Source: Psammoneis japonica (Eukaryota). From it: a DNA stretch of 64,000 nt. The notes beneath the pieces were generated by a model, which was not told the origin of the DNA, made no database searches, and saw only the letters and a program-made list of their open reading frames with translations. The translations under genes were made by a program, and so were the position numbers. Below are positions 1 to 64,000 of this stretch, one piece after another. The stretch is taken from NCBI GenBank assembly GCA_008632985.1, contig QPGO01000034.1, positions 62,001 to 126,000 on the forward strand, given 5' to 3'. Each line of letters begins with the position of its first letter. The stretch's first letter is position 1.

Positions 1-190
1 ATCCATGAAGGACGTGATGAATGAAAAGATAAAGTGGCGCAGGCAAACAATCAACGTACCGTCCTTTGCGTTCAGCCATACGTTTATCTTCCAATTCGGC
101 TGAGAGATGACGTATCACTCGACGATGATACCACCAAAAGCAAATAGAACTAATTCCAAGAACCGCACCCGCAGATACCGCCTGCGTCAT
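1..190 (-). CDS. 5' exons of an unidentified spliced gene running off the window start
   Basis: ATG at 190; GT..AG splicing gives MTQAVSAAELEDKRMAERKG followed by a GTACGT donor near 59; divergent from the next gene. Confidence 0.4.
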   Translation of the reverse strand, partial: MTQAVSAGAVLGISSICFWWYHRRVIRHLSAELEDKRMAERKGRYVDCLPAPLYLFIHHVLHG

Positions 191-482
191 GGTTGTGCGT
201 TGTGGTTAGACCTACTACTATGTGGGTTGTGGATAGCATGGCGCCGGGCCCGGGGCGCGAAAAAAGCCAGTCTCAAAAATCGCGGAATTCAGGCAAAAAC
301 GAAAAATCAAAAACTGAACATCAGAAATCCAGAAATCCAAAGAAAGCGGTAATGATTCAGCTTCGTCTCACTTCTTCTTTTTGTCTCTGGGACTACTAGA
401 GCAACCTATAAAGAAGTATTGTCATTTATTGTACAAGAGATAACACCAGTGTCTGGTATCTGTAGCATTTCCTTTAAAAGTA

Positions 483-2218
483 ATGGGTTGTCGCAAAGAG
501 GCGTTTCTATTGTTCCTGATCCTTTTTGTGGCAGCTTCGTCAGTCGTTGGCGCGAGCGGGGACTCCCTCGTTGACGTGTGTACCTCAGACAGTGACAGCG
601 ACGATTTGTTGCAGAGAAATCCCGCGTACATGCTAAGCGATCAATCTAGCGATTCAGAATATTCAGACTCGGAATATGACTCAGAAAGTGAAGATGATGA
701 CTCCAAGACGGCGTTGGCAAAGGCCATGTCAAAATCGAGAAAGGCTCCAGGGCGCACCCTGAAGCTAGTCAAGAAACATCGCGTGAAAATCACAGTTGCC
801 GTGGGGATGTACGCGTTTCGAAGGGAACTTTGCCTTCTTCTGCTTCATTTTTTTGGAACAAATGTGGTTGACCAACATACGGGAAAGCAAATTCGTCAGC
901 TCAAGATGAAGCCAACCACCATTCTCAAGGTAGTAATTTTTGTCGAGGTGATGCGGCGACTTCAATCCGGTGAGAGCGCTGCAGGTCCCGGAACGAGCTT
1001 TGCAGCCCTTTTGCTTGGTGGACGGCAAGGCTTGGTGTTCTTGCAAGCTTTTTCTGCGTTGCTGGAGAAAACATCGAATCCTGCATTTATTCCTCCTATT
1101 GAACAGAGGTATACTTTTGAAAGAATGAACCTTCGCTACAAGAAGGACTGCATGGCTTTTAAGAAAGCAATGGAGAACACCCAAAAACCGTTCGGTTCGT
1201 CGACATCGCTCTTCGGATCAAAGTCGACTGCGAGTGCAGAACAGGGAAGAGTTATAATGGCACCGTAATTCTTTTTGATTTGACTGGACTCGACAAAGGC
1301 ATGTCACGAATGGCTGAGTTGAGTGACAAAGTTTCTTTTCTGTTGAATCTACACCGAGCTGAAAGTATCAATAACACCAGTGCTGCAGTGACGAATCATC
1401 GTCCTAATACAACGACGCCTGAGAGTGTGGAACCAACACTAGAGGTTGTCATTACCCTTCAATCACCAGGTGGATCGGCATCAGATTACGGCCTAGCGGC
1501 CCAGCAATTTCTAAGGCTACGTGACGAACCAGGAATCACCCTTACTATCTGTTGCGACAAAATCGCTGCATCTGGTGGATATATGATGGCTTGCACGTCA
1601 AGTCCTGGGCATCTTTTCGCTGCACCCTTTGCTGTTATTGGCTCAATCGGGGTTTTTGGACAAGTTCTGAACGTACATGACACCCTGCAGAATTGGGGTG
1701 TGAAGCCAGTGGTTTTTCGTGGAGGAAAGCACAAAGCACCTCTAGGGTTGATTGGAGAGGTTACAGATGATGCAATTGCAACTGTTCAAGGAATGATAGA
1801 TAAAACGCATGAGGCTTTTAAGAGCCACGTACTGACCTCCCGCCCTCTTGTTGCTCAACACTTGGAGGATGTGTCAACCGGAGAGGTGTGGCTTGGCTCG
1901 GAGGCTATCAAATTTGGACTGGTGGACCGGGTCGTTACAAGCGATGAGTACATAGGGGAACGCATGCGGGAAGGAGCCCGGGTTCTAAAGCTCATCAACT
2001 ATGACAAGAAGCATTTTCGATTTGGTCAGGAGAGCAGAAGTCCCTGGATGACCCTTGCCAATACCTTGTCAACACGCGTTTCGGAACTGCGAAGAGTCGC
2101 ATCACAATTTTCAGGTGTTTTGAGAGAAGCTTTCGCTGGAGAATATGATGGACTCGCACTATCAGCTGCGTCCAAGGCATTCGGTATCTCGCACTTCCGT
2201 AGCAGTAACGTTCCTTGA
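483..2218 (+). CDS. Peptidase S49 (SohB/SppA-like) with signal peptide; one apparent frameshift near 1245
   Basis: Motifs LQSPGGS, DKIAASGGYMMAC, AAPFAVIGSIGV, TGEVWLGSEAIKFGLVD; adding one G to CAGGGAAG joins ORF 483-1268 to 1280-2218 (..KSYNGTVILFDLTGLDKG). Confidence 0.85.
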
Positions 2219-2383
2219 TCGGCCAGCTACACATACCGCACTATGTACAAAGGCTGAATGCCATAGAGAGTATTTTATGGTAGATGATTAACAGATCTAG
2301 TAGACTACATCGTCAAAAATCGACAAGCCAAGTGTGTCCCGAATGCTTTACCAGCATTGAAACTGTTGCTCTGTCGGGCATCA

Positions 2384-5300
2384 TTACGTTCCGCCACCAA
2401 ACCAGTGTCGACATCTCGCTGTATATAAATCGCGGCGTTCCAGCTCAAGTGCGACTCGTTCTGCTTCGAGCATTCCTTCCACGTCGTCCATCAAAGCCAT
2501 TCGACTCTCGATCTTGGTCACCCGCTCTGCCAAGATCTCTCCAAGAAGCCGCCCTACAGATTCCTCTTCCCGTGTTGCAAGTTCTGCAGTCCGACTAGCT
2601 AGTACACCCAAAACACTGGCCTTCTGCGCTTCAGGAAGACTATTTGTTGCCGACAGTGCTGCGTCTGTGGCGGCCTTGACAACCTCCGGGCGAGCACCCT
2701 CAACCAACTCGCAAAGCACTTCTTCCTTCATCTCTGGTCGAGATGGTAGCTTGGCATTGTCAACGGCGGTGCTGGTCTGGTCGGGAGTGATACTTCGTTC
2801 GACATGCACGGGGCCGTCATCCAATGGAAGAGACAAGAACTGTTCCTCACATTCATCGGAACTTACACCGTTCCCTACTCGGTTTGCGACGGCGTCCCAG
2901 TCAATCGGTACAAATGTCGTCGCAGAAGTCCCTTCTCCTACCTTTTGGCGCTTATTAGATTCTTCAACAACGGCTTCTAGCAGGCTGTCCCTTCGTGAAC
3001 TAGTCCATAATGTAGCTGAAGCCTCTTTCGCGCCTTCAACCGTCCCAGGTGGTTGTTGCCTCCAGGAAGCACCATCGTCACGTCGAAGTCCAGCTCCGGT
3101 GGGAGCAGAATCATTAATAGCGTCGTCATTGATGAGCCCCCAAGCTACGAGGAACCCATGTAGACGCATCAAACTTCCCATGTCTCCTGGTAAGCTGCGC
3201 CTTATCAGAGTGCAAGTCACATACCGCGTCCGTAGCTTGTCCGACATGTTCATGATTTGTTCTCGGATCGTCTTATACGAGTCAGGAGAGCGATGGGGTG
3301 CGCTCTGGTCGAACCATTCCGGAAGCATCATCCGTTCGAAGTCTGATACTGCATCCTCGTCATACCACGAAGGCTTCGGGGGTTTCAGCTGAGGTGGCTC
3401 TGTTGTCATCATTGATTCCTCCTGCGAATCGGGAATGTGTTGCTTCCAGTTCGACGACGGACGACTATCCAGGCCTGTCACCAAATCACTTGCGGAGACA
3501 GTAGCTTGTGGCTTCGCTTGAGAACTGGTCGAGGAAACAGTGATTTGTGGCTTCGATTGAGAACTGGTCGTGGAGGCAGACGCTGGTGTTGAATCGGCGG
3601 CGGACGAGGCGACGACAGCAACTGTCGAATCCGAGGTGACCGAAGGAGCTGCTGATTGTGCCGGGGCCTTGGCGACGACTGGCGTTGCCCCGGGTGCATC
3701 CGAGGTAGAAGAAGATGCCAAAGCCGGCCGGGATGAAACGCTTTGAGAAAGATCACCGCTGGGCTCAGAAGTCACTTGAGGATGTTGCGGCGTGGTCGAA
3801 TCGGTGGGTGCCCCCGTAGGAGCAGATGAAGCAACGGGTGCCGCTGCAAGCTGACCCGCTGTATCTGGAACATGTTCCCCGTGCTCTTCATCGCCACCTC
3901 CACGAATTCGTTGCGGCGGGGGATCCCTAAAATCTATGCGACGATTCATTGCGAGAGTCTTCGTGGTTGGCACCGCATCCGGAGCGGCATCTGCCGGCGG
4001 CGGCTCAGTCACAATAGAGAGCTCCGTCACCATAATGGAACCCAAGGATCTATCAGTACAAGGGCGAATGATAGAATCGATAGGTGGCAGGTCGTAAGTA
4101 GCAGGTACTTTCGTGCAGTCAACCCCGTCCACCATACTGATGCTTTGGGAAGAATTTTCCATTTGTTGGATGATTTCCAATGAATCTGGGGAAATGCGAA
4201 GGGCACCATCGTGCACTAAATGACGAATTCTTTCCCCTCGTGCCCCATACAGACCAGTGGAGAGATAGCGAGGGTTCATACCCTGCCCAGCACGTCGATC
4301 CTTCCTGGTGGAAGCAGGCGGTGTTGCTGATGGTGTTGGTTGCCTCTTCGGTGTGGCTGACTTAGGTTTTTCTTGTACCTTCTTCTGTTTTGTGGTAGCT
4401 TCTCTGCTTGAAGTCCGTCTGTTGATACGCGCCTTCTTACGTATTTGGTCAGGAGGAGCAGCTTGTGAGTTTTTGTAAAGATTTACCTTTCTGTGGCTTT
4501 TGAGCAAGGAAAAATAGGTGAGTTCATCGTATTGATTGAGTGCTTGCGAAAAGTAACAAAACGGTACGATCGAACTTACTAGTCGGCAATGGCATAGTCC
4601 GCTTCAACTCCCCATTCGTTAAATCGCGCCACATCTCTCACAAACTTGCAACTAACCACCCAAGGCCCCCCTGGTGGTCGAGGCGGGTTATCCTCTGAAG
4701 TGTCCCCGTCGACATCTTCGGCTGGCATCCAATCATCGTGGCTCGACGGCCAATACCACCAGTGAACAAACGCCATATTATTTGAGGTAAGAAGAGTCCT
4801 CAAGTAAAGCTTTTCTGGTGCTGTCGCGTTGTTGCTCTCCGTCCATCAATTTCTCCATCGAACGCAACTACATGCGTGGCATGGCGCGAATCAGTCACGG
4901 TGGCACCTCCAAAGCGTTCGACAATATCCTGGAGCTCCTGTCGGAGGTCTTTATCCACAGTAGTATCCCAGTATACTGCGGGCCGCTGTAGTAAACAGCT
5001 GTCCAACAAGGCCGTTTCCATTCTCTGCAACACTCTCAGCTTGCTAAGGCTCTCGGAGCTTTCTTCTTCCCAGTTGAACACTACGGCATCTTCGTAAACC
5101 TCCAACAGCGCTGTGCAAAGAGGTCCTGACTGAGACCGATCTCGAAATAACTCATCAGGAAGCTTCAACATTGGCCATTCTTGGACTGTGGTATCACCCC
5201 CGCCGCTGGAAAGATGCTTCTGCTGAAAACGTCGCAGACCGCACACAATCTTCGCCACGTCCTTCGGAGTGACCTTCAAGTTGTCTAACTGACTGTCGAG

Positions 5301-5420
5301 CGCCACCGAAATTTCTTGGAAAGATTTTATGTTGTCATCGCTTTCATCTCGCAGTGGCAATAGTAACGACGATGCATCCAGCGTCGACAACATGGTCAAC
5401 CTACTACTTCCATCTTCCAT
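2384..5420 (-). CDS. SWI/SNF subunit SMARCC/SWI3-like (BRCT/chromo-like N-terminus, SWIRM, SANT, C-terminal coiled coil)
   Basis: VHWWYWPSSHDDW and RFNEWGVEADY; SWIRM (FERMMLPEWF..YKTIREQI..RLHGFLVAWGLIN); SANT (WDAVANRVG..ECEEQFLSLP); intron 4497-4579; apparent 1-nt deletion near 4843. Confidence 0.85.
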
Positions 5421-5798
5421 CCAGCGCTGGTTGCTGGTTGTCTGTTGTGCTGGTTGTCTGTTGTGTTGTGGTGTGTGGTGTGTGGGCTTTTGCAGATCGC
5501 AGATCACAGTACCGTACGGTACGGCGGCGCGGCGGTGGAGCGTTCACGGCGACGGGAGACGGACGAGCAAAATGGCGGGAAATTGAATTATGGCATCCAT
5601 CCTTGAATGATAATAAATAGGTCGTTTGTTGTCGTTGTGTAGAAAATCTTATGTTGAAGCCTAATTAACATATATATATTGTATACATTTAATAATATTA
5701 AAATATTTATAAGACAACGTCGACGGCTGTATGTATTGAAGCCGGCCGAGCAAGATACAGTAGCAAGAGTAAAACCGAAGCCACAAATTGCCGCTGTT

Positions 5799-7253
5799 AT
5801 GACAATCCATACATACGCTCCAAAATTCGTCTTACAATCACCCTTCTTCCTCATGAAAGACAAAGTCGGAAAACCTGTGGCTATTCCTAAGCCAATGCCG
5901 CATAAACAGAGGCGCCGGTGGTGCTTGCTTGTTGCAGTTGTGTCAGTGGCGGCTTTTTTGGCGGTCATAACTGTTGTGGCCTACGGTCTCAAAACATACG
6001 TTGATGAACATCATCGATCTCCTGAATCCAATGGGCAGGACGTCGGTGATCCTGAGGTTGATGAAACTGCCGCCCCTTCCTCGTTTCCATCCCGCCCAAT
6101 ACCTACTCTCTCCCCAACGTTGGATCGGAGCGTTTCGACGCCAAATACGCCACCGGCTTTAACTACGCCGCCAACGTTTCACCCCCCTTCTACTCAATCA
6201 CCATCTGCCTTGCCCGAGCATTCATCACCACCTTCAGCAGGAGCTTTCTCCACCAACATACCATCAACTTTTCAGCCGTCCCAACTACTACCTACTCTCC
6301 CACCAACGTTGGATCAGAGCGTTTTGACGCCAACTGCGCCACCAACGTTAAATCCCACGTCTACACAATCACCATCTCTTCTGTCTCAACAATCCTTGGC
6401 ACCGTCAGGGATAGCTTCTTCCACCAGCTTGCCGTCGGCTTTTCAATCTCAAACAACCTTTTATGCTGTTGCTGACGTTCCATATAACAAGAACCAAGCT
6501 ATAAATCTTCGGAAGCAAATGACAACCTTGAAAAGTGATGGTGATTTTTTAGTCCATCTTGGGGATATCAAGAAGAAGTATGTCCCTTGTACAAAAGAGC
6601 AATTCGAAAGTAGTGCCTCAATAATGCTAGAGTCGCCTGCTCCTGTGTTTCTCACTGTTGGAGATAACGAGTATAGCGATTGCGAAGACCCAGAAGAGGC
6701 ATTGGAAGTCTGGCGACAAGTTTTCAGTGATTTTGACAAGAAGTGGAACCATACCATTAATGTAACGAGACAGGAGGGTCGACCCGAAAACTTTTCATTT
6801 GTGCTCCGGAAGACATTATTTGTCGGCCTCAACATTGTCGGTGGTCGAGTGCACAATGCCACAGAGTGGAGTGAAAGACTTACCGAACAACTACGTTGGT
6901 GTGTCAATCTTCTTGACGAGCATACCAGAGGAGAGTCCCCTGACGCCAACGGTGTCGTCATATTTGGTCACGCAAACCCTTCTGATAACCACAATCCGTT
7001 CTTTGAGCCATTGAACGACTATATCGAGAACGTGACAAAACATCGCATCCCAATGCTCTACATGGGTGGCGACGTTCACAGATGGCTTTATGAGCCGAAC
7101 TTCTTCGATCAAGAAAGCTTTCTGCGAATTAGATTGTCTGGGGGGACCGTTGACGAGCCGCTCAGAATGAACGTGGACCCGACAGCCTTTAGCAAGCCCG
7201 AAGAGGCATTCCAGTTTACTCGTACGAAGAACCGGAATGACAAAGGAAAATAA
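5799..7253 (+). CDS. Type II membrane calcineurin-like metallophosphoesterase with Pro/Ser/Thr-rich stalk (start uncertain)
   Basis: TM helix, then ADVPY, HLGD, GDNE, FGH and GDVH metal-binding motifs. Confidence 0.8.
   Translation: MTIHTYAPKFVLQSPFFLMKDKVGKPVAIPKPMPHKQRRRWCLLVAVVSVAAFLAVITVVAYGLKTYVDEHHRSPESNGQDVGDPEVDETAAPSSFPSRPIPTLSPTLDRSVSTPNTPPALTTPPTFHPPSTQSPSALPEHSSPPSAGAFSTNIPSTFQPSQLLPTLPPTLDQSVLTPTAPPTLNPTSTQSPSLLSQQSLAPSGIASSTSLPSAFQSQTTFYAVADVPYNKNQAINLRKQMTTLKSDGDFLVHLGDIKKKYVPCTKEQFESSASIMLESPAPVFLTVGDNEYSDCEDPEEALEVWRQVFSDFDKKWNHTINVTRQEGRPENFSFVLRKTLFVGLNIVGGRVHNATEWSERLTEQLRWCVNLLDEHTRGESPDANGVVIFGHANPSDNHNPFFEPLNDYIENVTKHRIPMLYMGGDVHRWLYEPNFFDQESFLRIRLSGGTVDEPLRMNVDPTAFSKPEEAFQFTRTKNRNDKGK
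6087..6450 (+). repeat. Two diverged ~180-bp in-frame tandem copies encoding the stalk
   Basis: PTLSPTLDRSVSTP..STQSPS..STFQ versus PTLPPTLDQSVLTP..STQSPS..SAFQ. Confidence 0.75.
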
Positions 7254-7410
7254 CTACGGACGACTTGCCAACTTTTGTGAACTTAAACTATTAGGCTAGA
7301 AATCGATTTCGATGCGATTGGTTTGGATAGACATCGAAGAACTATTCTTTTCTTAAATCTGTTAATGGGAACACAATTAAAACCTGATGCCCAACTATCT
7401 AATTGTGATT

Positions 7411-8307
7411 CTAGAACGCGTCACAAGCCTTACAAAGTTTTACTCCCGCCTCCTTCATGTCTTTCTTGAACTCTTCTGCTGCACCTTCAAATCCCGGAAC
7501 AGGAGACGCACAATCCGTCAATAAGCTTATTTTTCCTAGTTCATTTTCCGGCCAGTGACTGACAATGTCTCTCAGAGTGTAGTTTACACAGTGACTCATT
7601 GCTTGACCGCACACTAGTAGTTTGTTCGATTGCAGGAGAGAACTATGCAGTTCGTTATTGAACGCCGTTGATGGCGAAACTGGTACGTCTGCTGCTAGCG
7701 CTGAGTACATTTCAGTCAAGAGATTTTGACCTTTGTGAACCCACTCAATGCTTCCACCTGTCTTTGCACTCCATTCCAGCATGGCAGACATTACCGGATT
7801 CGGCACACAATGACCCTCGGTCCCAATGAGACAGTGCTCTGGCCAAATGCAGAGCTTGAATCGCCCTTTTGCTTCCAGCTGACGCGCATACTCGAGACAA
7901 TACTTGGAGAGATCAAAATTGCCGTCATCGTCGACAACGTTGTCCATGCCCTGGAACACTGAACCATCCAGAGGAGGTTCGCCAACAGGCATCTTGATGG
8001 TCGTCCGCGGTTTCCATTTACCGGAAGCCAAGTCCTCTGCGGACATGATTGTGAACGGTGCAGGATGCGCCTTATCTTTGTCAGCACTCTCCCAGAACCC
8101 TGGATGGGCAATGTGAAGTTTATGGTGGGAATCCATGGTGGCAACGATTCGATCAATAGATGCTCCGTGACGACGAATGAGCTCGGCTATACGCTCCGCG
8201 TCTTGGTCCGCTCCAGGAATTGCAAGACTTCCTCCGGGGTGAAAGTCATTTTGACAATCAATCAAGAGAAGGGTTGTCCCGCCACTCTTGCTGTTGGCTC
8301 CGCCCAT
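7411..8307 (-). CDS. Isochorismatase/nicotinamidase-family cysteine hydrolase
   Basis: IDCQNDF, DSH, WPEHCLIGTEG, EMYSAL, GQAMSHCV. Confidence 0.9.
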   Translation of the reverse strand: MGGANSKSGGTTLLLIDCQNDFHPGGSLAIPGADQDAERIAELIRRHGASIDRIVATMDSHHKLHIAHPGFWESADKDKAHPAPFTIMSAEDLASGKWKPRTTIKMPVGEPPLDGSVFQGMDNVVDDDGNFDLSKYCLEYARQLEAKGRFKLCIWPEHCLIGTEGHCVPNPVMSAMLEWSAKTGGSIEWVHKGQNLLTEMYSALAADVPVSPSTAFNNELHSSLLQSNKLLVCGQAMSHCVNYTLRDIVSHWPENELGKISLLTDCASPVPGFEGAAEEFKKDMKEAGVKLCKACDAF

Positions 8308-8489
8308 GCTGCCGGTACGGAGCGATGAAGCAGCCGATGTGGCTTTATGCGTTGAATGTTGAGTGCCTCTTGGTTGCCGCCGGGCGGCCGGGCGGCATGG
8401 TCCGGATTTTCTTTTGAGTTTTTTGGTCGTCTCCGCGCGCTCTGCGGACGGTCGATGGACGACCAGCAGCGCAGAGCAGCTCGCAATCG

Positions 8490-11000
8490 CTCATGTCATT
8501 GGCAAGGTGCCAGGCATCTCACGACAAGTCTCATTTGTCAAATCCTGAGCTAGAGTTGGGTTTGAAATGACACACTGTGGTTGACACAGCACAAGAAGAC
8601 ACAGTGTGTTGGTCACAGTCCACCGGAGCTTACCCGGGTGGAGAGCTCGGCAGGCTGAGGGGCGATTTGCATGAAAAAGACACTGAGCCTGTCTGGCATT
8701 TAACGAATGTGACTGGAAACACTCCATGTGCACTGACAAGTGCAATTTCTGCACAACATTCTTTAGACAGCTGCTGTCCAGAGACACAAATCAAGCTGGT
8801 GTTGTGCAGTTTTCTCTCAACTGCTTTTGTGCAGAGAGAAAATGCCGTGCACCGCACATCATCCTGACCTTTGCTTCGACCACCCCCTGGTTTCCTTGTG
8901 ATGTGTGAGGTGACAGACACCATGGCAAAATCTGCTGCAGAGCACCTGAGTCAAGCACAGAACAAAAGCTCAACAGCATCACCCACGTCCCTCCATGCTG
9001 TCATCTCAGAGACTGTTCTTGTCGAGCTCTGGTGCTCGCCAGCCCCATGTGCTCTCTCAAAAAGATTCTCACCAAAAAAGCTTTCTCAGCATGGAATTTC
9101 CATTTTCAAACATCAGAGCACTCAAGAAGATGACACTCATTGAGCAGCACATCTCAATCATTCTAGTTTTGTCATGCAGCACAGAAACTTCCAAGCTGAC
9201 AAATTTTGTCAACCCTCAGCAACAACCACACTGGCTCCCTCAGATTTGCCCACACACACACACACACACAAAAAGAACATTTGTGGTTGACACACAGCTT
9301 CAACTTCATTGGAAGAAAGAAACAGCAGCACAAAATGTCTTCTTTTTGCCCTGAAACCTGACAAGCTTGTGCAGTGCACTTTGTCTTTTCTTTTCCTCTC
9401 CTTGACGGCTTCAAAGTCACCAGACAAGCACAAAAAGCAAGCGCCCTCTAACTTTCTCATTGCTGCCACCACCTTGGCATTGCACAACCCCTTTGAGAGA
9501 TGCAACACATGCATGCCCAAATGACCCAGTGCAGCCAAAATGTGGGCAACAACAAAGTGGCTGCTGGTGCGATGATTTCTGCCAAACTAGAGTGAAAAAG
9601 CCATCACTCTCCCAAGACAATCTGCAGCACTGCTGATTGCTTGACTGAAATGGCAAAAGTGCAGCCACCAATGCAGCCACTCAAAAGCTGGCACAAGACA
9701 AAAGCAGCTGCCCTTGGAGCTCCAAACAACATGGTTTTCTCATCCTGTGCTGCTCAATGCTTGCTGCAACTTGTCTCTGCTTGCTTGTTCAATGTGGAGA
9801 GCTCTTTTGCAGCACTTTGGCTCTTCAGTGACTGCAGGTCACATCTGCGTGACATGCAACAGGTCTTTTTTGGGCTGCACAAGCAACAACCTGCAAAGAT
9901 GCCTCTGTGCCCATGTTTGTCTTGAATCTGGCACAATGTGACAGTCTCCACTGGAGCAATGGGTGCTGCTGCACTGTCCTCATTGCCATGTGCCACATTG
10001 TGGCACAGTCAGCAGATTGGGCATGCATTGGATGGACAGCTCCACTTTCCAGCAATCATGTGTGTTCATCAGGGAGCTGCTTGTGTGAGCCACTGCACAT
10101 CAGGGACTCAAACATTCCTGTGTCAAAGGATTTACAGAGAATGCCACGCATGATGTTGTGTGTGAACACCAAAATGTGCAGTGTGCAGGAGCTCAAACCC
10201 AATGTTTTTTTGCCCAGGGTTCTTGCAATTGTTGGAATCATCACTGCCACCTCTGATTGCTCACATGAGTGATGCACACATTTTCTTGGTTCCCAGCTGG
10301 TGTGCATTTGTTTGCAACATTTTTTGGCCACACTTTTTGCCTGAGCTCTTTTGTTCAGAGAATGAGCGCTGACAGCCTGTGCATTTTCAATTTAAAAAAC
10401 CAACGACAAGGCAAGGTGTGGAGGCACACTTTTGCCTGAAAGCAAAGCCCAACAAAGGCACAGCAGCTTTGTCAACTCTCAATGAGGAACAAAAACATGA
10501 GCTTTCATTCACTCTTGATGAGGAGCAAAACATCATGAACCATGGCACCACTCAACAAGAAAACAAACATGTGCACCATTTTGTCAAGGGCAAGATGTCC
10601 TTTTTTCTGGACTTGTGCAAACACCCCCCAGGCACTTGCTGAGCTGTTGAAATGAGCCCCAGCAGCAGCACAAGTCCATGGCAAGGATTTGCCAAGTGCG
10701 TGCCATGGCATCCCATTTTTGCTGATTGCAGTGCCAGAACAGATGCAAACTGATGTTTGAAAAGCAAGGCATGTCAGTGATTGCAAGATTGTGATCATGA
10801 GCAACTGCAATTTGTGCACTTCTAAAACACACATTTTCTTCTTGTTTGCTCCTTGACAGCAGGGCATGAATTTTCTCCCAAAGAGTCAAGCGCTGCTTCT
10901 TGCGGTCTCCCGCACCCAAAACAACCAGCAGTGACAACGGAGAAATTGAGATTGAGTGCCTTGGACCACAAGTGAGGCAGCACTGTGCCAAGTTAAAAGC
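8490..11000. other. Hypermutated block 1 (CpG- and TpA-depleted degenerate sequence; origin unidentified)
   Basis: Manual count in 9361-9960: 4 CG and 2 TA in 600 nt; translations nearly lack Tyr and are Cys/His/Gln-rich; (CA)n at 9252-9270. Confidence 0.85.
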
Positions 11001-11285
11001 TCGTGACATTTTGGCAAGTCGTACAGTGGAATTCAAGACACAGGAAACGATCGTTACGAGATTCTGCATGACTTCGGCACCAATGCTCGAACACACGGCT
11101 GTAAATCGCAATAGCCTGTCGGATTTCTTTCGCCTTTCCGTGCTTAGACTGAACAATGAACCTACCTCGCATCTTGTCTAAACTGTTGGTTAACACAAGA
11201 AGACAATACGGGGGTTTTAAAACGAGGCGACGCGGCTGTCAAAAACCCAAAACTATTACGCTGTCGTCATTTGAAGCTTCAAGGT

Positions 11286-12575
11286 CTACCTTAGAACCTC
11301 TGTTGGGGCCGCTCCCAAACCTCGGCTTGATCCCATGAGAACGTCACCAGAACCATTCCCATTTTTCCACTCGTCCGAGCTAGGAAGAATCTCCAGTCGC
11401 CCACTAGGCCAAAGACCCACGTACTGAAGCGTTTTGTCGAGATTTGAGGAAGAATCGATGGGCGCACGCGGAAAGCGGTTCAAATCAACAATACACCACT
11501 CTCGGCTTAAAATTTGTCCGGGATGATCGAACCGTGAGCACCAACCCAGTTGATAATATCTTGTAGCACGTCGTCCCCGTCAAACCTTCGTCGTATCGTC
11601 ACATCAGCAATTACCACCTGCATCAGAGCCCCACGTCCCGCAGGTGGTTCCGTCGGACATTTCGCCATGTATTGGGCTCTTTTTACAGATTCTGTTTCAC
11701 TTGAGTCACTGCTTACTTGGATCTTTTTGACTTCTTTAGCGAATTCAATTTTTTGTTTGGCTTTCTTGTACTCTTCCGTCTGGGTTACTCCTTCGAGGCC
11801 GATATTCCCAAGAACAATAATGCCGGATCCACCATGTCGTTCCAAAATAAAATGTTTACCACTTGGGTGAAAATTCATTGCGACCAAGAATCCTTCGGCT
11901 CCGGGAGCGCCTTCTAGAGTGCGCTTGTAGCCAGCCGATGTTCGATCAATCTTGCGATACCTGTCATTCGCCGGATCATCTCTGAGTCTCACAATCGCTC
12001 GCAGCAAGGTATCGACTGCCAGTGGATAAGACTTGAGTCGGTCCGCACAACGCAGAACCTGCTCTTCCTTTGCCTTATCCTCCAGTTTTGCAGGTACTTT
12101 AACTCCAGGATGATGAGAGAGACCTCCACTTGTCCGTCGTTCATTCGTTGCGTGATTGGGTTTGGGTGGAGGCGGCGTTCTTTTTCGAGAGTTGCCAGTA
12201 CCGAACTTATTGCGAGACTCTTCTGCACGTCGGGCTGCTGCATTTCCTGCCGGTTCACAGCAGCTGTCCGAGTTGGAGCTCTGCCGCCAGTCCCTACAGA
12301 CGCCTTCTTTGCCTCGCGCATTCGGCGTTCATCTTCTGCATCAAGACTCGCCTGCATTGCGCGCTGAAGATCATCGTCATGGCTTATCGGTTGCGTAGCG
12401 GCGTTCCCCGGTCGATTCGACGCTATAGTAATTCCGCCGCTCGTTGCACATCCCCGTTTGTTGTTTCGAGAGCATTGCGAGCCTGAGTCTCATCGAAACC
12501 CATCGACTGAAGCGTTCGTACTTTGTCGTCGCCACCGAGTGCTGTCGTTACTCGATCTCTAACCTTCTTGAACAT
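11286..12575 (-). CDS. UBA-UIM-PUB-UBX domain p97/CDC48 cofactor, broken by about 5 single-base indels (sequencing errors or young pseudogene)
   Basis: UBA LQSMGFDETQARNALETTNGDVQRAAELL; UIM DDDLQRAMQASL; PUB DPANDRYRKID; UBX IRRRFDGDD..TLQYVGLWPSG; frame breaks near 12425, 12251, 11835, 11797, 11514. Confidence 0.85.
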
Positions 12576-12719
12576 TTTGGATAATTATAAGCGTATTGTT
12601 CAATTACGGTTTTACACAAGTATGAGGCTCCAAAGAAGGCAGTCGGTCAACGTGGTCCTGGCTGTTGCTTCTGTTTATATTTATGGCGTGTCGACTCCAC
12701 ACTCTCCTCCTTCGGCATT

Positions 12720-15700
12720 TGCTTGTGCACTTGTGCGCTTGTGCGTTGTGTTTCTCCTTTGTGCGTGCGACGCAAGGTTCGAAGGTGGCACAGCGCGGCA
12801 CCGTCTTCGCTGTTCTTCGGGCTTCCTTGTGTTGAGGGAGTTCCGCGAGATCAAACTCGCGTAAAATCTTTCCGGTGCTACATGGCGGCACCTGAACGTG
12901 TTTTCATGGCACGTTTCCCCATCAGATTTAGGAAGACAGACCAATGTCTCTCTCCGATGACATGCCATGATGTACGGCATGCATGCAATGGCACAATGTT
13001 CGCAATCAACATCATGCATGCATGTGCACATCCACATCCGAGAGCAACAAGCACACTCTTTACCCCTGACCCTGACCCCAAAGCAAAAGCCTGTGATGGA
13101 AGTGCGCGCACAACCCAAAGTCATCTCTTGGCTGCTTTCAGGCTTTTGCAAGAGAAGGAGGAGATCAGGCTCCTCCATCTCTCCCCTCAGACGCCCCCAG
13201 CTTGCTTCTCTGGAGCTTTGGTTGTTCGGGTCTTGGCATGGCCAACCTTTTCCATCAAAATGCAGGAAAATTTTGTGCCATCTCTGGAAGATGTCACAGC
13301 CCACATCATCTTTCACAGAGGTCTTGGGTCCCTGCCTTGGAGTTGTTGCAGGGGCCTGGGCACTGGTGTCCCCCCAGCAGCAGCAGCAGCAGCAGAGCGT
13401 GCTTTTGTGGCCAGAGGTGCACACCCTCATCCTTTGGCAGGTTGTTGAGAGTGAGCTTCCTGAATCTTTTGAACAACCCAAAATGAGTGATGCACGAAAT
13501 TGACTTCTCATTGGGTGCGAGCTTTCAGCTCTGCAGTTCAGAGGGAGAGTCATTTTGTCAAAGTCACACTGACATTTTGACATCACACGGGCTTGCATCG
13601 TGTGCACTCAAGTCCACTTCTTCTCACAAAATCAGTCATTTAAAATGTCTTCAGTCAGCAGCCACATTTTCTTGACAGATTTTGCACACCAGCACCAAGC
13701 CTGTTGCAACCTTTGGCCATGGCACCTGTCCTGCAAAGCTGCACTGCAGTGGCTTTGTTCACCCTGTCTGTGCCAAGCGTTGAGCTTTGGAACATTTTTG
13801 TGAGAACAGACAGACAACATTGCAGTGAAAGATCACTGATGAATGCAGATGATGCAGAGAATTTACGTTCACAAGCAAATTCTGAGGAGCATTGGCCTTG
13901 GGCTCACTTTTTGGCTTTTGCACAGAGTCAATGCTGCAATGGCAGCAACAACATTGGGAAAATCTGTTTGCAAGCCATGCAGCAAGTTGGCAATTCAGCA
14001 TGACTTGGTGAACACCAAAAAGGCACAAATGCTGGAAAGTCAAGAGTGATCCAAAGAAAGGGCTGGAAAGTCAAGAAGAACCCATGACCCAATCAGTGCA
14101 AGCAATTGTGGCATGCAAGCTTGCTGAGCTGGTGAGAGTGGTTCATGAAACTGCTGCTCCAGTTGAAGGAGTGGCTGTCAAACAAATGATCTCTGGGGCT
14201 TTGCCAAGGGGAAGCTGCAAGGGTCTGCTGAAGGAGAGCATGGCAAAGTTGTGTTGGGCTGGGACAACATGGGCAAGGACACAGCTGAGTGCCAAAGCAT
14301 GAAAGATTAAAAGGAGTGGGTGCATGACATCATTGCTGAGTCAGGTTGACAGGCAGATGGTCCTGCAAAGACCATGAGAATGACAAGCAAGTGTGCAGAA
14401 GGGTTTTGGACCAGGGATGCAGGCACTGGCATCTCTGAGGTGGGAAAACAAACCAGAGAAGCTGGAGCATCTGGCGGTGTGACAGAATCAGAAAAGGCCC
14501 AGGCATTCTGGGGGAAACGATGCAACCTCTGAATGAAACAAGATGCAATCTCTACAAGACACAGGAGGCAAAGGTGTTCACACAATTGCGGGGCAGTGTG
14601 CAAAGGCAGTCCATCACAAAGTTGAAGCAATGATGGCATTTGCAAAGGTTGCAAAGTGCACACCTGACAGTCTGCTGTTGCACTTCCTTCTTCATGGCAA
14701 ACTTGCAAGGAGTTTTCTGATCCACACTTGTTCTCCAAGGCATGTGGGCAATGTGACCAGACCAAAGGACAACAATTTCAAGCAAATTTGAAGAGCTTTG
14801 GTGGGGCAGCCCTGTCACTTTGCACCTCAAAAATGGTCCACAGCTCTGTTGGAAGTGCCATGCTTGATGAACCAATGCTCTGACAGAGACTTCAAGTGCT
14901 GCACACCAGCAACAGCATGGCTCCTTTTTCTGTGAGCCCTTTCAACCAGCTCTCACTTCTGGCATTGAGCCAAAATTAAACAGGTGTGCACTGTCATGTG
15001 CAGCCACTGAAGATGCTTTTCAGCCACCCCCTGGGTGGGACTCCATGTGATGACATGCCCCCAGAGCTCCACATCATTTTCAAAAATGACAGTGGCCACA
15101 AGAGCACGAACAACATGGGAGCCCAGCATCAACGCGCATCTCCAGCATCTTGTGGCTCTGCATGAACCAGCTCACCCTGACAGCAGGAGTTGTTGCCATT
15201 GCAAAAAGTCATCTGTGCAAGCCAAGTTGGCCCTGACACCCCCCCTGCAAGGCACAAAAAAGGCAGGTGGCCACACCACTTTGTGCTGCCCCCATCTTCC
15301 ATCTTGCTGGCAAGCCAGCAAAAATCCTTCACTTGGTCTCTTCTGCAATTGGTGGGTTGTGTGATTTTGAGATGCTCTGATTCCATGACATTGGAACCCC
15401 CCCTTGCTTGTGAGCTCCAGGCCAAAACAACTTGCAAGCAATTTTCTTGAGCTCTCTTCGACAGCGTGCTCGCTGCAGTGCACAGCCCCGTTTGCCAAAG
15501 TTCTCACCCACCACTGCTTGGAAGTCATCTTTGTTGGCACCTTGCACCAACCTTTTAGAAAGCCAGTTCTGGCTTTGCTGCTTGACAGCACATCCAAGCC
15601 TGAGTGCAGCAGCTGTGCACGTGGGTTTCCAGCAGCTCTGCATGACTTGGTCTGTGGGTTTGCCACGTGTGTTGATATGGCCAAATCAAACAAATCAAGA

Positions 15701-15930
15701 TTTGGCTGAGCAGCTTCCTGCTGAGATGCTGCTGCAGCCTTGGTGTTCTTTGAACTGTGTCAGGCAGGAGCAGCGGTTTGCCACCACCACCATCACGCAG
15801 CTTTGACCACCAGCCCTTTGCTTTGCGCCGCTTTTCCAGCTCAACCAAGTGGCACAGCCACTCCACAGAGTGATGACATGCTTCGCCCATCATTTCTCCT
15901 TTCTCTTTTCACTGCCAAAAGAGTGTGAGA
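12720..15930. other. Hypermutated block 2 (CpG- and TpA-depleted, remnants of coding sequence)
   Basis: Same dinucleotide skew; a + strand frame 14543-15364 is interrupted only by TGA stops; normal TA/CG content returns abruptly at ~15940. Confidence 0.85.
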
Positions 15931-16521
15931 TGAAGCACTGTAAAGTGATTAGTAGGATTGAGTTACGCTCGTTTTATATATGAAATCGACACTGCAATTT
16001 ATATCTGCTGATCACCATCCGTCCGCACACTCCCCAAAAAAGAGAAGTTAGATCGAACCGCTCTAAGCTCGAGTCAGTCAGCCCATGATGAGTCGTCTTC
16101 CGGCAGCACGCTACGCAAGCGACGGCCACATATCCACAATCAACCATGATTGGAAAATCTTTGTCACCCGATGATTCCCGCCCAAAGCTTTGTCAAACGC
16201 TAATGCCAAGCACTTTTTGTCTCAAAACCGCGCTCATTTGTTTTCGAAAACACTTATCGTTTATTCGCGAACCTCAAATCAAAACACGTTGGAGGGAACG
16301 ATGGGAAACACACCGTTGCCTTCCACAACGAGATCTCTGCTTTAACGCTCTAAGCTAAAAAGTAGCGTTGGAGAAGTCGTAGAGTAAATTGAGTTCCCAA
16401 TTGGTGTGATTGTCATTGAACTTTGGTATGTACAGTAAACAAGCATAGTACTAATGAAAGCAGTGGTTGTCCAATCTGCTGCGCTCCGTAGATACATCAA
16501 TGAAAGTACCCTTGAATTACG

Positions 16522-18709
<2,188 letters not shown>

Positions 18710-18970
18710 GATGCTCGTACTCGGATATGGTACCGTACGACTCACCGTCCTTGTCGGTGTCGCCGCCGCTGTCTTTGTCTTAGCCGATCGTTTTTTTTGG
18801 CATTTCGCGTTCCAGGTCACAGTAGTACAGGTAATCAAATTTGAATTCTACGTGCTTCTTTACTAAGACTCGTGTATGTAGAACCCTGTAAAAATAATAT
18901 GTGAAAAATTAACGTCTTCTGCAGTATTTCTCTACTCACTAGTAGATGTACGTAGAAATAATACGAGGCG

Positions 18971-19795
18971 ATGACGCTGACTCAACTTTCGTCACATTTT
19001 TTCGAAGCCCGCAATGGTGCACTGCGGTGTATCTCAAGGTTGAACGTGGTGAGCGCAATGATTGGAAACGCGGTAGTCGCTTCTTGGATTGGAAGGATTC
19101 TATTGGGGTTAGTTGCTGTTCTGGGAACGGCTCGATATGGGTTCGGTTTGTACGCATGGAGAGCAGCGGAGAAGCTCGAACGGCCTGTGTACACAGTCAT
19201 TCGTCGGCTTTCAGACGGTGTAGAATTGAGACGCTATGAACCGTATCTGATTGCAGAGACCACAATTCCAAAAGAAAGCTTTCGCGAGTCGACGGGGGAT
19301 GGCTTTAGAGCCTGCGCTGGCTACATTTTTGGGAAGAACAATCCACGCGGTAAAAGTGAGAAAATGTCCATGACGGCTCCAGTTCGGGTGGAGGGAAGAA
19401 CTGACAGTGGCGGAGAAAAAATGGCCATGACAGCACCAGTTCGCGCATTCGGTGGAAATGGTAAAAAGACAAAGGTCTCTTTCGTTATTGGTAGCAAATA
19501 TTCACTGCAAACTGCACCAAGGCCAGTCGATCGTAATGTCAGTGTGCGACAAGTGAAGCCTCATTACCTTGCTGCGAGAAAATTTTCTGGCCCCCCTCCT
19601 ACGGATGAACGGGTGAAAGAGGAACGTGATCGTATTGAAAAGGCTCTGAAATCGGCCGACATTGCGGCCCCCTCTGACAAAGAGACGCTTGTTTACGGGT
19701 ACCACGATCCATTCATTACTCCCAATCTGTTGAGACGAAATGAGGTTGCCGTCATGATCGACTCATCAACCGCAAAAGCGGCGGCAATGAGCTAA
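18971..19795 (+). CDS. SOUL heme-binding family protein
   Basis: LERPVYTV, VELRRY, GFRACAGYIFGKN, MTAPV (twice), YHDPF..RRNEV. Confidence 0.9.
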   Translation: MTLTQLSSHFFEARNGALRCISRLNVVSAMIGNAVVASWIGRILLGLVAVLGTARYGFGLYAWRAAEKLERPVYTVIRRLSDGVELRRYEPYLIAETTIPKESFRESTGDGFRACAGYIFGKNNPRGKSEKMSMTAPVRVEGRTDSGGEKMAMTAPVRAFGGNGKKTKVSFVIGSKYSLQTAPRPVDRNVSVRQVKPHYLAARKFSGPPPTDERVKEERDRIEKALKSADIAAPSDKETLVYGYHDPFITPNLLRRNEVAVMIDSSTAKAAAMS

Positions 19796-19922
19796 AGAAT
19801 GAGGATTAAAAAATGTTCACACAACGTGTAATTACTGATCCAAATAAAAAGAGGTTCTAATTCTTTTAACAGCAATGTACAACTCGCAAATTTGAAGCTT
19901 TTACCTTTTTCGACTTGAATGA

Positions 19923-21355
19923 TTACAATTTCGAGTAGCATTTGGTCGACACACCGTCCACTTCCTCCTTTACGGCTTTTGCGTGCAAGGTGAGCAACTG
20001 CGATTGGTTCATCCCTAATTCTTCCACAAAGACTTGCAGATACGGTGAGATTTGCTCCAGAGACCACCGCTCCTTGACAGCAAAGAGTTGATGAAATCGT
20101 TCTTTTGGATCGGACGACAGTTTGTCATGCGGAAAGTACTTCCAACGGCGATCTCCGCTCAAAGTGGTTATTTCAATAGCAATCCCCGTGAGTAAGTCCA
20201 TTGACGGGGCTTGGTCAACGCTGGGAAGGACACTGTGCCACCTAGCCAAGAACAACGGCTCCTCCCAAGCTTCTGATTGAGCCTGAAACACACCATGGGC
20301 GACGTGCCGAGCAACCTTGAAGACGAAACAAGAATCAATTGCGGGTGGGCAGAAAAAGCAGTGAGATCACCGAGGACACGCGATCGACTATATAGACTAC
20401 CATAGGATGGGAAAAAGTTAACGCAATCACATACCTTGTTGAAATCAAGTTTTACAGTTGTTTCTTCGTGCTCTGAGTCACTGTCAACCAACGACTTGAG
20501 GCAACGCCGCACTACGTACTGAATCTGAGGATAGGTCGAATCTTCATCCATTTCGATTCTTTTTGTTGTCTCTTTTGTGAGCGACTCGACGGAAATTGGA
20601 CTCTTATGGAACTCCATGAATTCGTCACATTCGGTGAGAGTGGCAATCATCGCCTGTAATGCCTGTTGTGTGGCCTCTTCCGAGAGGAATCCATATCCAA
20701 TACCTGGACTGTCCTCTCGGGGCATACCAAACGCTCCAATCTTGGCCAGCCCGCGAATAATTTGCTTTTCGGAACAGCGCATAGTAAGGGCGAGTTCTTG
20801 TAAAGTCCTTCCCGTCCACGTGTTGCCATTGTGCGAGTGCGGTGCAAAAACAAAGTCCTCCAGTTGCTGCTTCAACTCTGTCACATCCAAGACATGGTCC
20901 TTGAGTTCCAGAAACGACGACTCGGATCCTCCTGGTTGCAAGAGTCTTGCGTGTATCGGCAACAGATTGGTGGTCTTGGCTCGTTTAGTTGGAGGCGGTG
21001 ATTGCGAGATGGGTTCCATCGGTGTGGAGGATTGACATGGAGGTACCAGCACAAGGGCATTCGATGTGTCCACGCGACTGATAGCAAAACTCTTGCCAGA
21101 CTTTTCAATTACGAGACAGGCTTGTCGATCAGCCGGAGCAACAATACGAGCACCTCCCAAATCCTTCACTTTCACACAAGACGGCAGCTGCATCAACAAC
21201 AAGGAGTCGTCACTTTCCCTACTGTGATTATCGTTTTGTGGTTTTCCCGTAAGATCCTCTCGAGATAAGGTCAAGAGCGAAGGAACTTGATTGCAGTCAT
21301 TTTCGAGCAGAGGATGCTTGCGCTCTGCTAGAGGGTCCGGCGATGGGGCGGCCAT
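19923..21355 (-). CDS. DCC1: Sister chromatid cohesion protein DCC1-like, one intron (~20317-20434)
   Basis: LLLMQLP, VDTSNALVLV, C-terminal LSSDPKERFHQLFAVKERWSLEQISPYL. Confidence 0.8.
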
Positions 21356-21659
21356 GGTGAAATGCGAGACTGTGCTGGGTGTGGGGTGGGGGGCGAAATA
21401 AGGGAGAAAATAATGTCGTACTTGCGGTACCTGCAAACACGTGGAATTTCTCGTAGAAAAGATCCTATTTTTGGCGCGAAATCGGATGTCTGAAACTTTG
21501 ATTCTTTTTATTCATAAATGAAGGATACATAATGAACTTTTCGCATCTCGAGTGCACGCGACCACTACCGGTATTCATACGACGACACCGCGACAAACCG
21601 CAGCATGCACCGCAGAGGCAGCAACAGCAACAACCCTCGTTTACAACAGTCGATTAACC

Positions 21660-23993
21660 ATGAGCACAGAGTCGTTGGAGGAGGAGTTATCAATTCCAGG
21701 AGAAGCTTCTCTAGTGCCAGAAAAGCCTGGTCATGAATTCCATCTTACAATGAGTGGAGGTGGAGAGGTGGTCGTAGGTTTGACGACGTCTCTACGTGTT
21801 GCGCAAGAAGAAAAGCCGAGGTGTCTGGTGGTGGGACGTCAGGCTAGCACCGCCGACCTTCGTATTCAGCACAAAAGCATCAGTCGTCGTCATGCAGCCC
21901 TCTACTATTATAAAGATCAATTCACCTTGCAGGACTTGGGAGGTAAACACGGTGTATGCGTGAACGGAAATCGCGTCGCGTCAAATTCATCGGTTGTTCT
22001 CGGCGATGGCGATGTTATTCAATTTGGAAATGTGAGAGATAACCTATTTTCGGTAAAGGCAGCCGCACCGGAACCAATCAAAGAGACAAGCAAGACTGAA
22101 GAATCCGATAATGAATCAGAAACAATACAAGCACAGGCACAACAGCCCGAACCGGGAGCAGGGTTGACTGGTCGAGCAAAGAGGGAAGCTGAAATTCAAG
22201 CCGTGATGGCGTCTTTTGATCAAAAGCCCATTTATCAAAAATACAACCCCACAACAGACCAATCCAGCGATGCATTATTAGTGGATTCGAAGGCCAATGT
22301 GAAATCAAGATCCCGGGAAAAGTCAGCAACAGCAGAAAGAAACTTTGGGCTCCCCGTTTCCGAGACTTTCTCGGTGTCCTACCAAGGCGACGCGAAACGC
22401 TGTATTGTTTCAGGTCTTGCTGTTGATACGGCAGGGTCGAGGTTTATTGCTGGTGGAACTGATATGGTCTTGCGGTTTTATGACTTTGCTGGCTTGGACA
22501 GCCATCGAATGGATCCTTTCAAATCGGTCGTTGTAGAGGATGGCCATGTTATCGTGGATGTGTGCTATAGCAACACGGGTGATCGCATCTTGGTGGGGAC
22601 TGGAAGTGTCCAGCCCAAAGTCTTGGATAGAGATGGGCATGAAATGTAAGTATCGCGTATTCATGGGTTATCCGTGTCTTTTGACTTTTTGATTCTAACA
22701 TGCAACCTTGATCTCGCCTGCAGAATACAGTTTGTTCGGGGCGACATGTATGTCACAGACCCTGCTCGAACCTCCGGACACACGGCTGCCGTGACGGGCG
22801 TATCTTGGCATCCGTTGGAACGTGATATTGTGCTAACAAGCAGCATTGATGGTTCTGCTCGAACTTGGAATTTGAACGGCAAGACTCAATTTCAAAAGCT
22901 AGTTTGTGATAAGGTGTATCGATCGAAGAACCAACGCGGTCAACGGGTTGCGGCAACTTCTGTAGCTTTTGCTCCTGGTGGAAGAGAATTGGCCTTTGGG
23001 ACGGCTTGTGGAAGTATTCAGATATGGAGCGCATTGAAGGTTGGAGCTAGGCCGGAACGGGTAGTCTTCGATGCGCATGGTAACAACAAAGCCATTCATT
23101 CGCTTGTATACAATGCAGACGGAACGCGTTTGGCGAGCCGCAGCATGGGTGACGACACAGTCAAGGTGTGGGAGGTTAGGAAACTGAGTAAGTCCGCGTC
23201 TCCCCTTGTTACCTGCACGGGGCTTCCGTGTGAATACGAGCACTGCAATTCAGCTTTCAGTCCTGATGGTCGAGTCATCTGTGCGGGATCTGCAGAACTT
23301 GTCAAGAAACCCAGTGGACAGCGCCAAGAGGTGGGAAAACTAAAGTTTTACCGCGTTCCGCAAAAACAAGAAGACACGACAATGGAAGATTCGTCGGGGT
23401 CGGATCCCTTTCTGGAGCTTGACGTGGGAGTCGGTGTTGTGGTTGTGCGATGGCATGCAAAGCTAAACCAGATTTTTGCTGGTTGCACCGACGGAAGTGT
23501 CACAGTTTACTTTGACCGAGATAGAAGTAGCAAGGGCGCGCTTCTTTCTGCTGCAAAGAGTAGCAGGCCGGTGGATGAGTTGTCCCGCCTTCTTGCGTCA
23601 CGCGCTCCAACGGGATCCGCTGGTGTCAGAGGCGAAATTCTGACTCCCAATGCTCTACCAATGTTTCGTGACAAAGAGGGAGACAAAAAGCGAAAAAGAA
23701 AAGACCGTGAGGATCCAACTAAAAGTCACCAACCAGAACCGCCATCTGCTGGAATTAAAACCGGGGGTCAAAGTAGCGTTCAGATCAATTTCACGCAGTT
23801 CGTTTCCAAATCCATTGTTCGAAACAAGAACATCGCTGGAAAGGACCCACGCGAGGAATTGTTCAAGTATTCCGATGGCAAGACCTACGCAAGTCAAGCT
23901 TACGAGGGTGACAAAGAGAGGGTTCTAGCGGACACAACAGTAGAGCAAGAGGAGGAAGAAATCCGAGCCAAGAAGTCGAAAGACAACAACTAA
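21660..23993 (+). CDS. FHA domain fused to WDR70/GAD-1-like WD40 protein; intron ~22646-22723
   Basis: FHA (VVGR..SISRRHA..DLGGKHGVCVNG); WDR70-type FYDFAGLD, RGDMYVTDPARTSGH, ILTPNALPMFRD, DPREELFKY. Confidence 0.85.
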
Positions 23994-24028
23994 AATGTGA
24001 CTAAACATGTTGCTTAGCTCCTACGGCG

Positions 24029-27000
24029 TTATACATCGATCCCCAGTTCGACGTCATGCGTTTCGTCTCCAGCCGACGATGCTGCAGCTGCAGCAAGCGC
24101 GGAAGCTGTGGCAATGGTCTCTTCAGCATCTGCGATTGAGATATCCGCCCCGGTATCAGTACCAGGGGCCTCCCAGATAAAGCCCAACGAGTCAAGCTCG
24201 GCTACCCTCTCCGGATCAAGCTGGGAAGTCCTTCCTTCTTTCATTATCTGGTACTGATTGCGCTGCTGAGCAACCCACGAAGACAAGCGAGGATTCTCGG
24301 GGTACACCTCAGGAATATTCAAGTCTCCGTGACTATTCTTGTATTCTAGAAGCTCGCTAACTCGGGTCCTCCAAACATGGTCGGCAAACCCGCGAAGAGC
24401 CCAAACAAAGCCCAGTTCCTCAAGCTGACGGATGCGGTCTTCGCTCATCGCGGAGGACTGGGTTAGGGTGGGGTCTTGTTCTTTTGCCTTCATGAAGAGT
24501 CGGTATTGGGTTCTCTGCGTTCCGACCTTCATATTGAGAATACAACAACCAAAAACAAATTTAGCGGGGTGTAAAAAATCAGGCAGCGTATGGAAAGCCT
24601 ACAGCAATAACAGTCTTACCCAAACACCCAGCTCTGGATTCGGCGGATACCTGCAATTGAAAAAGACCAATCAAGCGAATTAGATTGATATAAGTGAAAA
24701 ATAGCAATAATTGGATTCGGCAAGTCGGCAAGTACCTCGAAGGCACCAAGCAGTCGCCGTGTTCCTCCTTGTACGCCTTGAGCTCAGCAAGTCGTTGGTT
24801 CCAACTTTCTCCCAAGCTGTCGCGGGAGCGTATGGTCCAAGTGAACCCGAGCTCGTTCAAAAGCCTGATGCGCTCCTCCGTCAAAGGGGCAGACCGTTGT
24901 TTCTTCGATTCATCCGTCGAGTTCATCAGCTTGTACTGCTGGCGTTGGGCTGACACCCAAATTCCGAGACGTCTATTGGCACTGTAGCGCGCTGGTACAT
25001 TACAATGTCCATGAACTCGCTTGTATTCGATGAGCTCGTTGTAATGCTTTTGCCAATCATCACGGAGTGACCACACGAACCCTAAGCCTTCGAGTCTGCG
25101 AATACGCTCATCGGTGAGGCGACCCACCACTGGTTTCGGGGTGGTGTTCGCCGCTTCGTCCCCCTCCTGGGTTTCGCCTTCTGGAGCAGGGCCAGTGTAA
25201 TCGATTCCCATTTTGGCTAAGTGTTTCTTCATCTTCTTATACTGCACGCGTTGTGTATCGACCTGAGAATAAAAACCAGAAAATGTAAGAGACACTGCAA
25301 CAAAACAATAGGGCAACGCATAGAGAGCATGCAGAAACAATCGTCTTACCCATGTGCCGAGCTTCTGGTCTTCTTTGCATCGCTTTGGTACAAGCACATT
25401 CCCGTGCCGTTCCCTATAATCGCACAAGCGTTGAAACATTGCATCCCACTGCTCATCGTAGCTGTTTCTTGTGATCCTACTTCGCTCGTTGCTCTTCTCC
25501 GTTTCACGCGCAGACCAAACAAATCCGGCGTCTGTAAGCTTCTTCCTTCGTTCTTCGGTCAAACGGAAGGAGGTTTCTTCCTCACCCTTAGCTTCATCGT
25601 CGCCGCCGTCCCCAGACTCGGCTGCGCTGTCCTTCTTGGTGCCAGCGAGGAACTTTCGATACTGAATACGTTGGGTATGGACCCACGTACCCAGCTGGGG
25701 CAGAATCAACAACTTAAGATCAATATATGTATGGGCATCATGTGGCAGTCTCTCCATGCCACGTCTTAACTTACCTTGGGGTCAGCTGCATGTCTCTTTG
25801 GGACCATCGTATGCCCATTTTGCTGTTTGAACTCGAGCTAAAAGAAATAAGAAATAAGATGGGCCAGACGCGATAAAGCAGACTTGTATTCGTGCGTTCG
25901 AAAGCCATTCTTACCAATCGCTCGTACATTGCATCCCATTGTCGGTCGTAGTAACGTTTCATTTTGTGTTTGACTTTCCATTCAAAACCGATAGATTCAA
26001 GTCGACGCAACCTTTCTTCGGTGAGACGCGGGTTTGTGGCTCTCGCGGACTTGGTGGCAACCTCACCACTTGTGGTGTCGCCCGCTTTGCTTTCCCCTTT
26101 CTCGTTTGCGTTCGCCCTCTGGAGTTTGGTATACTCATACCTCTGCGTCTCCACCCACTGTGTTGACGAGGACCGAAAGGGACATGTTTTTAGCTTAAGC
26201 AGCATGACTTGTTGTTCAATGTGTAGTCTACTGTAATCATGACTTACCTTGCCTAGCTTGACATCCTCCTGTGTTGACGAGGACCAAAAGGAACATGTTT
26301 TTGGCTTTAGCAGCACGACTTGTTGTTCAATGTGTAGCCTACTGAAATCGTGACTTACCTCGTAACGAGACGGAACCAAACAATCGCCATTTGTCTCTTT
26401 GTATTTTACCAGTTTATCGAACATTTCGTCCCAGTGGTCTGAAACTCTCTTGGTGCGAAGCGACCAGACAAAACCAATCTCGTCAAGCTTCGCCTTGCGC
26501 TCTTCTGAGAGTCTTTTGGTCGATTTTCCGGGTGTGATTGTCCCTGACACCTCGGATTCTGTTCCCAACAAGTCAGCTTGATCCATCGTCGGAGCAGCGA
26601 CGTGATGCTCAGTGGAAGCCGTGACTTGATCAACCACCTCCATGGTTGCAGCAACAACCTCGGCAACATCCTCTTCGGTTGCCGTCTCAGCCGGTTCGGT
26701 GCCCTTGTCGAGCTCCATCGCCCATTCTTCTGGAGTCTTGCCTTCAATTGCAGTGGTTGGGGGCAACGCGGCGGCTGCGTTCGTCACAGTTTGGCTATCA
26801 TGTCCCTTCTTGAAATCTCTATTGTTGAGAACTCTTTGGGTTTCCACCCAAGTCGACAATTTGGGATCAGGTTCGTACTTCTTAGGCACAATGCAGTGGC
26901 CGTGTTGGTCCCTGAACTGTTTCAGCCTTTCGTACATCTCATTCCACTGAACGTCATTGAGACGCTGGCGAGCGGCAGCTCGGTCCGTTGGGTTAGTAGA

Positions 27001-27648
27001 TGGCTTTTTCTTGGCAACTGCAGGGGCTTGCTTTGGCTTTCGAACGTTCTTGGCTGACCAGGCGAAACCGATGGATTCCAATTTCTGTAGACGGGTGGCA
27101 TTAAGACGCTTGCTGGGAGTCACGAGACTCGCCTCGTCCGAGTCTGCAGCGCTCTTCTGTAGCTTCTTGTACTGCACCCTCTGTGTTTCCACCTATAAAC
27201 AGAGAATGCAAACAACAACTACTGAGTTAGAGTGTGCAAAGAAATCACGTACTGATAGAGAGCATAGAGAAGAGAGCATCCGTACCCATGTGCCAAGTTG
27301 AGGGTTAGCAGCATACCGTTTCGGGACCAAGCAGTCGCCATGCTCCTGTTTGTAGGCCTGAAGCTTCTCGAACATGGCATCCCACTGCTCGTTGTTGAGC
27401 TTCTTCGGTGGGGGGGCACTCCGAACTCTACGTGACGTGCGCTGACGTTTCTTAGCACCCCCTTCTTCTTCTCCCTCGCCATCATCGAATTCTTCCATGT
27501 CTTCGTGACCAAAGGCAATAGCTTCGTCCGCACTCGGCTTACGATCATCTAATTCAACGACCTCCTGCACGAACTCCGGATGCATGGCTGAGTCGTCGAG
27601 GACGATAGGATCTGCTGCGACGTCATGTTCATGATGCTCATCGTCCAT
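24029..27648 (-). CDS. Protein made of multiple helicase-associated (HA) domains, about 8 introns
   Basis: Repeated W..M..KL..YK..HG.C.VP.RY...LG.WV.TQR..Y...L..ER...L..LGF.W units. Confidence 0.88.
26158..26358 (-). repeat. Two near-identical 90-nt spliceosomal introns (26158-26247, 26269-26358) around a 21-nt exon
   Basis: Both read GTAAGTCA...CAACACAG on the - strand; 8 mismatches in 90 nt by manual alignment. Confidence 0.9.
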
Positions 27649-28340
27649 CTTTAGTACGGTATGCTCGATAGGTGAAACTCGGTTTATTTATTTCCCGCCT
27701 CTTTGGGTTTGACTTTGTGAAGCTCGCCGCTCTCCGTAGCGTTGGTGTGTCTTGAGGTTTTGACTTCCGCTTTGGCTCGAAGCAACAAAAAATGGATTTG
27801 CTGTTGGTCTGTTGTGAGCTTGTCTTGCGGTGGCAACATTTTGCGAGGCACGATGCGATGATGCGACCTGTCAACCGAGCGTAGAACTCACGTGAAATTG
27901 GTACAAAAAATGCGAAATTCTCAAGTGACCGCATTTTTTGTGACGGTCGCCCTTGCTTTTCGCCGATCGTCGGTCGTGTCGTTCACCGCAGTACTAATTC
28001 TACGTACCTCGATGCACAGACAGACGCAAAGCGGAATTCGGAATCTTGTATGGTCAAACATAATAACCTTAGTTGTTCCAAGTTCCAACAGGACGCGTGG
28101 AACCAATACGTACGATTTATACTGGATCCTTACGTATCACGTAGCGATCAGTATTACCGTTGTGTAGGAGGATTATTGAACTTCAACTTGGGCGCGCATC
28201 ACGATCCGCATCTCTCTCGGCGGCGGGAGCTGTCGGTGGTCGGTGGTCGGTGATATGTTCCTCATTCACACCAACACGTCTTTCCGATTGGTAGCTGTTG
28301 CCACTTCTTCTTCGGTGAACACGTTAGTACCATCTTTACC

Positions 28341-29301
28341 ATGCGTCTATCTCTAACAGCTGCGACGATAGCAGCAATCGCTATGATCGGAACAAGCGTT
28401 GATTCTTTCGCAACACAACCTGCTTTTTCGAGACCGGTTGCACAATGTTCCTCCGTTTCCTTGGCGGCAGAGACTACCATGGCGGAAAGTGGCATTCCTC
28501 CAGCATCGGCAAAAGAAGACACGAATGTTGCGGATGATGAAATCCCCACAAATCTTCCCAGTGATTGTGGTATGGACTATATTCCCCTCGCAACAATGCT
28601 TGCCACTGGTCAGCTTGCTGAAGCCGATCAGGTATGTACAAAGGAAAGGTGGCGACCATTTCACGATTTGGCGACAAAACGAGGATTCGACTAACCCGTT
28701 ATCAGATCTATTGGTCGATACCTGTATTGGCTGTGTAATGTTTTGACGACCGTCTCATTTTCTCATTCTTTTTTCGTATGACCACTGACAGTTCACGCGC
28801 GATGCACTCATCAAGATTGCCGGCTCAAAGGACAAGGGTCGCGACTTTGTCTACTTTACTGAAGTCAAGGATATCCCATCTACTGACCTTGCGACAATCG
28901 AGCGTTTGTGGAACAAATTCTCTGGGGGGAAGTTTGGCTATTCTGTCCAAAAGGTAAGGAGTTCTGGTTGCTCGGTTCTTGCTGTGGTTCACGCGTCACG
29001 CGTTGTCACGATCACAACTCATTCATGATTTTGTTGTTTCACAATCTCATCGCTACAGCGTAAATGGAAGCAATCTAAAGAAAATTTTGAGGTATTCTGT
29101 CGCAAAATTGGTTGGACCACACAGGATGGTGAAGTCGAGAGAAAGAAGCGTTGGTTTGGCGCCTCTGAGTTCATCTACGATGTCAAAAAGGCTCCGGAAG
29201 GCCATCTGCCGCTCACAAGTGCGCTGAGAGGAACCTCCTTGATCAAGAACATATTAAATCACCCGGTATGGGATAACGATGACTGGAAAAAGGAGCCTTG
29301 A
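28341..29301 (+). CDS. Plastid-targeted GUN4-like protein, two introns
   Basis: Signal peptide ending VDS-F; DYIPLATMLATGQLAEADQ; IERLWNKFSGGKFGYSVQK; APEGHLPLTSALRG. Confidence 0.88.
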
Positions 29302-29534
29302 TTTCGATGTTGCACGGCACATTTTTCTTTCTAGAGTATCATTTAAGAATTGGAGTACCATAAGAGGTTAGATCACCTGGTAAATATTACCTGGTAATGC
29401 CGTCGTGATCGTTGTGGCTGCACCCTGTCGTCATCGGGGATTGTTGTTTCCTATACTCCTTCAAACAAAACTACACGCAGATGTTCACATAGCAGATATC
29501 GCTGAATTGCCTTGTTGACATCATGATTCCGTCG

Positions 29535-31803
29535 TCATGCCATCGCCTCTTCAAATTGCACCGCGAGAGAGCGTGCTCCTCTTATCCAGCTGTAGACAAC
29601 GATTGCAAGTACCACAGACAAGTACTGCAAATAACAGGCAACATGTAAGAGATTGTGAGCGGCGTGGGCCATTTTTGAATAACAAAGAAGTTGCTTTTGC
29701 AAATAGTACGCACGGGTGCAGCAGCAGTTAGGCTCCCAACGGTAAAAATCAATATTTGCTGAATTAAAGCTCCTCCACTCTTTCCCATTGGATTCCCTAC
29801 AACGTCGATGGCAGCCTTTCCTTTCGTCTTTGATTCTTGGTCAAGTGGAATAAATGCCATTTCTTTACACGGATCGAACAGACTATACTTTGAAGACTTG
29901 CTCAACAAGTTCTGAATGGCCCCGACAATGACAGCCAACATAACTGGGGTTGTCCCTAATGCTGATGCCAGTGGGGAAAATGCTTCCCCAAATATAATCA
30001 AGCAAAAGAAGATCAATCCAGTGAAACCAATTGTCTGGAACGAGTTGTAGCATATGGCGAGCGTTAGACATTCCATCACACGACGACAAGGACTGACTGC
30101 GGACTGCATCTTCTTACCATTGGCGTGACAAGTGCGGCCGCCTTCCAACCAAATTTCTGCAATACAAATCTTCCGACAATCATCATTCCAAGTGTCACGA
30201 TACCCAGGACAGAAGAGAACTTCCCCATAAAGGCAGAGTAGTCGTTTGGATCCGGGAATGCTTGCTATGCAACAGAGATTGGAACGAAATACAACTTGAG
30301 ACATCCCCCTTTTGGTTGCAAAGAAGGTCTGTCCGAGAAAATCAAGCGACACAGCCTCACCTCGAGTTTTGATTTCCAGCTAACCTCACAGATATTTATG
30401 CAGACACCAAAGCTGACCACAAGCGTGGCCAAATTTCGAAGGTATGGGTTGTTCATTAGAATTTTGGCCGATTCGCCTAGTTTCATGTCTGGCTTCTCTT
30501 GTTTGCGAGCCACATTTGGTCTCGCTGGAGCATGCGCAGGACTATTATCTACGACGTGTCGCTGCATCCATGCGTATGTACTCAACAGAAAGACTCCCGA
30601 CATCAATACCGAGCTCACAAAGTAGCGGAGCGACATTCCCCAGGCATCCACGTCCGGCGCAAGAGTTGCACGCTTCTTGGCAATCCATTGTATATACTGT
30701 CCAGAGAACACAAGCGCCACGTTCGCCCCCATCCCAAAGAGTGGATCTGTCGATTTAGGCAGTCATTGGGTTAGAGTGAGTTTGCCCAATGTCGTCGTTT
30801 GTGCACAACCACGGATTGGACTAGCAGGTAAATCTTACAATACTTTTTCGCCTCTTCAACTGTTGTGACTTCATTTGCGAATCCCCAAAACAACAAGGAT
30901 GTGACAACACTCCCCCACATCTCTGCCATGACGTAAAATCCGACGTAACTCCAATTTCGAATGATTGCGAGTGGTGCTGCAAAACCCTGTGGCAAGACAG
31001 ACGCGATCCTATCGACAAAGTCGTGTGGATGCAATGACCCAATGTTTGGATAAATGACAAAAGCAAATACCGCAAAGAAGAGAAGAAACGGAATGGTACA
31101 CGCATAAAACACATATTTCTGTTCCATGATGTCGCAGAGTTTTGCGTAGATCACAGCCATCACCTAGGAATCGCCACGAGCGGATAAGAGAAAAGAAGTC
31201 CGGGGAACAGGCCATGCAACTCTCTCTCTCTAGACACATTCAACACTTACAATAGCTGTCGGCAGAATGGCGTACGTTTTAACAAATGGAATGACTTCTG
31301 CGCCACTTTTTGGTGCTGTTATAATCAAGACATCCTTGGTCGTCCGGAGTATCGTGTAGTTAAAAAGAATGCAGAAGAACATGATTGCAAGAGGTATCAG
31401 CTTCCTTCGTTCGCTTGCAGGAGGCATTGCTGACACGAGCTGCTTCCAAGATGTACATCAAGAGTTGAGCAGAGAATTAGATTTCTTTCTTTGCAAATCG
31501 AATCATCATGTACAAACGTATTGTGTATTTCACCTTGGAAAAGAACCCTTTCTCTGATTCATCCGAGATAGAATTTAGGTCGACTCGGGTACGTTGTCTT
31601 GTCGCACCCCCTCTTGGTATTGTAGAGATTACATAGTCACCAAGGAAAGGTTGGGTCCATCTTTTTCTTGAAGGATGTGAACCAGGCCCTAATCGAATGG
31701 CTGGCGTTGTGGAGCTGCAAGTGGACGAGCGTGATAAAAGTGTCAAGCCGAGCCAACAAGATGCGGCAACTCTCGTCAGTTGAGAAAACGATAAGACTGC
31801 CAT
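29535..31803 (-). CDS. Nucleotide transporter (NTT/TLC ATP/ADP translocase family), multi-exon
   Basis: FCILFNYTILRTTKD, AEMWGSVV..FWGFANE, SKYSLFDPCKEMAFIPLD, KGKAAIDV..GKSGGA. Confidence 0.92.
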
Positions 31804-31906
31804 TATAAAATTCACAGGCAAGTTCCAACTACAAAGCCTGTTTCTATCTACTATAGTCCACTAAAAGGAACCAATTAAAACCACAAGAAGCCTTGTTTCT
31901 TCGAGC

Positions 31907-31934
31907 TGTTGTTGTTGTTGTTGTTGTTGTTGTT
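31907..31934. repeat. (GTT)n microsatellite
   Basis: About 9 GTT units between the divergent NTT and coronin genes. Confidence 0.9.
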
Positions 31935-32251
31935 GGGCCATGGTAGTACGGTAGGTTGAGCTCTTTGGTGGCATCTTTGGCATCGGGCATCGGCATGCGA
32001 ATCGCGCACAAGCGCGCAAGAAGATATGAAGAAATATTCATATTCATTCATGTAGACATTGAAATACCGCACGTGCATTCGAGCGTTGAAGGTGCGCGTG
32101 GTCAGCTTCCATCCGAGCGAGCGCAAAACACCACCACATTGGCATTGCATCGGCAACGACGGTCATCTCTGCCGTTGAGGTCGTTGCACTTAGTTCTGAG
32201 GCGTAGACGTAAGAAGTGTGGTTTCAGTAGGTTCATGACTATATCGTAAAT

Positions 32252-33726
32252 ATGTTCAAGATTCGTCAATCCAAGTACCGGCACATATTCTGTGATCAAC
32301 CCAAACCAGAGGTGAGAATTTGCTTTCATGCGTTTTTACGAGATGACCGAATGTGTGACCTCGCATCTGCGCCTCCCTGTGCACTTTGCTCTGTTTACTC
32401 CTAGTCTTATCTTTCATGAGATGTGCTGTGTAATCATAGGAATGCTTCACGGGGCACCGTCTGTGCACGGTGACCGGCGAACAGCAGTATATAAAAGCGT
32501 CGGCAAAGTACTTCGCGGTAGCTCTGGCAGGTGGCGGCGGGCCCATGTTTGTAGGAAGACACGATAGGCCAGGTCGATTTGAGTCAGGTACAAGTCCAAG
32601 GGTTGAGGGACACACTGGCACTGTGTTGGACGTTGACTTTAATCCCTTTGATGATTCCATGTTTGCGTCTGCGAGCGAAGACACGACCATCAAGCTATGG
32701 GGCATTCCGGATGATTGGGAGCCTACGGACGAAAAGGGAAACGCAAAAAAGGGAGAAAACTTAAAGGAGAGTCTTACGGATCTCGTAGGACATAAGAAGA
32801 AAGTTACGCTCCTTCGTTTCCACCCAACTGCCAGCAATGTACTTGCAAGTACCAGTGCCGATCACACTGTCAAATTGTGGGATGTTGAAAAGGGGGAGAC
32901 GATGAATTCCTTTAGCGGAATGACGGACTTGGCTCATGACATTGTTTGGGATATTAAGGGTGACAATTATGCAACCAGTTGCAAAGATAAGATTGTTCGG
33001 TTGATGGATGCCCGGCAGGGAACAGTAGCTAGTACCATTGAGGGAGCGCACGACGGGGTAAAGACCGTGAAACTCGGTTACATGGGCGAGACGGGAAAGT
33101 TTCTGACGGCTGGAGCCTCGAAGCAGTCTGGTCGGGAGGTCAAGATTTGGGATTTGAAGCAGCTCTCAAAGCCCCTTGTCACTGAAAAGATTGACACTGC
33201 TTCGGGAGCCTTGCTTCCTCTCTATGACAATGATACCGGCGTTCTTTATCTATGTGGGAAGGGGGACGGAATTATTCGTTTGTATGAATTCGAAGACAAG
33301 GAACCTTACCTACACAAATTGAACGATGGATTTCGCTCGAGTCAGTCGGCAAAGGGACTATGTTTGGTTCCAAAGCGTGGTTTGAATGTCATGCAATGCG
33401 AGACAGCGAGACTCATGAAGGTTACCAACACTCAGGGCATTCATCCTCTCACCTTTACTGTCCCCCGAAAGTCAGATGCCTTTCAGGATGACATTTTCCC
33501 AGACTGTGCAGCTCCTATTCCTGCGCATAGCGCTGAAAAGTGGTTGGGAGGCTCATCCAAAGAACCAGTCACCATGTCACTGGATCCAGCCCAACAAAGC
33601 AAATCAACTGTCAAGAAGAAGACGTTCAAAACTGTTGGACAGCTCACACTGGAGCTCAACGAGGCACAAAAGAGGATCGATTACTTGGAAAAGAAGCTCA
33701 CAGAGAACAACATTCCTCTCGACTAA
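32252..33726 (+). CDS. Coronin, one intron (~32312-32440)
   Basis: MFKIRQSKYRHIF, GHTGTVLDVDFNPFDD, CGKGDG, TVPRKSDAFQDDIFP, C-terminal coiled coil. Confidence 0.95.
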
Positions 33727-33845
33727 ATGTAAAGTTTCAGTTGCCTTGATTCCACGACGGGTCGCTACTGTGATTATTTTGTTTCGTTTCAACCTGCTGC
33801 TCTATTTCTTTATAATACTGTATGATTAAAATACGACGTGTTGCT

Positions 33846-34979
33846 TTATCGAACAAATGGGGCCCACGTCCCAATAACACCTTCTGATCCGTACCAAGCA
33901 AAGTCTTCCGGTAGCGAAATTGATGGAGCAGAACCATCAATCAGATTCCAAGGCGTTGGAAGAACATGAGCATGTCGGACATTTTCACCCGACAGGCTAC
34001 ACTTTTCAACCTCGACCCGTCTCGCTGGGGAATCCATGAATGCCAAGTCAGTGGGGACGATCCCGTCGCCACTGCTTCCCAGACGACCAAGGAGCGGAAA
34101 GTAAGAGGACGCCGCCACAAGCTCTTCAACATTGCTAGACAGAATCCTGCCCTTTAGCCCAGAAGACCCTACACAAGTCACGTCAATACCCCGATCAACC
34201 AGCGATTGGGGCGAACATTGTTCAGAGAGTTCAACCTCTTTTAGCAAGCCACGAGTTTGATCTACTAAAGCGTCGTCGGGAGACGAATGCGGGGTACCCA
34301 GCGTGATGAAAGAGCTGCATCGTTTCTGTGCAAGCTGAGATACGGCTGTTGACGATCTTAAGAAAAATACGAAGTCAGAGTTTCGCGCATCATTCTTCAT
34401 TATCAATCTTCACAAACCGTAGACGTGGACTCACCCACTCAGACCTCCAAGATATGCTCGTGCCACCCAACCTCCAATGCTGTGCCCGATTATCGAAACA
34501 TTTGCGTCAGGGCCTTCCTGTGCAAATATTTCGGCCAACGCATTCTCTATTGCCTCGAAATACCACGAGAGTGTTGAATGAACCGGTAAAGTGGCATCCA
34601 GGAAATCTTTTGTTGGGAGATTGCGTGCGACCTTGATCCATTCGGTACGTGGCAGTGGAGCCACCCGGCACGTTCCAAGTACCGCAGAATTACCTTGTGT
34701 GTTGGACATGTGCTTCTCTAACTGAGAAAAGAGAGTCTCGTAGTCAGCAGGAACACAGAACTGAGCTGGGCAAATAAGTACGGAAACTCGGTTTTCCGGC
34801 TTTTTCCCTCCTTCCTTCTCATCTGTAGTCTCCCCTTTGATTCCGACTGGTTCAGGTGTTGAGAATTGTTGTGATTTCTTAGATTGTCTTGCCGCTCTTG
34901 GGTGTGGTATTAGGAAGGCGGACACCGACGGAGCGCGACAGGCAAGAATAAAATAACAGCAAATGAATCCGATACGCAT
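33846..34979 (-). CDS. Alpha/beta hydrolase (PGAP1/lipase-like), probably plastid-targeted, one intron
   Basis: VSA-F cleavage motif; GHSIGG nucleophile elbow; ITLGTPH; GDGIVP. Confidence 0.85.
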
Positions 34980-35420
34980 CTTGGCCGTTGTGTTGTTCGC
35001 TTTTCTTCGTTACACCTTTGCAAGTTAAGTACCGTGGACTGAGGACTGAAGATGAAAGCAGAAAAGAGCATGACGTGACTGACGTGTACCGGTCTTACTT
35101 TACGACAACCGCACCGGTCACCGGTGGTCGCGGCTGGGTGGCGGCGGCGGAGGCGGCGGCGCTGTTTCTGTGTCAGCTCAAAGATGTCAGTCGTAAAGCG
35201 CCAACAACGATCGCCGCCAACAGCTCCGTTAGTCTAGCCATGACGCACGAGACACTAGAGAATCCCCCTTTATTGTAACGGTTATAGGGTTCCAAGTCAA
35301 CACCCAAAGCACAAATTCAAAATAAGCAACTGATGAAAATCGTTACTGACTGTACTCTATGAAAAGCCGTTCGCCTACATTCTACTGCGTTGCCGTAGCT
35401 CGAGATCCCCATATCACATC

Positions 35421-36757
35421 CTAGGGTTTCTGGTCTTCAGGCAGGCCATCAATAATGGATTCACGAACGGCCTCGGCTAGCTCAGCTTCCGTCTTTCCTT
35501 TAGACTCAACCGGATCATGAACAACTACCTTCGCAATTTTCCCAGCCGGACGTGTTGGAAACATAAAAATTGAAGGATGCACCTTTCCAGCGCCAACAAT
35601 TGAGATAGGAACCACGGGTGCTTCATTTTTATGCGCCATTTTGAATGCCCCGTTTTTGAATTCCTGGAGCTTTCCAGAACGGGATCGGGTTCCTTCCGGA
35701 AATGTACACAAATGCACGCCATCCTGAGTCAAACAATGAAATCACAACGAGACGCAAAGTGAGTCATCTGTATTAAAGTCATATTTTGGTAAACATATCT
35801 CGTCCCGGTCTCCTACCTTGAGCATCTGGATTCCATCCTTTAGGGTCTTTAGCTGGGAGCGACGGTTAGTCCTGTCTAACATTATGTTGCCTCCAACCTT
35901 AATTGCCTTGCCAAGAATTGGCACTTTTCCTAGCTCCGCCTTCGAAACAAGTTTGTAGTTCCTGAAGCCAATTGTGTATCCGAGATACGGAATATCCATC
36001 CAAGAATTGTGGTTTGAAACAAACATGGCGGCGGTTTTCCTTCAATAGAATCAAGTTTGACAAAGAGTACGTGAGATGAAAGCAAAACATGACAGAGTCC
36101 AACGGGACGAAACCGATATGGTACCTTTTGAAGAAGTCAGTTAGAATATTCATGTTTTCAATCTTTGGAATCTGCCTCGTAAGCTTCATGAGAGTAACTC
36201 CCCAGATGTGACTGCATGAAACCGGGACACGTCGCTTAAATTCACAGCGTTGCGGACCAACATGTGTGAGTTTCACATCTATGTTATTCATGAAACGCCT
36301 TGAGGCAACAAGAACTTACCAGTCTATCGAAGCGCGATCCAGTGATGAGGTAAAGGAATTGACAAGTAATCAAGGCCACAAACCACGGGATACCCAAGAG
36401 GATGGCGGTGAGTCCATAGTAGATTCCGTACAAGTTGAGCGCGCCATACTTGGTATCAAACGCAAAACGTCCTCCTTCTTCTCGAATCTGTTGTCGACGA
36501 AGCTTCTTCTTGTCATCCACGGCTGATGTCGCAACTGGAAGGTTTTCAGCTCCCTCGGCCGCGGCGGCGGCTGACGCAATAGAGAGACTACCGCTGGTTT
36601 GACGTGAGAAAAGCGATGAATGGATGGCCGGTTGTTTCTGAACGAAAGGTCCAAAGTTGCGAGTTGCTCCGCTCGACAAAGATCCCGACCATGCATTACA
36701 AGAGGATGCCAGGGACGAAGCCACCAAGAATAAAGCAATAGCGTGGACTTTTGCCAT
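35421..36757 (-). CDS. 1-acyl-sn-glycerol-3-phosphate acyltransferase (LPAAT/PlsC), multi-exon, likely plastidial
   Basis: [31 protein letters not shown]-terminal signal peptide. Confidence 0.92.
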
Positions 36758-37141
36758 GGTCACAGTGTTTGTTTTTTGAGATAGCAAATCACCAAATGAC
36801 GACCAGAAAGGAATGATGTTGCAGGATGTTGCGCGTTGTGGTTGCGTGCGTCGTCAATCATGGTGACGTCACCTTGCCCGCGAATTACAGCAGTACATTT
36901 TCCACACAGAGTAGTATATGTAGGATTTGACACGACAATTTCGTATATGACGTAAGATCGACCGTGTCCATATCATTTTATTCGGAATGAACAAAAATAA
37001 TATCCGATCCCGAAAACTGCCAAAAGCCAAAAGCCGCAAAGCTTTCAAGGCGCAAGCACGAACCAACTCGCGCTGGGAGACACGACGCACAAGAAGGATT
37101 TCAGTTTCAGCGACGCGAAGCCCACATTTCTGTAGCAGAAC

Positions 37142-37900
37142 ATGCTGTCAAAGGTAATTAGAGACAACAACCGAGAGGTAGGAACGAGCATGCAACCACC
37201 TCTGATTGTAACCAGGGAAAGAAAAATGACAATGAAAAAGGGAGGTCCAGATCCTTCTGCGAAGCAAAGAAATGATGTGGATGCACATGATGCACAAGAC
37301 GTCAAAGAGAGAAGATTTCACCAACGTTGGTTCCAGCCGCCTCTCATTGTTCTTGACGCTTTTGCAGCACTTACGGAAACGTTGATGTTGAACCGGATTG
37401 GGAGCTCGAATCATCGTGGAGAAGAGCGGGCTACTAGACCTCTGAGAAGAGATCATGACAGGCCGGTCGAATCGGACGGAAGGATGCCGTCAACGCGAAT
37501 AGAAACGCCCCGTCTCCGCAGCTTTGATTCAAGGGTCCCTGAAGAATCTCGTTCCTTGCTTGCAGAGTCAGTATCAGAAATTACCGCTTATCTGAGAAGC
37601 GTGTCCGAATTCACGGGGCCTATCATCCCTGGTCTGGGATTGTTTCTTCTCTGTGCTCTCCAGCCGGTTTTGCTTGTGGCACCGGTTTTGGTATTGGTTA
37701 CCATGATTGTCGCAAAAGCCACACGTATATTTGTGGTTAGCACTATCAGAGATTTAAGCCCAAGACGACGGGCTCCATTATTTTACTACCTTGCGAAAAA
37801 GGGAGGTGGCTCATCAAGCACCGAGAAAAGCGGCACTATTTCCACCTTTTTCAGGTCTTGGTTCCGGCGGCAAGATCAAGAGGGCGAAGAAGAGGGATAA
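37142..37900 (+). CDS. Hypothetical membrane protein
   Basis: 252-aa ORF with a hydrophobic segment, between annotated genes; no recognisable motif. Confidence 0.5.
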   Translation: MLSKVIRDNNREVGTSMQPPLIVTRERKMTMKKGGPDPSAKQRNDVDAHDAQDVKERRFHQRWFQPPLIVLDAFAALTETLMLNRIGSSNHRGEERATRPLRRDHDRPVESDGRMPSTRIETPRLRSFDSRVPEESRSLLAESVSEITAYLRSVSEFTGPIIPGLGLFLLCALQPVLLVAPVLVLVTMIVAKATRIFVVSTIRDLSPRRRAPLFYYLAKKGGGSSSTEKSGTISTFFRSWFRRQDQEGEEEG

Positions 37901-38206
37901 TAGAAATTTCAAGGCAGATAGGAGCTGACAGTCATAGTTCTTTTTCACCTAGTAGATACTTCTACGAACTATAATCGTACCGTTAACATCATTGTAGAAG
38001 TACCGAACATTATGCGTATAGTGAAATCATCATACTCGGAGTAAAATAGAGTGAGTCTCCCATCAAGTGGGCATCAATACATCGGAAGAAGTCTCAGAGA
38101 CACCTGAACGTCAGAAGTGGCTACTTGACTCTCTGTTTCGTTGGCGCCTTGCAGCATCGATTGTAGTGTCTGACGGTATAGACTAACGCGAAATCTTCAC
38201 ATTCTC

Positions 38207-40088
38207 TCAGGATCCTCCGGACCAGCCAGGCTTAACAATATTGAGCACGCCAACTCCAAATGCATACAAGATGGTGAAAGCGACAACACAAAGAAACAAG
38301 AACCCCCCAATTCTACTTCCGGAGTAGGGCTTTCGGTTCAACTCCTCCAAATCGACACGTGAATGTGGCATCCATTGTACGAAAATGATTGAGCTAAACT
38401 GAATGCATGACGCCAAAATCGAGAGCTTGAACAAACCGGTGATCTCTCTGCCTTCCAATGTCTCCAAACTCACATCCCAAATGCCTAACATGAGCGTACT
38501 TATTGCCGGAGATAGCATCATGGCTGAATTCCACACTGTAGTGTACATGGAGTAGGAAACACCCTCGCTGCCCGTCGGGCACAGGTGGACCATCATAATG
38601 CTAACTGGCTATGAAAGGGCGTTTCGCAATAAAGAGACTGTGAGTCCAACGAGAACCGCTACCAGTTTCACAAGATTCCGCGTCTATGGCACGCTTACCA
38701 GGAACTGAATCCCAAAAATGAATTCTGAAAAAGCGTCGCAGGCAAGCGCAAAGAGAAAAGGACTTGAGCCAAACGTCATGCCTCTAATCAGAAACAGTCG
38801 CATGGTTGACACAAACACATTCATTAGGATGCAGAGCATGTATAACTTGCGCCAGCTCAAACGAATTAAACAAAACTTGTATGTCATGATGCCAGCATAC
38901 AACAAGACGTAAGCAGCAACCAATAAGGCGTTGAGTTGTGCTGCGGAAAAGCCAAGGACGGTCTTGAGGAATTGCTTCCAAGCGGCATTGGTGACTTGGA
39001 GCAGATTGAAGACATAAGTCTGGATAGAAGAATAAATGAATCATGAGGAGGAATACGGTATTTGAGATGCTTCTTTTCAGCTTTTTGCGCGACAAGACAA
39101 ATACAGTGCACAATCAGCAGAGAAAGACTTACAAAGCCGAGCGGTTGCCAAACAGCTCTTGAGCAGACCGCCTTCCATATTTCTTGACATTGCTCTCGCG
39201 TGCTAGTTATACTCGACTGCTTTGCTTCTCGAAGTACATGAATCAGAGGCATCATCGTCAAGGGGATAGCGGCTGTGGAAAGCACAATAGGGAATGGTCC
39301 ATGTGTGCTGTACAAAAACGTGGAAATTGGAGCTGCCACCATCATTCCAAAGAACCGATAGGCATAACAGGTCGACTGAAGGTGCCCCTTGCGTCCCTCT
39401 GGTTCCATTCTGACCTTTTCTGCCACAATGGAGTCCGCCGCGACGTCTGCCATCCACATTCCGATCCCAAACACGAAGAATGTTAGACTTAGCCATTGAA
39501 TTGAAGGTGCTACTGTAGAAGGAGAGGTGACGTTCTCTTGAATTTGAAGGGAAAGGCTCAAATCCGAGGTGAAGATCAAGACAAACATGCTGAAAGAGGC
39601 CAGCGTCCAACCTAGCGCCATGTAAACCTTGCGTCGATATCCACAGAGTGGAAAGTTGTCGCTAAGAAACCCAAACAATATCTTGAAGGTAGCCGGAAGT
39701 GTAACGAGACTAGAAACTGTCAATTGTTGAGCTTCTGAAGCACCCAGATCAAGTGTATATACATTCAAAAGGGGGCGGCTTAGTCCTGAGATTCGAATTG
39801 CAAGTCAATGTGTGTCATGTTTGTGAGCACAAAGCAGGTGATATACTGCGTAGAAAAATCTCTTGGCTTCGTACCTTGCAAAAGCCCAACCATAAGGTAG
39901 CAAGCTGGAACTGCCAAATTCTCTACAAGAAGCAATTGTACTTCGCGGGGAACATCGGGGTGCAATAAGTTGCCTCGATCGTGATCAACTTCCAAGGTCT
40001 TCGCTGCCTCTGGGAGCGCAGCTTTGCGCTCCTGATGGCTTTCAACCAGCGGGCGTCGCTCGTATGAAGCTTTATCTTTTGCTACCAT
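38207..40088 (-). CDS. Folate-biopterin transporter (BT1/FBT family), multi-exon
   Basis: LPATFKILFGFLSDNFPLCGYRRK, ADVAADSIVAE, GHLQSTCY, LCPTGSEGVSYSMYTT. Confidence 0.88.
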
Positions 40089-40462
40089 GGTGTTTTGTTC
40101 TCTCTTTCTCTGTTAGCACTGTGCATCATTATTTTCGTTCATGGACCAAAAAATGAGCGAAATCTCCTCGAAATTGGCGAAAGGAAATGTTTACATACAT
40201 GCGCGTGCGTAACTCTACGTATGTACATTTGCTACGACATTTCTACTTACGTAACTTGACAGTATGAAGATCGCGCACAGCTTTCGCGCGATCTTTGTTG
40301 GCGGGAACTGAGCGGCGGCGGCTCGCACCTCGCTCGCACCCGGGCGCGGCTCGGCTAGACTAATCATCATTATCATGGACGCCACAACAAGCAACAAGAG
40401 GATCGTTGCAAGTGCTAACTGTTGGCTGTAAGCTCTTTGAATAAGCCCCCCTTGGTTGTACA

Positions 40463-43400
40463 ATGTCGTCAACGCCGCGGTCTGACTCTCCGACTGCGGC
40501 GGGCGGAATGGAGGCATTTTGGCGGGACGATTTTGCTCCGCTGCAGGCCGCAGGCGATGCGGTGCTCGCTGCGCTCCGTGAAGACGAGGAAGCTCCAGAT
40601 GCCGACCTGTACCGCCGTATCCTTTCGAATGGAGCTGGATCGCACCTGTATTACGCTCCGATAGAGGCCAGCACGTCGTCTTCTTCAGCAGCGAGCACCG
40701 CGTCTCCGGGCACCCGTCCGCGTGTGGCTCCGACCGCTACTCTGAAGCATCTGCATTCCGTCCCGCTGCCGCAGCCCCTGTCGCGTCAGCTGCGAGAGGC
40801 GAAATCCGTCAGCTTGATGGGACTGTTTCCGGAAGCTCATTTGGCATGGATGACCGTCGATGACAGAGTCTTCCTTTGGTCATACGACTCGGCTTCCATT
40901 GGATCGACTCAAGCGGGCGTTGAGGATCTCTGCGATCACCGTATGCAAAGTGGCCAGTCTATCGTCAGCGTTGGTCTTGTAAAGCCGAAGAAAGGTACGA
41001 TTGTTTCGTGTTCTGAACTTGAATACCTTTTATGTTTTTGACTGTTTCGTTAATCTTCTGTACCTCTAAAATCATACCTTACTCCATAGGGGTCTTCAAG
41101 GACGTGGTGGAGTGGTGTCTGGTCGTCACGACAAAGGAGGAAGCTATGCTCTGCGCTCTAGCTCGACCTCAAGTGGTTGGTGAAAGTATGAATGAAAATA
41201 GAGCTACACGCGGCAAAGGAGCATACCGTTTAGTTGCAACGCGGTACATCATTCCTACAGATTCTGTTCCAATGTACTCTGTGTGCGGGACACCAGACGG
41301 AAGAGTTTTCTTGGGTGGCCACGACGGTTCACTCTATGAGCTGGATTATGAAGGCTTTGTCGACAAAGCACAAGAGCAAAAGACCGCTTTGGATAAGGAT
41401 CTGGACGCATTCTACGACGGTGATGGTTCAACTAGTTCAACCGTAGGCACAAACGGACAAAACGGTGTGCTCGACAACATTGTCTCGGGAAGCAAGCGCG
41501 CCTTCTCCGCTGTGATGTCGCCTTCTGATCACTCAGATGGGTACACCAGACCAAACAAAGCTAGAAAGCTGAATCGTTCCCAGCCTGTCGGCTCATTTGC
41601 TAATATGTGGGTTCCTTCCCTCTTTGTCAGGCGTCATCAGCAATTCTCGGTGGTGGCCACAAGTCTACGGGAGGTGGGCCTATTATCCGAATGCTGCTGG
41701 ACGAGGAACGATCGTGTATTTACTCGCTCAGCTCTCGCGGATGGATCTGTGTATTTGATCTTTGTCCCAACTCAAACTCAGCGGACGTCAAACTCATGGC
41801 TGTGCTTGATACAACCAAGACCGCCCGAGCGTATCTGGAGGCTGTGTCTCGGGGAAGGATGTACCCTCCGTCCGTGTCTGGTGCAAACATCACCTTCACC
41901 GGAGATGCAGCGTCAGCCCAAGCCGGTGTAGGCGGAATGGAAGGTGCAAGGTCGATACTTAAGCTTGCGGATGCGGAAGTGCAGCGAGAACGAAGCAGCG
42001 GTCGAACTGGAAAGAATCTAAGAAACGAAGGTGTCCTCACTCCCGCATCAATTCACGTCGTCCCGAGACGAGAAAGTGGGCTCCTGACACTAGTGGCTGT
42101 GACATATGGAGGCTTACGTTACTATCTCTCATCATTATCGCTAACTGGACGAGGACAACAAGTTGCTAGTCGAACGAAAGCTGACCTCCTTGCCCCATCC
42201 AGGAAGTTCACACTTTGCCACGTTCGCGCCCCACCTCCGGTTAGTGAAAATGGTATGATTCAGGACCTTCCATCATTTGATTCAGCAACCAATGACGGTG
42301 TTGGTGGATTTACACCAAAATTGGTAGCTTTTGGAAGGAAGACCGCCAAAGTCGATGCTAGCTACTACGACAACGGTGTCTCGCTTCTTGCACTCGAGTC
42401 AGTCAGCGAACGACGGGACGGGTTCGCTTCTTCTTCATCGACTAGAACTCCGTCAACGTTTTCAAATGGTGATATTGTGATTGCAGCGACCCCTGACTCT
42501 GTCTGGAGGAAAAAAGATAAATCGCCTACTACCACGGGGGCGACAACGTCAACAAGCCAAGCGGTCCTCAGTGCCCCCGGCGGGATCTCGGAGACGCTCC
42601 ATAAGCCAATTACTACACTGTCAGACTTGTCGAATGAATCGCCACAGAGACTTCCGGGCGGGCGGGTCTGGGCCATCAGTTCAAGCATTGTACCTGATAG
42701 CCCTTCGCTGCTGTTGACGTTGAGTTCGCGAACTCCCTCCGACAGTGAGCTTGGTGTCGGTTTAGTCCCGGCCTACTTTCCACCGTCACGGGTTGGATCT
42801 CGCGCCGGAGAATCGTCGAATTCCTCTAGCAACAGACAGTCTTTGTCACGCAGTGTTGTGGAGTCTAGGAACCAGTCAAGCGCTTTGGTGGTTTCAAACG
42901 GAATTAACTTCTCAGCCCACAATCTCGGCATGATCGTTGCAAATTTCTTTCTGTCGCGTCCCATCCATGAAGGCTTGACAACTCAGAGGCTATCAACAGG
43001 TGGTGGCACTGCTGGGTCGAGAGGGCAGCCGTCTTACCGAATTTCGGCATGCTATGGCCACCGGGGAATAAACGTGCGGGGCAGAGCCAAAGACGCACCT
43101 AAGACAGTTTCTCGCTCATCCCGCGAGCCGTCTGGTTCTACTTCAAAAGCCGCTCGACTCAGCCCGTGGCTTCTGCGACCAGCTGTCGTGCCCTTGGATC
43201 CCATATCAGTACAACACGTCACCCCCTCAAAACGTATTGTTGCGTTGAATACAGGTGGACTCCACTATTTCCAGTATTCAACGATCCTTTCGAATCTCAC
43301 AGACGCAATTCTTTCGTCTGGGGCAAACATTGGGCACGACGAAAATATTACGCACTTCTTCAAGAGCTACGGTTACAAACAAGGGTGTGCTATGTGCTTG

Positions 43401-46400
43401 AGTTTGGCCGTTGGTTGCGGTCCAGCTGCCGGAACCTATGGAGAGGACCTGAAGAGGAAGGCCTTGCAGGCAGCCTTAAACCGAGGGTTGGTGCCAAGAC
43501 TTACTACTTCTGACAACACAGGCACAAGCATGACACTGGGAGAAAGACCGAGTTCAGATAGAGCGGTTCCCCAGGGCTACGAATTTCGTCCCTCGGCATT
43601 GGTTGGCGGCTTAACTTCTTTGTTCTCACGCCTGTTGCGCCCTATTTGGTATAAGCCGGTTGTTGTTGTCACGGAAGGACGGCCAATCGGAAAACGAGGC
43701 AACGATACCAGGACTAGCCCTGCAAGAGTCAAACTTCTGCTTGACGACATTGCGCTGGAAGAGGTTCGAAGGCCGTTGTTCGCTATGCAATCTCTGATGA
43801 AGAACGCGTTTTCTCCTGCCGTGAGCGTGGTTCCAGGAGTCCAGCGTCCCAACAGAGACGAAATGGAAGTGGAAAATGAAAACGCAAATGGTGGATACGA
43901 TCTTTTAACCAGGACTATGCAGCATCAAGGATTTGTCCGAAGTCAAATGAATGGAGCGTCTGGCTCTCAAGCTACTTTGACGTCAGCGGAAATGGACACG
44001 ATTGCCAGATTGGTTGAAGAGAGAAACTTGCATTCTCTTTATCGCCTACTTGCTCGGACAATCCAACTCCTAAACTTGCTCTCTCTGCTGAAACGGGCTC
44101 AGCTATTGACAGACTTGCCTGAAGTCGAATGGGGACTTGTGCATGGGCTCACGACATCTCAACTTGTGCAGACACGGAACGGGCAAGAACGTATTGAAAA
44201 CTTGCTGAATTCTCTGGTCACAAGTACTGCCAACACTGTCGCTGGTGTCGCTACTACGCCGTCTGCGGATTCTGATCTTCTTGCAAACCTTTTCGCATCT
44301 CAGTGCTATCTATACTTCTCTCCTGGATCCCGCCTAGCATATTTGGGATTTCGCGCGGCAAACGCAGCGCTGTCTTGTCCATCACCCTCTGCTCGTCGTG
44401 TGGCCCTTAGATCACAGGCACGTGAATTTCTAAAGCGTGCGGCTCGATACTGGTACAACCCCCAGTTGATCACGGGAAGGATGCTTCATTCGCAAGATTC
44501 GAAAAGCTATGACCAGATGGCACTTCGAGCCATGCAATTTGACAGCCCCGTGGCGAAAGCTGCTTTTGCACTGGCGCAGTTGGAGGAAGTTGTTGGCATT
44601 GTTGACGTTTGTCTGGAAACGGCGTCAAATTTTGGTGGACGTCGTTTCTTGCAGGGCCCGGAAGACGCCAGTGTTCCAGATGATGCAAAATCTCCCGAGA
44701 TGATGTGGTGGGAACACGGTCTTTACCACCGACGACGCGCGGAATCTGGTCAGAGCTCGACGACGGGAACTCCGTCGTCCACATCCGCTGTCGGGGCGGA
44801 CGTTACCGCTAAAGATGCCGTCCGAACGTGTCATGCCATCATTTTTCACCATTTATCGACCTTCTTGAACTCTCAGAATATCCAACTGGCTGAGAGCATG
44901 GTTTCATCCTGTGCTGCCTCCTCCGACAAAGAATTCCTTCATTCTCTGTATGAGCACCTGCTGAATACGAACCATGTGGCCACACTTTTGAAGATCAACA
45001 GCATCGAAGTTGAGAAGTGGCTCCAGACTTCCGTTGGCGACCCTAGTATGTTGTGGCGCTACTACACCGTCCAAAGGAAGAACGTTCAGGCAGGCGAAGT
45101 AATGTGGAGGCAGGCTCGTGATACCGACAAGAAAGCTTCTCTGGAAGAGCGCATAGAATTCTTGGCAAAAGCGCAAACTTCGTTCAAGTCTGCGCTGGCG
45201 CAAAACGGGTCATCTGGGATGGGGTGGGATCGTTCAGCTTCATTCAACCAGCCACACCATGAAGAATTGCGAGGACTTGACACGAAAGTGTGTGAAACTT
45301 TGGAAGTGGCGGTGCTACAGGACCGGATCTTGAAAACGGTCACAGGCTCAAGTAAGAGAGAAAAACTGACGGATGATCAATATTCAAGATTGAGCTCTAC
45401 CCTGGTTCCAGTTTCTGAGCTTTTCAATGAGTTTGCGGCTCCTCTTAGCCTGTACGACCTTTGCCTTTTGATCTTGCATTCATGCCATCACAATGACGCA
45501 AAGACGATCGAGAATTTGTGGAGGAGCATCCTTTGCGAGGAGCTTCTCCCGTGCACGACTCGCAACCCGGCGGCCTACAAGTTTCTTCAGAATCTAATGT
45601 CTGAATCTATGGTAGACGAGAGCATTTTTCTGGTATCTCAAGACAGTGATGGCGACACCAGGGCGCCGTTGTTTGAGAACGGGGACTGGATGAAACCTTT
45701 GATCGAACGAGTTACTTCTTTGGGTAAAGAGGTTTACGGAAAGGGAGCCGACTTTGCATTTCCTGTAGAAGCAGTCGCCACGAACTTGGAAGGTGAGTTG
45801 CCCTGTACGACCATATTCCCGTTGAGACGCGGATTGACCTATTTTCGTTATCTCACGCCTCCTCGTTACACGATTACAAGGATTACGCCAGGTGGGCCCT
45901 TCGTCGCAGCGCTGGCCACTTGAAATCCTAGCTGATGTCGGTGTGCCTTATTTCGTCATTTTGGACGCCTATGAGAGTATGGCAAATAAGGCAGACAAGG
46001 AGCTTATGGGCGGGATCGACGTCCAGAGACGGTAGGTTCCGTTTCGCGTCGTTCAGAGATTCATCCGTTGTTGTCCATGCTTCCGCCTCACAGTTTTGTT
46101 CATATATTGTCATATAATCGCCACGAAATATACGAGTAGGATGCAATATTTATCCAGCATAATCGAGGTGCTCCAAGAATGGGTTCGTGCAGCAGAAGCA
46201 TTGAGAAACGGGAGTGGTGAACACAAAAGTGCTCTAGTGGAGGTATGTTAAAGGGTTATTGATCATTGCGCAATCCTTTTTTCAAACAATTTCATACTAA
46301 CTCGGTTTCATGCTACTATATCCACCCCTTTCTTCATTGTCAGTTCTCACGTACGGCTATGTTGGCGTCCACTATCGACGACTACAAAACGGAGCTGGAA

Positions 46401-46490
46401 GGAATGATCGGGGACAGGGATTCAGGATTAGTGTCAAGAATGCTGCAGACACTTGACGAAATCAGTAGTGTGCTTGCTCGGATCGTCTGA
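40463..46490 (+). CDS. NUP155: Nucleoporin Nup155/Nup170-like, multi-exon; apparent 1-nt deletion near 41630
   Basis: MGLFPEAHLAWMTVDDRVFLW, VGLVKPKKG, GRVFLGGHDGSLYELDY, SLEERIEFLAKA, SELFNEFAAPLSL. Confidence 0.9.
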
Positions 46491-46682
46491 CGCAAGGGAA
46501 TTGGTACTTGTAGGACAATTTGAATTCACTTGAGGGAGGGAGATTGTGGGAGTCTTTCTGGCCTGTAAATGAAATAGTATTTGGAAGTCTCAATCGTGCA
46601 AATGTTTGTAAGGATGTAAACAAATCTGTAAGATCCTGGAGTCTCTATGGTTTAAAATCTGTATTACTCCAATGTGAACCAG

Positions 46683-47491
46683 TTAGGACAGTATGCACTG
46701 ATCGTCAGCGTTGAAACTGCCGCTGGAAGGGCAAGTCTTGAGCTTGCCAATTCTAAACTTCTTCCAGACTCTCTTTCCATTCTTAGAGTGAAAGTTAAAA
46801 TCTTCTGTACAGTCGCAAGAACCACCTGACTTTCTTAGAATACTCCGACTGCCTCCCGGATGCAGTGAGAGATATTCTGTTGCATCATAAATCGTGTCCC
46901 CGCAAACGAGCCACGCTGACTCGGGCGTACAGTGTCTCTTGACTTGACACATGGTAAACTCGTCTTCTCTTTGTTCGTCGTGGCGACAAAGAGGGAACAT
47001 CTTGGTCTCCCTCTGCCTCCTTGACATCGATAATCGTTTCAGCTTTGATCGACAGCTTGTGCATTCGGGTTCGCCGCAAGTGTCATTGCAGCATGGGCAC
47101 GCGTCGCACCCAGCTATCGGTGAGCCGACCATTGATGAGTCTTCGCTATCAGATACTTCAGATCCTGCTCTGTCGACATCGTGGAGATGCCCTTTCAAAC
47201 CTTCTATTATTTGGTGACACATGAACTCTCTATGTTTTCAAACCCGCTTATCGACTTCACGACTGGTTGAATAATGACTTCACGACGTGGAGGTGTTGGG
47301 TGTCGGAATTTTCGGTTTTGAGTTGAATAATGGCGTTGCGGTGAAGTTACCGGTAACTGTAGTCGTGGTGTTCCTGCGTGGCTGGGAATGCATGCATGCA
47401 TGAAGTTTCGTGTCAGCGAGTGTTCGACAGGTGATGGCACGCAGTTGCGCGTGCCGGAAGGCGGCGCAAGGGTATGTTCTATATCAAGCAT
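46683..47491 (-). CDS. Cytochrome b5-like heme-binding domain protein (5' part joined via probable frameshift near 47209; start uncertain)
   Basis: FTMCQVKRHCTPESAWLV..IYDATEYLSLHPGG..DCTEDFNFHS. Confidence 0.8.
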
Positions 47492-47822
47492 TTAAGATAC
47501 ATATGTTGAAATTCCGTCGGAGAAACGTCATCTGGTACTTATCGTGACGCAATATGCGAATTGCAAAATGGCTTGCCGGCGTGAAGCCACGGGTTCTGTA
47601 CTGTAGTTCAACACACAGACGGCCACGCAGACAAGAACACGCGCGAACAGAACACAGCCACGTCGTAATTTGGCGCGCGGTTGTTGTTGTGGCCACTGGC
47701 CATCAGTGGCCACGTTGATTGAAGGACGCATGACTGAAGATCGGCGATGCGTTGCGACTTACGGCCCTGTCTCTAGTCCAGGTAAAGAGCTAACGGTACT
47801 GTAAAAGAAGGATGGATATGTG

Positions 47823-49516
47823 ATGGAAGAGCACAAGACGACGCGTCTCTTGCTTCCAAGGCATCCATGGAGAATTAGTTTGTTTTCCTTGTGTTGGGTG
47901 GCTTTTCCGGTACTTGTATCGAGTTGGATTCTAAATCAAAATCACGAGAGAATAAGCAGATCGTCGTTTTTGACAACACCGGCAGGTGCGCTATCTTTCG
48001 GGCAAGGACATGTCCACGGTTTGCTACGTGCTTCTATAAGTGGTTTAAATACTCCTCTGATTGAAGCTATTGCTGCTTCGGGAATTGATGACCAAGAGCT
48101 AGATGATGTTGTACAAGCTATTGGTGGTGTGTGTCACGAGTTTGGATACGATTGTTCTGCAGATCCTCGTTATAGAACAAGAGTACCATGCTCTCCCCAT
48201 TCCGTTAGTGGTGCCACTGGTCGCGTCATATTACTAAAGACGTCGCTGGCTGAAGACTTTATCTTTGATCTTCAATGCGCCATTTCTGAGCAGATGGACC
48301 AGCTGTTGTACTCTGATAATCCTGCGATAAAGCAACCCGTTCTGGTTTCAATTCGAAAAGACATTGGGTTGATCACAGGCGACAATTTCAATGAGGCTTT
48401 GGCGACAATCGTTGAAGAGGAAGTAAACGAATACGACATGCTCCTTCCCGTTGCAGAGGGCCGAGTGTCAGATGAACCTACCGGCATGTGCGCACCCACG
48501 TTGCACGTTGAATTGGACGGCGGGCACGTCGAGAATCCTTCAAATTCGACTACAATCTGGGACACGAGCACTTTACTCGTGTTTGACGATCTAGTTAGTG
48601 ACGACCTTCGAGCCCGACTCCTGGACATAGTCTTGGGGAAAATAAACGTGAATCCAGACTTGCCACTGTGGGACGATGCGAAAAATGGGCCAGATCCACG
48701 GAGATGGGTACGTGTTTCTGTGAATGCTGAAGCCAGCCGCCACAATACAAATTTTCTATTTGCTGCACTCAACATTGGATATGGCATTGAACTCGGTCTT
48801 GCTCTGCTTGGCCACTTTCTCAGGTACGAGGAGGGCTACTGGATATGCCTGAATCACACAACAGCGACAGCATGAAGGATGACGAGGGCGAAGGAACGTG
48901 TTGGGGACTGAAAGACGAAGGAATCGTTGACTTGTGCTTTCATCAACATGCAGCCGTTCAAGAGTTTGAGTCGATTTTGACTTTGTTGTTTCCCAATTTT
49001 GTGGTTTGCCGACTTCCGGAAGCTGTCTTTGGTTCTTCCGTGTCACCTTTGACAGCAAATGCACCGACATGCGGCGATCTCTTCAACTACCACATTGATG
49101 GCGATCCAAATCTCACTCCCCCGTCACCATGGACAGATGTTTTTGGTAGATATCCGAATCGTATGAAAGGGAAACCGCGTTTCATGAGCTGCCTAATATA
49201 TTTGAATGAGGAGTGGCACGGGGAACAATGGGGGGCTCCTACGCGGTTCTTGGACATCCCCACAAATTCTCATTACGATGTTTTGCCGCGACCCGGTCGT
49301 TGCGTCATGATGGATCAAGATATAAGTCACACCGTGGTACCACCCACAACGAGCGCTGGGAAACGCCCTCGCTACTCTTTGGTTTGGAAGCTGGTGTTGC
49401 ACCCGAAAAGGAGAGACCAGGACATGACAATCCGTGCTGGAAGCACAAGCAGGGTGTCGCATTGGCCTGAAATCACATCGTTTGGGAGTGCCACACGTGA
49501 TGAAAATCTGGGTTAA
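47823..49516 (+). CDS. 2OG-Fe(II) oxygenase (prolyl 4-hydroxylase-like), one intron (~48708-48823)
   Basis: HIDGD, MSCLIYLNEEW, GAPTRF, DQDISHTV, RYSLVWK. Confidence 0.82.
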
Positions 49517-49871
49517 GAGAAGCATTACGCAAAAGAGTCTGTCTAGAGCGGGTCCGAGTGTGCCGATGTAGTCTAGAGGGTGCAATCGCCGTCTATGAGA
49601 AGCGACAGCATCTCCTTTGGCTGCACGGAGATTTTCACTGTTCATTGAGGCTTCAAAAGTGAATTGCACGCTACAAAGCGTTCCGAGTATTTGGTTGGCG
49701 TCGTAAAACAGGCTTAGTCTCACGGGCGATGCCAATCCCAGACTCGTCATTATCAACCGACAATCGGGAGTATCAATGCAATCTTGACATTGCACTGGGT
49801 ATAAGAGTCTCAAAGAAATCGGCGTAACCATTAATCACACTATAGATAATTAGAATTCGGATGCAGCAATA

Positions 49872-51179
49872 TTAGGATGACTCCCCACCAGTTCCCTTTT
49901 CTTTGTCCTTTGCTTCGGTTGTCCCCATCACCTCGGCCGGTTTCGCATTCTTCTTCTTGTAGTATTCCTCCATTGCCAGCTTCTGTCTCTTTGTATCCTC
50001 TTCTGCAAGCTTCTGATAATAGCTGAGTTTCTCCGATGGAAGAGATCGCCAGCGTTGGCCAACCATCTGCGCCAGGCTTTTAAATCCGATTTTGCCATGC
50101 GTCTTGCGATGTGGACGCCTCTTGCTGTTGTCCCGTACTAATGGTCTCTTGAGAGCTCTACATTCAACTGCACCGGTTGCATTTGCCGACAGTTGGTCGT
50201 CTTCTTTGCCTTCGTCGTTGCTGGGAGCAGAATCTTTCTTCTTTTCACCGTCAGATCCTGTTCCGTCACCTGGGTCTGTCTTGTCCGCTTCGTCAGACAT
50301 TTCTCTAAGGATACGTTCCCGTTCCTCCGAGAAGAAAAGGTTATATGCACTGAGAGGACGCCGTGGCATATCGGCTGGCTTCTTCTTTGGGGCCTTCTTC
50401 TGTTTCTTCTTGTCTTTCGGTTGAGTTTCTTCTTCTTCGGTGCGGGATGCAACGTTGTCTCGATCTCGCTTGAGGTCCCGATTTCCCGATGCAACTGAGG
50501 ATTGACCCACGCCCAGGGATGGGAAGGAGCCCATCATACTTCTAGACATGTTATGTTCAGCATGGTACCGAAGCTGCTCACGCGACAGAGCTGAGGCTCC
50601 CCCAAGGGAAAACGGCGGTCCTAAGACTCCTGCATGCGTCTGACCATAAATACCGCTCCCTGCCTGAAGCGGAGGTCGAAAGGAAGTAAGAGCTCCTTGT
50701 CGCGCACGCAGCCGATAAAGTGTTTCGTCATCGAGATCAGTTATTGGTGTGGTTCTCAACAAATCATTTAAGAGCTGCTGTCTGTTGGAAGCCTGGACTC
50801 GAGAAAGCAGCAACCTCGTCAGGAGCTCATCTTCAGAAGGACCGAGAGCAGCTGAGGAATGGGCCAAAGCATTCATGTAGGGAGAACCACCTACAGACGT
50901 AATTTGAGCCACACGTGACGGGAAGTCCATATTTCTACTGAGCAGAGCGTCGGTGTTTTCACCCTGATTGGGCATTTGAGCTGCTTGGGATCGCTGAAGC
51001 AAACCGCGTTCGTTGGACGAGTCCGTCCCTTGCTGTGCATCGCCACCGGTACTGTGCTCATGTGGCAGCGATTGTTGTTGACTGCTTGTCAACGATAGCA
51101 AGTGAAGGAGATGTTCACGTCGAAAGGAGTCTTCCGCTCGTTCATCTCCGCCGGAGGCAGATTCAGTTTTGTTCTCCAT
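49872..51179 (-). CDS. HMG-box protein (diatom type with split box)
   Basis: MPRRPLSAYNLFFSEERERI ... RPHRKTHGKIGFKSLAQMVGQRWRSL..YYQKLAEED. Confidence 0.9.
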   Translation of the reverse strand: MENKTESASGGDERAEDSFRREHLLHLLSLTSSQQQSLPHEHSTGGDAQQGTDSSNERGLLQRSQAAQMPNQGENTDALLSRNMDFPSRVAQITSVGGSPYMNALAHSSAALGPSEDELLTRLLLSRVQASNRQQLLNDLLRTTPITDLDDETLYRLRARQGALTSFRPPLQAGSGIYGQTHAGVLGPPFSLGGASALSREQLRYHAEHNMSRSMMGSFPSLGVGQSSVASGNRDLKRDRDNVASRTEEEETQPKDKKKQKKAPKKKPADMPRRPLSAYNLFFSEERERILREMSDEADKTDPGDGTGSDGEKKKDSAPSNDEGKEDDQLSANATGAVECRALKRPLVRDNSKRRPHRKTHGKIGFKSLAQMVGQRWRSLPSEKLSYYQKLAEEDTKRQKLAMEEYYKKKNAKPAEVMGTTEAKDKEKGTGGESS

Positions 51180-51841
51180 TGCTATTTTCGATCTTCCTTC
51201 GGCGACCAACACGTACTTAGGGCCAGCTTAGGCTTACTACTTCGATCGACAGCAAGATCAGAACGCTAAAAGGCGCAGGCGGGGTCAAAAGCACCGATGT
51301 CACTGCATGCACCGACCGCCACCGTTAGTTTGAACGCGTGTGTTTCGATGATTTTTAGTCCTCCACCAACAGACACCCGCGCTTGTTAAATAGTTGCAAT
51401 TGCCCGCTTGAGGGCTATTATAGAGCAGACACACTGACACGTTAGAGTGACAGCAGATCTCACACGAACATATAAGTAAGATTACCGTTAAATAGAGCTA
51501 TCTAGACCATTGACCGCTATCATTGGGCATAAGCTAACACCACGAAAGGGCAATTGACAAGACTGATGCAAAGCACCATCAAGGTACAGTACAGTTAGTA
51601 ACGGACAGAGGAGAAAAAATATGCTTTCATACATCACTGGATTATCAATTTTGATTGCAACACGTCTAAGACAACGAGAGCAATGACGAAATGAATTACT
51701 TCATGATTTAATACATTCATTTGCTTCTGATTTCATACATGCAACCAACACTCATTGCCCGAACCTGCCACGCACGCACTCACCTTTTTCAAATTCTCTT
51801 GTTCTTCCAATGTGACATGGTGCTCAAGAGATGATGCATTG

Positions 51842-51843
51842 GA

Positions 51844-51875
<32 letters not shown>

Positions 51876-51876
51876 A
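51842..51876. repeat. (GAAA)8 microsatellite at the edge of block 3
   Basis: Directly visible. Confidence 0.95.
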
Positions 51877-53205
51877 GGGATGAATGATGGGATCAATCAA
51901 TCAATTTTCTCTTCTGGGAAGGACGGGGAAGCAAGCTGCCATTTTGCCACTGCTTTGCACACAAAAAAAGCGGCCAGTGGAGGGGGTGAGCATGTGGTGT
52001 GCACAGTGCTGCAATTGATGACCTGGTCAAAAACCTGGAATTTCAACTGAGCAACTTCTTCCTGCAGAGCTGCTGTCCCCAATTGTCCCCTCCTGTGCTG
52101 ACATTGAGTGAACTCCACCAAGCAACTCTGCACAGCAGCTTCCTCTCAGGAGCGGCCAAAAAAAACGCAAAATGATGCCAAAGAAAGTTGTCCCCACACT
52201 CAACATTTCAGCACTTTCCAAAAAACTTCTGCACACACACCCTGCATGATTGGCAAAAGAAAGAAGACAAGGGAAACAATCTGTGAGAAAAAGAGCCATG
52301 AGCCGCAACCACTTGGCTCACAGCCTGTGTGTGCGGTGCGTGGTCTTTTGTTCTCTTGTTGAGATGACATCACACACCAGGGGCACACATGAGCAGCAAA
52401 GTCCAGGGATTCCCAAGTGCAGAGCATCATCCAAGGCAAAGCTGCTGAACCAGACCAGATGAGGTGCACTCATCTTGCACTGCAGCAAACTTCTTCTGTG
52501 TGGGGCAAGCAACAACCACTCAGCTTGAACAACCCAACCCCAAAGAAGGTTTTGTTTAATGTTGGTTCACCACATCTGAAATTTGCATGCTTGCATTTTT
52601 TGGCTTTTGGCAAACATTGGATGTCACAACAATCTGCCAAAAAACATGACAAGAGTGCATGTCTCCAGCCTCAAAGGTGCACACATCATCACAAAAAGAA
52701 CAGTGTCACAGTTGCTGTTTGGCATTGTTCTCATGACACGTGGGTCAATGCTGACTTCTGCATGTGTGTCTGGTCCATGCACACAAACACTCCACACACA
52801 ATGTCAGCCACAATGCAGCACACCACTGTTGCTGCTCTGCAGCACCCTCTTTGCCTTTGCAGTTGCATGGAGCCATGTCCATTGTTTTCATTTGAAACCT
52901 GTCTCATTGTCATTGCAAGACAGCTGCAGCTCCACACAGTTGTTTTCATTGCAGACAACCCAATCTCTTTGCGTTTCATCATTTTTTGTACTTTTGTGCT
53001 GTCAATTTTGCACATTGTCATTCATGTGAGAGACACTGTGCATGTTGTTTTTTGGATGCTTTGCACATGTCATTTTTTGGTTGCTTTGCGCATGTTGTTT
53101 TTTGGTTGCTTTGATTGTTCATTCAAAATTTCTGCCAAACTCCTGTTTGCCCATTTGTTTCCAATGAGAGTTGGTGCCATCTTGAACAACAACTTGTTTG
53201 TTGAT

Positions 53206-53540
53206 TGCTGTGGTGCTTGACATTTTGCACTTGTCATCTGGAGCTGCCTTCTTAGAGGCTGCCTCTGTTCATCCATTTCAAACTTGCACAGCTGATGTTA
53301 GCCCCCTCTGTGGAGTGCATTTGTCAGACAAACACAAGCATGCAATCAATGCACTGGAGGATGCATTCCTGTTTTGATTTGTTTGCTGTGATGCTCAGTG
53401 TTTTGTGTTTGTCATCTGGAGCTGCCTCAGAGGATTCCTCCTTTTTGTCCATTTCAATTTTGCAGCAGCTGGCATTGGATCCCTCTTTGGAGTGCATTTG
53501 TCACACAAACACAAGTGCACAATTAGCGCAGCTGCAATGG
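53206..53540. repeat. Diverged tandem duplication, period ~178 bp
   Basis: tgctgtg.tgct..ttgtcatctggagctgcct..tccatttcaa..ggagtgcatttgtca.acaaacacaag starting at ~53206 and ~53384. Confidence 0.85.
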
Positions 53541-54304
53541 GCACATTCTTGGCTGCTGCAGCTGCTAAGAAAAAACCGGGACCAGTGGAGTTTTCCACAG
53601 GTGGGGGCACTCCTCAAAAAAAAACATTTTTGGCCAGCATCAAGGGTGTCTCCTCAAGTCAAGAGGCTCATCTGCTCAATGAACAAACATCATTCAAAGA
53701 AGGGCAACCCCAAAACTTGGCACAAGCAATGTCTCAAAACTGCAATTGACCCCAGGATGTCCCCACAACAAGGTCTTGTGTGGTTGAGCCAGTTGACCAC
53801 AGAAGATCCTGAAACCCAGAAGGCTGGTCTTCTGTTTCACCTTGTTCATCCCAAAAATGGCATGGACAGCTCAAATCTGTCCAATGACAAAACAACTCCA
53901 CAAGATTGTTGCCACCAGTTGGTTCAATGAAAATTTTGAGAGTGAGAGTTAACAGCAAGTTGCAAAATGTCCAGGCAACAAGAGCAACAATCTGTTGATG
54001 TTGGCACTGGTGCCACCGGGAATGTTGTTTTTGGATGCCATGAAGAACTGTCTTGCTGCTGTTGTGTTGTGCCATTTCAACAGGGGAGTCGGCATGCTTG
54101 TTGATTGCACCCATGTGAAAAACTCTTTCTTTGTCAATTGGTGGGGCACAGGTGATGATGAATGAATGATGCATTCCTTGAGCCACCCAGCTGCAGTGTT
54201 TGTTCTTTTTGATTGGACTTGTTCAAGCCACTTCTTTTGGCATGAACAACAATTGGGGCACATGTCTTCATTGTCAGAAGGAGCTGTTGTCGTGTTGCAA
54301 TTGA

Positions 54305-56780
54305 GTGTTCTTGGCGGGGTTTGAGATCATTGCAGATGCCATGTCTCAATGCCCAGACTTGAGAGCAGTCTGCAAGTGCAGCAGGGAGTGGGAGGGGCTC
54401 ATGGAAAACAAGAGAGGCAACACTCTTGCACCATGTGCAAAGGAGCTGGTTGCTCCAATGAGCTCTGGAATTGTTCTGGCGTTGCCTCACTCCACCAAAG
54501 AGTTTGTCATTTGTGCCGCTGCAACAAGCAACAATCCTGAGTTTTTGGACAAACCATTTGACAAAAAAAGCTGCACTGGGGAGAGTCATTTCTGTGCCAC
54601 CATGCTGGAAAGTTTTGAAGACAGCCAGGTCAGCATTGGTGATTTGGGTCAGCACCAACCTGATTTGTTGACCTGTGACACAAAAAGGACCACGTGGCTG
54701 CCTTTTGGCACAATCATGAAGGACAGCAATTGGAGAGTGAAAATGCTGTTGGAAAAAAAGAGCAAACATGAAAATTTGGCATTGAAGGGATTGCACATTG
54801 AGTTTGCACACGACACACCACAAAGTGCCACATTTTGGGATCAAGAGGGAATTGGCTTGAAACAAACAGCTGTCAACCCATTTAATCAGAAGGTGCTCAG
54901 AGGAAGCAGGTGGACAAAAAGCTGGATTGTGGCCCAGTTGTCAAACAAAGCAAGTTGGAGAAGTCCAACATTCATGAAAATGATGGTGGTGTTCTTCATG
55001 ATGACAAGCATCATCATGGCAGGGGCAGATCCTGATGACTTGGATGATGACACAGCAAAAGGATCAATCCTTGCATTCCCAAACTTCTTGCCAAGCAAAA
55101 TTTCTTGCAACAGGTGCCTGTTCCAGCAGCCAGGGTTGCAAAACAGTTTTCCCAGTTGGTCCACACAACCAAGAAAAGATGCTGCCATTGGCATCATTGC
55201 ATGATGCTGTGATTTTTTTGGCAGTCCAGCCATTTTGTGTTGTGTGTTCTCTTGACTGACAAGTGAGGACAGTGAAATTTTTTGCTGGAATCAGGTGCAA
55301 TCATTTGTGCATTTTTTTCCAAACCGGCACTTTGAGTTGGTGGAAGCTGTCACAAATGACAGAGCATTGTTGCAAGAGCAATTTTCTCAGACAATGCAGC
55401 CAAGAACAACTTTTCAAGATCCTGCTGGCCCACATTGCTGATTGGCACAAGACAGCTCCCCAACTGCAACAGCACTTGTTTTGCAGAAGGGTGCATCATC
55501 ATGATCTCATGTGAAAGAAGCCAAGATGGAAACAGATTGCTCTCAGATGAGTTGGGTGACAAAGACAAAGCTGCAGAAAAGTTGCTCAAGTTGCAGACAA
55601 AAGGAAGAGAAGAAGGAAAGGTCAGAGATGCATGTTGCAGTTGCCAGAAGGAGCTGTTGAAAGCTGTTGCTGCATCAACCAAGCAATGATGATGATCTTT
55701 GTGGCCTCTGGAGCTCAAGACTTGGGCCAACAGTGCCGTGATCTAACAAGAAAGGCTGGTCACTGAGCAAATGCACAATGATGATCCAGCACTGTTGAAG
55801 GTTGCAAAATTTGTGCAGATGAAGCCAAGTTCATGGGGTTGCAAGAAGAAACGCCCTTGCAACTTAGCAGGACATGTTCTGCACTTGTTTGGTTGCTTTG
55901 CTGGGCAAAACTCTGGCTGCATGTTGTTTGAAGAGTGGTCTGCCAAAAGGACCAATGCATCATGGAGGGGCTGCCCCATGGACCAGTGTGTTCAACTGAA
56001 CAAACATGCTGCAAGGAAACCCAACAAAGTCCAGGCCACAGATCAAAAAGTCATGAAAAAGATTGAGTGGAAGGCTTGTTTGATTTGCAGCACAACACAG
56101 ATTGTGGAAGTTGAGAGATGGAGTCTGGAGGAGATTGACGGTCTTCAAAAAAAAAAACACAAAAGATTGTTCATTTTGTTGGCTGCACTTTGGACAACTG
56201 CCATCAAGTCATTTGGCACAAGATTGTGCTGAGTGCAATTTCAAGATGTGGTTTCCAGATGTTTGGCAGGGGTTGAAAGGAAATGTGTTGTCACCAATGG
56301 AGATCAACTTGCTGACAAGCAGCCCACCTGCACAACTCTTGCAAACAGACAAGAAAGATGCTGCATGTTTTCATCCCTGGCCAATGTTCTTCATCATGTT
56401 GGAGACTTGGGAACAAGAGACTGCATTGCATCTCACATTTAAAACATCTGCTGAACAGATTGAAGCTGACAGCAGCTGCACATTGTTTGCAAGGAGCACA
56501 CTGCATGGCCATCAAAGGGAGCTCCCGCCAAGAAGCAATGAAGGTTTTGCAGCAGCAGTTTGGATTGAGCCATTTCCTTGGAAGCAGGTGGTGAACATTT
56601 GATGTCACAACATGCAATGCTGGCTGCACAACTGTTTGTCATCCAGCAAACAACAACTGCTGTGTTGCCTTGTGCTGTGGATGGATGTTTGACTGAAGCT
56701 GGCTTTTGGTCACCAACTGCTGCATGTCAAGGCTGCTGGGTTGGGTTGGCATCATTTGTGCCCAAGGCTGTCTGAGTTGA
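54305..56780 (+). pseudogene. Degenerate long ORF of an unidentified repeat element; C-terminus resembles a papain-like/C39-type fold
   Basis: Protein-like frames with TGA stops and shifts; CCMFSSLANVLHHVG (~56360) and CVALCCGWMFD (~56660). Confidence 0.35.
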
Positions 56781-57199
56781 TCCAGGAAGCCATCAGAAGT
56801 GCAAGGAATGCATCTCATTGCAACCCAATCAGCCAACAGGAACATTGGGATCAAACAAGAAATTGCACATGGCACCAAAGCCACAATGGTGCTGACACAG
56901 CTGCACCATCCTTGCAACTTGACTTTAACAGAAGAACCAAGCATTTTTTTTGTCTTGCAGATCACACACCCTTTCTTTCATCTTCAGAGGGGATTCCATC
57001 AAGGCGTGTTTCCTGTCACCAACTGCTTTTTCAGCACTCTCTTCTCTTAAAAAGAATTTTCAAACATTCCAGCAAATGACTGCGCTGCTTTGCCAGATTG
57101 TCATCATCCACAACCAAAGCACCAGCTCTCTGGTTTTTTGTCTTCATCACTCACTCCCACAACAGCTGCAGTTTGCATTTCTTGACATGCAGGTGATTC

Positions 57200-60100
57200 A
57201 ATGCAGCGGGCTTCAACTCCATCAACCTCTCCTTTGCCACATCCAGGCACTCTGATGGCATGGTCAAACACAACTTTCTGTGTGATCCCACTTTTCTGCA
57301 TGAGCACCTGTCAACAGTTTCTGTGTGGAATTCTGCATGAATTTTTGCCAAAAACTTGTCACCATGACAATCCCTCCACTCTGCCGCAGGCTGGCCCCAC
57401 TGGTGATCCTCAGCCAGATCCTCCACCTGACAAGGACACTGCTCCATCCACTCCAACCAGAGCTGGATCAGGAAAACCCAAAAGCTCTTTGCTCAAGGAG
57501 ATCACCATCCATTTTGAACTCACCTCCTTCAATGTTTGCATGTCCACGGCATTGGCCATGGGTCATGCTGTGATTCTCAATGCCCTCCAACAGAAAGCCT
57601 CTCATGACCCATTGATGAATGAGATGACTGTTGTGTTGAACCGGGGTTTGAAAATTCCCAAAATCAATGCAGTTGAGTGGACTTCTGGTCTCACCCACTC
57701 TCAGCACTTTGGTGTGCATTGCATTGGTGGTTCTCATCGTTGCTCCCCAATGTTTGTCATTGCTCACTGCATCCACACCTCACCAGATGTCTGGAACATC
57801 CTGTTTGTCAACAAAGTCTTAAAAGACAATGGAGTTTGTGTGCACCGCCATGAATGGGATGAGACCAGTGTTGATCTTTCTTGAGTCACCTTGCTGGTTG
57901 ATCTTGCGCCAAAGCATGGCCCAGTGGATTTAGCCCAACAATTGTTGATGGCTCTTCTTCCACCATGCACTTGCTCAAGTCACACACCTCCCTCCAGTGC
58001 CATGGACTGCACCAAATTGTCATTGAATGAACCTGTTGGCAGATTCACCTTCTCCTCCCCAAATTGCCAGACCATGCATGACCATGTGCCTTCAATGCCA
58101 ACAGATGCTCCTTTGACCAATGTGGAGGCAACTTTAATGAGTGCACCCAAGCAGCCACCAAAATTCAGGTGAGCGCAATCAGAACATCAGAGACATGCCT
58201 TGACACTGTGCAATTCCAAGTTCATCACAGCTGCACGTTGGCAGTGAAATGCTCTTTTGCACCATGGGCAACTCACTTGCTTGTCATCAAAGAATGCCTT
58301 CACTGCCCCGTACAAACTGGGTGGGACAGTGCTCACATCATGCAACTCCCTCTCCGCAAGCCACCAAACTCAACTCAAAGACCCACTGGGATGCTGGTCA
58401 ATGCAGATTTTTGACGGAAAACACGGCCATCAAGTCATGTTTGTTTCGTGTTGCCGCATTTGTTCCAACTCTTTGTCATTGGCAGGCAAGACAACCGCGT
58501 GCGCTCAGCAAGTGGCTTTGCTCTGCCAGCAAGGCCAAGTGAATCCAGACCCTCATAGAGAGCCTTTTGCTGCACCAATCTGACTTGCACTGTCGAACAA
58601 TTCTTGGATGACTCAAACCAAGAAGTCATTCTTGTTGGCAATTTCAGCTTGGATTTCTGCCACAATTCCAACACACTTGCTTCCATGGCCCAACAGTTTA
58701 ACATGTTGGATGCCATGCACCACCAACATGAAGACTTTGAATTTTCTGCTTGTGTTCAAGGTTCCAGATGCCTTGATTGTGTCCAAGCAACTCCTGGTGC
58801 TTCAGCTGCTGCAAGACTCTGCGGGTGTGAATCTTTTGGGTGCAGAACATTGTCAGATCACCAAGCTCATTACATGGATTTCAACATGGTTGCTTTGTTT
58901 GGAAACCCTTCCGTCATTCTGCCAAGATTCCAGCTCCATGATCTTCAAGCATCTTTGCCAAAACATGTGACTGTGCATGTCTCAAAGCAGTTGATCCTTT
59001 GATCACAAGTCAAAATGTCCTTGCCGGAGCAGAGGCCCTTCTTCAATCAGGGACTCCAAATCATTGTCTTGCTGACAGATTGGACCAAGACATGCTCCAG
59101 TCATTGCTGTCAGCAGCTGAGAAATGCAAATGACACAAAGAACCAGAAAGGTCTGTCAAATTGGCTGGCCAACCTCCAGAAGCAAGTGTTTGTGTCATTG
59201 AGGATGATGGCTGTGTTCCGCAACCACAAGGATGTGGTCCCCTCCATTCTCAGAGCAAAGCACAAATTGTCAACTTCGTTTCTCCTCCCTGCAATGATTC
59301 ACGAATGTTCAATGGCCCCACATTGTGCACTTGTTCGGAGTGTTGCCAAGTTGTGAAGGACAGCCAGAAGCACCAAGACACTGAACGTGATGCGCAAATT
59401 GCTGAACTAGAACTCAAAGGCACCAAAAAGTCCCAGGCTCAGGCTAAAGTTCTTTGCAATTTACACTGTGCAGAAGAAACACAGTGAGTCTTCAGAAAAA
59501 TTAATGCCTGCAAGAAGAGAGAGGGCTCCAGTGTAAAAGACCATTCAAGTCCCTGCAAACCCAAACAAAAATCAAAGACGTGCAAAACTTGAATGACAGT
59601 CAACACCCCAGAAGATGCAGCCGCAGCGCTGCAGTCCAGGAACCAGCGTCATTTTGGCCAAGCTCATGGTGCTCCACCAACAGTTCCTCCTTCATCTGTT
59701 GACCTGGGTTGCAAAGGCAATGCCACAATGGCAGAGCTCATCTTAGATGGCGAACATGAGACTGGTCAGCTGAAACTTGCTGCTTCTTTGCTCATCCAGC
59801 ATCTTCAGAGACATGCCCCACCTGCAGTGCGGAACCATGTCTCATCTGACATCTTGCTCTCCAAACCAAAGACATGGTTCGAATCTGCCTCCACATCTCT
59901 GAAGTCAGGATTGCACCTTGGACATTGGAAAGTGCTGTGTGCTCCTCATTCTCATGCCAAAGATCTGGACTCCCAAGGCAATCCATCCTCAAAGAAAGAA
60001 CATCTGGATCAAGTTCAGCAGACACTGTTTGCAATTTGCCTCAACCTCATCAACTGGGCTTTGAAGTGGGGCTGTTTGTGTGACCATTGGAAAGACATTG

Positions 60101-63100
60101 CAAACACAGTGTGATGTTCAAGAAACCAGGCAATGACAAAATCCACCGACTGCAAGTCACGCACATGTGCAAAGCAGATTTTCAAATTGTCACAGTGTCA
60201 AATGGCAAGAATTGGCTCAGCACATGGAGAACCACCAAGTGTGTGATCCTGGCACACATGGATGCCATTGCTTCTTGTCTGCTCAGACTCCAGTGTTTCT
60301 TGAGAACCTGATGTTGGAAATGTCCCAAGCCTCTTGCAAAACTCTGCTGATGAGTGATGATGATTGCACCTCCTGTTGTGATCGAAATGTTCCTGCAATT
60401 GTTGGACCATGTTCCCAAAGTGATGGAATGGACTTTTGTGTGGTTGAAGTGAACATGTCTGCCCTGCACCATGCTGGACACTGGCTTTGGACCTTGTTGG
60501 GACTGGCTCAGTGGAGTCATGCTCACACTGCTGCACAACCCCTTTGCAGCACAGGTCAAGGCAGCAGGAATTCCCCATGGCATTGGAACACCCCACACAG
60601 CTGCCTGTTTGACATCTTTGATGCAAGAGCCATGGGATCACACTTTGAAACTCCAGACAGCAAGTTCTTTGTCCAAGTTTACAATTGGGGACATGTCAAC
60701 AACACGTCCAAACAGGTCAACAACTTTTGAGCAAGTCCGCAACCGTCTGCGCTTGACTTGTCCTTTTCTCTCCAACAGGATGATCAACTTTGGTGTGATT
60801 TGCTGGCTGGACACTGCAGGACACAAACTTGAGTTGCCAAAGTGTTCCTTTCACGCAGTTGAATGGGACTTTGCTGAGTGCGGCAAGTCTCACATCCGCC
60901 CACACCATGACAACCCAGATGTTCAAATCTTCTCAGCAGACTGGTCCACGTCTTGGTCCAGCAAACAAATTTCAGCACATGCTCTGCACAAAATGCTCTG
61001 ACATTACGTTGCACCAATCAGCACCAGAAAGACTCAGTTTCAGAAACTTCTCACCAAGAGCAACACCACAGCTCCATTCCTCTGATCTTGTCCCTTTGAC
61101 CAGATTGAAACATGGCAGTGCTTTCACGTGTGCCACTTGTCTTTGATGACTCATGTCCAGCCAAACTCAACTTTCTACCTGAGGAGCTCTTGACTGTTCA
61201 ACAAAAAACAATGCGGGCTACATTTGCCAAATGCGGGTGCAACAGAAATGTGAAAAGACTCGTCCCATGTGGTCCTCAATCCCTTGGCAGCAAAGGACTC
61301 CAATTGTTGGACATGGAACAATGTGTCACTCAATTGCAACTCTTGTTGAAACACTCACAAGGTGCAACAACAAACCTCAAGTTGGGAGAAGATCAACCTT
61401 GCAAAAACTTGCACATCACGGTTTCCTGGATCCAGCTGAACACAGGAATGGGAGTGAGTTTTTTGTGGGACATTGATGCAGCACTGCCGCATGTGGAATC
61501 TTGTTGGTTTGCTTCAGTCCAGTCATTCTCACACAGGATTCAAGGAAGAATTTACTTGACACAGTCCAGCATGCTCCCTCTCCAATGTGATGACAATCAG
61601 GGCATCATGGACGTGGTCCTCCAATCTCAACTCTTTTCTCATTGTGAAATCAGATGGACAAACTGCTGTTGCTCATGCTTGCAGGTGCTGTCCATGTCCA
61701 ACATTGCTCTGTCCAATGGTTTGACATTGGACACAATGAAGGCAGCTGGTGACCCTTGCTTCAGAGCAGTGTCAGCACTTTGAACATGTTGAGCAGTGTG
61801 AACCAGGATTGAGAGTGTGGGCCACATGGAAGAAGTTTTGTGTGTCCCTGTGCCATCCAAAATCACAGACACTGAAAGAACCTCTCAGAAATTGGTTGGC
61901 ACCACCATCCACCAGGATGCGCATGCAAGCAACCATGCATTTTTCTCCCTTGGAGGATCATTTGTGCACCAGGTCTTCCTCTGGGTGCAACACATTTTGA
62001 GTGAATGGAACCAGAACAGACACACCATCACAGAACTGGAAACAGTGCCGGTCCCATCCAAAGAATCATTTCCGGCAGAACTTTCCATGACAGACGACAG
62101 TCGATGGACACTCAATCTCCCATGTGCTGACTTGTCTGATCCACTGATTTCTCGGCTTCCTGATGCATTCCAAGACATGCTGCAATCCTTGCCACAATGG
62201 GAGTCAACGTTGTTCAAAGACCTCAAGTTTCATGTGCCCCTTAAAATGCTGCTGGTTCAATGCTTTTTGTCCTCGACATTGACTGCAGGGAGTGATGGGT
62301 CTGCAAATGAAGGTGCCACCTTTGGTTGGACGATTGCATTGGCAGAACCCCTGCTGGTAGATTGTGCCGGACCAGTTTTTGGAAGACAGCCGTTGTCTCA
62401 CTGACCAGAAGCATGTGGAATTCTCTCTGTTTGCCACTTCATTTACAGATTCATGGAACACTGCCACATGAGAGAGTTTCCGGATTTGGACGTGCATTGC
62501 AACAACAAGGCGGTGGTGTCTTGCTTGGAACAGATTGCTCTTAACCTGTCGGCTCCATCTCCTGGAGACCAACTCAATGGCATCTGAGATTTTCACATCT
62601 GACACAATGGAGCCAATGCCCTTGCCTCCAACTGGGACATCATGAACAAGAGATTGCACTTTTGCATGGCAATGGAGGAATCCCACAAATCCAATGCATC
62701 CCCATTTCCTCCACAGGCAAAGTGGGTCAAAGGACATCAAGATTGACATGCCCCGGTTCACACACTTTCACTCAACGCAAGAGCAAACACATGAGCAGAC
62801 CAGACAGCCGGCACCTGCCAAGGACATTGCAGTCAAGATGCTTCAATGGTTCTGCCCTCCCTCACTGCCACTTGCATTTGAGTTTGCAGGATGGCACATT
62901 GACATCAGGCTACAAACAGCAAGTCAGGCATGCTGCCACCGCTCCGCAACTTTTGGAGTGCATTCTCAATTCTCAAGTGCAGTCAGTGGCATCCAGAAGT
63001 GATCAACCTGACAGATTGCTTGGGATGCTCATGCCATTCTAACAAAAAGGCATTCCAAGCAACACATTGAAACAGCTGAGCTTGTTCACAACCTTCTTCC

Positions 63101-63850
63101 TGCCAACGAGATGGTCAACAGATGCAATTCCATCCAACCTCACCATTGCATTCTCTGTGAGCATCTGATGGAGGACAGGGATCATGCACTGTGGTGTCTG
63201 CACAATGAACCCTGGCACAGAAAATTTTTGCAAGGATTGCAGCATTGTTGCAACCAGATCAACACGATGCCAACGCGGCATGATTTCTCATTGGGTTCCA
63301 TTCAAGCATGGTTTGACAGTGAGATGGTGCGCCCAGACGATTTAGACTGCCACTGCAGAGCCCTGTGGCATGCTCAATCAGATGTGGGATGGCAGCAAGT
63401 GTTTGGTGGAAGGCACTCCACTCTTTGGAATGTGGTCCAGTTGGGGTGTTTGTGTGATTCAGGCATTCTTCATCAGCACCAAGAAGAGAACAAACAGCCC
63501 CTGAATTGGACCATTCAGATGCGTTTGTTCACATGGAAACAGTGGTGGAGTCTGTGGGAAGAGCATGACCATCATGTGCATGGACACAGTGCAGATTTGA
63601 GGACATTGTCTCAGAGATGAAAGGTTGAGGCCAAATTGACAGCTGCACACAACAAATGCCAAGAATGCCTGGCCAAAGATTGAGGTGTCCTGCTTGATTC
63701 TGTGGAAGATCATGAACATTTCACAACAACGCACACACAAAATTGGATCTCAATGGTCCAACCCAGACTGAAAGAAAGTCTCAAAGAAGCCAAAAAAGCT
63801 GGTGCTTTGCAGCACTTGCACCATCACCAGTTGCTTCCATCAGGCATCTC
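57200..63850 (+). mobile_element. Decayed non-LTR retrotransposon (Ambal-like LINE): partial ORF1 (~57330-57900), ORF2 with APE endonuclease (~58170-58910), RT (~59900-60900), RNase H (~62280-62750) and CCHC finger (~63145-63200)
   Basis: APE: DPLGCWS, TTACAQQ, VILVGNF, GSRCLDC, LSDHQ. RT: SGLHLGHWK, KKPGNDKIHRLQVTHMCKADF, SCCDR, TGQGSRNSP, GHVNN, LELPKC. RNase H: GSDGS..TFGW, WVKGHQD. Finger: CILC..EDRDHALWC; QSDVGW. Confidence 0.9.
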
Positions 63851-64000
63851 CTCAAGGAGATGCTGACTCAAGCCAATTGCATTTGCTTCTGCCGCACCCC
63901 TGGCAGGGTGTGCTGGAGGTGTGGGTCAGCTGGTGCCAGTGTTGCTGGGCAAAGGTGCAGCAGCACTTTAAATTGGGTTTGGGCTTTTTTCTGTGTGATC

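Follow-up and report, generated by a model that had tools for sequence, protein, structure and literature searches.

The origin of new spliceosomal introns is still debated. Few cases are available in which the source and the copy are both visible, the copy is exact to its splice sites and splicing is documented, and a 2012 review lists fourteen unambiguous events (PMC3443670). It has been described that introns of fungi can arise by same-gene duplication (SGD), with 82 SGD introns reported from 24 species, half of them without duplicated exons (Collemare et al. 2013, PMC3609843). That report presents SGD introns as proposed transpositions within the same transcript and refers to three cases in C. 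elegans (PMC3609843). The fourteen events of the 2012 review occur in Mycosphaerella and Oikopleura and are assigned to intron transposition by reverse splicing (Yenerall & Zhou 2012, PMC3443670, Table 1), a mechanism that has never been demonstrated in vivo. Introners/ILEs are described from Micromonas, fungi, dinoflagellates and others, with copy numbers from tens to thousands, spread over unrelated genes; the ILEs of fungi are given as approximately twice the length of regular introns with a stable fold, and transposon-type introners as possessing inverted ends or target duplications (PMC3609843, PMC12130899). Tandem genomic duplication of an AGGT-containing segment is described as a further route, the new intron then consisting of duplicated exon sequence (PMC3443670). 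In a literature search with partial coverage of the journals, no description of same-gene intron duplication from a diatom came up. The pair of neighbouring introns described here (A and B) is a clean, RNA-supported and polarised diatom case of this known but rarely documented kind of intron gain. Its polarity is usable, with one intron position common to other diatoms and the other unique, and the locus illustrates how a 21-nt micro-exon can arise without protein change.

Both introns belong to a gene at 24029..27648 on the minus strand of the window, which is the whole 64-kb stretch of Psammoneis japonica DNA that was analysed. The gene consists of nine exons and eight introns and encodes a protein of 974 aa with repeated HA (helicase-associated) domains (PF03457). 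Its spliced model is open over 2925 nt, and Pfam HA matches were obtained on two frames (E = 3e-34 and 2e-24; 117.4 and 86.2 bits, gathering cut-off 28.4). Collinear orthologues of the protein occur in many diatoms, the best local BLASTP matches having 38-45% identity and orthologues being approximately 50-66% identical over aligned columns; the best named relatives are from Amphora coffeiformis, Mayamaea pseudoterrestris and Seminavis robusta (25-38% local identity), and no close relative was found in the databases searched. The neighbouring open frame on the plus strand (22650-23993, 447 aa) encodes a WD40 beta-propeller protein with Pfam matches to WD40 and related propeller families. Two sets of direct repeats located elsewhere in the window, at 6087-6445 and 53201-53530 (spacing 171-189 nt, 70-80% identity), probably represent tandem units, either of coding or of repeat sequence.

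Intron A (26269..26358, minus strand) and intron B (26158..26247, minus strand) are each 90 nt long and in phase 0. Intron A follows codon 399 (SRYE/E) and intron B follows codon 406 (LGK/W), with a 21-nt micro-exon encoding EDVKLGK (26248..26268, minus strand) sitting between them. In gene sense the order is TCT CGT TAC GAG, intron A, the 21-nt exon, intron B and TGG GTG GAG ACG CAG. Both introns start with GTAAGTCA (GTAAGT) and end with CAACACAG (CAG). They are identical at 82 of 90 positions in a gap-free alignment, so that the description of twin 90-nt introns of about 91% identity around a 21-nt micro-exon, made in the sequence-only reading, is borne out. In BLASTN within the window the two aligned over 90-92 nt at 91% identity (E = 9e-29 to 5e-33), and the copies lie head-to-tail, 111 nt apart. 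The repeat length of 92 nt given by the repeat search, against an intron length of 90 nt, is accounted for by an exonic AG that precedes each GT. The longest identical run shared by the two copies is below 31 nt. Two matches to the 42-nt pattern that they share were seen in 0 of 100 shuffles, and their alignment score of 74 was reached by none of 300 shuffles (shuffle mean 5.0). The likeness of A and B is far above chance expectation.

That the likeness runs from GT to AG without duplication of exon sequence, as had also been read from the letters, was confirmed: the exonic AG is all that is shared besides, and when the flanking exons are placed in register 7 of 30 upstream and 10 of 30 downstream bases match. 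Nor is exon sequence repeated in the 19-21 nt that separate and adjoin the copies. Removal of both introns restores one HA repeat (CLVPSRYE EDVKLGK WVETQRYE) with the spacing seen in orthologues, again as claimed, and EDVKLGK fits the orthologue consensus ExNxKLGK. Both introns are 3n in length and lack in-frame stops, and the earlier statement that they are phase 0, 3n and stop-free holds in the form of an open frame of 473 aa (25771..27192) that spans the two. Since A and B are copies of each other, this property counts as a single event and not as two. The eight differences between the copies would, in the read-through frame, amount to five replacement and three silent changes, a proportion that gives no sign of coding constraint.

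The remaining introns of the gene, all on the minus strand, differ from this pair. Exon 2 (26359..27192), which ends GDCLVPSRYE, is defined by the open frame and the gene model, with its 26358-26800 part present in a contig of sequencing run X2 (see below), and exon 4 (25915..26157), beginning WVETQRYEY, is defined by the same contig and the gene model. Intron 4 (25838..25914, 77 nt) is skipped in the X2 contig and is unrelated to A and B (pairwise alignment scores of 1 and 3); intron 5 (25695..25774, 80 nt) is likewise supported by the X2 contig and unrelated to the pair in sequence. Introns 1 (27285-27193), 6 (25349-25263), 7 (24735-24651, phase 2) and 8 (24619-24527) are predicted from their GT..AG ends and homology. 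A second micro-exon (24620..24650, 31 nt, YPPNPELGVW) is predicted in a later HA repeat, with introns 7 and 8 on either side; the positions of these two introns are empty in orthologous loci L001/2, L003/4, L008 and L011, which encode the peptide without interruption. At 90 nt, A and B lie within the lengths of the gene's other six introns (77-93 nt), and among the eight introns only A and B are closely alike. Introns 1, 6 and 8 all occupy the W/V junction of paralogous HA repeats and are approximately 65% alike, with alignment scores of 22, 24 and 15 (reached by 0, 0 and 3 of 300 shuffles) where the shuffles averaged 6.6-7.9. Their likeness equals that of their flanking exons and hints at older same-gene intron copying or at conversion between repeats.

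Splicing was assessed using three sequencing runs (X1, X2 and X3) of one sample and study, none of which is recorded as RNA, by comparing their Logan contigs with positions 25700-26800 of the window (1101 nt). A contig of X2 (5418 nt, depth 18) joins 25837 to 25915, 26157 to 26248 and 26267/8 to 26358/9, and the pieces skipped have CT..AC ends on the plus strand, equal to GT..AG on the gene strand. At 25775 this contig departs from the window sequence and resumes in its loose end with the exon ending at 25694, intron 5 having been removed. Four consecutive introns (A, B, 4 and 5) are therefore absent from it, and the micro-exon is present as a 20-21-nt piece between two joints. A contig of the genomic run X1 (18131 nt) has no differences from the window over 25700-26800 and retains all four introns; nothing in X3 matched this part of the window. 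Since X1 contains no joined form and X2 has no depth inside the introns, X2 (recorded as 'DNA?') is read as a transcriptome of the same sample, a reading that rests on the splice pattern itself. Introns A and B are ordinary U2-type spliceosomal introns which are spliced out of the mRNA.

These contigs bear on several points for which the sequence-only reading had named checks. RNA junctions were to be looked for, and A and B are skipped exactly in the X2 contig; transcripts keeping the two segments as coding repeats were looked for in X2 as well, and this is not the case, although contigs cannot reveal minor isoforms such as retention or micro-exon skipping. The interpretation of A and B as coding repeats was ruled out by their splicing in X2 together with the five replacement and three silent changes. 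A duplication introduced during assembly had been raised too: contigs of X1 hold both copies with all eight differences, X1 being possibly the source data of the assembly and so not independent of it.

Intron positions were compared among orthologues by scanning metagenome contigs with an orthologue alignment. The scan gave 15 loci, which reduce to 12 distinct ones (L001=L002, L003=L004, L010=L012). Eleven of the 12 are clearly genomic, as they contain frame-changing gaps elsewhere in the gene; L008 is intronless throughout and may be a transcript. Between the C of CLVPSR and the W of WVETQR the spacing is 45 nt in L001/2, L003/4, L005, L006, L007 and L008, which have no intron at either the A or the B site. 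Extra DNA of 109, 107, 103, 77 and 60 nt is present in L010/12, L011, L013, L014 and L015, respectively, in each case as a single GT..AG intron exactly at K/W, the B position. These introns share the position of intron B, while their sequence appears unrelated to it. In L009 the extra DNA amounts to 170 nt and consists of two introns located elsewhere, one in phase 2 in an R codon and one in phase 2 in an L codon, with a 21-nt exon between them. None of the 12 distinct loci consequently has an intron at the A position (E/E), and 5 of 12 have one at the B position (K/W). Self-BLAST of the 15 loci, with settings that recovered the A/B pair from the window, found no comparable twin introns, the matches being coding HA repeats or lying outside the gene.

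Database proteins agree with these loci. The site is covered by 41 of the 120 proteins listed, 33 with both motifs and eight with variant upstream motifs. Contiguity across the site was seen in 31 of the 33, with nine residues between CLVPSR and WVETQR, the same number as in the spliced host protein, and also in all eight. P0005 and P0006 have an in-frame insertion at the B position, with V first and Q last, and P0052 (outside the 41) begins inside a B-position intron. An insertion at the A position was found in none of the 41 proteins covering the site, most of which may derive from either genomic DNA or transcripts.

Maximum-likelihood analysis (379 columns, LG+G4) places the window sequence with P0013, P0010, L006 and P0004/8/9 (support 87). 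L006, a genomic locus within this group, is without introns A and B, and in the closest clade (L006, P0004, P0008 and P0009) the B position is empty. Holders of a B-position intron fall in three other lineages, the deep nodes being weak (33-78). The A position is new in, and unique to, the Psammoneis japonica lineage among known relatives. The B position is common to other diatoms; either it is ancestral and its intron was lost several times, or introns were gained there recurrently. As it is empty in the closest clade, intron B may itself have been gained in this lineage, which weakens the direction from B to A and leaves room for a third source. The possibility that both intron positions are ancient, named beforehand as a point against gain, does not apply, the A position being empty in 12 of 12 distinct loci. 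The refuting conditions of the sequence-only reading were each checked at least in part, and none was borne out.

Further intron arrangements were observed in this part of the gene. The two introns of L009 (1300-1540) surround a different 21-nt exon in the orthologous HA repeat. In L015 (240-610) introns occur after HG, at K/W and after TQR, and a 17-nt exon is left. When orthologues and paralogues are taken together, the SRY..LGKW/V segment has five intron positions within approximately 30 nt and is a possible hot spot.

It is considered likely that intron A is a lineage-specific and exact copy of its neighbour B, produced by non-segmental same-gene intron duplication or intron transposition. 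The direction of copying was probably from B to A, with A as the new copy and B as the source, because the A position is unique, while that of B occurs in other diatoms as well. In such an event the whole intron, from GT to AG alone, would have been copied to a proto-splice site (GAG/G) 21 nt upstream and in the same orientation, and no coding bases would have been gained or lost at the insertion. The earlier proposal of recent intron gain, by transposition or by conversion, can be upheld in its first form, given the A site that is empty in all 12 distinct loci, and is disfavoured in its second.

For the means of copying, a spliceosome-mediated route is leaned towards, on the basis that it fits the splice-site precision, the same strand and the close proximity of the two introns. 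Once excised, the intron would insert by reverse splicing at a nearby site, either in its own unspliced transcript or in transcribed DNA, and the insertion could then be fixed by reverse transcription and short-patch recombination. Reverse transcription would be expected to erase intron B, which is located 21 nt away, unless the template was unspliced. Copying at the level of DNA is a possible, less probable alternative, in which template switching or the repair of a break would make use of 2-3 nt of AG/AGG microhomology. A double template switch or filler-DNA repair could give the same product, the exact boundaries of which would need selection. The joints of the X2 contig share two and three bases (AG/AGG microhomology). 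The present data fit copying through either RNA or DNA.

The copies are separated by a Jukes-Cantor distance of 0.095 and differ by six transitions and two transversions; three of the eight differences are CpG to TpG/CpA changes, split between the copies. With a diatom mutation rate of 4.77e-10 per site per generation, as given in PMC12130899, the age of the copy is roughly estimated to be in the order of 1e8 generations, any conversion between A and B being ignored. The copying event is young in comparison with the split from known relatives, yet it is not fresh, with approximately 9% divergence. The word 'recent' in the sequence-only reading is consequently appropriate relative to that split and inappropriate in absolute terms.

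The rival explanation that fares best, although it is judged improbable, is that A and B are independent insertions of a dispersed introner-type element, neither being copied from the other. Introners have been reported in the diatom Thalassiosira oceanica (PMC12130899), and the B position being empty in the sister clade means that both introns could be new to the lineage. Against this, no third copy is present within the 64-kb window, and two insertions 21 nt apart with none elsewhere in 64 kb are unlikely for a dispersed family. A 21-mer common to A and B had 0 matches in the metagenome contigs. No inverted repeats were found in 26100-26420, so terminal inverted repeats are missing from both copies. 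The fold z-scores of A and B (+1.07 and -0.55) show them to be no stabler than shuffles and fall inside the range spanned by the gene's other introns, six in number, and Rfam analysis of 25600-26900 gave no match on either, with a chance-level match elsewhere (E = 0.88). The twins lack the features of introners: they have no inverted ends and no stable fold, are of the length of regular introns and have no further copy in the window.

A second rival holds that the A and B positions are both old and attributes the likeness of the two neighbouring introns to gene conversion. Short neighbouring repeats can homogenise and the B position is indeed common to other diatoms; this explanation is nevertheless given very little credence. 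The A site is empty in every relative examined (12 of 12 loci, with no insertion in the 41 proteins), and conversion needs prior homology, yet A and B have unrelated exon flanks and the likeness halts at the splice sites. Conversion is disfavoured because of this empty site and these flanks without homology. The least credible explanation, tandem segmental duplication of the intron with adjoining exon followed by divergence, or else an assembly artefact, agrees with copies lying head-to-tail at 111 nt and can be set aside, as the 19-21 nt of sequence that lie between the copies or next to them are unrepeated, the spliced protein is of orthologous length without duplicated residues, and the eight differences recur in Logan contigs of X1 with identical runs below 31 nt. 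Segmental duplication was rejected on the finding that no exon sequence is repeated (flank matches of 7/30 and 10/30).

Beyond the exact copying of intron B to the A site, it is tentatively suggested that diatoms have an active process of local intron copying onto nearby or look-alike proto-splice sites, which repeatedly makes micro-exons. At least two rounds could then have taken place in this gene (A from B, and the older W/V introns), with SRY...LGKW/V as the hot spot. If this is true, the twins would be a snapshot of spliceosome-mediated intron transposition beside the excision site.

Comparisons with the systems outlined at the beginning place the locus as follows. In common with tandem duplication of an AGGT-containing segment, as described in PMC3443670, the event is local and head-to-tail and leaves the coding sequence unaltered; it differs in that intron A is a copy of a pre-existing intron alone, without repeated exon sequence. 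Like the introners described in PMC3609843 and PMC12130899, A and B share recognisable sequence identity. Unlike them, the twins show no extra length, stable fold or inverted ends, and no further copy was found within the 64-kb window. As in the intron transpositions of the review by Yenerall & Zhou (PMC3443670), the new intron A is homologous to an existing intron, has its own splice signals and was inserted precisely. Transposition via full cDNA recombination predicts loss of the source intron, whereas intron B is kept here. The locus resembles the non-segmental SGD introns of fungi, as reported by Collemare et al. (PMC3609843), in that A and B are near-identical, belong to one gene (within the 64-kb window) and have unduplicated exon flanks; the length and fold stability of the pair are also those of regular introns, as in fungal SGD introns. 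It differs from the SGD cases of that report in its diatom host, in the location of the copy 21 nt from its source, which makes a micro-exon, and in the support available for both splicing and polarity.

Follow-up and report, generated by a model that had tools for sequence, protein, structure and literature searches.

The closest described counterpart of the DNA considered here is found in the chlorarachniophyte Bigelowiella natans, in which integrated NCLDV and virophage DNA undergoes A/T to G/C hypermutation at TpA steps only (Mettrop et al., bioRxiv 10.64898/2026.01.13.699255). There the changes arise de novo, as measured in mutation-accumulation lines, the NCLDV region is transcriptionally silent, and coding sequences low in TpA are enriched for reverse transcriptase and endonuclease-reverse transcriptase domains. 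The authors propose an adenine deaminase as the agent. In diatoms, transposons are CpG-methylated through DNMT5a, and DNMT4 enzymes related to the fungal RID are encoded, with unknown function (PMC9998398). Fungal RIP, which uses a RID/DNMT4-type enzyme, is a transition hypermutation that inactivates repeats permanently within sharply bounded domains, and deamination of 5-methylcytosine converts CG to TG or CA on both strands of transposable-element DNA. ADAR hyper-editing and APOBEC3 likewise cripple mobile elements by clustered, deaminase-driven transitions, but their substrate is RNA or single-stranded cDNA and their marks lie on one strand. In basidiomycetes, a TCG-biased hypermutation of transposons was reportedly described by Horns et al. 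in 2012.

The window analysed here is a stretch of 64,000 nucleotides from the diatom Psammoneis japonica (contig QPGO01000034.1, positions 62,001 to 126,000). It resembles the B. natans regions in that A/T to G/C transitions fall on TpA only, giving TpG or CpA depending on the strand, and are found solely in DNA of foreign or mobile origin, here including a LINE. The two cases differ in several respects: B. natans is a rhizarian alga; rates were measured there, whereas only the end state is seen in the window; its regions are still TA-rich (Rho 0.45), whereas the window is close to saturation (0.02–0.08); and the main text of the preprint describes neither a CpG component nor a 3'-neighbour preference, both of which are present here. 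The view of the initial annotation that no described genome-defence system carries this signature is therefore outdated. A literature search, with most subscription journals outside its scope, found no report of TpA loss in a diatom and none of its coupling to CpG decay. The initial annotation was right that the direction is opposite to that of RIP, since RIP turns CpA into TpA and creates TA, whereas in the window TA is destroyed and CA and TG rise. Methylcytosine decay has the CG changes, the action on both strands and the confinement to transposable-element DNA in common with the window but leaves the loss of TA unexplained; the basidiomycete system shares C to T changes in CpG context, a 5' T preference and the location in repeats, but is fungal and has no TpA component.

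Three blocks of the window, at about 8.4–11.0, 13.0–15.8 and 51.75–64.0 kb, have observed/expected ratios of 0.02–0.12 for TA and 0.10–0.25 for CG, while CA and TG are raised to about 1.6–1.9. Block A (8350..11000) has its edges at about 8350–8520 and 10900–11000, and block B (12975..15940) at about 12975–13040 and 15680–15940; both were missing from the initial annotation, which had described only block C (51740..64000). None of the three is assigned to a strand. For block C, the near absence of TA and CG beside genes of normal composition and the start at about 51740 are both borne out: the left edge lies at 51740–51780 for TA and CG alike, and the block reaches beyond the end of the window. 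Between 52001 and 64000 the ratios are 0.02–0.08 for TA, 0.10–0.25 for CG, 1.6–1.9 for CA and 1.8–1.9 for TG, with GC content unaltered (0.46–0.49). Counted per 500 bp, this part has 0–3 TA and 1–12 CG, compared with 6–39 TA (mostly 11–27) and 17–51 CG (mostly 20–40) in ordinary bins. The 17.35 kb of blocks contain 57 TA, where about 657 would be expected from the flanking density, a fall from 37.9 per kb in normal DNA to 3.3. The balance is nearly exact: per kb, the blocks have lost 34.6 TA and 49.3 CG relative to normal DNA (a sum of 83.9) and gained 84.9 CA and TG, and the remaining dinucleotides are near normal. The blocks show no similarity to one another when the window is compared with itself by blastn.

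The edges of TA loss and CG loss coincide at all five visible edges, within about 50–250 bp, and the depletion forms discrete, sharp blocks with normal genes and spacers adjacent to them. Because the TpA process has its boundaries in common with CpG decay, it may be tied to a silencing domain. A (GAAA)n microsatellite (51834..51890, plus strand) lies just within the left edge of block C. Another idea is that the genome as a whole mutates with a neutral bias, which would show up in any DNA free of selection. Selection on genes could mask such a bias, but the window itself contradicts it: non-ORF DNA of normal regions (18 segments, 8.5 kb) has ratios of 0.68 for TA and 1.08 for CG, the 473-bp spacer adjoining block C has 0.90 and 1.04, and the segment between blocks A and B (11000..12975), with a minus-strand host gene encoding UBA and PUB domains, is of normal composition and thus spared. 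A genome-wide bias is hardly credible on these figures.

Block C contains a degenerate non-LTR retrotransposon (LINE) at 58257..63797 on the plus strand, colinear in tblastn with residues 110–1890 of a 1951-aa homologue, P0128, that has APE, RT and RNase H regions. It was identified solely through an exhaustive homologue search; a Pfam search of six frames of all three blocks, with stops read as X, gave nothing usable, and the LINE copy itself had no hit. The homologues match Exo_endo_phos (2e-12), with weak matches to RVT_1, under the Pfam cut-off, and to RVT_3. Its APE, RT and RNase H-like regions, all of them colinear, place the element in the LINE class. For a 187-aa ORF covering the reverse-transcriptase core (60167..60727, plus strand), 381 homologues reach E<=0.001, with 8.4e-27 for the best of them. 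The copy is not intact: there are at least six frame changes, an in-frame TGA stop stands at each of four conserved columns (59590, 60999, 62402 and 63681), and the catalytic FVDD of the RT core has become HVNN. The frameshifts and many unrelated substitutions show that the LINE is old, and a targeted bias working slowly over a long period is indistinguishable from bursts of mutation. Elsewhere in block C, a stop-free frame at 54305..55201 (plus strand) has a weak language-model likeness to the RNase H of LTR retroelements (Protein Atlas, score 0.82), which is a lead only.

The direction of change was tested against the family consensus of 150 LINE homologues at 403 conserved columns. None of the 19 conserved tyrosines is kept; the window has cysteine at 10 of these columns, histidine at 4, phenylalanine at 3 and tryptophan at 2. 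Of 23 conserved arginines 5 are kept, the others having become glutamine (7), histidine (5), cysteine (4) or stops (2), as CG to TG or CA on both strands would give. Other residues are mostly retained (H 13/13, C 9/9, Q 14/15, W 18/20). Context was tested as well: of 11 first-position As preceded by T, 10 have become G, compared with 1 of 35 preceded by another base (Fisher p 3e-8), so the A to G rate is far from equal in all contexts, and first-position G has become A in 9 of 15 cases after C compared with 1 of 75 otherwise (p 7e-8). Changes of TA or CG to CA or TG account for 59 of the 133 conserved columns that differ, while three control sets of dinucleotides account for 10–17. The comparison with homologues and the context counts together support the proposal made from the sequence alone, a TpA-specific A:T to G:C process that affects both strands and is superimposed on CpG decay. 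The individual motif readings were also reproduced against real homologues: tyrosine to cysteine at 58778, 60377, 60545, 61238 and 62414, glycine to serine at 60548, aspartate to asparagine at 60698 and 60701, and arginine to stop at 62402. In the catalytic motif, which had been read as YVDD changed to HVNN, the two aspartate changes stand, but the family consensus at 60692 is F rather than Y (FVDD).

These comparisons depend on the element having started with an ordinary composition, and many RNA viruses and retroelements are described as under-representing CpG and UpA. A native, virus-like avoidance of both steps is nevertheless practically untenable for this locus, and for the LINE it is refuted. 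Tyrosine cannot be encoded without TA, yet the homologues carry 3–5% tyrosine, including at those columns that read C or H in the window, and 146 of the 150 have at least 1%. Related LINE loci in metagenomes, 80 of 80, have TA ratios of 0.39–0.85 and are not depleted, so the possibility, raised at the outset, that intact members of the family are natively TA-poor is ruled out. Catalytic residues have moreover been destroyed. As the metagenome loci were found through peptide patterns, a search that favours intact copies, the lack of depleted loci among the 80 does not mean that the process is absent elsewhere.

Because tyrosine has gone both to cysteine and to histidine within one element, both strands have been hit, and the asymmetry between strands at conserved columns is not significant (Y to C 10 against Y to H 4; R to Q or H 12 against R to C or stop 6). 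This matters for the explanation that RNA or cDNA of the retroelement was edited before integration by an ADAR- or APOBEC-like enzyme, the copy being inserted already mutated. In its favour, the best-characterised part of the blocks is a LINE, and the B. natans preprint (10.64898/2026.01.13.699255) cites a preference of ADARs for U on the 5' side of the A that they edit. Such editing should leave A to G changes on the transcript strand, limited to the element. Instead both strands are affected, the depletion runs on continuously for 6.4 kb upstream of the LINE, two blocks without LINE similarity carry it as well, and the loss is near saturation. ADARs prefer G as the 3' neighbour, and the preference here is for a 3' T. 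In addition, copies of block C vary among themselves at CG/TG/CA and TA/TG/CA sites, as seen from the 40 of 1747 differences that are visible, which illustrates, without quantifying it, decay of each copy after insertion. Editing before integration is thus a very unlikely source of the pattern.

Evidence from reads comes from the public run X1 and from run X2; run X3 had nothing that matched the window. Contigs of run X1 with a word depth of 61–77 match pieces of block C of 1.1–1.8 kb with 0–7 differences, and they break at the (GAAA)n tract. An artefact of sequencing or base calling, caused by heavy modification of the DNA, has in its favour that the platforms of the assembly and of X1 are unrecorded and that X1 may come from the sample used for assembly or polishing, so that it may not be independent. 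However, k-mer contigs with uniform word depth and near-exact matches over kilobases are unattainable with error-prone raw long reads, mixed miscalls on both strands of a palindromic step would be expected also to create TA and CG instead of removing them, and the copies have diverged to 80–95% likeness, with frameshifts. An artefact is accordingly most improbable. Within the block, unique X1 contigs show 16 differences from the window over 6970 bp, and outside it 1 over 3833 bp (Fisher p 0.009). This is a hint of a mutation rate that is raised in present-day cultures, but trouble in assembling repeats could explain it equally well. Run X2 is RNA-like, judging from one spliced contig; it covers the genes at 46–50.7 kb and has nothing real in 51.8–64 kb, although contigs cannot prove absence.

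The same reads bear on the claim that the process is restricted to repeats. From 52.7 to 64 kb block C is multi-copy, with a summed X1 depth of 140–2500 compared with 61–77 for unique DNA and with many copies at 80–95% likeness, as indicated by summed depths of 140–600, and here the claim is upheld. It is less certain for 51.8–52.7 kb, which is fully depleted yet apparently single-copy at >=80% likeness in run X1. For this reason repetition itself may not be the trigger, which could instead be the state of the chromatin or spreading.

The surviving TA steps show a strong preference for the following base. Per strand, the order of loss is TAT >> TAC > TAG >> TAA, with TTAA nearly immune. A multiplicative per-strand model of TA survival fits well (chi2 4.0, df 6, p 0.67), with values of rate x time of 4.7 for TAT, 1.77 for TAC, 1.14 for TAG and 0.21 for TAA, while uniform loss is rejected (p 5e-30); the order is unchanged when intact relatives serve as the baseline. 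CG loss fits this type of model poorly (p 0.004), and the rate of loss at TCG is about double that at VCG. The CA and TG outcomes are not clustered along the sequence (runs z −1.3 to +1.2), and strand-processive tracts of the kind that known hypermutating deaminases usually leave are thus not in evidence; the dispersion in the tract test is 1.88, compared with 1.40 in normal DNA.

Two further explanations accept real, targeted hypermutation but assign the chemistry differently. In one, the TpA step begins at thymine: a T modified within A-T-A, perhaps by a dioxygenase to a base of the 5-hydroxymethyluracil type, would mispair with G or be misrepaired, giving T to C. An A to G change on one strand is a T to C change on the other, so sequence cannot separate the two, and the TAT motif is ATA on the opposite strand. 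The 5-hydroxymethyluracil of dinoflagellates reportedly favours TpA, which counts towards a start at thymine. On the other hand, the sole experimental precedent, B. natans, is read by its authors as adenine deamination (there too a proposal), and a start at thymine is a minor possibility. In the other explanation, a single chromatin-targeted deaminase with a 5' T preference would act on both A and C, at T-A-Y and T-C-G, and CpG methylation would not be the cause of CpG loss. The boundaries common to both depletions and the favouring of 5' T in both, seen for CG in the faster loss of TCG, agree with this, and deamination of both bases in DNA by ADAT2 enzymes is cited in the B. natans preprint (10.64898/2026.01.13.699255). 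Yet the two signatures are also found apart: three public RT ORFs (P0240, P0245 and P0271) have lost tyrosine and retained arginine, and two of the metagenome loci (L028 and L062) have CG ratios of 0.40–0.47 with ordinary TA. CpG is absent from the main text of the preprint, and C to T in the blocks is found at CpG alone, the context in which diatom transposons are known to be methylated (PMC9998398). One enzyme for both losses is therefore unlikely.

The reading that we favour, with a probability of roughly 0.6, is that silent mobile DNA in the nuclear genome of this diatom has been driven close to saturation by two context-specific transition processes, acting in place, on both strands and within common bounded domains. 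The substrate would be silent mobile stretches, and one of these at least is a repeated LINE. The change of CpG to TpG or CpA would most simply reflect the decay of methylated CpGs in transposons through 5-methylcytosine deamination, with TCG decaying at about double the speed. The change of TpA to TpG or CpA would, on one strand, be A to G in 5'-T-A-N with N = T >> C > G >> A, and its likeliest route is an enzyme that deaminates adenine to inosine, which is then copied as G; as in B. natans, an adenine deaminase is favoured here as a proposal. Such a deaminase would presumably be recruited to silenced chromatin. The outcome is irreversible inactivation, with a LINE left without any conserved tyrosine, most of its conserved arginines or its catalytic aspartates. 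A broader scheme is speculative and, taken as a whole, doubtful: diatoms may have a defence that resembles RIP but is opposite in chemistry, in which a chromatin-guided deaminase erases TpA (TAT > TAC > TAG >> TAA), and perhaps CpG, from silenced mobile DNA. This defence would be homologous to the Bigelowiella system and hence ancient across SAR, and its enzyme would be a natural adenine editor of double-stranded DNA.

Some consequences are practical. DNA free of TA has no TAA or TAG stops and so abounds in spurious ORFs, which would bias both repeat annotation and gene calling. The motif order, with TTAA nearly spared, sets a quantitative requirement for any candidate enzyme, and a natural enzyme making A to G changes on double-stranded DNA in a defined context would be of interest for base editing. 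For the biology of these organisms, TpA-directed A:T to G:C hypermutation of foreign DNA had been described in one 2026 preprint, in one chlorarachniophyte. The same end state in a diatom suggests that algal lineages far apart have the process in common and that it shapes the landscape of repeats in their genomes.

Observed/expected (o/e) ratios across the window lie at 0.48–0.73 for TA and 0.80–1.2 for CG, except in three stretches: blocks A (~8.4–11.0 kb), B (~13.0–15.8 kb) and C (~51.75–64.0 kb). The initial annotation described TA and CG as nearly absent from the 3' block with normal flanks, and this depletion is confirmed by the o/e ratios (at 52001–64000 TA 0.02–0.08, CG 0.10–0.25, CA 1.6–1.9, TG 1.8–1.9) and by counts in 500-bp bins, which hold 0–3 TA and 1–12 CG each in the blocks vs 6–39 TA and 17–51 CG (mostly 11–27 and 20–40) in ordinary DNA. 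Blocks A and B, which that annotation did not list, have the identical signature. Only 57 TA are left in 17.35 kb of blocks, where the flanking density predicts ~657. Per kb, the blocks lack 34.6 TA and 49.3 CG (83.9 in sum) and have 84.9 more CA and TG, a near-exact balance, as expected if TA and CG were turned into CA and TG. GC content is little altered (0.46–0.49 in the blocks), and its change from 0.487 to 0.475 is the slight fall which such a conversion predicts. At all five visible block edges the depletion of TA and of CG starts or stops jointly, within ~50–250 bp. No similarity among the three blocks was found when the window was compared with itself, and frames read through stops gave no Pfam matches in them. 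With TA gone, the stops TAA and TAG are impossible, and the blocks therefore contain long stop-free runs in all six frames; 12 kb of depleted DNA contain 15 ORFs of 150 aa or more, and over-prediction by gene callers is to be expected in such TA-free sequence.

The ordinary regions hold eukaryotic genes with long exons, encoding a SWIRM protein, Dcc1, WD40 proteins, an HMG-box protein and a Nup133-like nucleoporin of 1410 aa. Two adjacent helicase-associated (HA) domain genes lie on the reverse strand at 24579–26937, and contain a 92-bp direct repeat (26158–26249 and 26269–26360, 91% identical). The top named relatives of the coronin gene are from diatoms (Helicotheca 71%, Cyclotella, Phaeodactylum 63%; the top unnamed match is 84% identical), so that the host is a diatom and not a chlorarachniophyte. 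Between blocks A and B a reverse-strand host gene for a UBA/PUB-domain protein (11000–12975) has normal composition, and on both sides of it depletion ends at most ~100 bp away. A neutral bias acting genome-wide is contradicted by 18 non-ORF segments of the ordinary regions (8.5 kb; TA 0.68, CG 1.08) and by the spacer adjoining block C (TA 0.90, CG 1.04).

Block C contains the remains of a mobile element. An exhaustive search with a 187-aa frame at 60167–60727 found 381 homologues (best E 8.4e-27, 38% identity), many of them polyproteins of 1900–2100 aa. Intact homologues combine APE endonuclease and RT domains with a weak RNase H-like match, which identifies a non-LTR LINE, and tblastn places a frameshifted copy, colinear with them, at 58257–63797 on the forward strand; the initial annotation had thus named the element correctly. 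Judged by its sequence the copy is dead, with at least six frame changes, four TGA stops at conserved columns and the catalytic FVDD changed to HVNN. The direction of change was read from 403 codon columns with at least 15 homologues aligned and at least 60% agreement. None of 19 conserved Tyr is kept (10 C, 4 H, 3 F, 2 W), and of 23 conserved Arg only 5 are (7 Q, 5 H, 4 C, 2 stops). Tyr is encoded by TAY, Cys by TGY and His by CAY, and these residues are the products expected when TAY becomes TGY or CAY and CGN becomes CAN or TGN, that is, of TA/CG to TG/CA conversion. The product residues themselves are stable, with His kept in 13/13 columns, Cys in 9/9, Gln in 14/15 and Trp in 18/20.

The same dependence is visible across codon boundaries. 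All six D to N changes are preceded by C and all five T to A changes by T, N to D and K to E likewise follow T, and three L to S columns read TCA, for which the expected origin is TTA. A first-position A became G in 10 of 11 cases after T vs 1 of 35 after any other base (Fisher p = 3e-8), which bears out the TpA-specific direction proposed in the initial annotation; it had named equal A to G rates in other contexts as the contrary outcome. For first-position G, 9 became A and 6 were kept after C vs 1 and 74 after other bases (p = 7e-8). Among 133 differing conserved columns the two conversions explain 59 (TA alone 29, CG alone 30), and three control dinucleotide sets explain only 10–17; the remaining 74 reflect ordinary divergence from distant relatives. 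At the conserved columns of this LINE, sense-strand purine changes are about twice as common (10 Y to C vs 4 Y to H; 12 R to Q or H vs 6 R to C or stop), a hint of strand asymmetry that is non-significant alone.

A composition native to the element family can be rejected, since Tyr makes up at least 1% of residues in 146 of 150 homologues (mode 3.5–5%), and since TA o/e is 0.39–0.85 and CG 0.40–1.12 in 80 related LINE loci from metagenomes (500 kb), with 0.35 the lowest TA o/e in any of their 1-kb windows. Because the locus search favours intact copies, its result speaks to the native composition of the family, which is not TA-poor, and not to how rare the process is. Against an artefact of sequencing or base-calling, word depth in the public run X1 is uniform at 61–77 in ordinary and depleted parts, and contigs match block pieces of 1.1–1.8 kb with 0–7 differences, beyond the reach of raw error-prone long reads. 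X1 may be the assembly sample itself and its platform is off record, so this agreement may not be independent. A rival in which the element was edited as RNA or cDNA ahead of its insertion is at odds with the presence of both Y to C and Y to H in one element, with depletion that extends without a gap for 6.4 kb on the upstream side of the LINE and is also present in two unrelated blocks, and with copies that differ mutually at converted sites. The LINE was destroyed at the level of DNA, by a change of TA and CG to TG and CA on both strands within restricted domains, and the initial interpretation is supported overall.

How much TA is lost varies strongly with the flanking bases. A single ATAN is left of ~300 expected, and 18 TTAA are left vs 25.7 expected. 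A model of independent hits per strand at 5'-T-A-N accounts for the ten symmetric classes (chi2 4.0, df 6, p = 0.67), with rate × time of 4.7 for TAT, 1.77 for TAC, 1.14 for TAG and 0.21 for TAA, an order unchanged with intact relatives as the baseline. Uniform loss across neighbours was rejected (p = 5e-30). This dependence resembles an enzyme's substrate preference, and the model fits an attack on A or on its paired T equally. TCG is lost about twice as fast as other CG (survival 0.08 vs 0.16–0.20), the simple model fitting CG poorly (p = 0.004), and no clustering of CA vs TG outcomes was found along the sequence.

Since the TpA and CpG signatures are seen separately elsewhere, two processes are more likely than a single enzyme. 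The public metagenome reverse-transcriptase ORFs P0240, P0245 and P0271 have C or H at conserved Tyr and keep Arg and FVDD, P0271 having a single Tyr in an 886-aa open frame, which looks like a TpA-only signature in other organisms. Two of the metagenome LINE loci (L028 and L062) have CG of 0.40–0.47 with ordinary TA. Loss of TpA would result from adenine being deaminated enzymatically to inosine, which is read as G in replication; the deaminase would be recruited to silent chromatin shared with CpG decay. In their natural tRNA target, TadA/ADAT enzymes act on an A preceded by U. Candidates for the TpA enzyme are ADAT2/TadA-like proteins (10.64898/2026.01.13.699255) and stramenopile-specific deaminase-SAM-tudor proteins (PMC3239186). 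CpG loss would be deamination of 5-methylcytosine; diatom transposons are described as CpG-methylated via DNMT5a, and the RID-related diatom DNMT4 is a further candidate for CpG (PMC9998398).

The depletion had been described as repeat-restricted, and this holds for 52.7–64 kb. Summed X1 contig depth at 80% likeness or more is 140–600 over 52.7–63.3 kb vs 61–77 in unique sequence. It reaches 2513 over the last ~650 bp (63344–64000), with 50–62 contigs at 63938–63960, and such a rise to the 3' end is expected of 5'-truncated copies; 339 of the 630 X1 contigs aligned are less than 90% alike. Repeat restriction is not borne out for 51.8–52.7 kb, which is fully depleted of TA and CG at a depth of only 57–74 and so looks single-copy at 80% likeness or more. 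What triggers the process may thus be something other than repetition, or it may spread from its target; 51800–52670 may represent depletion spread beyond the repeated part or a very old repeat. Among the 40 copy differences shown, 14 are CG vs TG/CA in either direction and 3, located in the block, are TA vs TG/CA. Inside the block, unique X1 contigs and the window disagree at 16 positions in 6970 bp, vs 1 in 3833 bp outside it (p = 0.009), a contrast that may come from mutation still under way or from noise in the assembly of repeats. A tandem pair of ~140 bp (53201–53515, 78% identical) also lies in block C, with X1 length variants around 53248–53252. A contig of a second run, X2, joins 48706 to 48823 and skips 116 bases that probably form an intron in the gene near 47823–48875; X2 therefore looks like RNA. 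It covers genes at 46–50.7 kb and nothing real inside block C, a faint indication that the block is transcriptionally silent. At 48068, in an ordinary gene region, the window has T and both runs have C, a TA to CA difference that may stem from strain variation or from a mistake in the assembly.

Fungal RIP also silences mobile DNA by mutation, but is chemically opposite: it creates TA, which is destroyed here, as the initial annotation had argued, and RIP is thus rejected as the family assignment. That annotation knew of no described system with this signature. Reports of TpA loss in diatoms were indeed not found, in a literature search that covered few subscription journals, but TpA hypermutation has been reported in a preprint on Bigelowiella natans, where 231 of 302 nuclear mutations in mutation-accumulation lines fell in an integrated giant virus and virophage, 230 of these 231 being A to G or T to C, all on TpA, and where RT and endonuclease-RT domains are over-represented among coding sequences low in TpA (10.64898/2026.01.13.699255). 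The main text of the preprint does not mention CpG, diatoms or a flanking-base preference. The Psammoneis case is best regarded as a new instance of this barely described TpA hypermutation, from a diatom and at saturation. It adds CpG decay over the same extent, the destruction of a LINE and a quantitative motif of TAT >> TAC > TAG >> TAA.

What the first reader, a model, noticed from the sequence alone, without database searches (positions are those of the whole stretch)
52000..64000. Surviving TpA sites reveal a TAY (RTA) target preference
Manual tally of about 40 residual TA in block 3: ~25 are Y-TA-R (ttaa, ttag, ctaa, ctag), ~12 have a TAY on only one strand (nearly all TAC) and ~2 are R-TA-Y (gtac). 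A context-blind process would give roughly 25/50/25%. Block 1 survivors look the same (ctag, ttaa, ttag, ctaa). AA runs remain abundant. Inference: A is mutated in the order TAT > TAC > TAR, which looks like an enzyme footprint. It resembles the UAC context of TadA-family deaminases more than the broader WA motif of Pol eta.
Basis: partly seen in the sequence, partly recalled or inferred. Interest (0 to 1): 0.8.

Follow-up and report, generated by a model that had tools for sequence, protein, structure and literature searches.

The report
TAY-preferring TpA mutator in diatom repeats
In this diatom, transposon DNA is being rewritten from TA to TG or CA by a process that prefers TAC and TAT over TAA and TAG and often changes a neighbouring A at the same time, which resembles engineered adenine base editors and narrows the search for an unknown natural DNA-editing enzyme.

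Summary
The tally is exact: 39 TA in 52000-64000, 25 YTAR, 12 one-sided, 2 GTAC; background is 18% YTAR, not 25%. In 31 transposon copies from elsewhere in this pennate-diatom genome, compared with TA-rich natural copies, TA>TG is 2774/15879 but AA>AG 165/23423, so Pol eta's WA motif fails. At asymmetric sites the strand reading TAY is hit 759 to 304 (LTR pairs 55 to 21). TAT>TAC is not supported (ratio 0.89, 0.64-1.11); A at -2 and -3 doubles the rate, and +2 G gives no bonus. Rates from other loci predict the window's survivors. New here: hits come in same-strand bursts of 1-3 bases: TATA gives TGTG/CACA 100 times against 14 opposite-strand doubles (32:49 expected). The TpA process is in print for Bigelowiella (bioRxiv 10.64898/2026.01.13.699255), without flanking context. 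The scan noted it and the YTAR bias before on other DNA of this genome. A TadA/ADAT-like DNA deaminase is likeliest (about 0.5); a Pol iota-like gene present here is a real rival. No enzyme is identified.

The parts
51750..64000 (.). Block 3: TpA- and CpG-erased repeat domain; continues about 14.5 kb past the window end
   Evidence: continuation in L034 and L035
52745..57280 (.). Multi-copy repeat of unidentified family; the four fetched copies aligned here are TA-erased too
   Evidence: 66-71% matches on other contigs; no Pfam hit in six frames
57289..63990 (+). Decayed non-LTR (LINE-like) retrotransposon; a TA-rich relative (L032, 70-75% identical) has 102 aligned TA sites, at which the window has TG or CA 70 times and TA 7 times
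   Evidence: 46 matches for 59700-63900; tblastn and blastn. The LINE label rests on recalled endonuclease, RT and RNase H motifs seen; Pfam gave no hit
52557..63970 (.). The 39 surviving TA sites (first 52557, last 63969), 25 of them Y-TA-R
8650..10980 (.). Block 1: TpA/CpG-erased domain, 8 survivors, 7 YTAR
13000..15900 (.). Block 2: TpA/CpG-erased domain, 8 survivors, 4 YTAR
15950..51700 (.). Unaffected host-gene region used as background (Nup, WD40, Dcc1, HA-domain, HMG, FHA, BT1 genes)

Best explanation
A mutator confined to domains of repeat DNA converts A:T to G:C almost only at TpA, on both strands, after the element has inserted (shown). Read on the A strand its preference is 5'-(A)(A)T-A*-Y: +1 C or T about 4-fold over +1 A or G, A at -2 and at -3 about 2-fold each (shown). 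A TA dinucleotide has two targets, one per strand, so Y-TA-R sites, with a poor target on both, are the last to go (shown). Single events cover 1-3 bases of one strand, so a second A at -2 or +1 is often changed with the first, but nothing is coordinated further away (shown). Domains grow across an element to copy-specific boundaries and can take one LTR and leave its twin, which suggests chromatin position and not sequence homology alone as the guide (inferred). The likeliest chemistry is adenine deamination to hypoxanthine in a small opened patch of DNA by a TadA/ADAT-type enzyme, fixed as G at replication (inferred; about 0.5). The signature itself I hold at about 0.95. CpG loss is a separate, slower process.
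For: Spectrum in 31 copies at columns where two TA-rich natural copies agree: TA>TG 2774/15879, AA>AG 165/23423, CA>CG 166/20132, GA>GG 88/21841, CG>TG 228/15595; at TA, A>C 17 and A>T 53. Direction: 759 vs 304; earlier, partly overlapping set 415 vs 161, or 168 vs 68 with one copy per family; LTR pairs 55 vs 21, and 224 of 235 partner dinucleotides are TG or CA. Both large families give the same model. Rates fitted on other loci predict 38.8/15.1/1.2 survivors by class in the window; observed 36/16/3. Bystanders: ATA>GTG 34/706 on the hit strand vs 3/736 on the other; TAA>TGG 16/229 vs 5/479; none at +2, +/-3 to 5; TATA same-strand doubles 100 vs 14, independent-hit simulation 32 vs 49, 20 of 21 distinct sites agree. 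TA falls 282 to 97 in a copia copy while CG stays 378 to 369. ABE7.10 is reported to prefer YAY and ABE8e off-target edits show TAT (PMC11983105, passages). The genome has an ADAT2-like and a TadA-like gene.
Against: No enzyme is identified: the deaminases found are the ordinary set (dCMP deaminase, TadA-like with an N-terminal extension, ADAT2-like, RibD-like, two A_deamin loci) and none showed a chromatin-reading domain in the frames I printed. The UACG motif of native TadA (PMC12296453, passages) is not met (+2 G 1.06; TACG excess not significant after removing duplicate sites, p 0.21). TadA-8e needs single-stranded A (same paper), yet there is no long strand-coordinated tract here. Sequence cannot tell a lesion on A from one on the paired T. 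The direction test inside the window itself, against a 70% relative, is 17 vs 11, p 0.34. The 5826 model events rest on only 452 distinct reference sites of three families, mainly two.
Confidence: 0.52

Rival explanations
1. A TpA-specific nick or base removal is filled by a Pol iota-like polymerase that puts G opposite template T over a 1-3 base patch.
For: The genome encodes a Y-family protein (C22:252628, L156) whose best solved relatives are Pol iota (96 bits; kappa 57, eta 51). Pol iota inserts G opposite T more often than A (PMC3031609, abstract and passages). A short patch explains pure A>G and same-strand bursts of 1-3 bases.
Against: It needs a second, unknown TpA-specific trigger. 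A bystander 5' of the main site (-2) is awkward for synthesis that starts at the lesion. No rise near CpG (observed/expected 0.89-1.11 over five distance classes), so T:G repair at methyl-CpG is not the trigger. T opposite T errors (TA>TT) are rare and not higher at high exposure (12 vs 1707 transitions); that Pol iota also makes these is recalled.
Confidence: 0.2
2. The lesion is on the T: a modified thymine in R-T*-A (for example an oxidised T) pairs with G or is repaired to C.
For: T>C on one strand and A>G on the other cannot be told apart from sequence; all counts fit equally.
Against: No Tet_JBP match in the genome, but nothing rang in the controls either, so this is weak. The match of -1 T and +1 Y to TadA-derived editors would be a coincidence.
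Confidence: 0.13
3. Pol eta-type error-prone gap filling (WA motif), as in antibody hypermutation.
For: Two eta-like genes are present; AA>AG (0.70%) is slightly above GA>GG (0.40%).
Against: AA>AG is 25-fold below TA>TG and no higher than CA>CG; transversions at TA are 70 of 2844 changes. That Pol eta hits AA and makes many transversions is recalled, not taken from a paper read here.
Confidence: 0.03
4. The YTAR sites are not survivors but new TA made later from CA or TG, so they say nothing about the target.
For: TTAA is somewhat above prediction (18 vs 12.9) and so are GTAA/TTAC (10 vs 5.4) and RTAY (3 vs 1.2); CA>TA changes do occur (102/20257).
Against: The preference is measured directly on lost sites in young copies and LTR pairs, and those rates predict the window's class counts. 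New TA can account for a minority only.
Confidence: 0.04
5. Sequencing or assembly artefact, such as base-calling errors at modified bases.
For: Only one run holds the stretch and it may be the assembly's own sample, of unrecorded library type.
Against: Its contigs carry the TA-less sequence (0.91 of words). Different copies carry different products at the same site (15 of 30 TATA sites show both TGTG and CACA). The same change was called de novo from Illumina data in Bigelowiella, with 19 SNMs confirmed by Sanger.
Confidence: 0.03

Closest known systems
TpA hypermutation of integrated viral DNA in Bigelowiella natans (Mettrop et al., bioRxiv 10.64898/2026.01.13.699255; parts 1-4 of 5 read, supplements closed)
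   Same: A>G/T>C almost only at TpA, giving TpG and CpA; confined to foreign or transposon-like DNA; the authors propose an ADAT2-type deaminase.
   Different: Rhizarian, not diatom; measured as de novo rates in mutation-accumulation lines on two viral inserts; TpA only mildly depleted there (Rho 0.45). The main text has no occurrence of context, flanking, trinucleotide, polymerase, CpG or diatom, so the TAY motif and the tandem hits are not reported in it.
TadA and TadA-derived adenine base editors (ABE7.10, ABE8e)
   Same: A>G only; T at -1; pyrimidine at +1 (YAY for ABE7.10, TAT for guide-independent ABE8e edits; PMC11983105 passages).
   Different: Native TadA needs UACG in an RNA loop (PMC12296453 passages); no +2 G bonus here; C at -1 is not accepted here (CA>CG 0.8%); A at -2 and -3 raises the rate; no enzyme shown.
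DNA polymerase iota
   Same: Prefers G opposite template T (PMC3031609); a homologue is encoded here.
   Different: No TpA restriction in the passages I read; would need a separate trigger.
Repeat-induced point mutation (RIP) of ascomycetes
   Same: Dinucleotide-specific transitions on both strands that destroy repeats.
   Different: RIP is C>T (CpA>TpA; recalled, and as cited in the preprint); here the polarity is reversed, and one LTR can be hit while its twin is spared.
ADAR / A-to-I RNA editing
   Same: A>G with U/T at -1.
   Different: ADAR2's hot spot is UAG (PMC10661471 passage); TAG is a poor target here (+1 G 1.25 vs C 4.7), and the changes arise in DNA after insertion on both strands.

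Membership tests
Bigelowiella-type TpA hypermutation | Almost only A/T>G/C transitions, on TpA | tested here: met
   2774 A>G vs 70 transversions at TA; non-TA A>G 0.4-0.8%
Bigelowiella-type TpA hypermutation | Confined to foreign or repeated DNA, host genes spared | tested here: met
   Block 3 is multi-copy repeat; single host genes of the window keep TA; blocks 1 and 2 were not searched for copies
Bigelowiella-type TpA hypermutation | About 1000-fold de novo rate, active in some lines only | not testable with these tools
   needs mutation-accumulation lines; 99-100% LTR pairs with few hits and half-mutated young copies suggest recent activity
Bigelowiella-type TpA hypermutation | Same flanking preference in both organisms | not testable with these tools
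   the preprint's Table S2 lies in closed supplements
TadA/ADAT-type deaminase | T/U at -1 and pyrimidine at +1 of the edited A | tested here: met
TadA/ADAT-type deaminase | UACG motif (+2 G) of native TadA | tested here: not met
   +2 G 1.06 (0.78-1.38) relative to A; p 0.21 on distinct sites
TadA/ADAT-type deaminase | A responsible enzyme of the family is encoded and nuclear | tested here: inconclusive
   ADAT2-like (C26) and TadA-like (C38) genes present, both ordinary; activity and location unknown
TadA/ADAT-type deaminase | Deoxyinosine intermediate; single-stranded substrate | not testable with these tools
   needs biochemistry
Pol eta (WA) mutagenesis | AA as well as TA is a target (recalled) | tested here: not met
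   AA>AG 165/23423 vs TA>TG 2774/15879
Pol eta (WA) mutagenesis | A substantial share of transversions at A (recalled) | tested here: not met
   70 of 2844 changes at TA
Pol iota short-patch mutagenesis | Pol iota homologue present | tested here: met
   by best sequence match only; no tree built
Pol iota short-patch mutagenesis | TpA-restricted errors in vivo | not testable with these tools
   needs a knockout or purified enzyme
RIP | C>T at CpA, making TpA | tested here: not met
   CA>TA 102/20257 vs TA>TG 2774/15879

The most novel reading that the evidence does not exclude
Diatoms carry a natural, chromatin-guided DNA adenine deaminase (a native adenine base editor) that silences transposons for good by editing (A)(A)TA*Y in a 1-3 base window on one strand at a time, and the same system works in Bigelowiella, which would make it an old genome-defence pathway of the SAR group with reversed polarity to RIP.
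Probability: 0.4. Interest if true: 0.92.

Novelty: new variant of a known kind. Interest (0 to 1): 0.7.

Why it matters
The TpA process has one published description, without a mechanism or a flanking motif. A quantitative signature (T at -1 obligatory, +1 pyrimidine 4-fold, A at -2/-3 2-fold, no AA targeting, same-strand bursts of 1-3 bases, no long tracts) can be laid directly against any candidate enzyme in vitro and against the 231 Bigelowiella mutations. It rules out Pol eta and an ADAR-like UAG editor and leaves two testable candidates encoded in this genome. Laboratory DNA adenine editors had to be evolved from TadA; a natural one acting on chromosomal DNA would matter for genome-defence biology and as a tool. 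A genome with intact, half-hit and saturated copies of the same elements is a ready system for studying it.

Tried and rejected
Order TAT > TAC: rejected. TACG bonus: p 0.027 on all events, 0.21 on distinct sites, and absent from the larger model. Long strand-coordinated tracts: an early weak signal within 10 bp (55.6% vs 50.7%, 15 of 500 simulations) came down to TATA doubles at 2 bp; no same-strand excess from 3 to 400 bp. An apparent opposite-strand excess at 6-10 bp in lightly hit regions (4 same of 25) was due largely to a few recurring LTR sites and was dropped. Closeness to CpG has no effect. Direction test within the window against L032: 17 vs 11, not significant. Metagenome relatives of the copia RT: 0 of 80 loci have an 800-base window with TA o/e below 0.2, but four of six search peptides contain Tyr (TAY codons), so mutated copies are selected against: uninformative on distribution. 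The one OTT_1508 deaminase match lies in a TA-erased block in an 80-codon frame and is no working candidate. Tet_JBP: no match, controls silent. Protein Atlas on an HA-domain gene gave nothing. Pfam found nothing in nine window frames and four L032 frames. Runs X2 and X3 hold almost none of the block. PMC9399415 was irrelevant. Paper searches for a diatom description returned only the Bigelowiella preprint as relevant; the library lacks most subscription papers. Rows left out: events with changed flanks, overlapping TATA, gaps or outcomes other than TA/TG/CA (5826 of 6861 kept; 3695 of 4698); loci L151-L153 were fetched but not used; one search found pairs in 31 of 34 loci and includes one spurious 68% match (L134). 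I fetched 20 E1 places from the 43 rows and 20 of the 150 RVT_2 places, chosen by hand.

Full report
Setting. The window is G000:C35:62001-126000 of a 91.4 Mb genome in 597 contigs. Named homologues of a nuclear TadA-like gene come from Cylindrotheca, Amphora and Phaeodactylum, so I treat it as a pennate diatom. Three blocks (about 8650-10980, 13000-15900, 51750-64000) have lost nearly all TA and most CG and gained CA and TG; the rest holds ordinary host genes. Block 3 consists of a repeat of unknown family and a decayed LINE-like element, both multi-copy. The LINE label rests on recalled motifs; Pfam was silent.

The observation. Over the three blocks 36 of 55 are YTAR against 311 of 1746 elsewhere (p 6e-18); survival ratios on both strands are TAT 0.009, TAC 0.048, TAG 0.094, TAA 0.21. 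TA-rich transposon copies start with 99 of 698 YTAR. Contigs of one run carry the TA-less sequence; that run may be the assembly's own sample.

Why survivors alone cannot settle the motif. Each TA has a target on each strand, so the base after the A on one strand is the complement of the base before the T on the other. Survival of YTAR fits either a liking for +1 Y or for -2 R, and survivors might be newly made. I therefore compared mutated copies with TA-rich natural copies of the same elements and asked which strand changed. A first set of 11 reference groups gave 415 hits on the TAY strand against 161 on the TAR strand, 168 vs 68 with one copy per family. A larger set, partly the same elements extended to full length, used 31 copies (18 of a 4.7-kb LTR element E1, 12 of a 6.6-kb copia E2, 1 of another copia) at columns where two natural copies agree: 759 vs 304. 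LTR pairs, which need no reference, gave 55 vs 21 (one spurious pair left in). Inside the window, against a 70% relative, the test is 17 vs 11 and not significant.

The signature. TA>TG 2774/15879; AA>AG 165/23423; CA>CG 166/20132; GA>GG 88/21841; CG>TG 228/15595; at TA only 17 A>C and 53 A>T. A competing-risk model with local exposure (5826 events, 1951 mutated, 452 distinct sites) gives, relative to A: +1 C 4.66, T 4.08, G 1.25; -2 non-A about 0.5; -3 C 0.46, G 0.66, T 0.38; +2 C 1.6, G 1.06, T 1.29. The +1 term alone gains 556 log-likelihood units (2dLL), the -2 term alone 88. Bootstrap over sites: T/C at +1 0.89 (0.64-1.11). E1 and E2 agree when fitted apart. So TAY > TAR holds, TAT > TAC does not (ATAC/GTAT sites: TAC strand 208, TAT strand 96), and ATA/TAT disappears first because A at -2 adds to the effect. 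Rates from the first set, with one exposure fitted to the total, predict 38.8 YTAR, 15.1 one-sided and 1.2 RTAY survivors in the window; 36, 16 and 3 are seen. TTAA (18 vs 12.9) and GTAA/TTAC (10 vs 5.4) exceed prediction and CTAG (3 vs 8.7) falls short.

When a TA is hit, a non-TA adenine two bases 5' on the same strand changes too in 34 of 706 cases (3 of 736 on the unhit strand), and the A just 3' in 16 of 229 (5 of 479); these come from 16 and 13 copies. There is no such excess at +2 or at 3-5 bases. At TATA, both TAs are lost on one strand 100 times and on opposite strands 14 times; a simulation of independent hits with the fitted rates expects 32 and 49; 20 of 21 distinct sites agree. 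Beyond 2 bases adjacent hits are on the same strand no more often than chance. Events are thus short single-strand bursts, many and independent.

Targeting. Within copies the damage forms a continuous domain with a copy-specific edge; in E2 it mostly runs in from the 5' end, in E1 the terminal kilobase at one end is nearly always spared. One LTR may have 3 TA and its twin 17. TA can fall to a third with CG untouched, some loci lack TA but keep most CG, and distance to CpG has no effect, so TpA loss is not a by-product of methyl-CpG decay. Whether methylation or histone marks guide it was not testable.

Mechanism. Pol eta fails on AA and on transversions (its WA spectrum is recalled). An ADAR-like editor fails because TAG is a poor target, while UAG is ADAR2's hot spot (PMC10661471, passage). 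TadA-derived DNA editors prefer YAY (ABE7.10) or TAT (ABE8e, guide-independent) (PMC11983105, passages), close to what is measured, and bystander edits in a small window suit a deaminase. Native TadA's UACG (PMC12296453, passages) is not met. The genome's deaminases look ordinary. The rival is a Pol iota-like gene: Pol iota puts G opposite T more often than A (PMC3031609, abstract and passages), which with a TpA-specific trigger would give the same short bursts. A lesion on T cannot be excluded from sequence. I put deaminase at about 0.5, Pol iota patch 0.2, T lesion 0.13.

What is known. Mettrop et al. (bioRxiv 10.64898/2026.01.13.699255; parts 1-4 of 5 read; supplements closed and possibly bearing on the context) report TpA>TpG/CpA hypermutation of two viral inserts in Bigelowiella and propose ADAT2. 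Their main text does not mention flanking context, polymerases or diatoms. Four searches found no diatom description.

Verdict. It works like the Bigelowiella process and has the motif of a TadA-derived DNA editor, but membership of the TadA/ADAT family is not shown. New variant of a known kind; interest 0.7.

Noticed in passing
L156 (G000:C22:252628-253293): Pol iota-like Y-family polymerase gene; the genome also has Rev1-, Pol kappa- and two Pol eta-like genes (Rev1, kappa and one eta labelled from recalled motifs).
   Followed up: partly
L263-L265 (C301, C297): Duplicated C5-methyltransferase gene copies are themselves TA-erased with CG largely kept, while other methyltransferase genes (L258-L262) are intact; 27 matches in all.
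   Followed up: no
L257 (G000:C92:43593-43721): A weak OTT_1508-type deaminase match (31 bits, cut-off 27) inside a TA-erased block, apparently dead; an intact relative was not sought.
   Followed up: partly
L031-L033 (G000:C265:60001-83065): A 23-kb stretch holding nested repeats (LINE-like, E1 and another element) that has largely escaped TA loss, although the same families are hit elsewhere.
   Followed up: partly
window 59445-59446: At a surviving CTAA site the X1 contig reads G for A (TA>TG): an allele, an assembly error or an ongoing change.
   Followed up: no
L135-L147, L154 (copia E2): Damage mostly enters from the 5' LTR side and stops at a copy-specific edge; in L147 both LTRs are nearly spared while the interior is hit.
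   Followed up: partly
L161-L164 (C40, C79): Two separate A_deamin (ADAT1/ADAR-type) loci.
   Followed up: no
window blocks, CpG survivors: CGA/TCG is depleted most (ratio 0.08) against 0.17-0.21 for the other CGN: CpG loss has its own context bias.
   Followed up: no
window 63400-64000: Very high summed contig depth (2324) marks a high-copy repeat end near 63890-63990.
   Followed up: no
window 51841-51880: (GAAA)n microsatellite close to the left edge of block 3.
   Followed up: no
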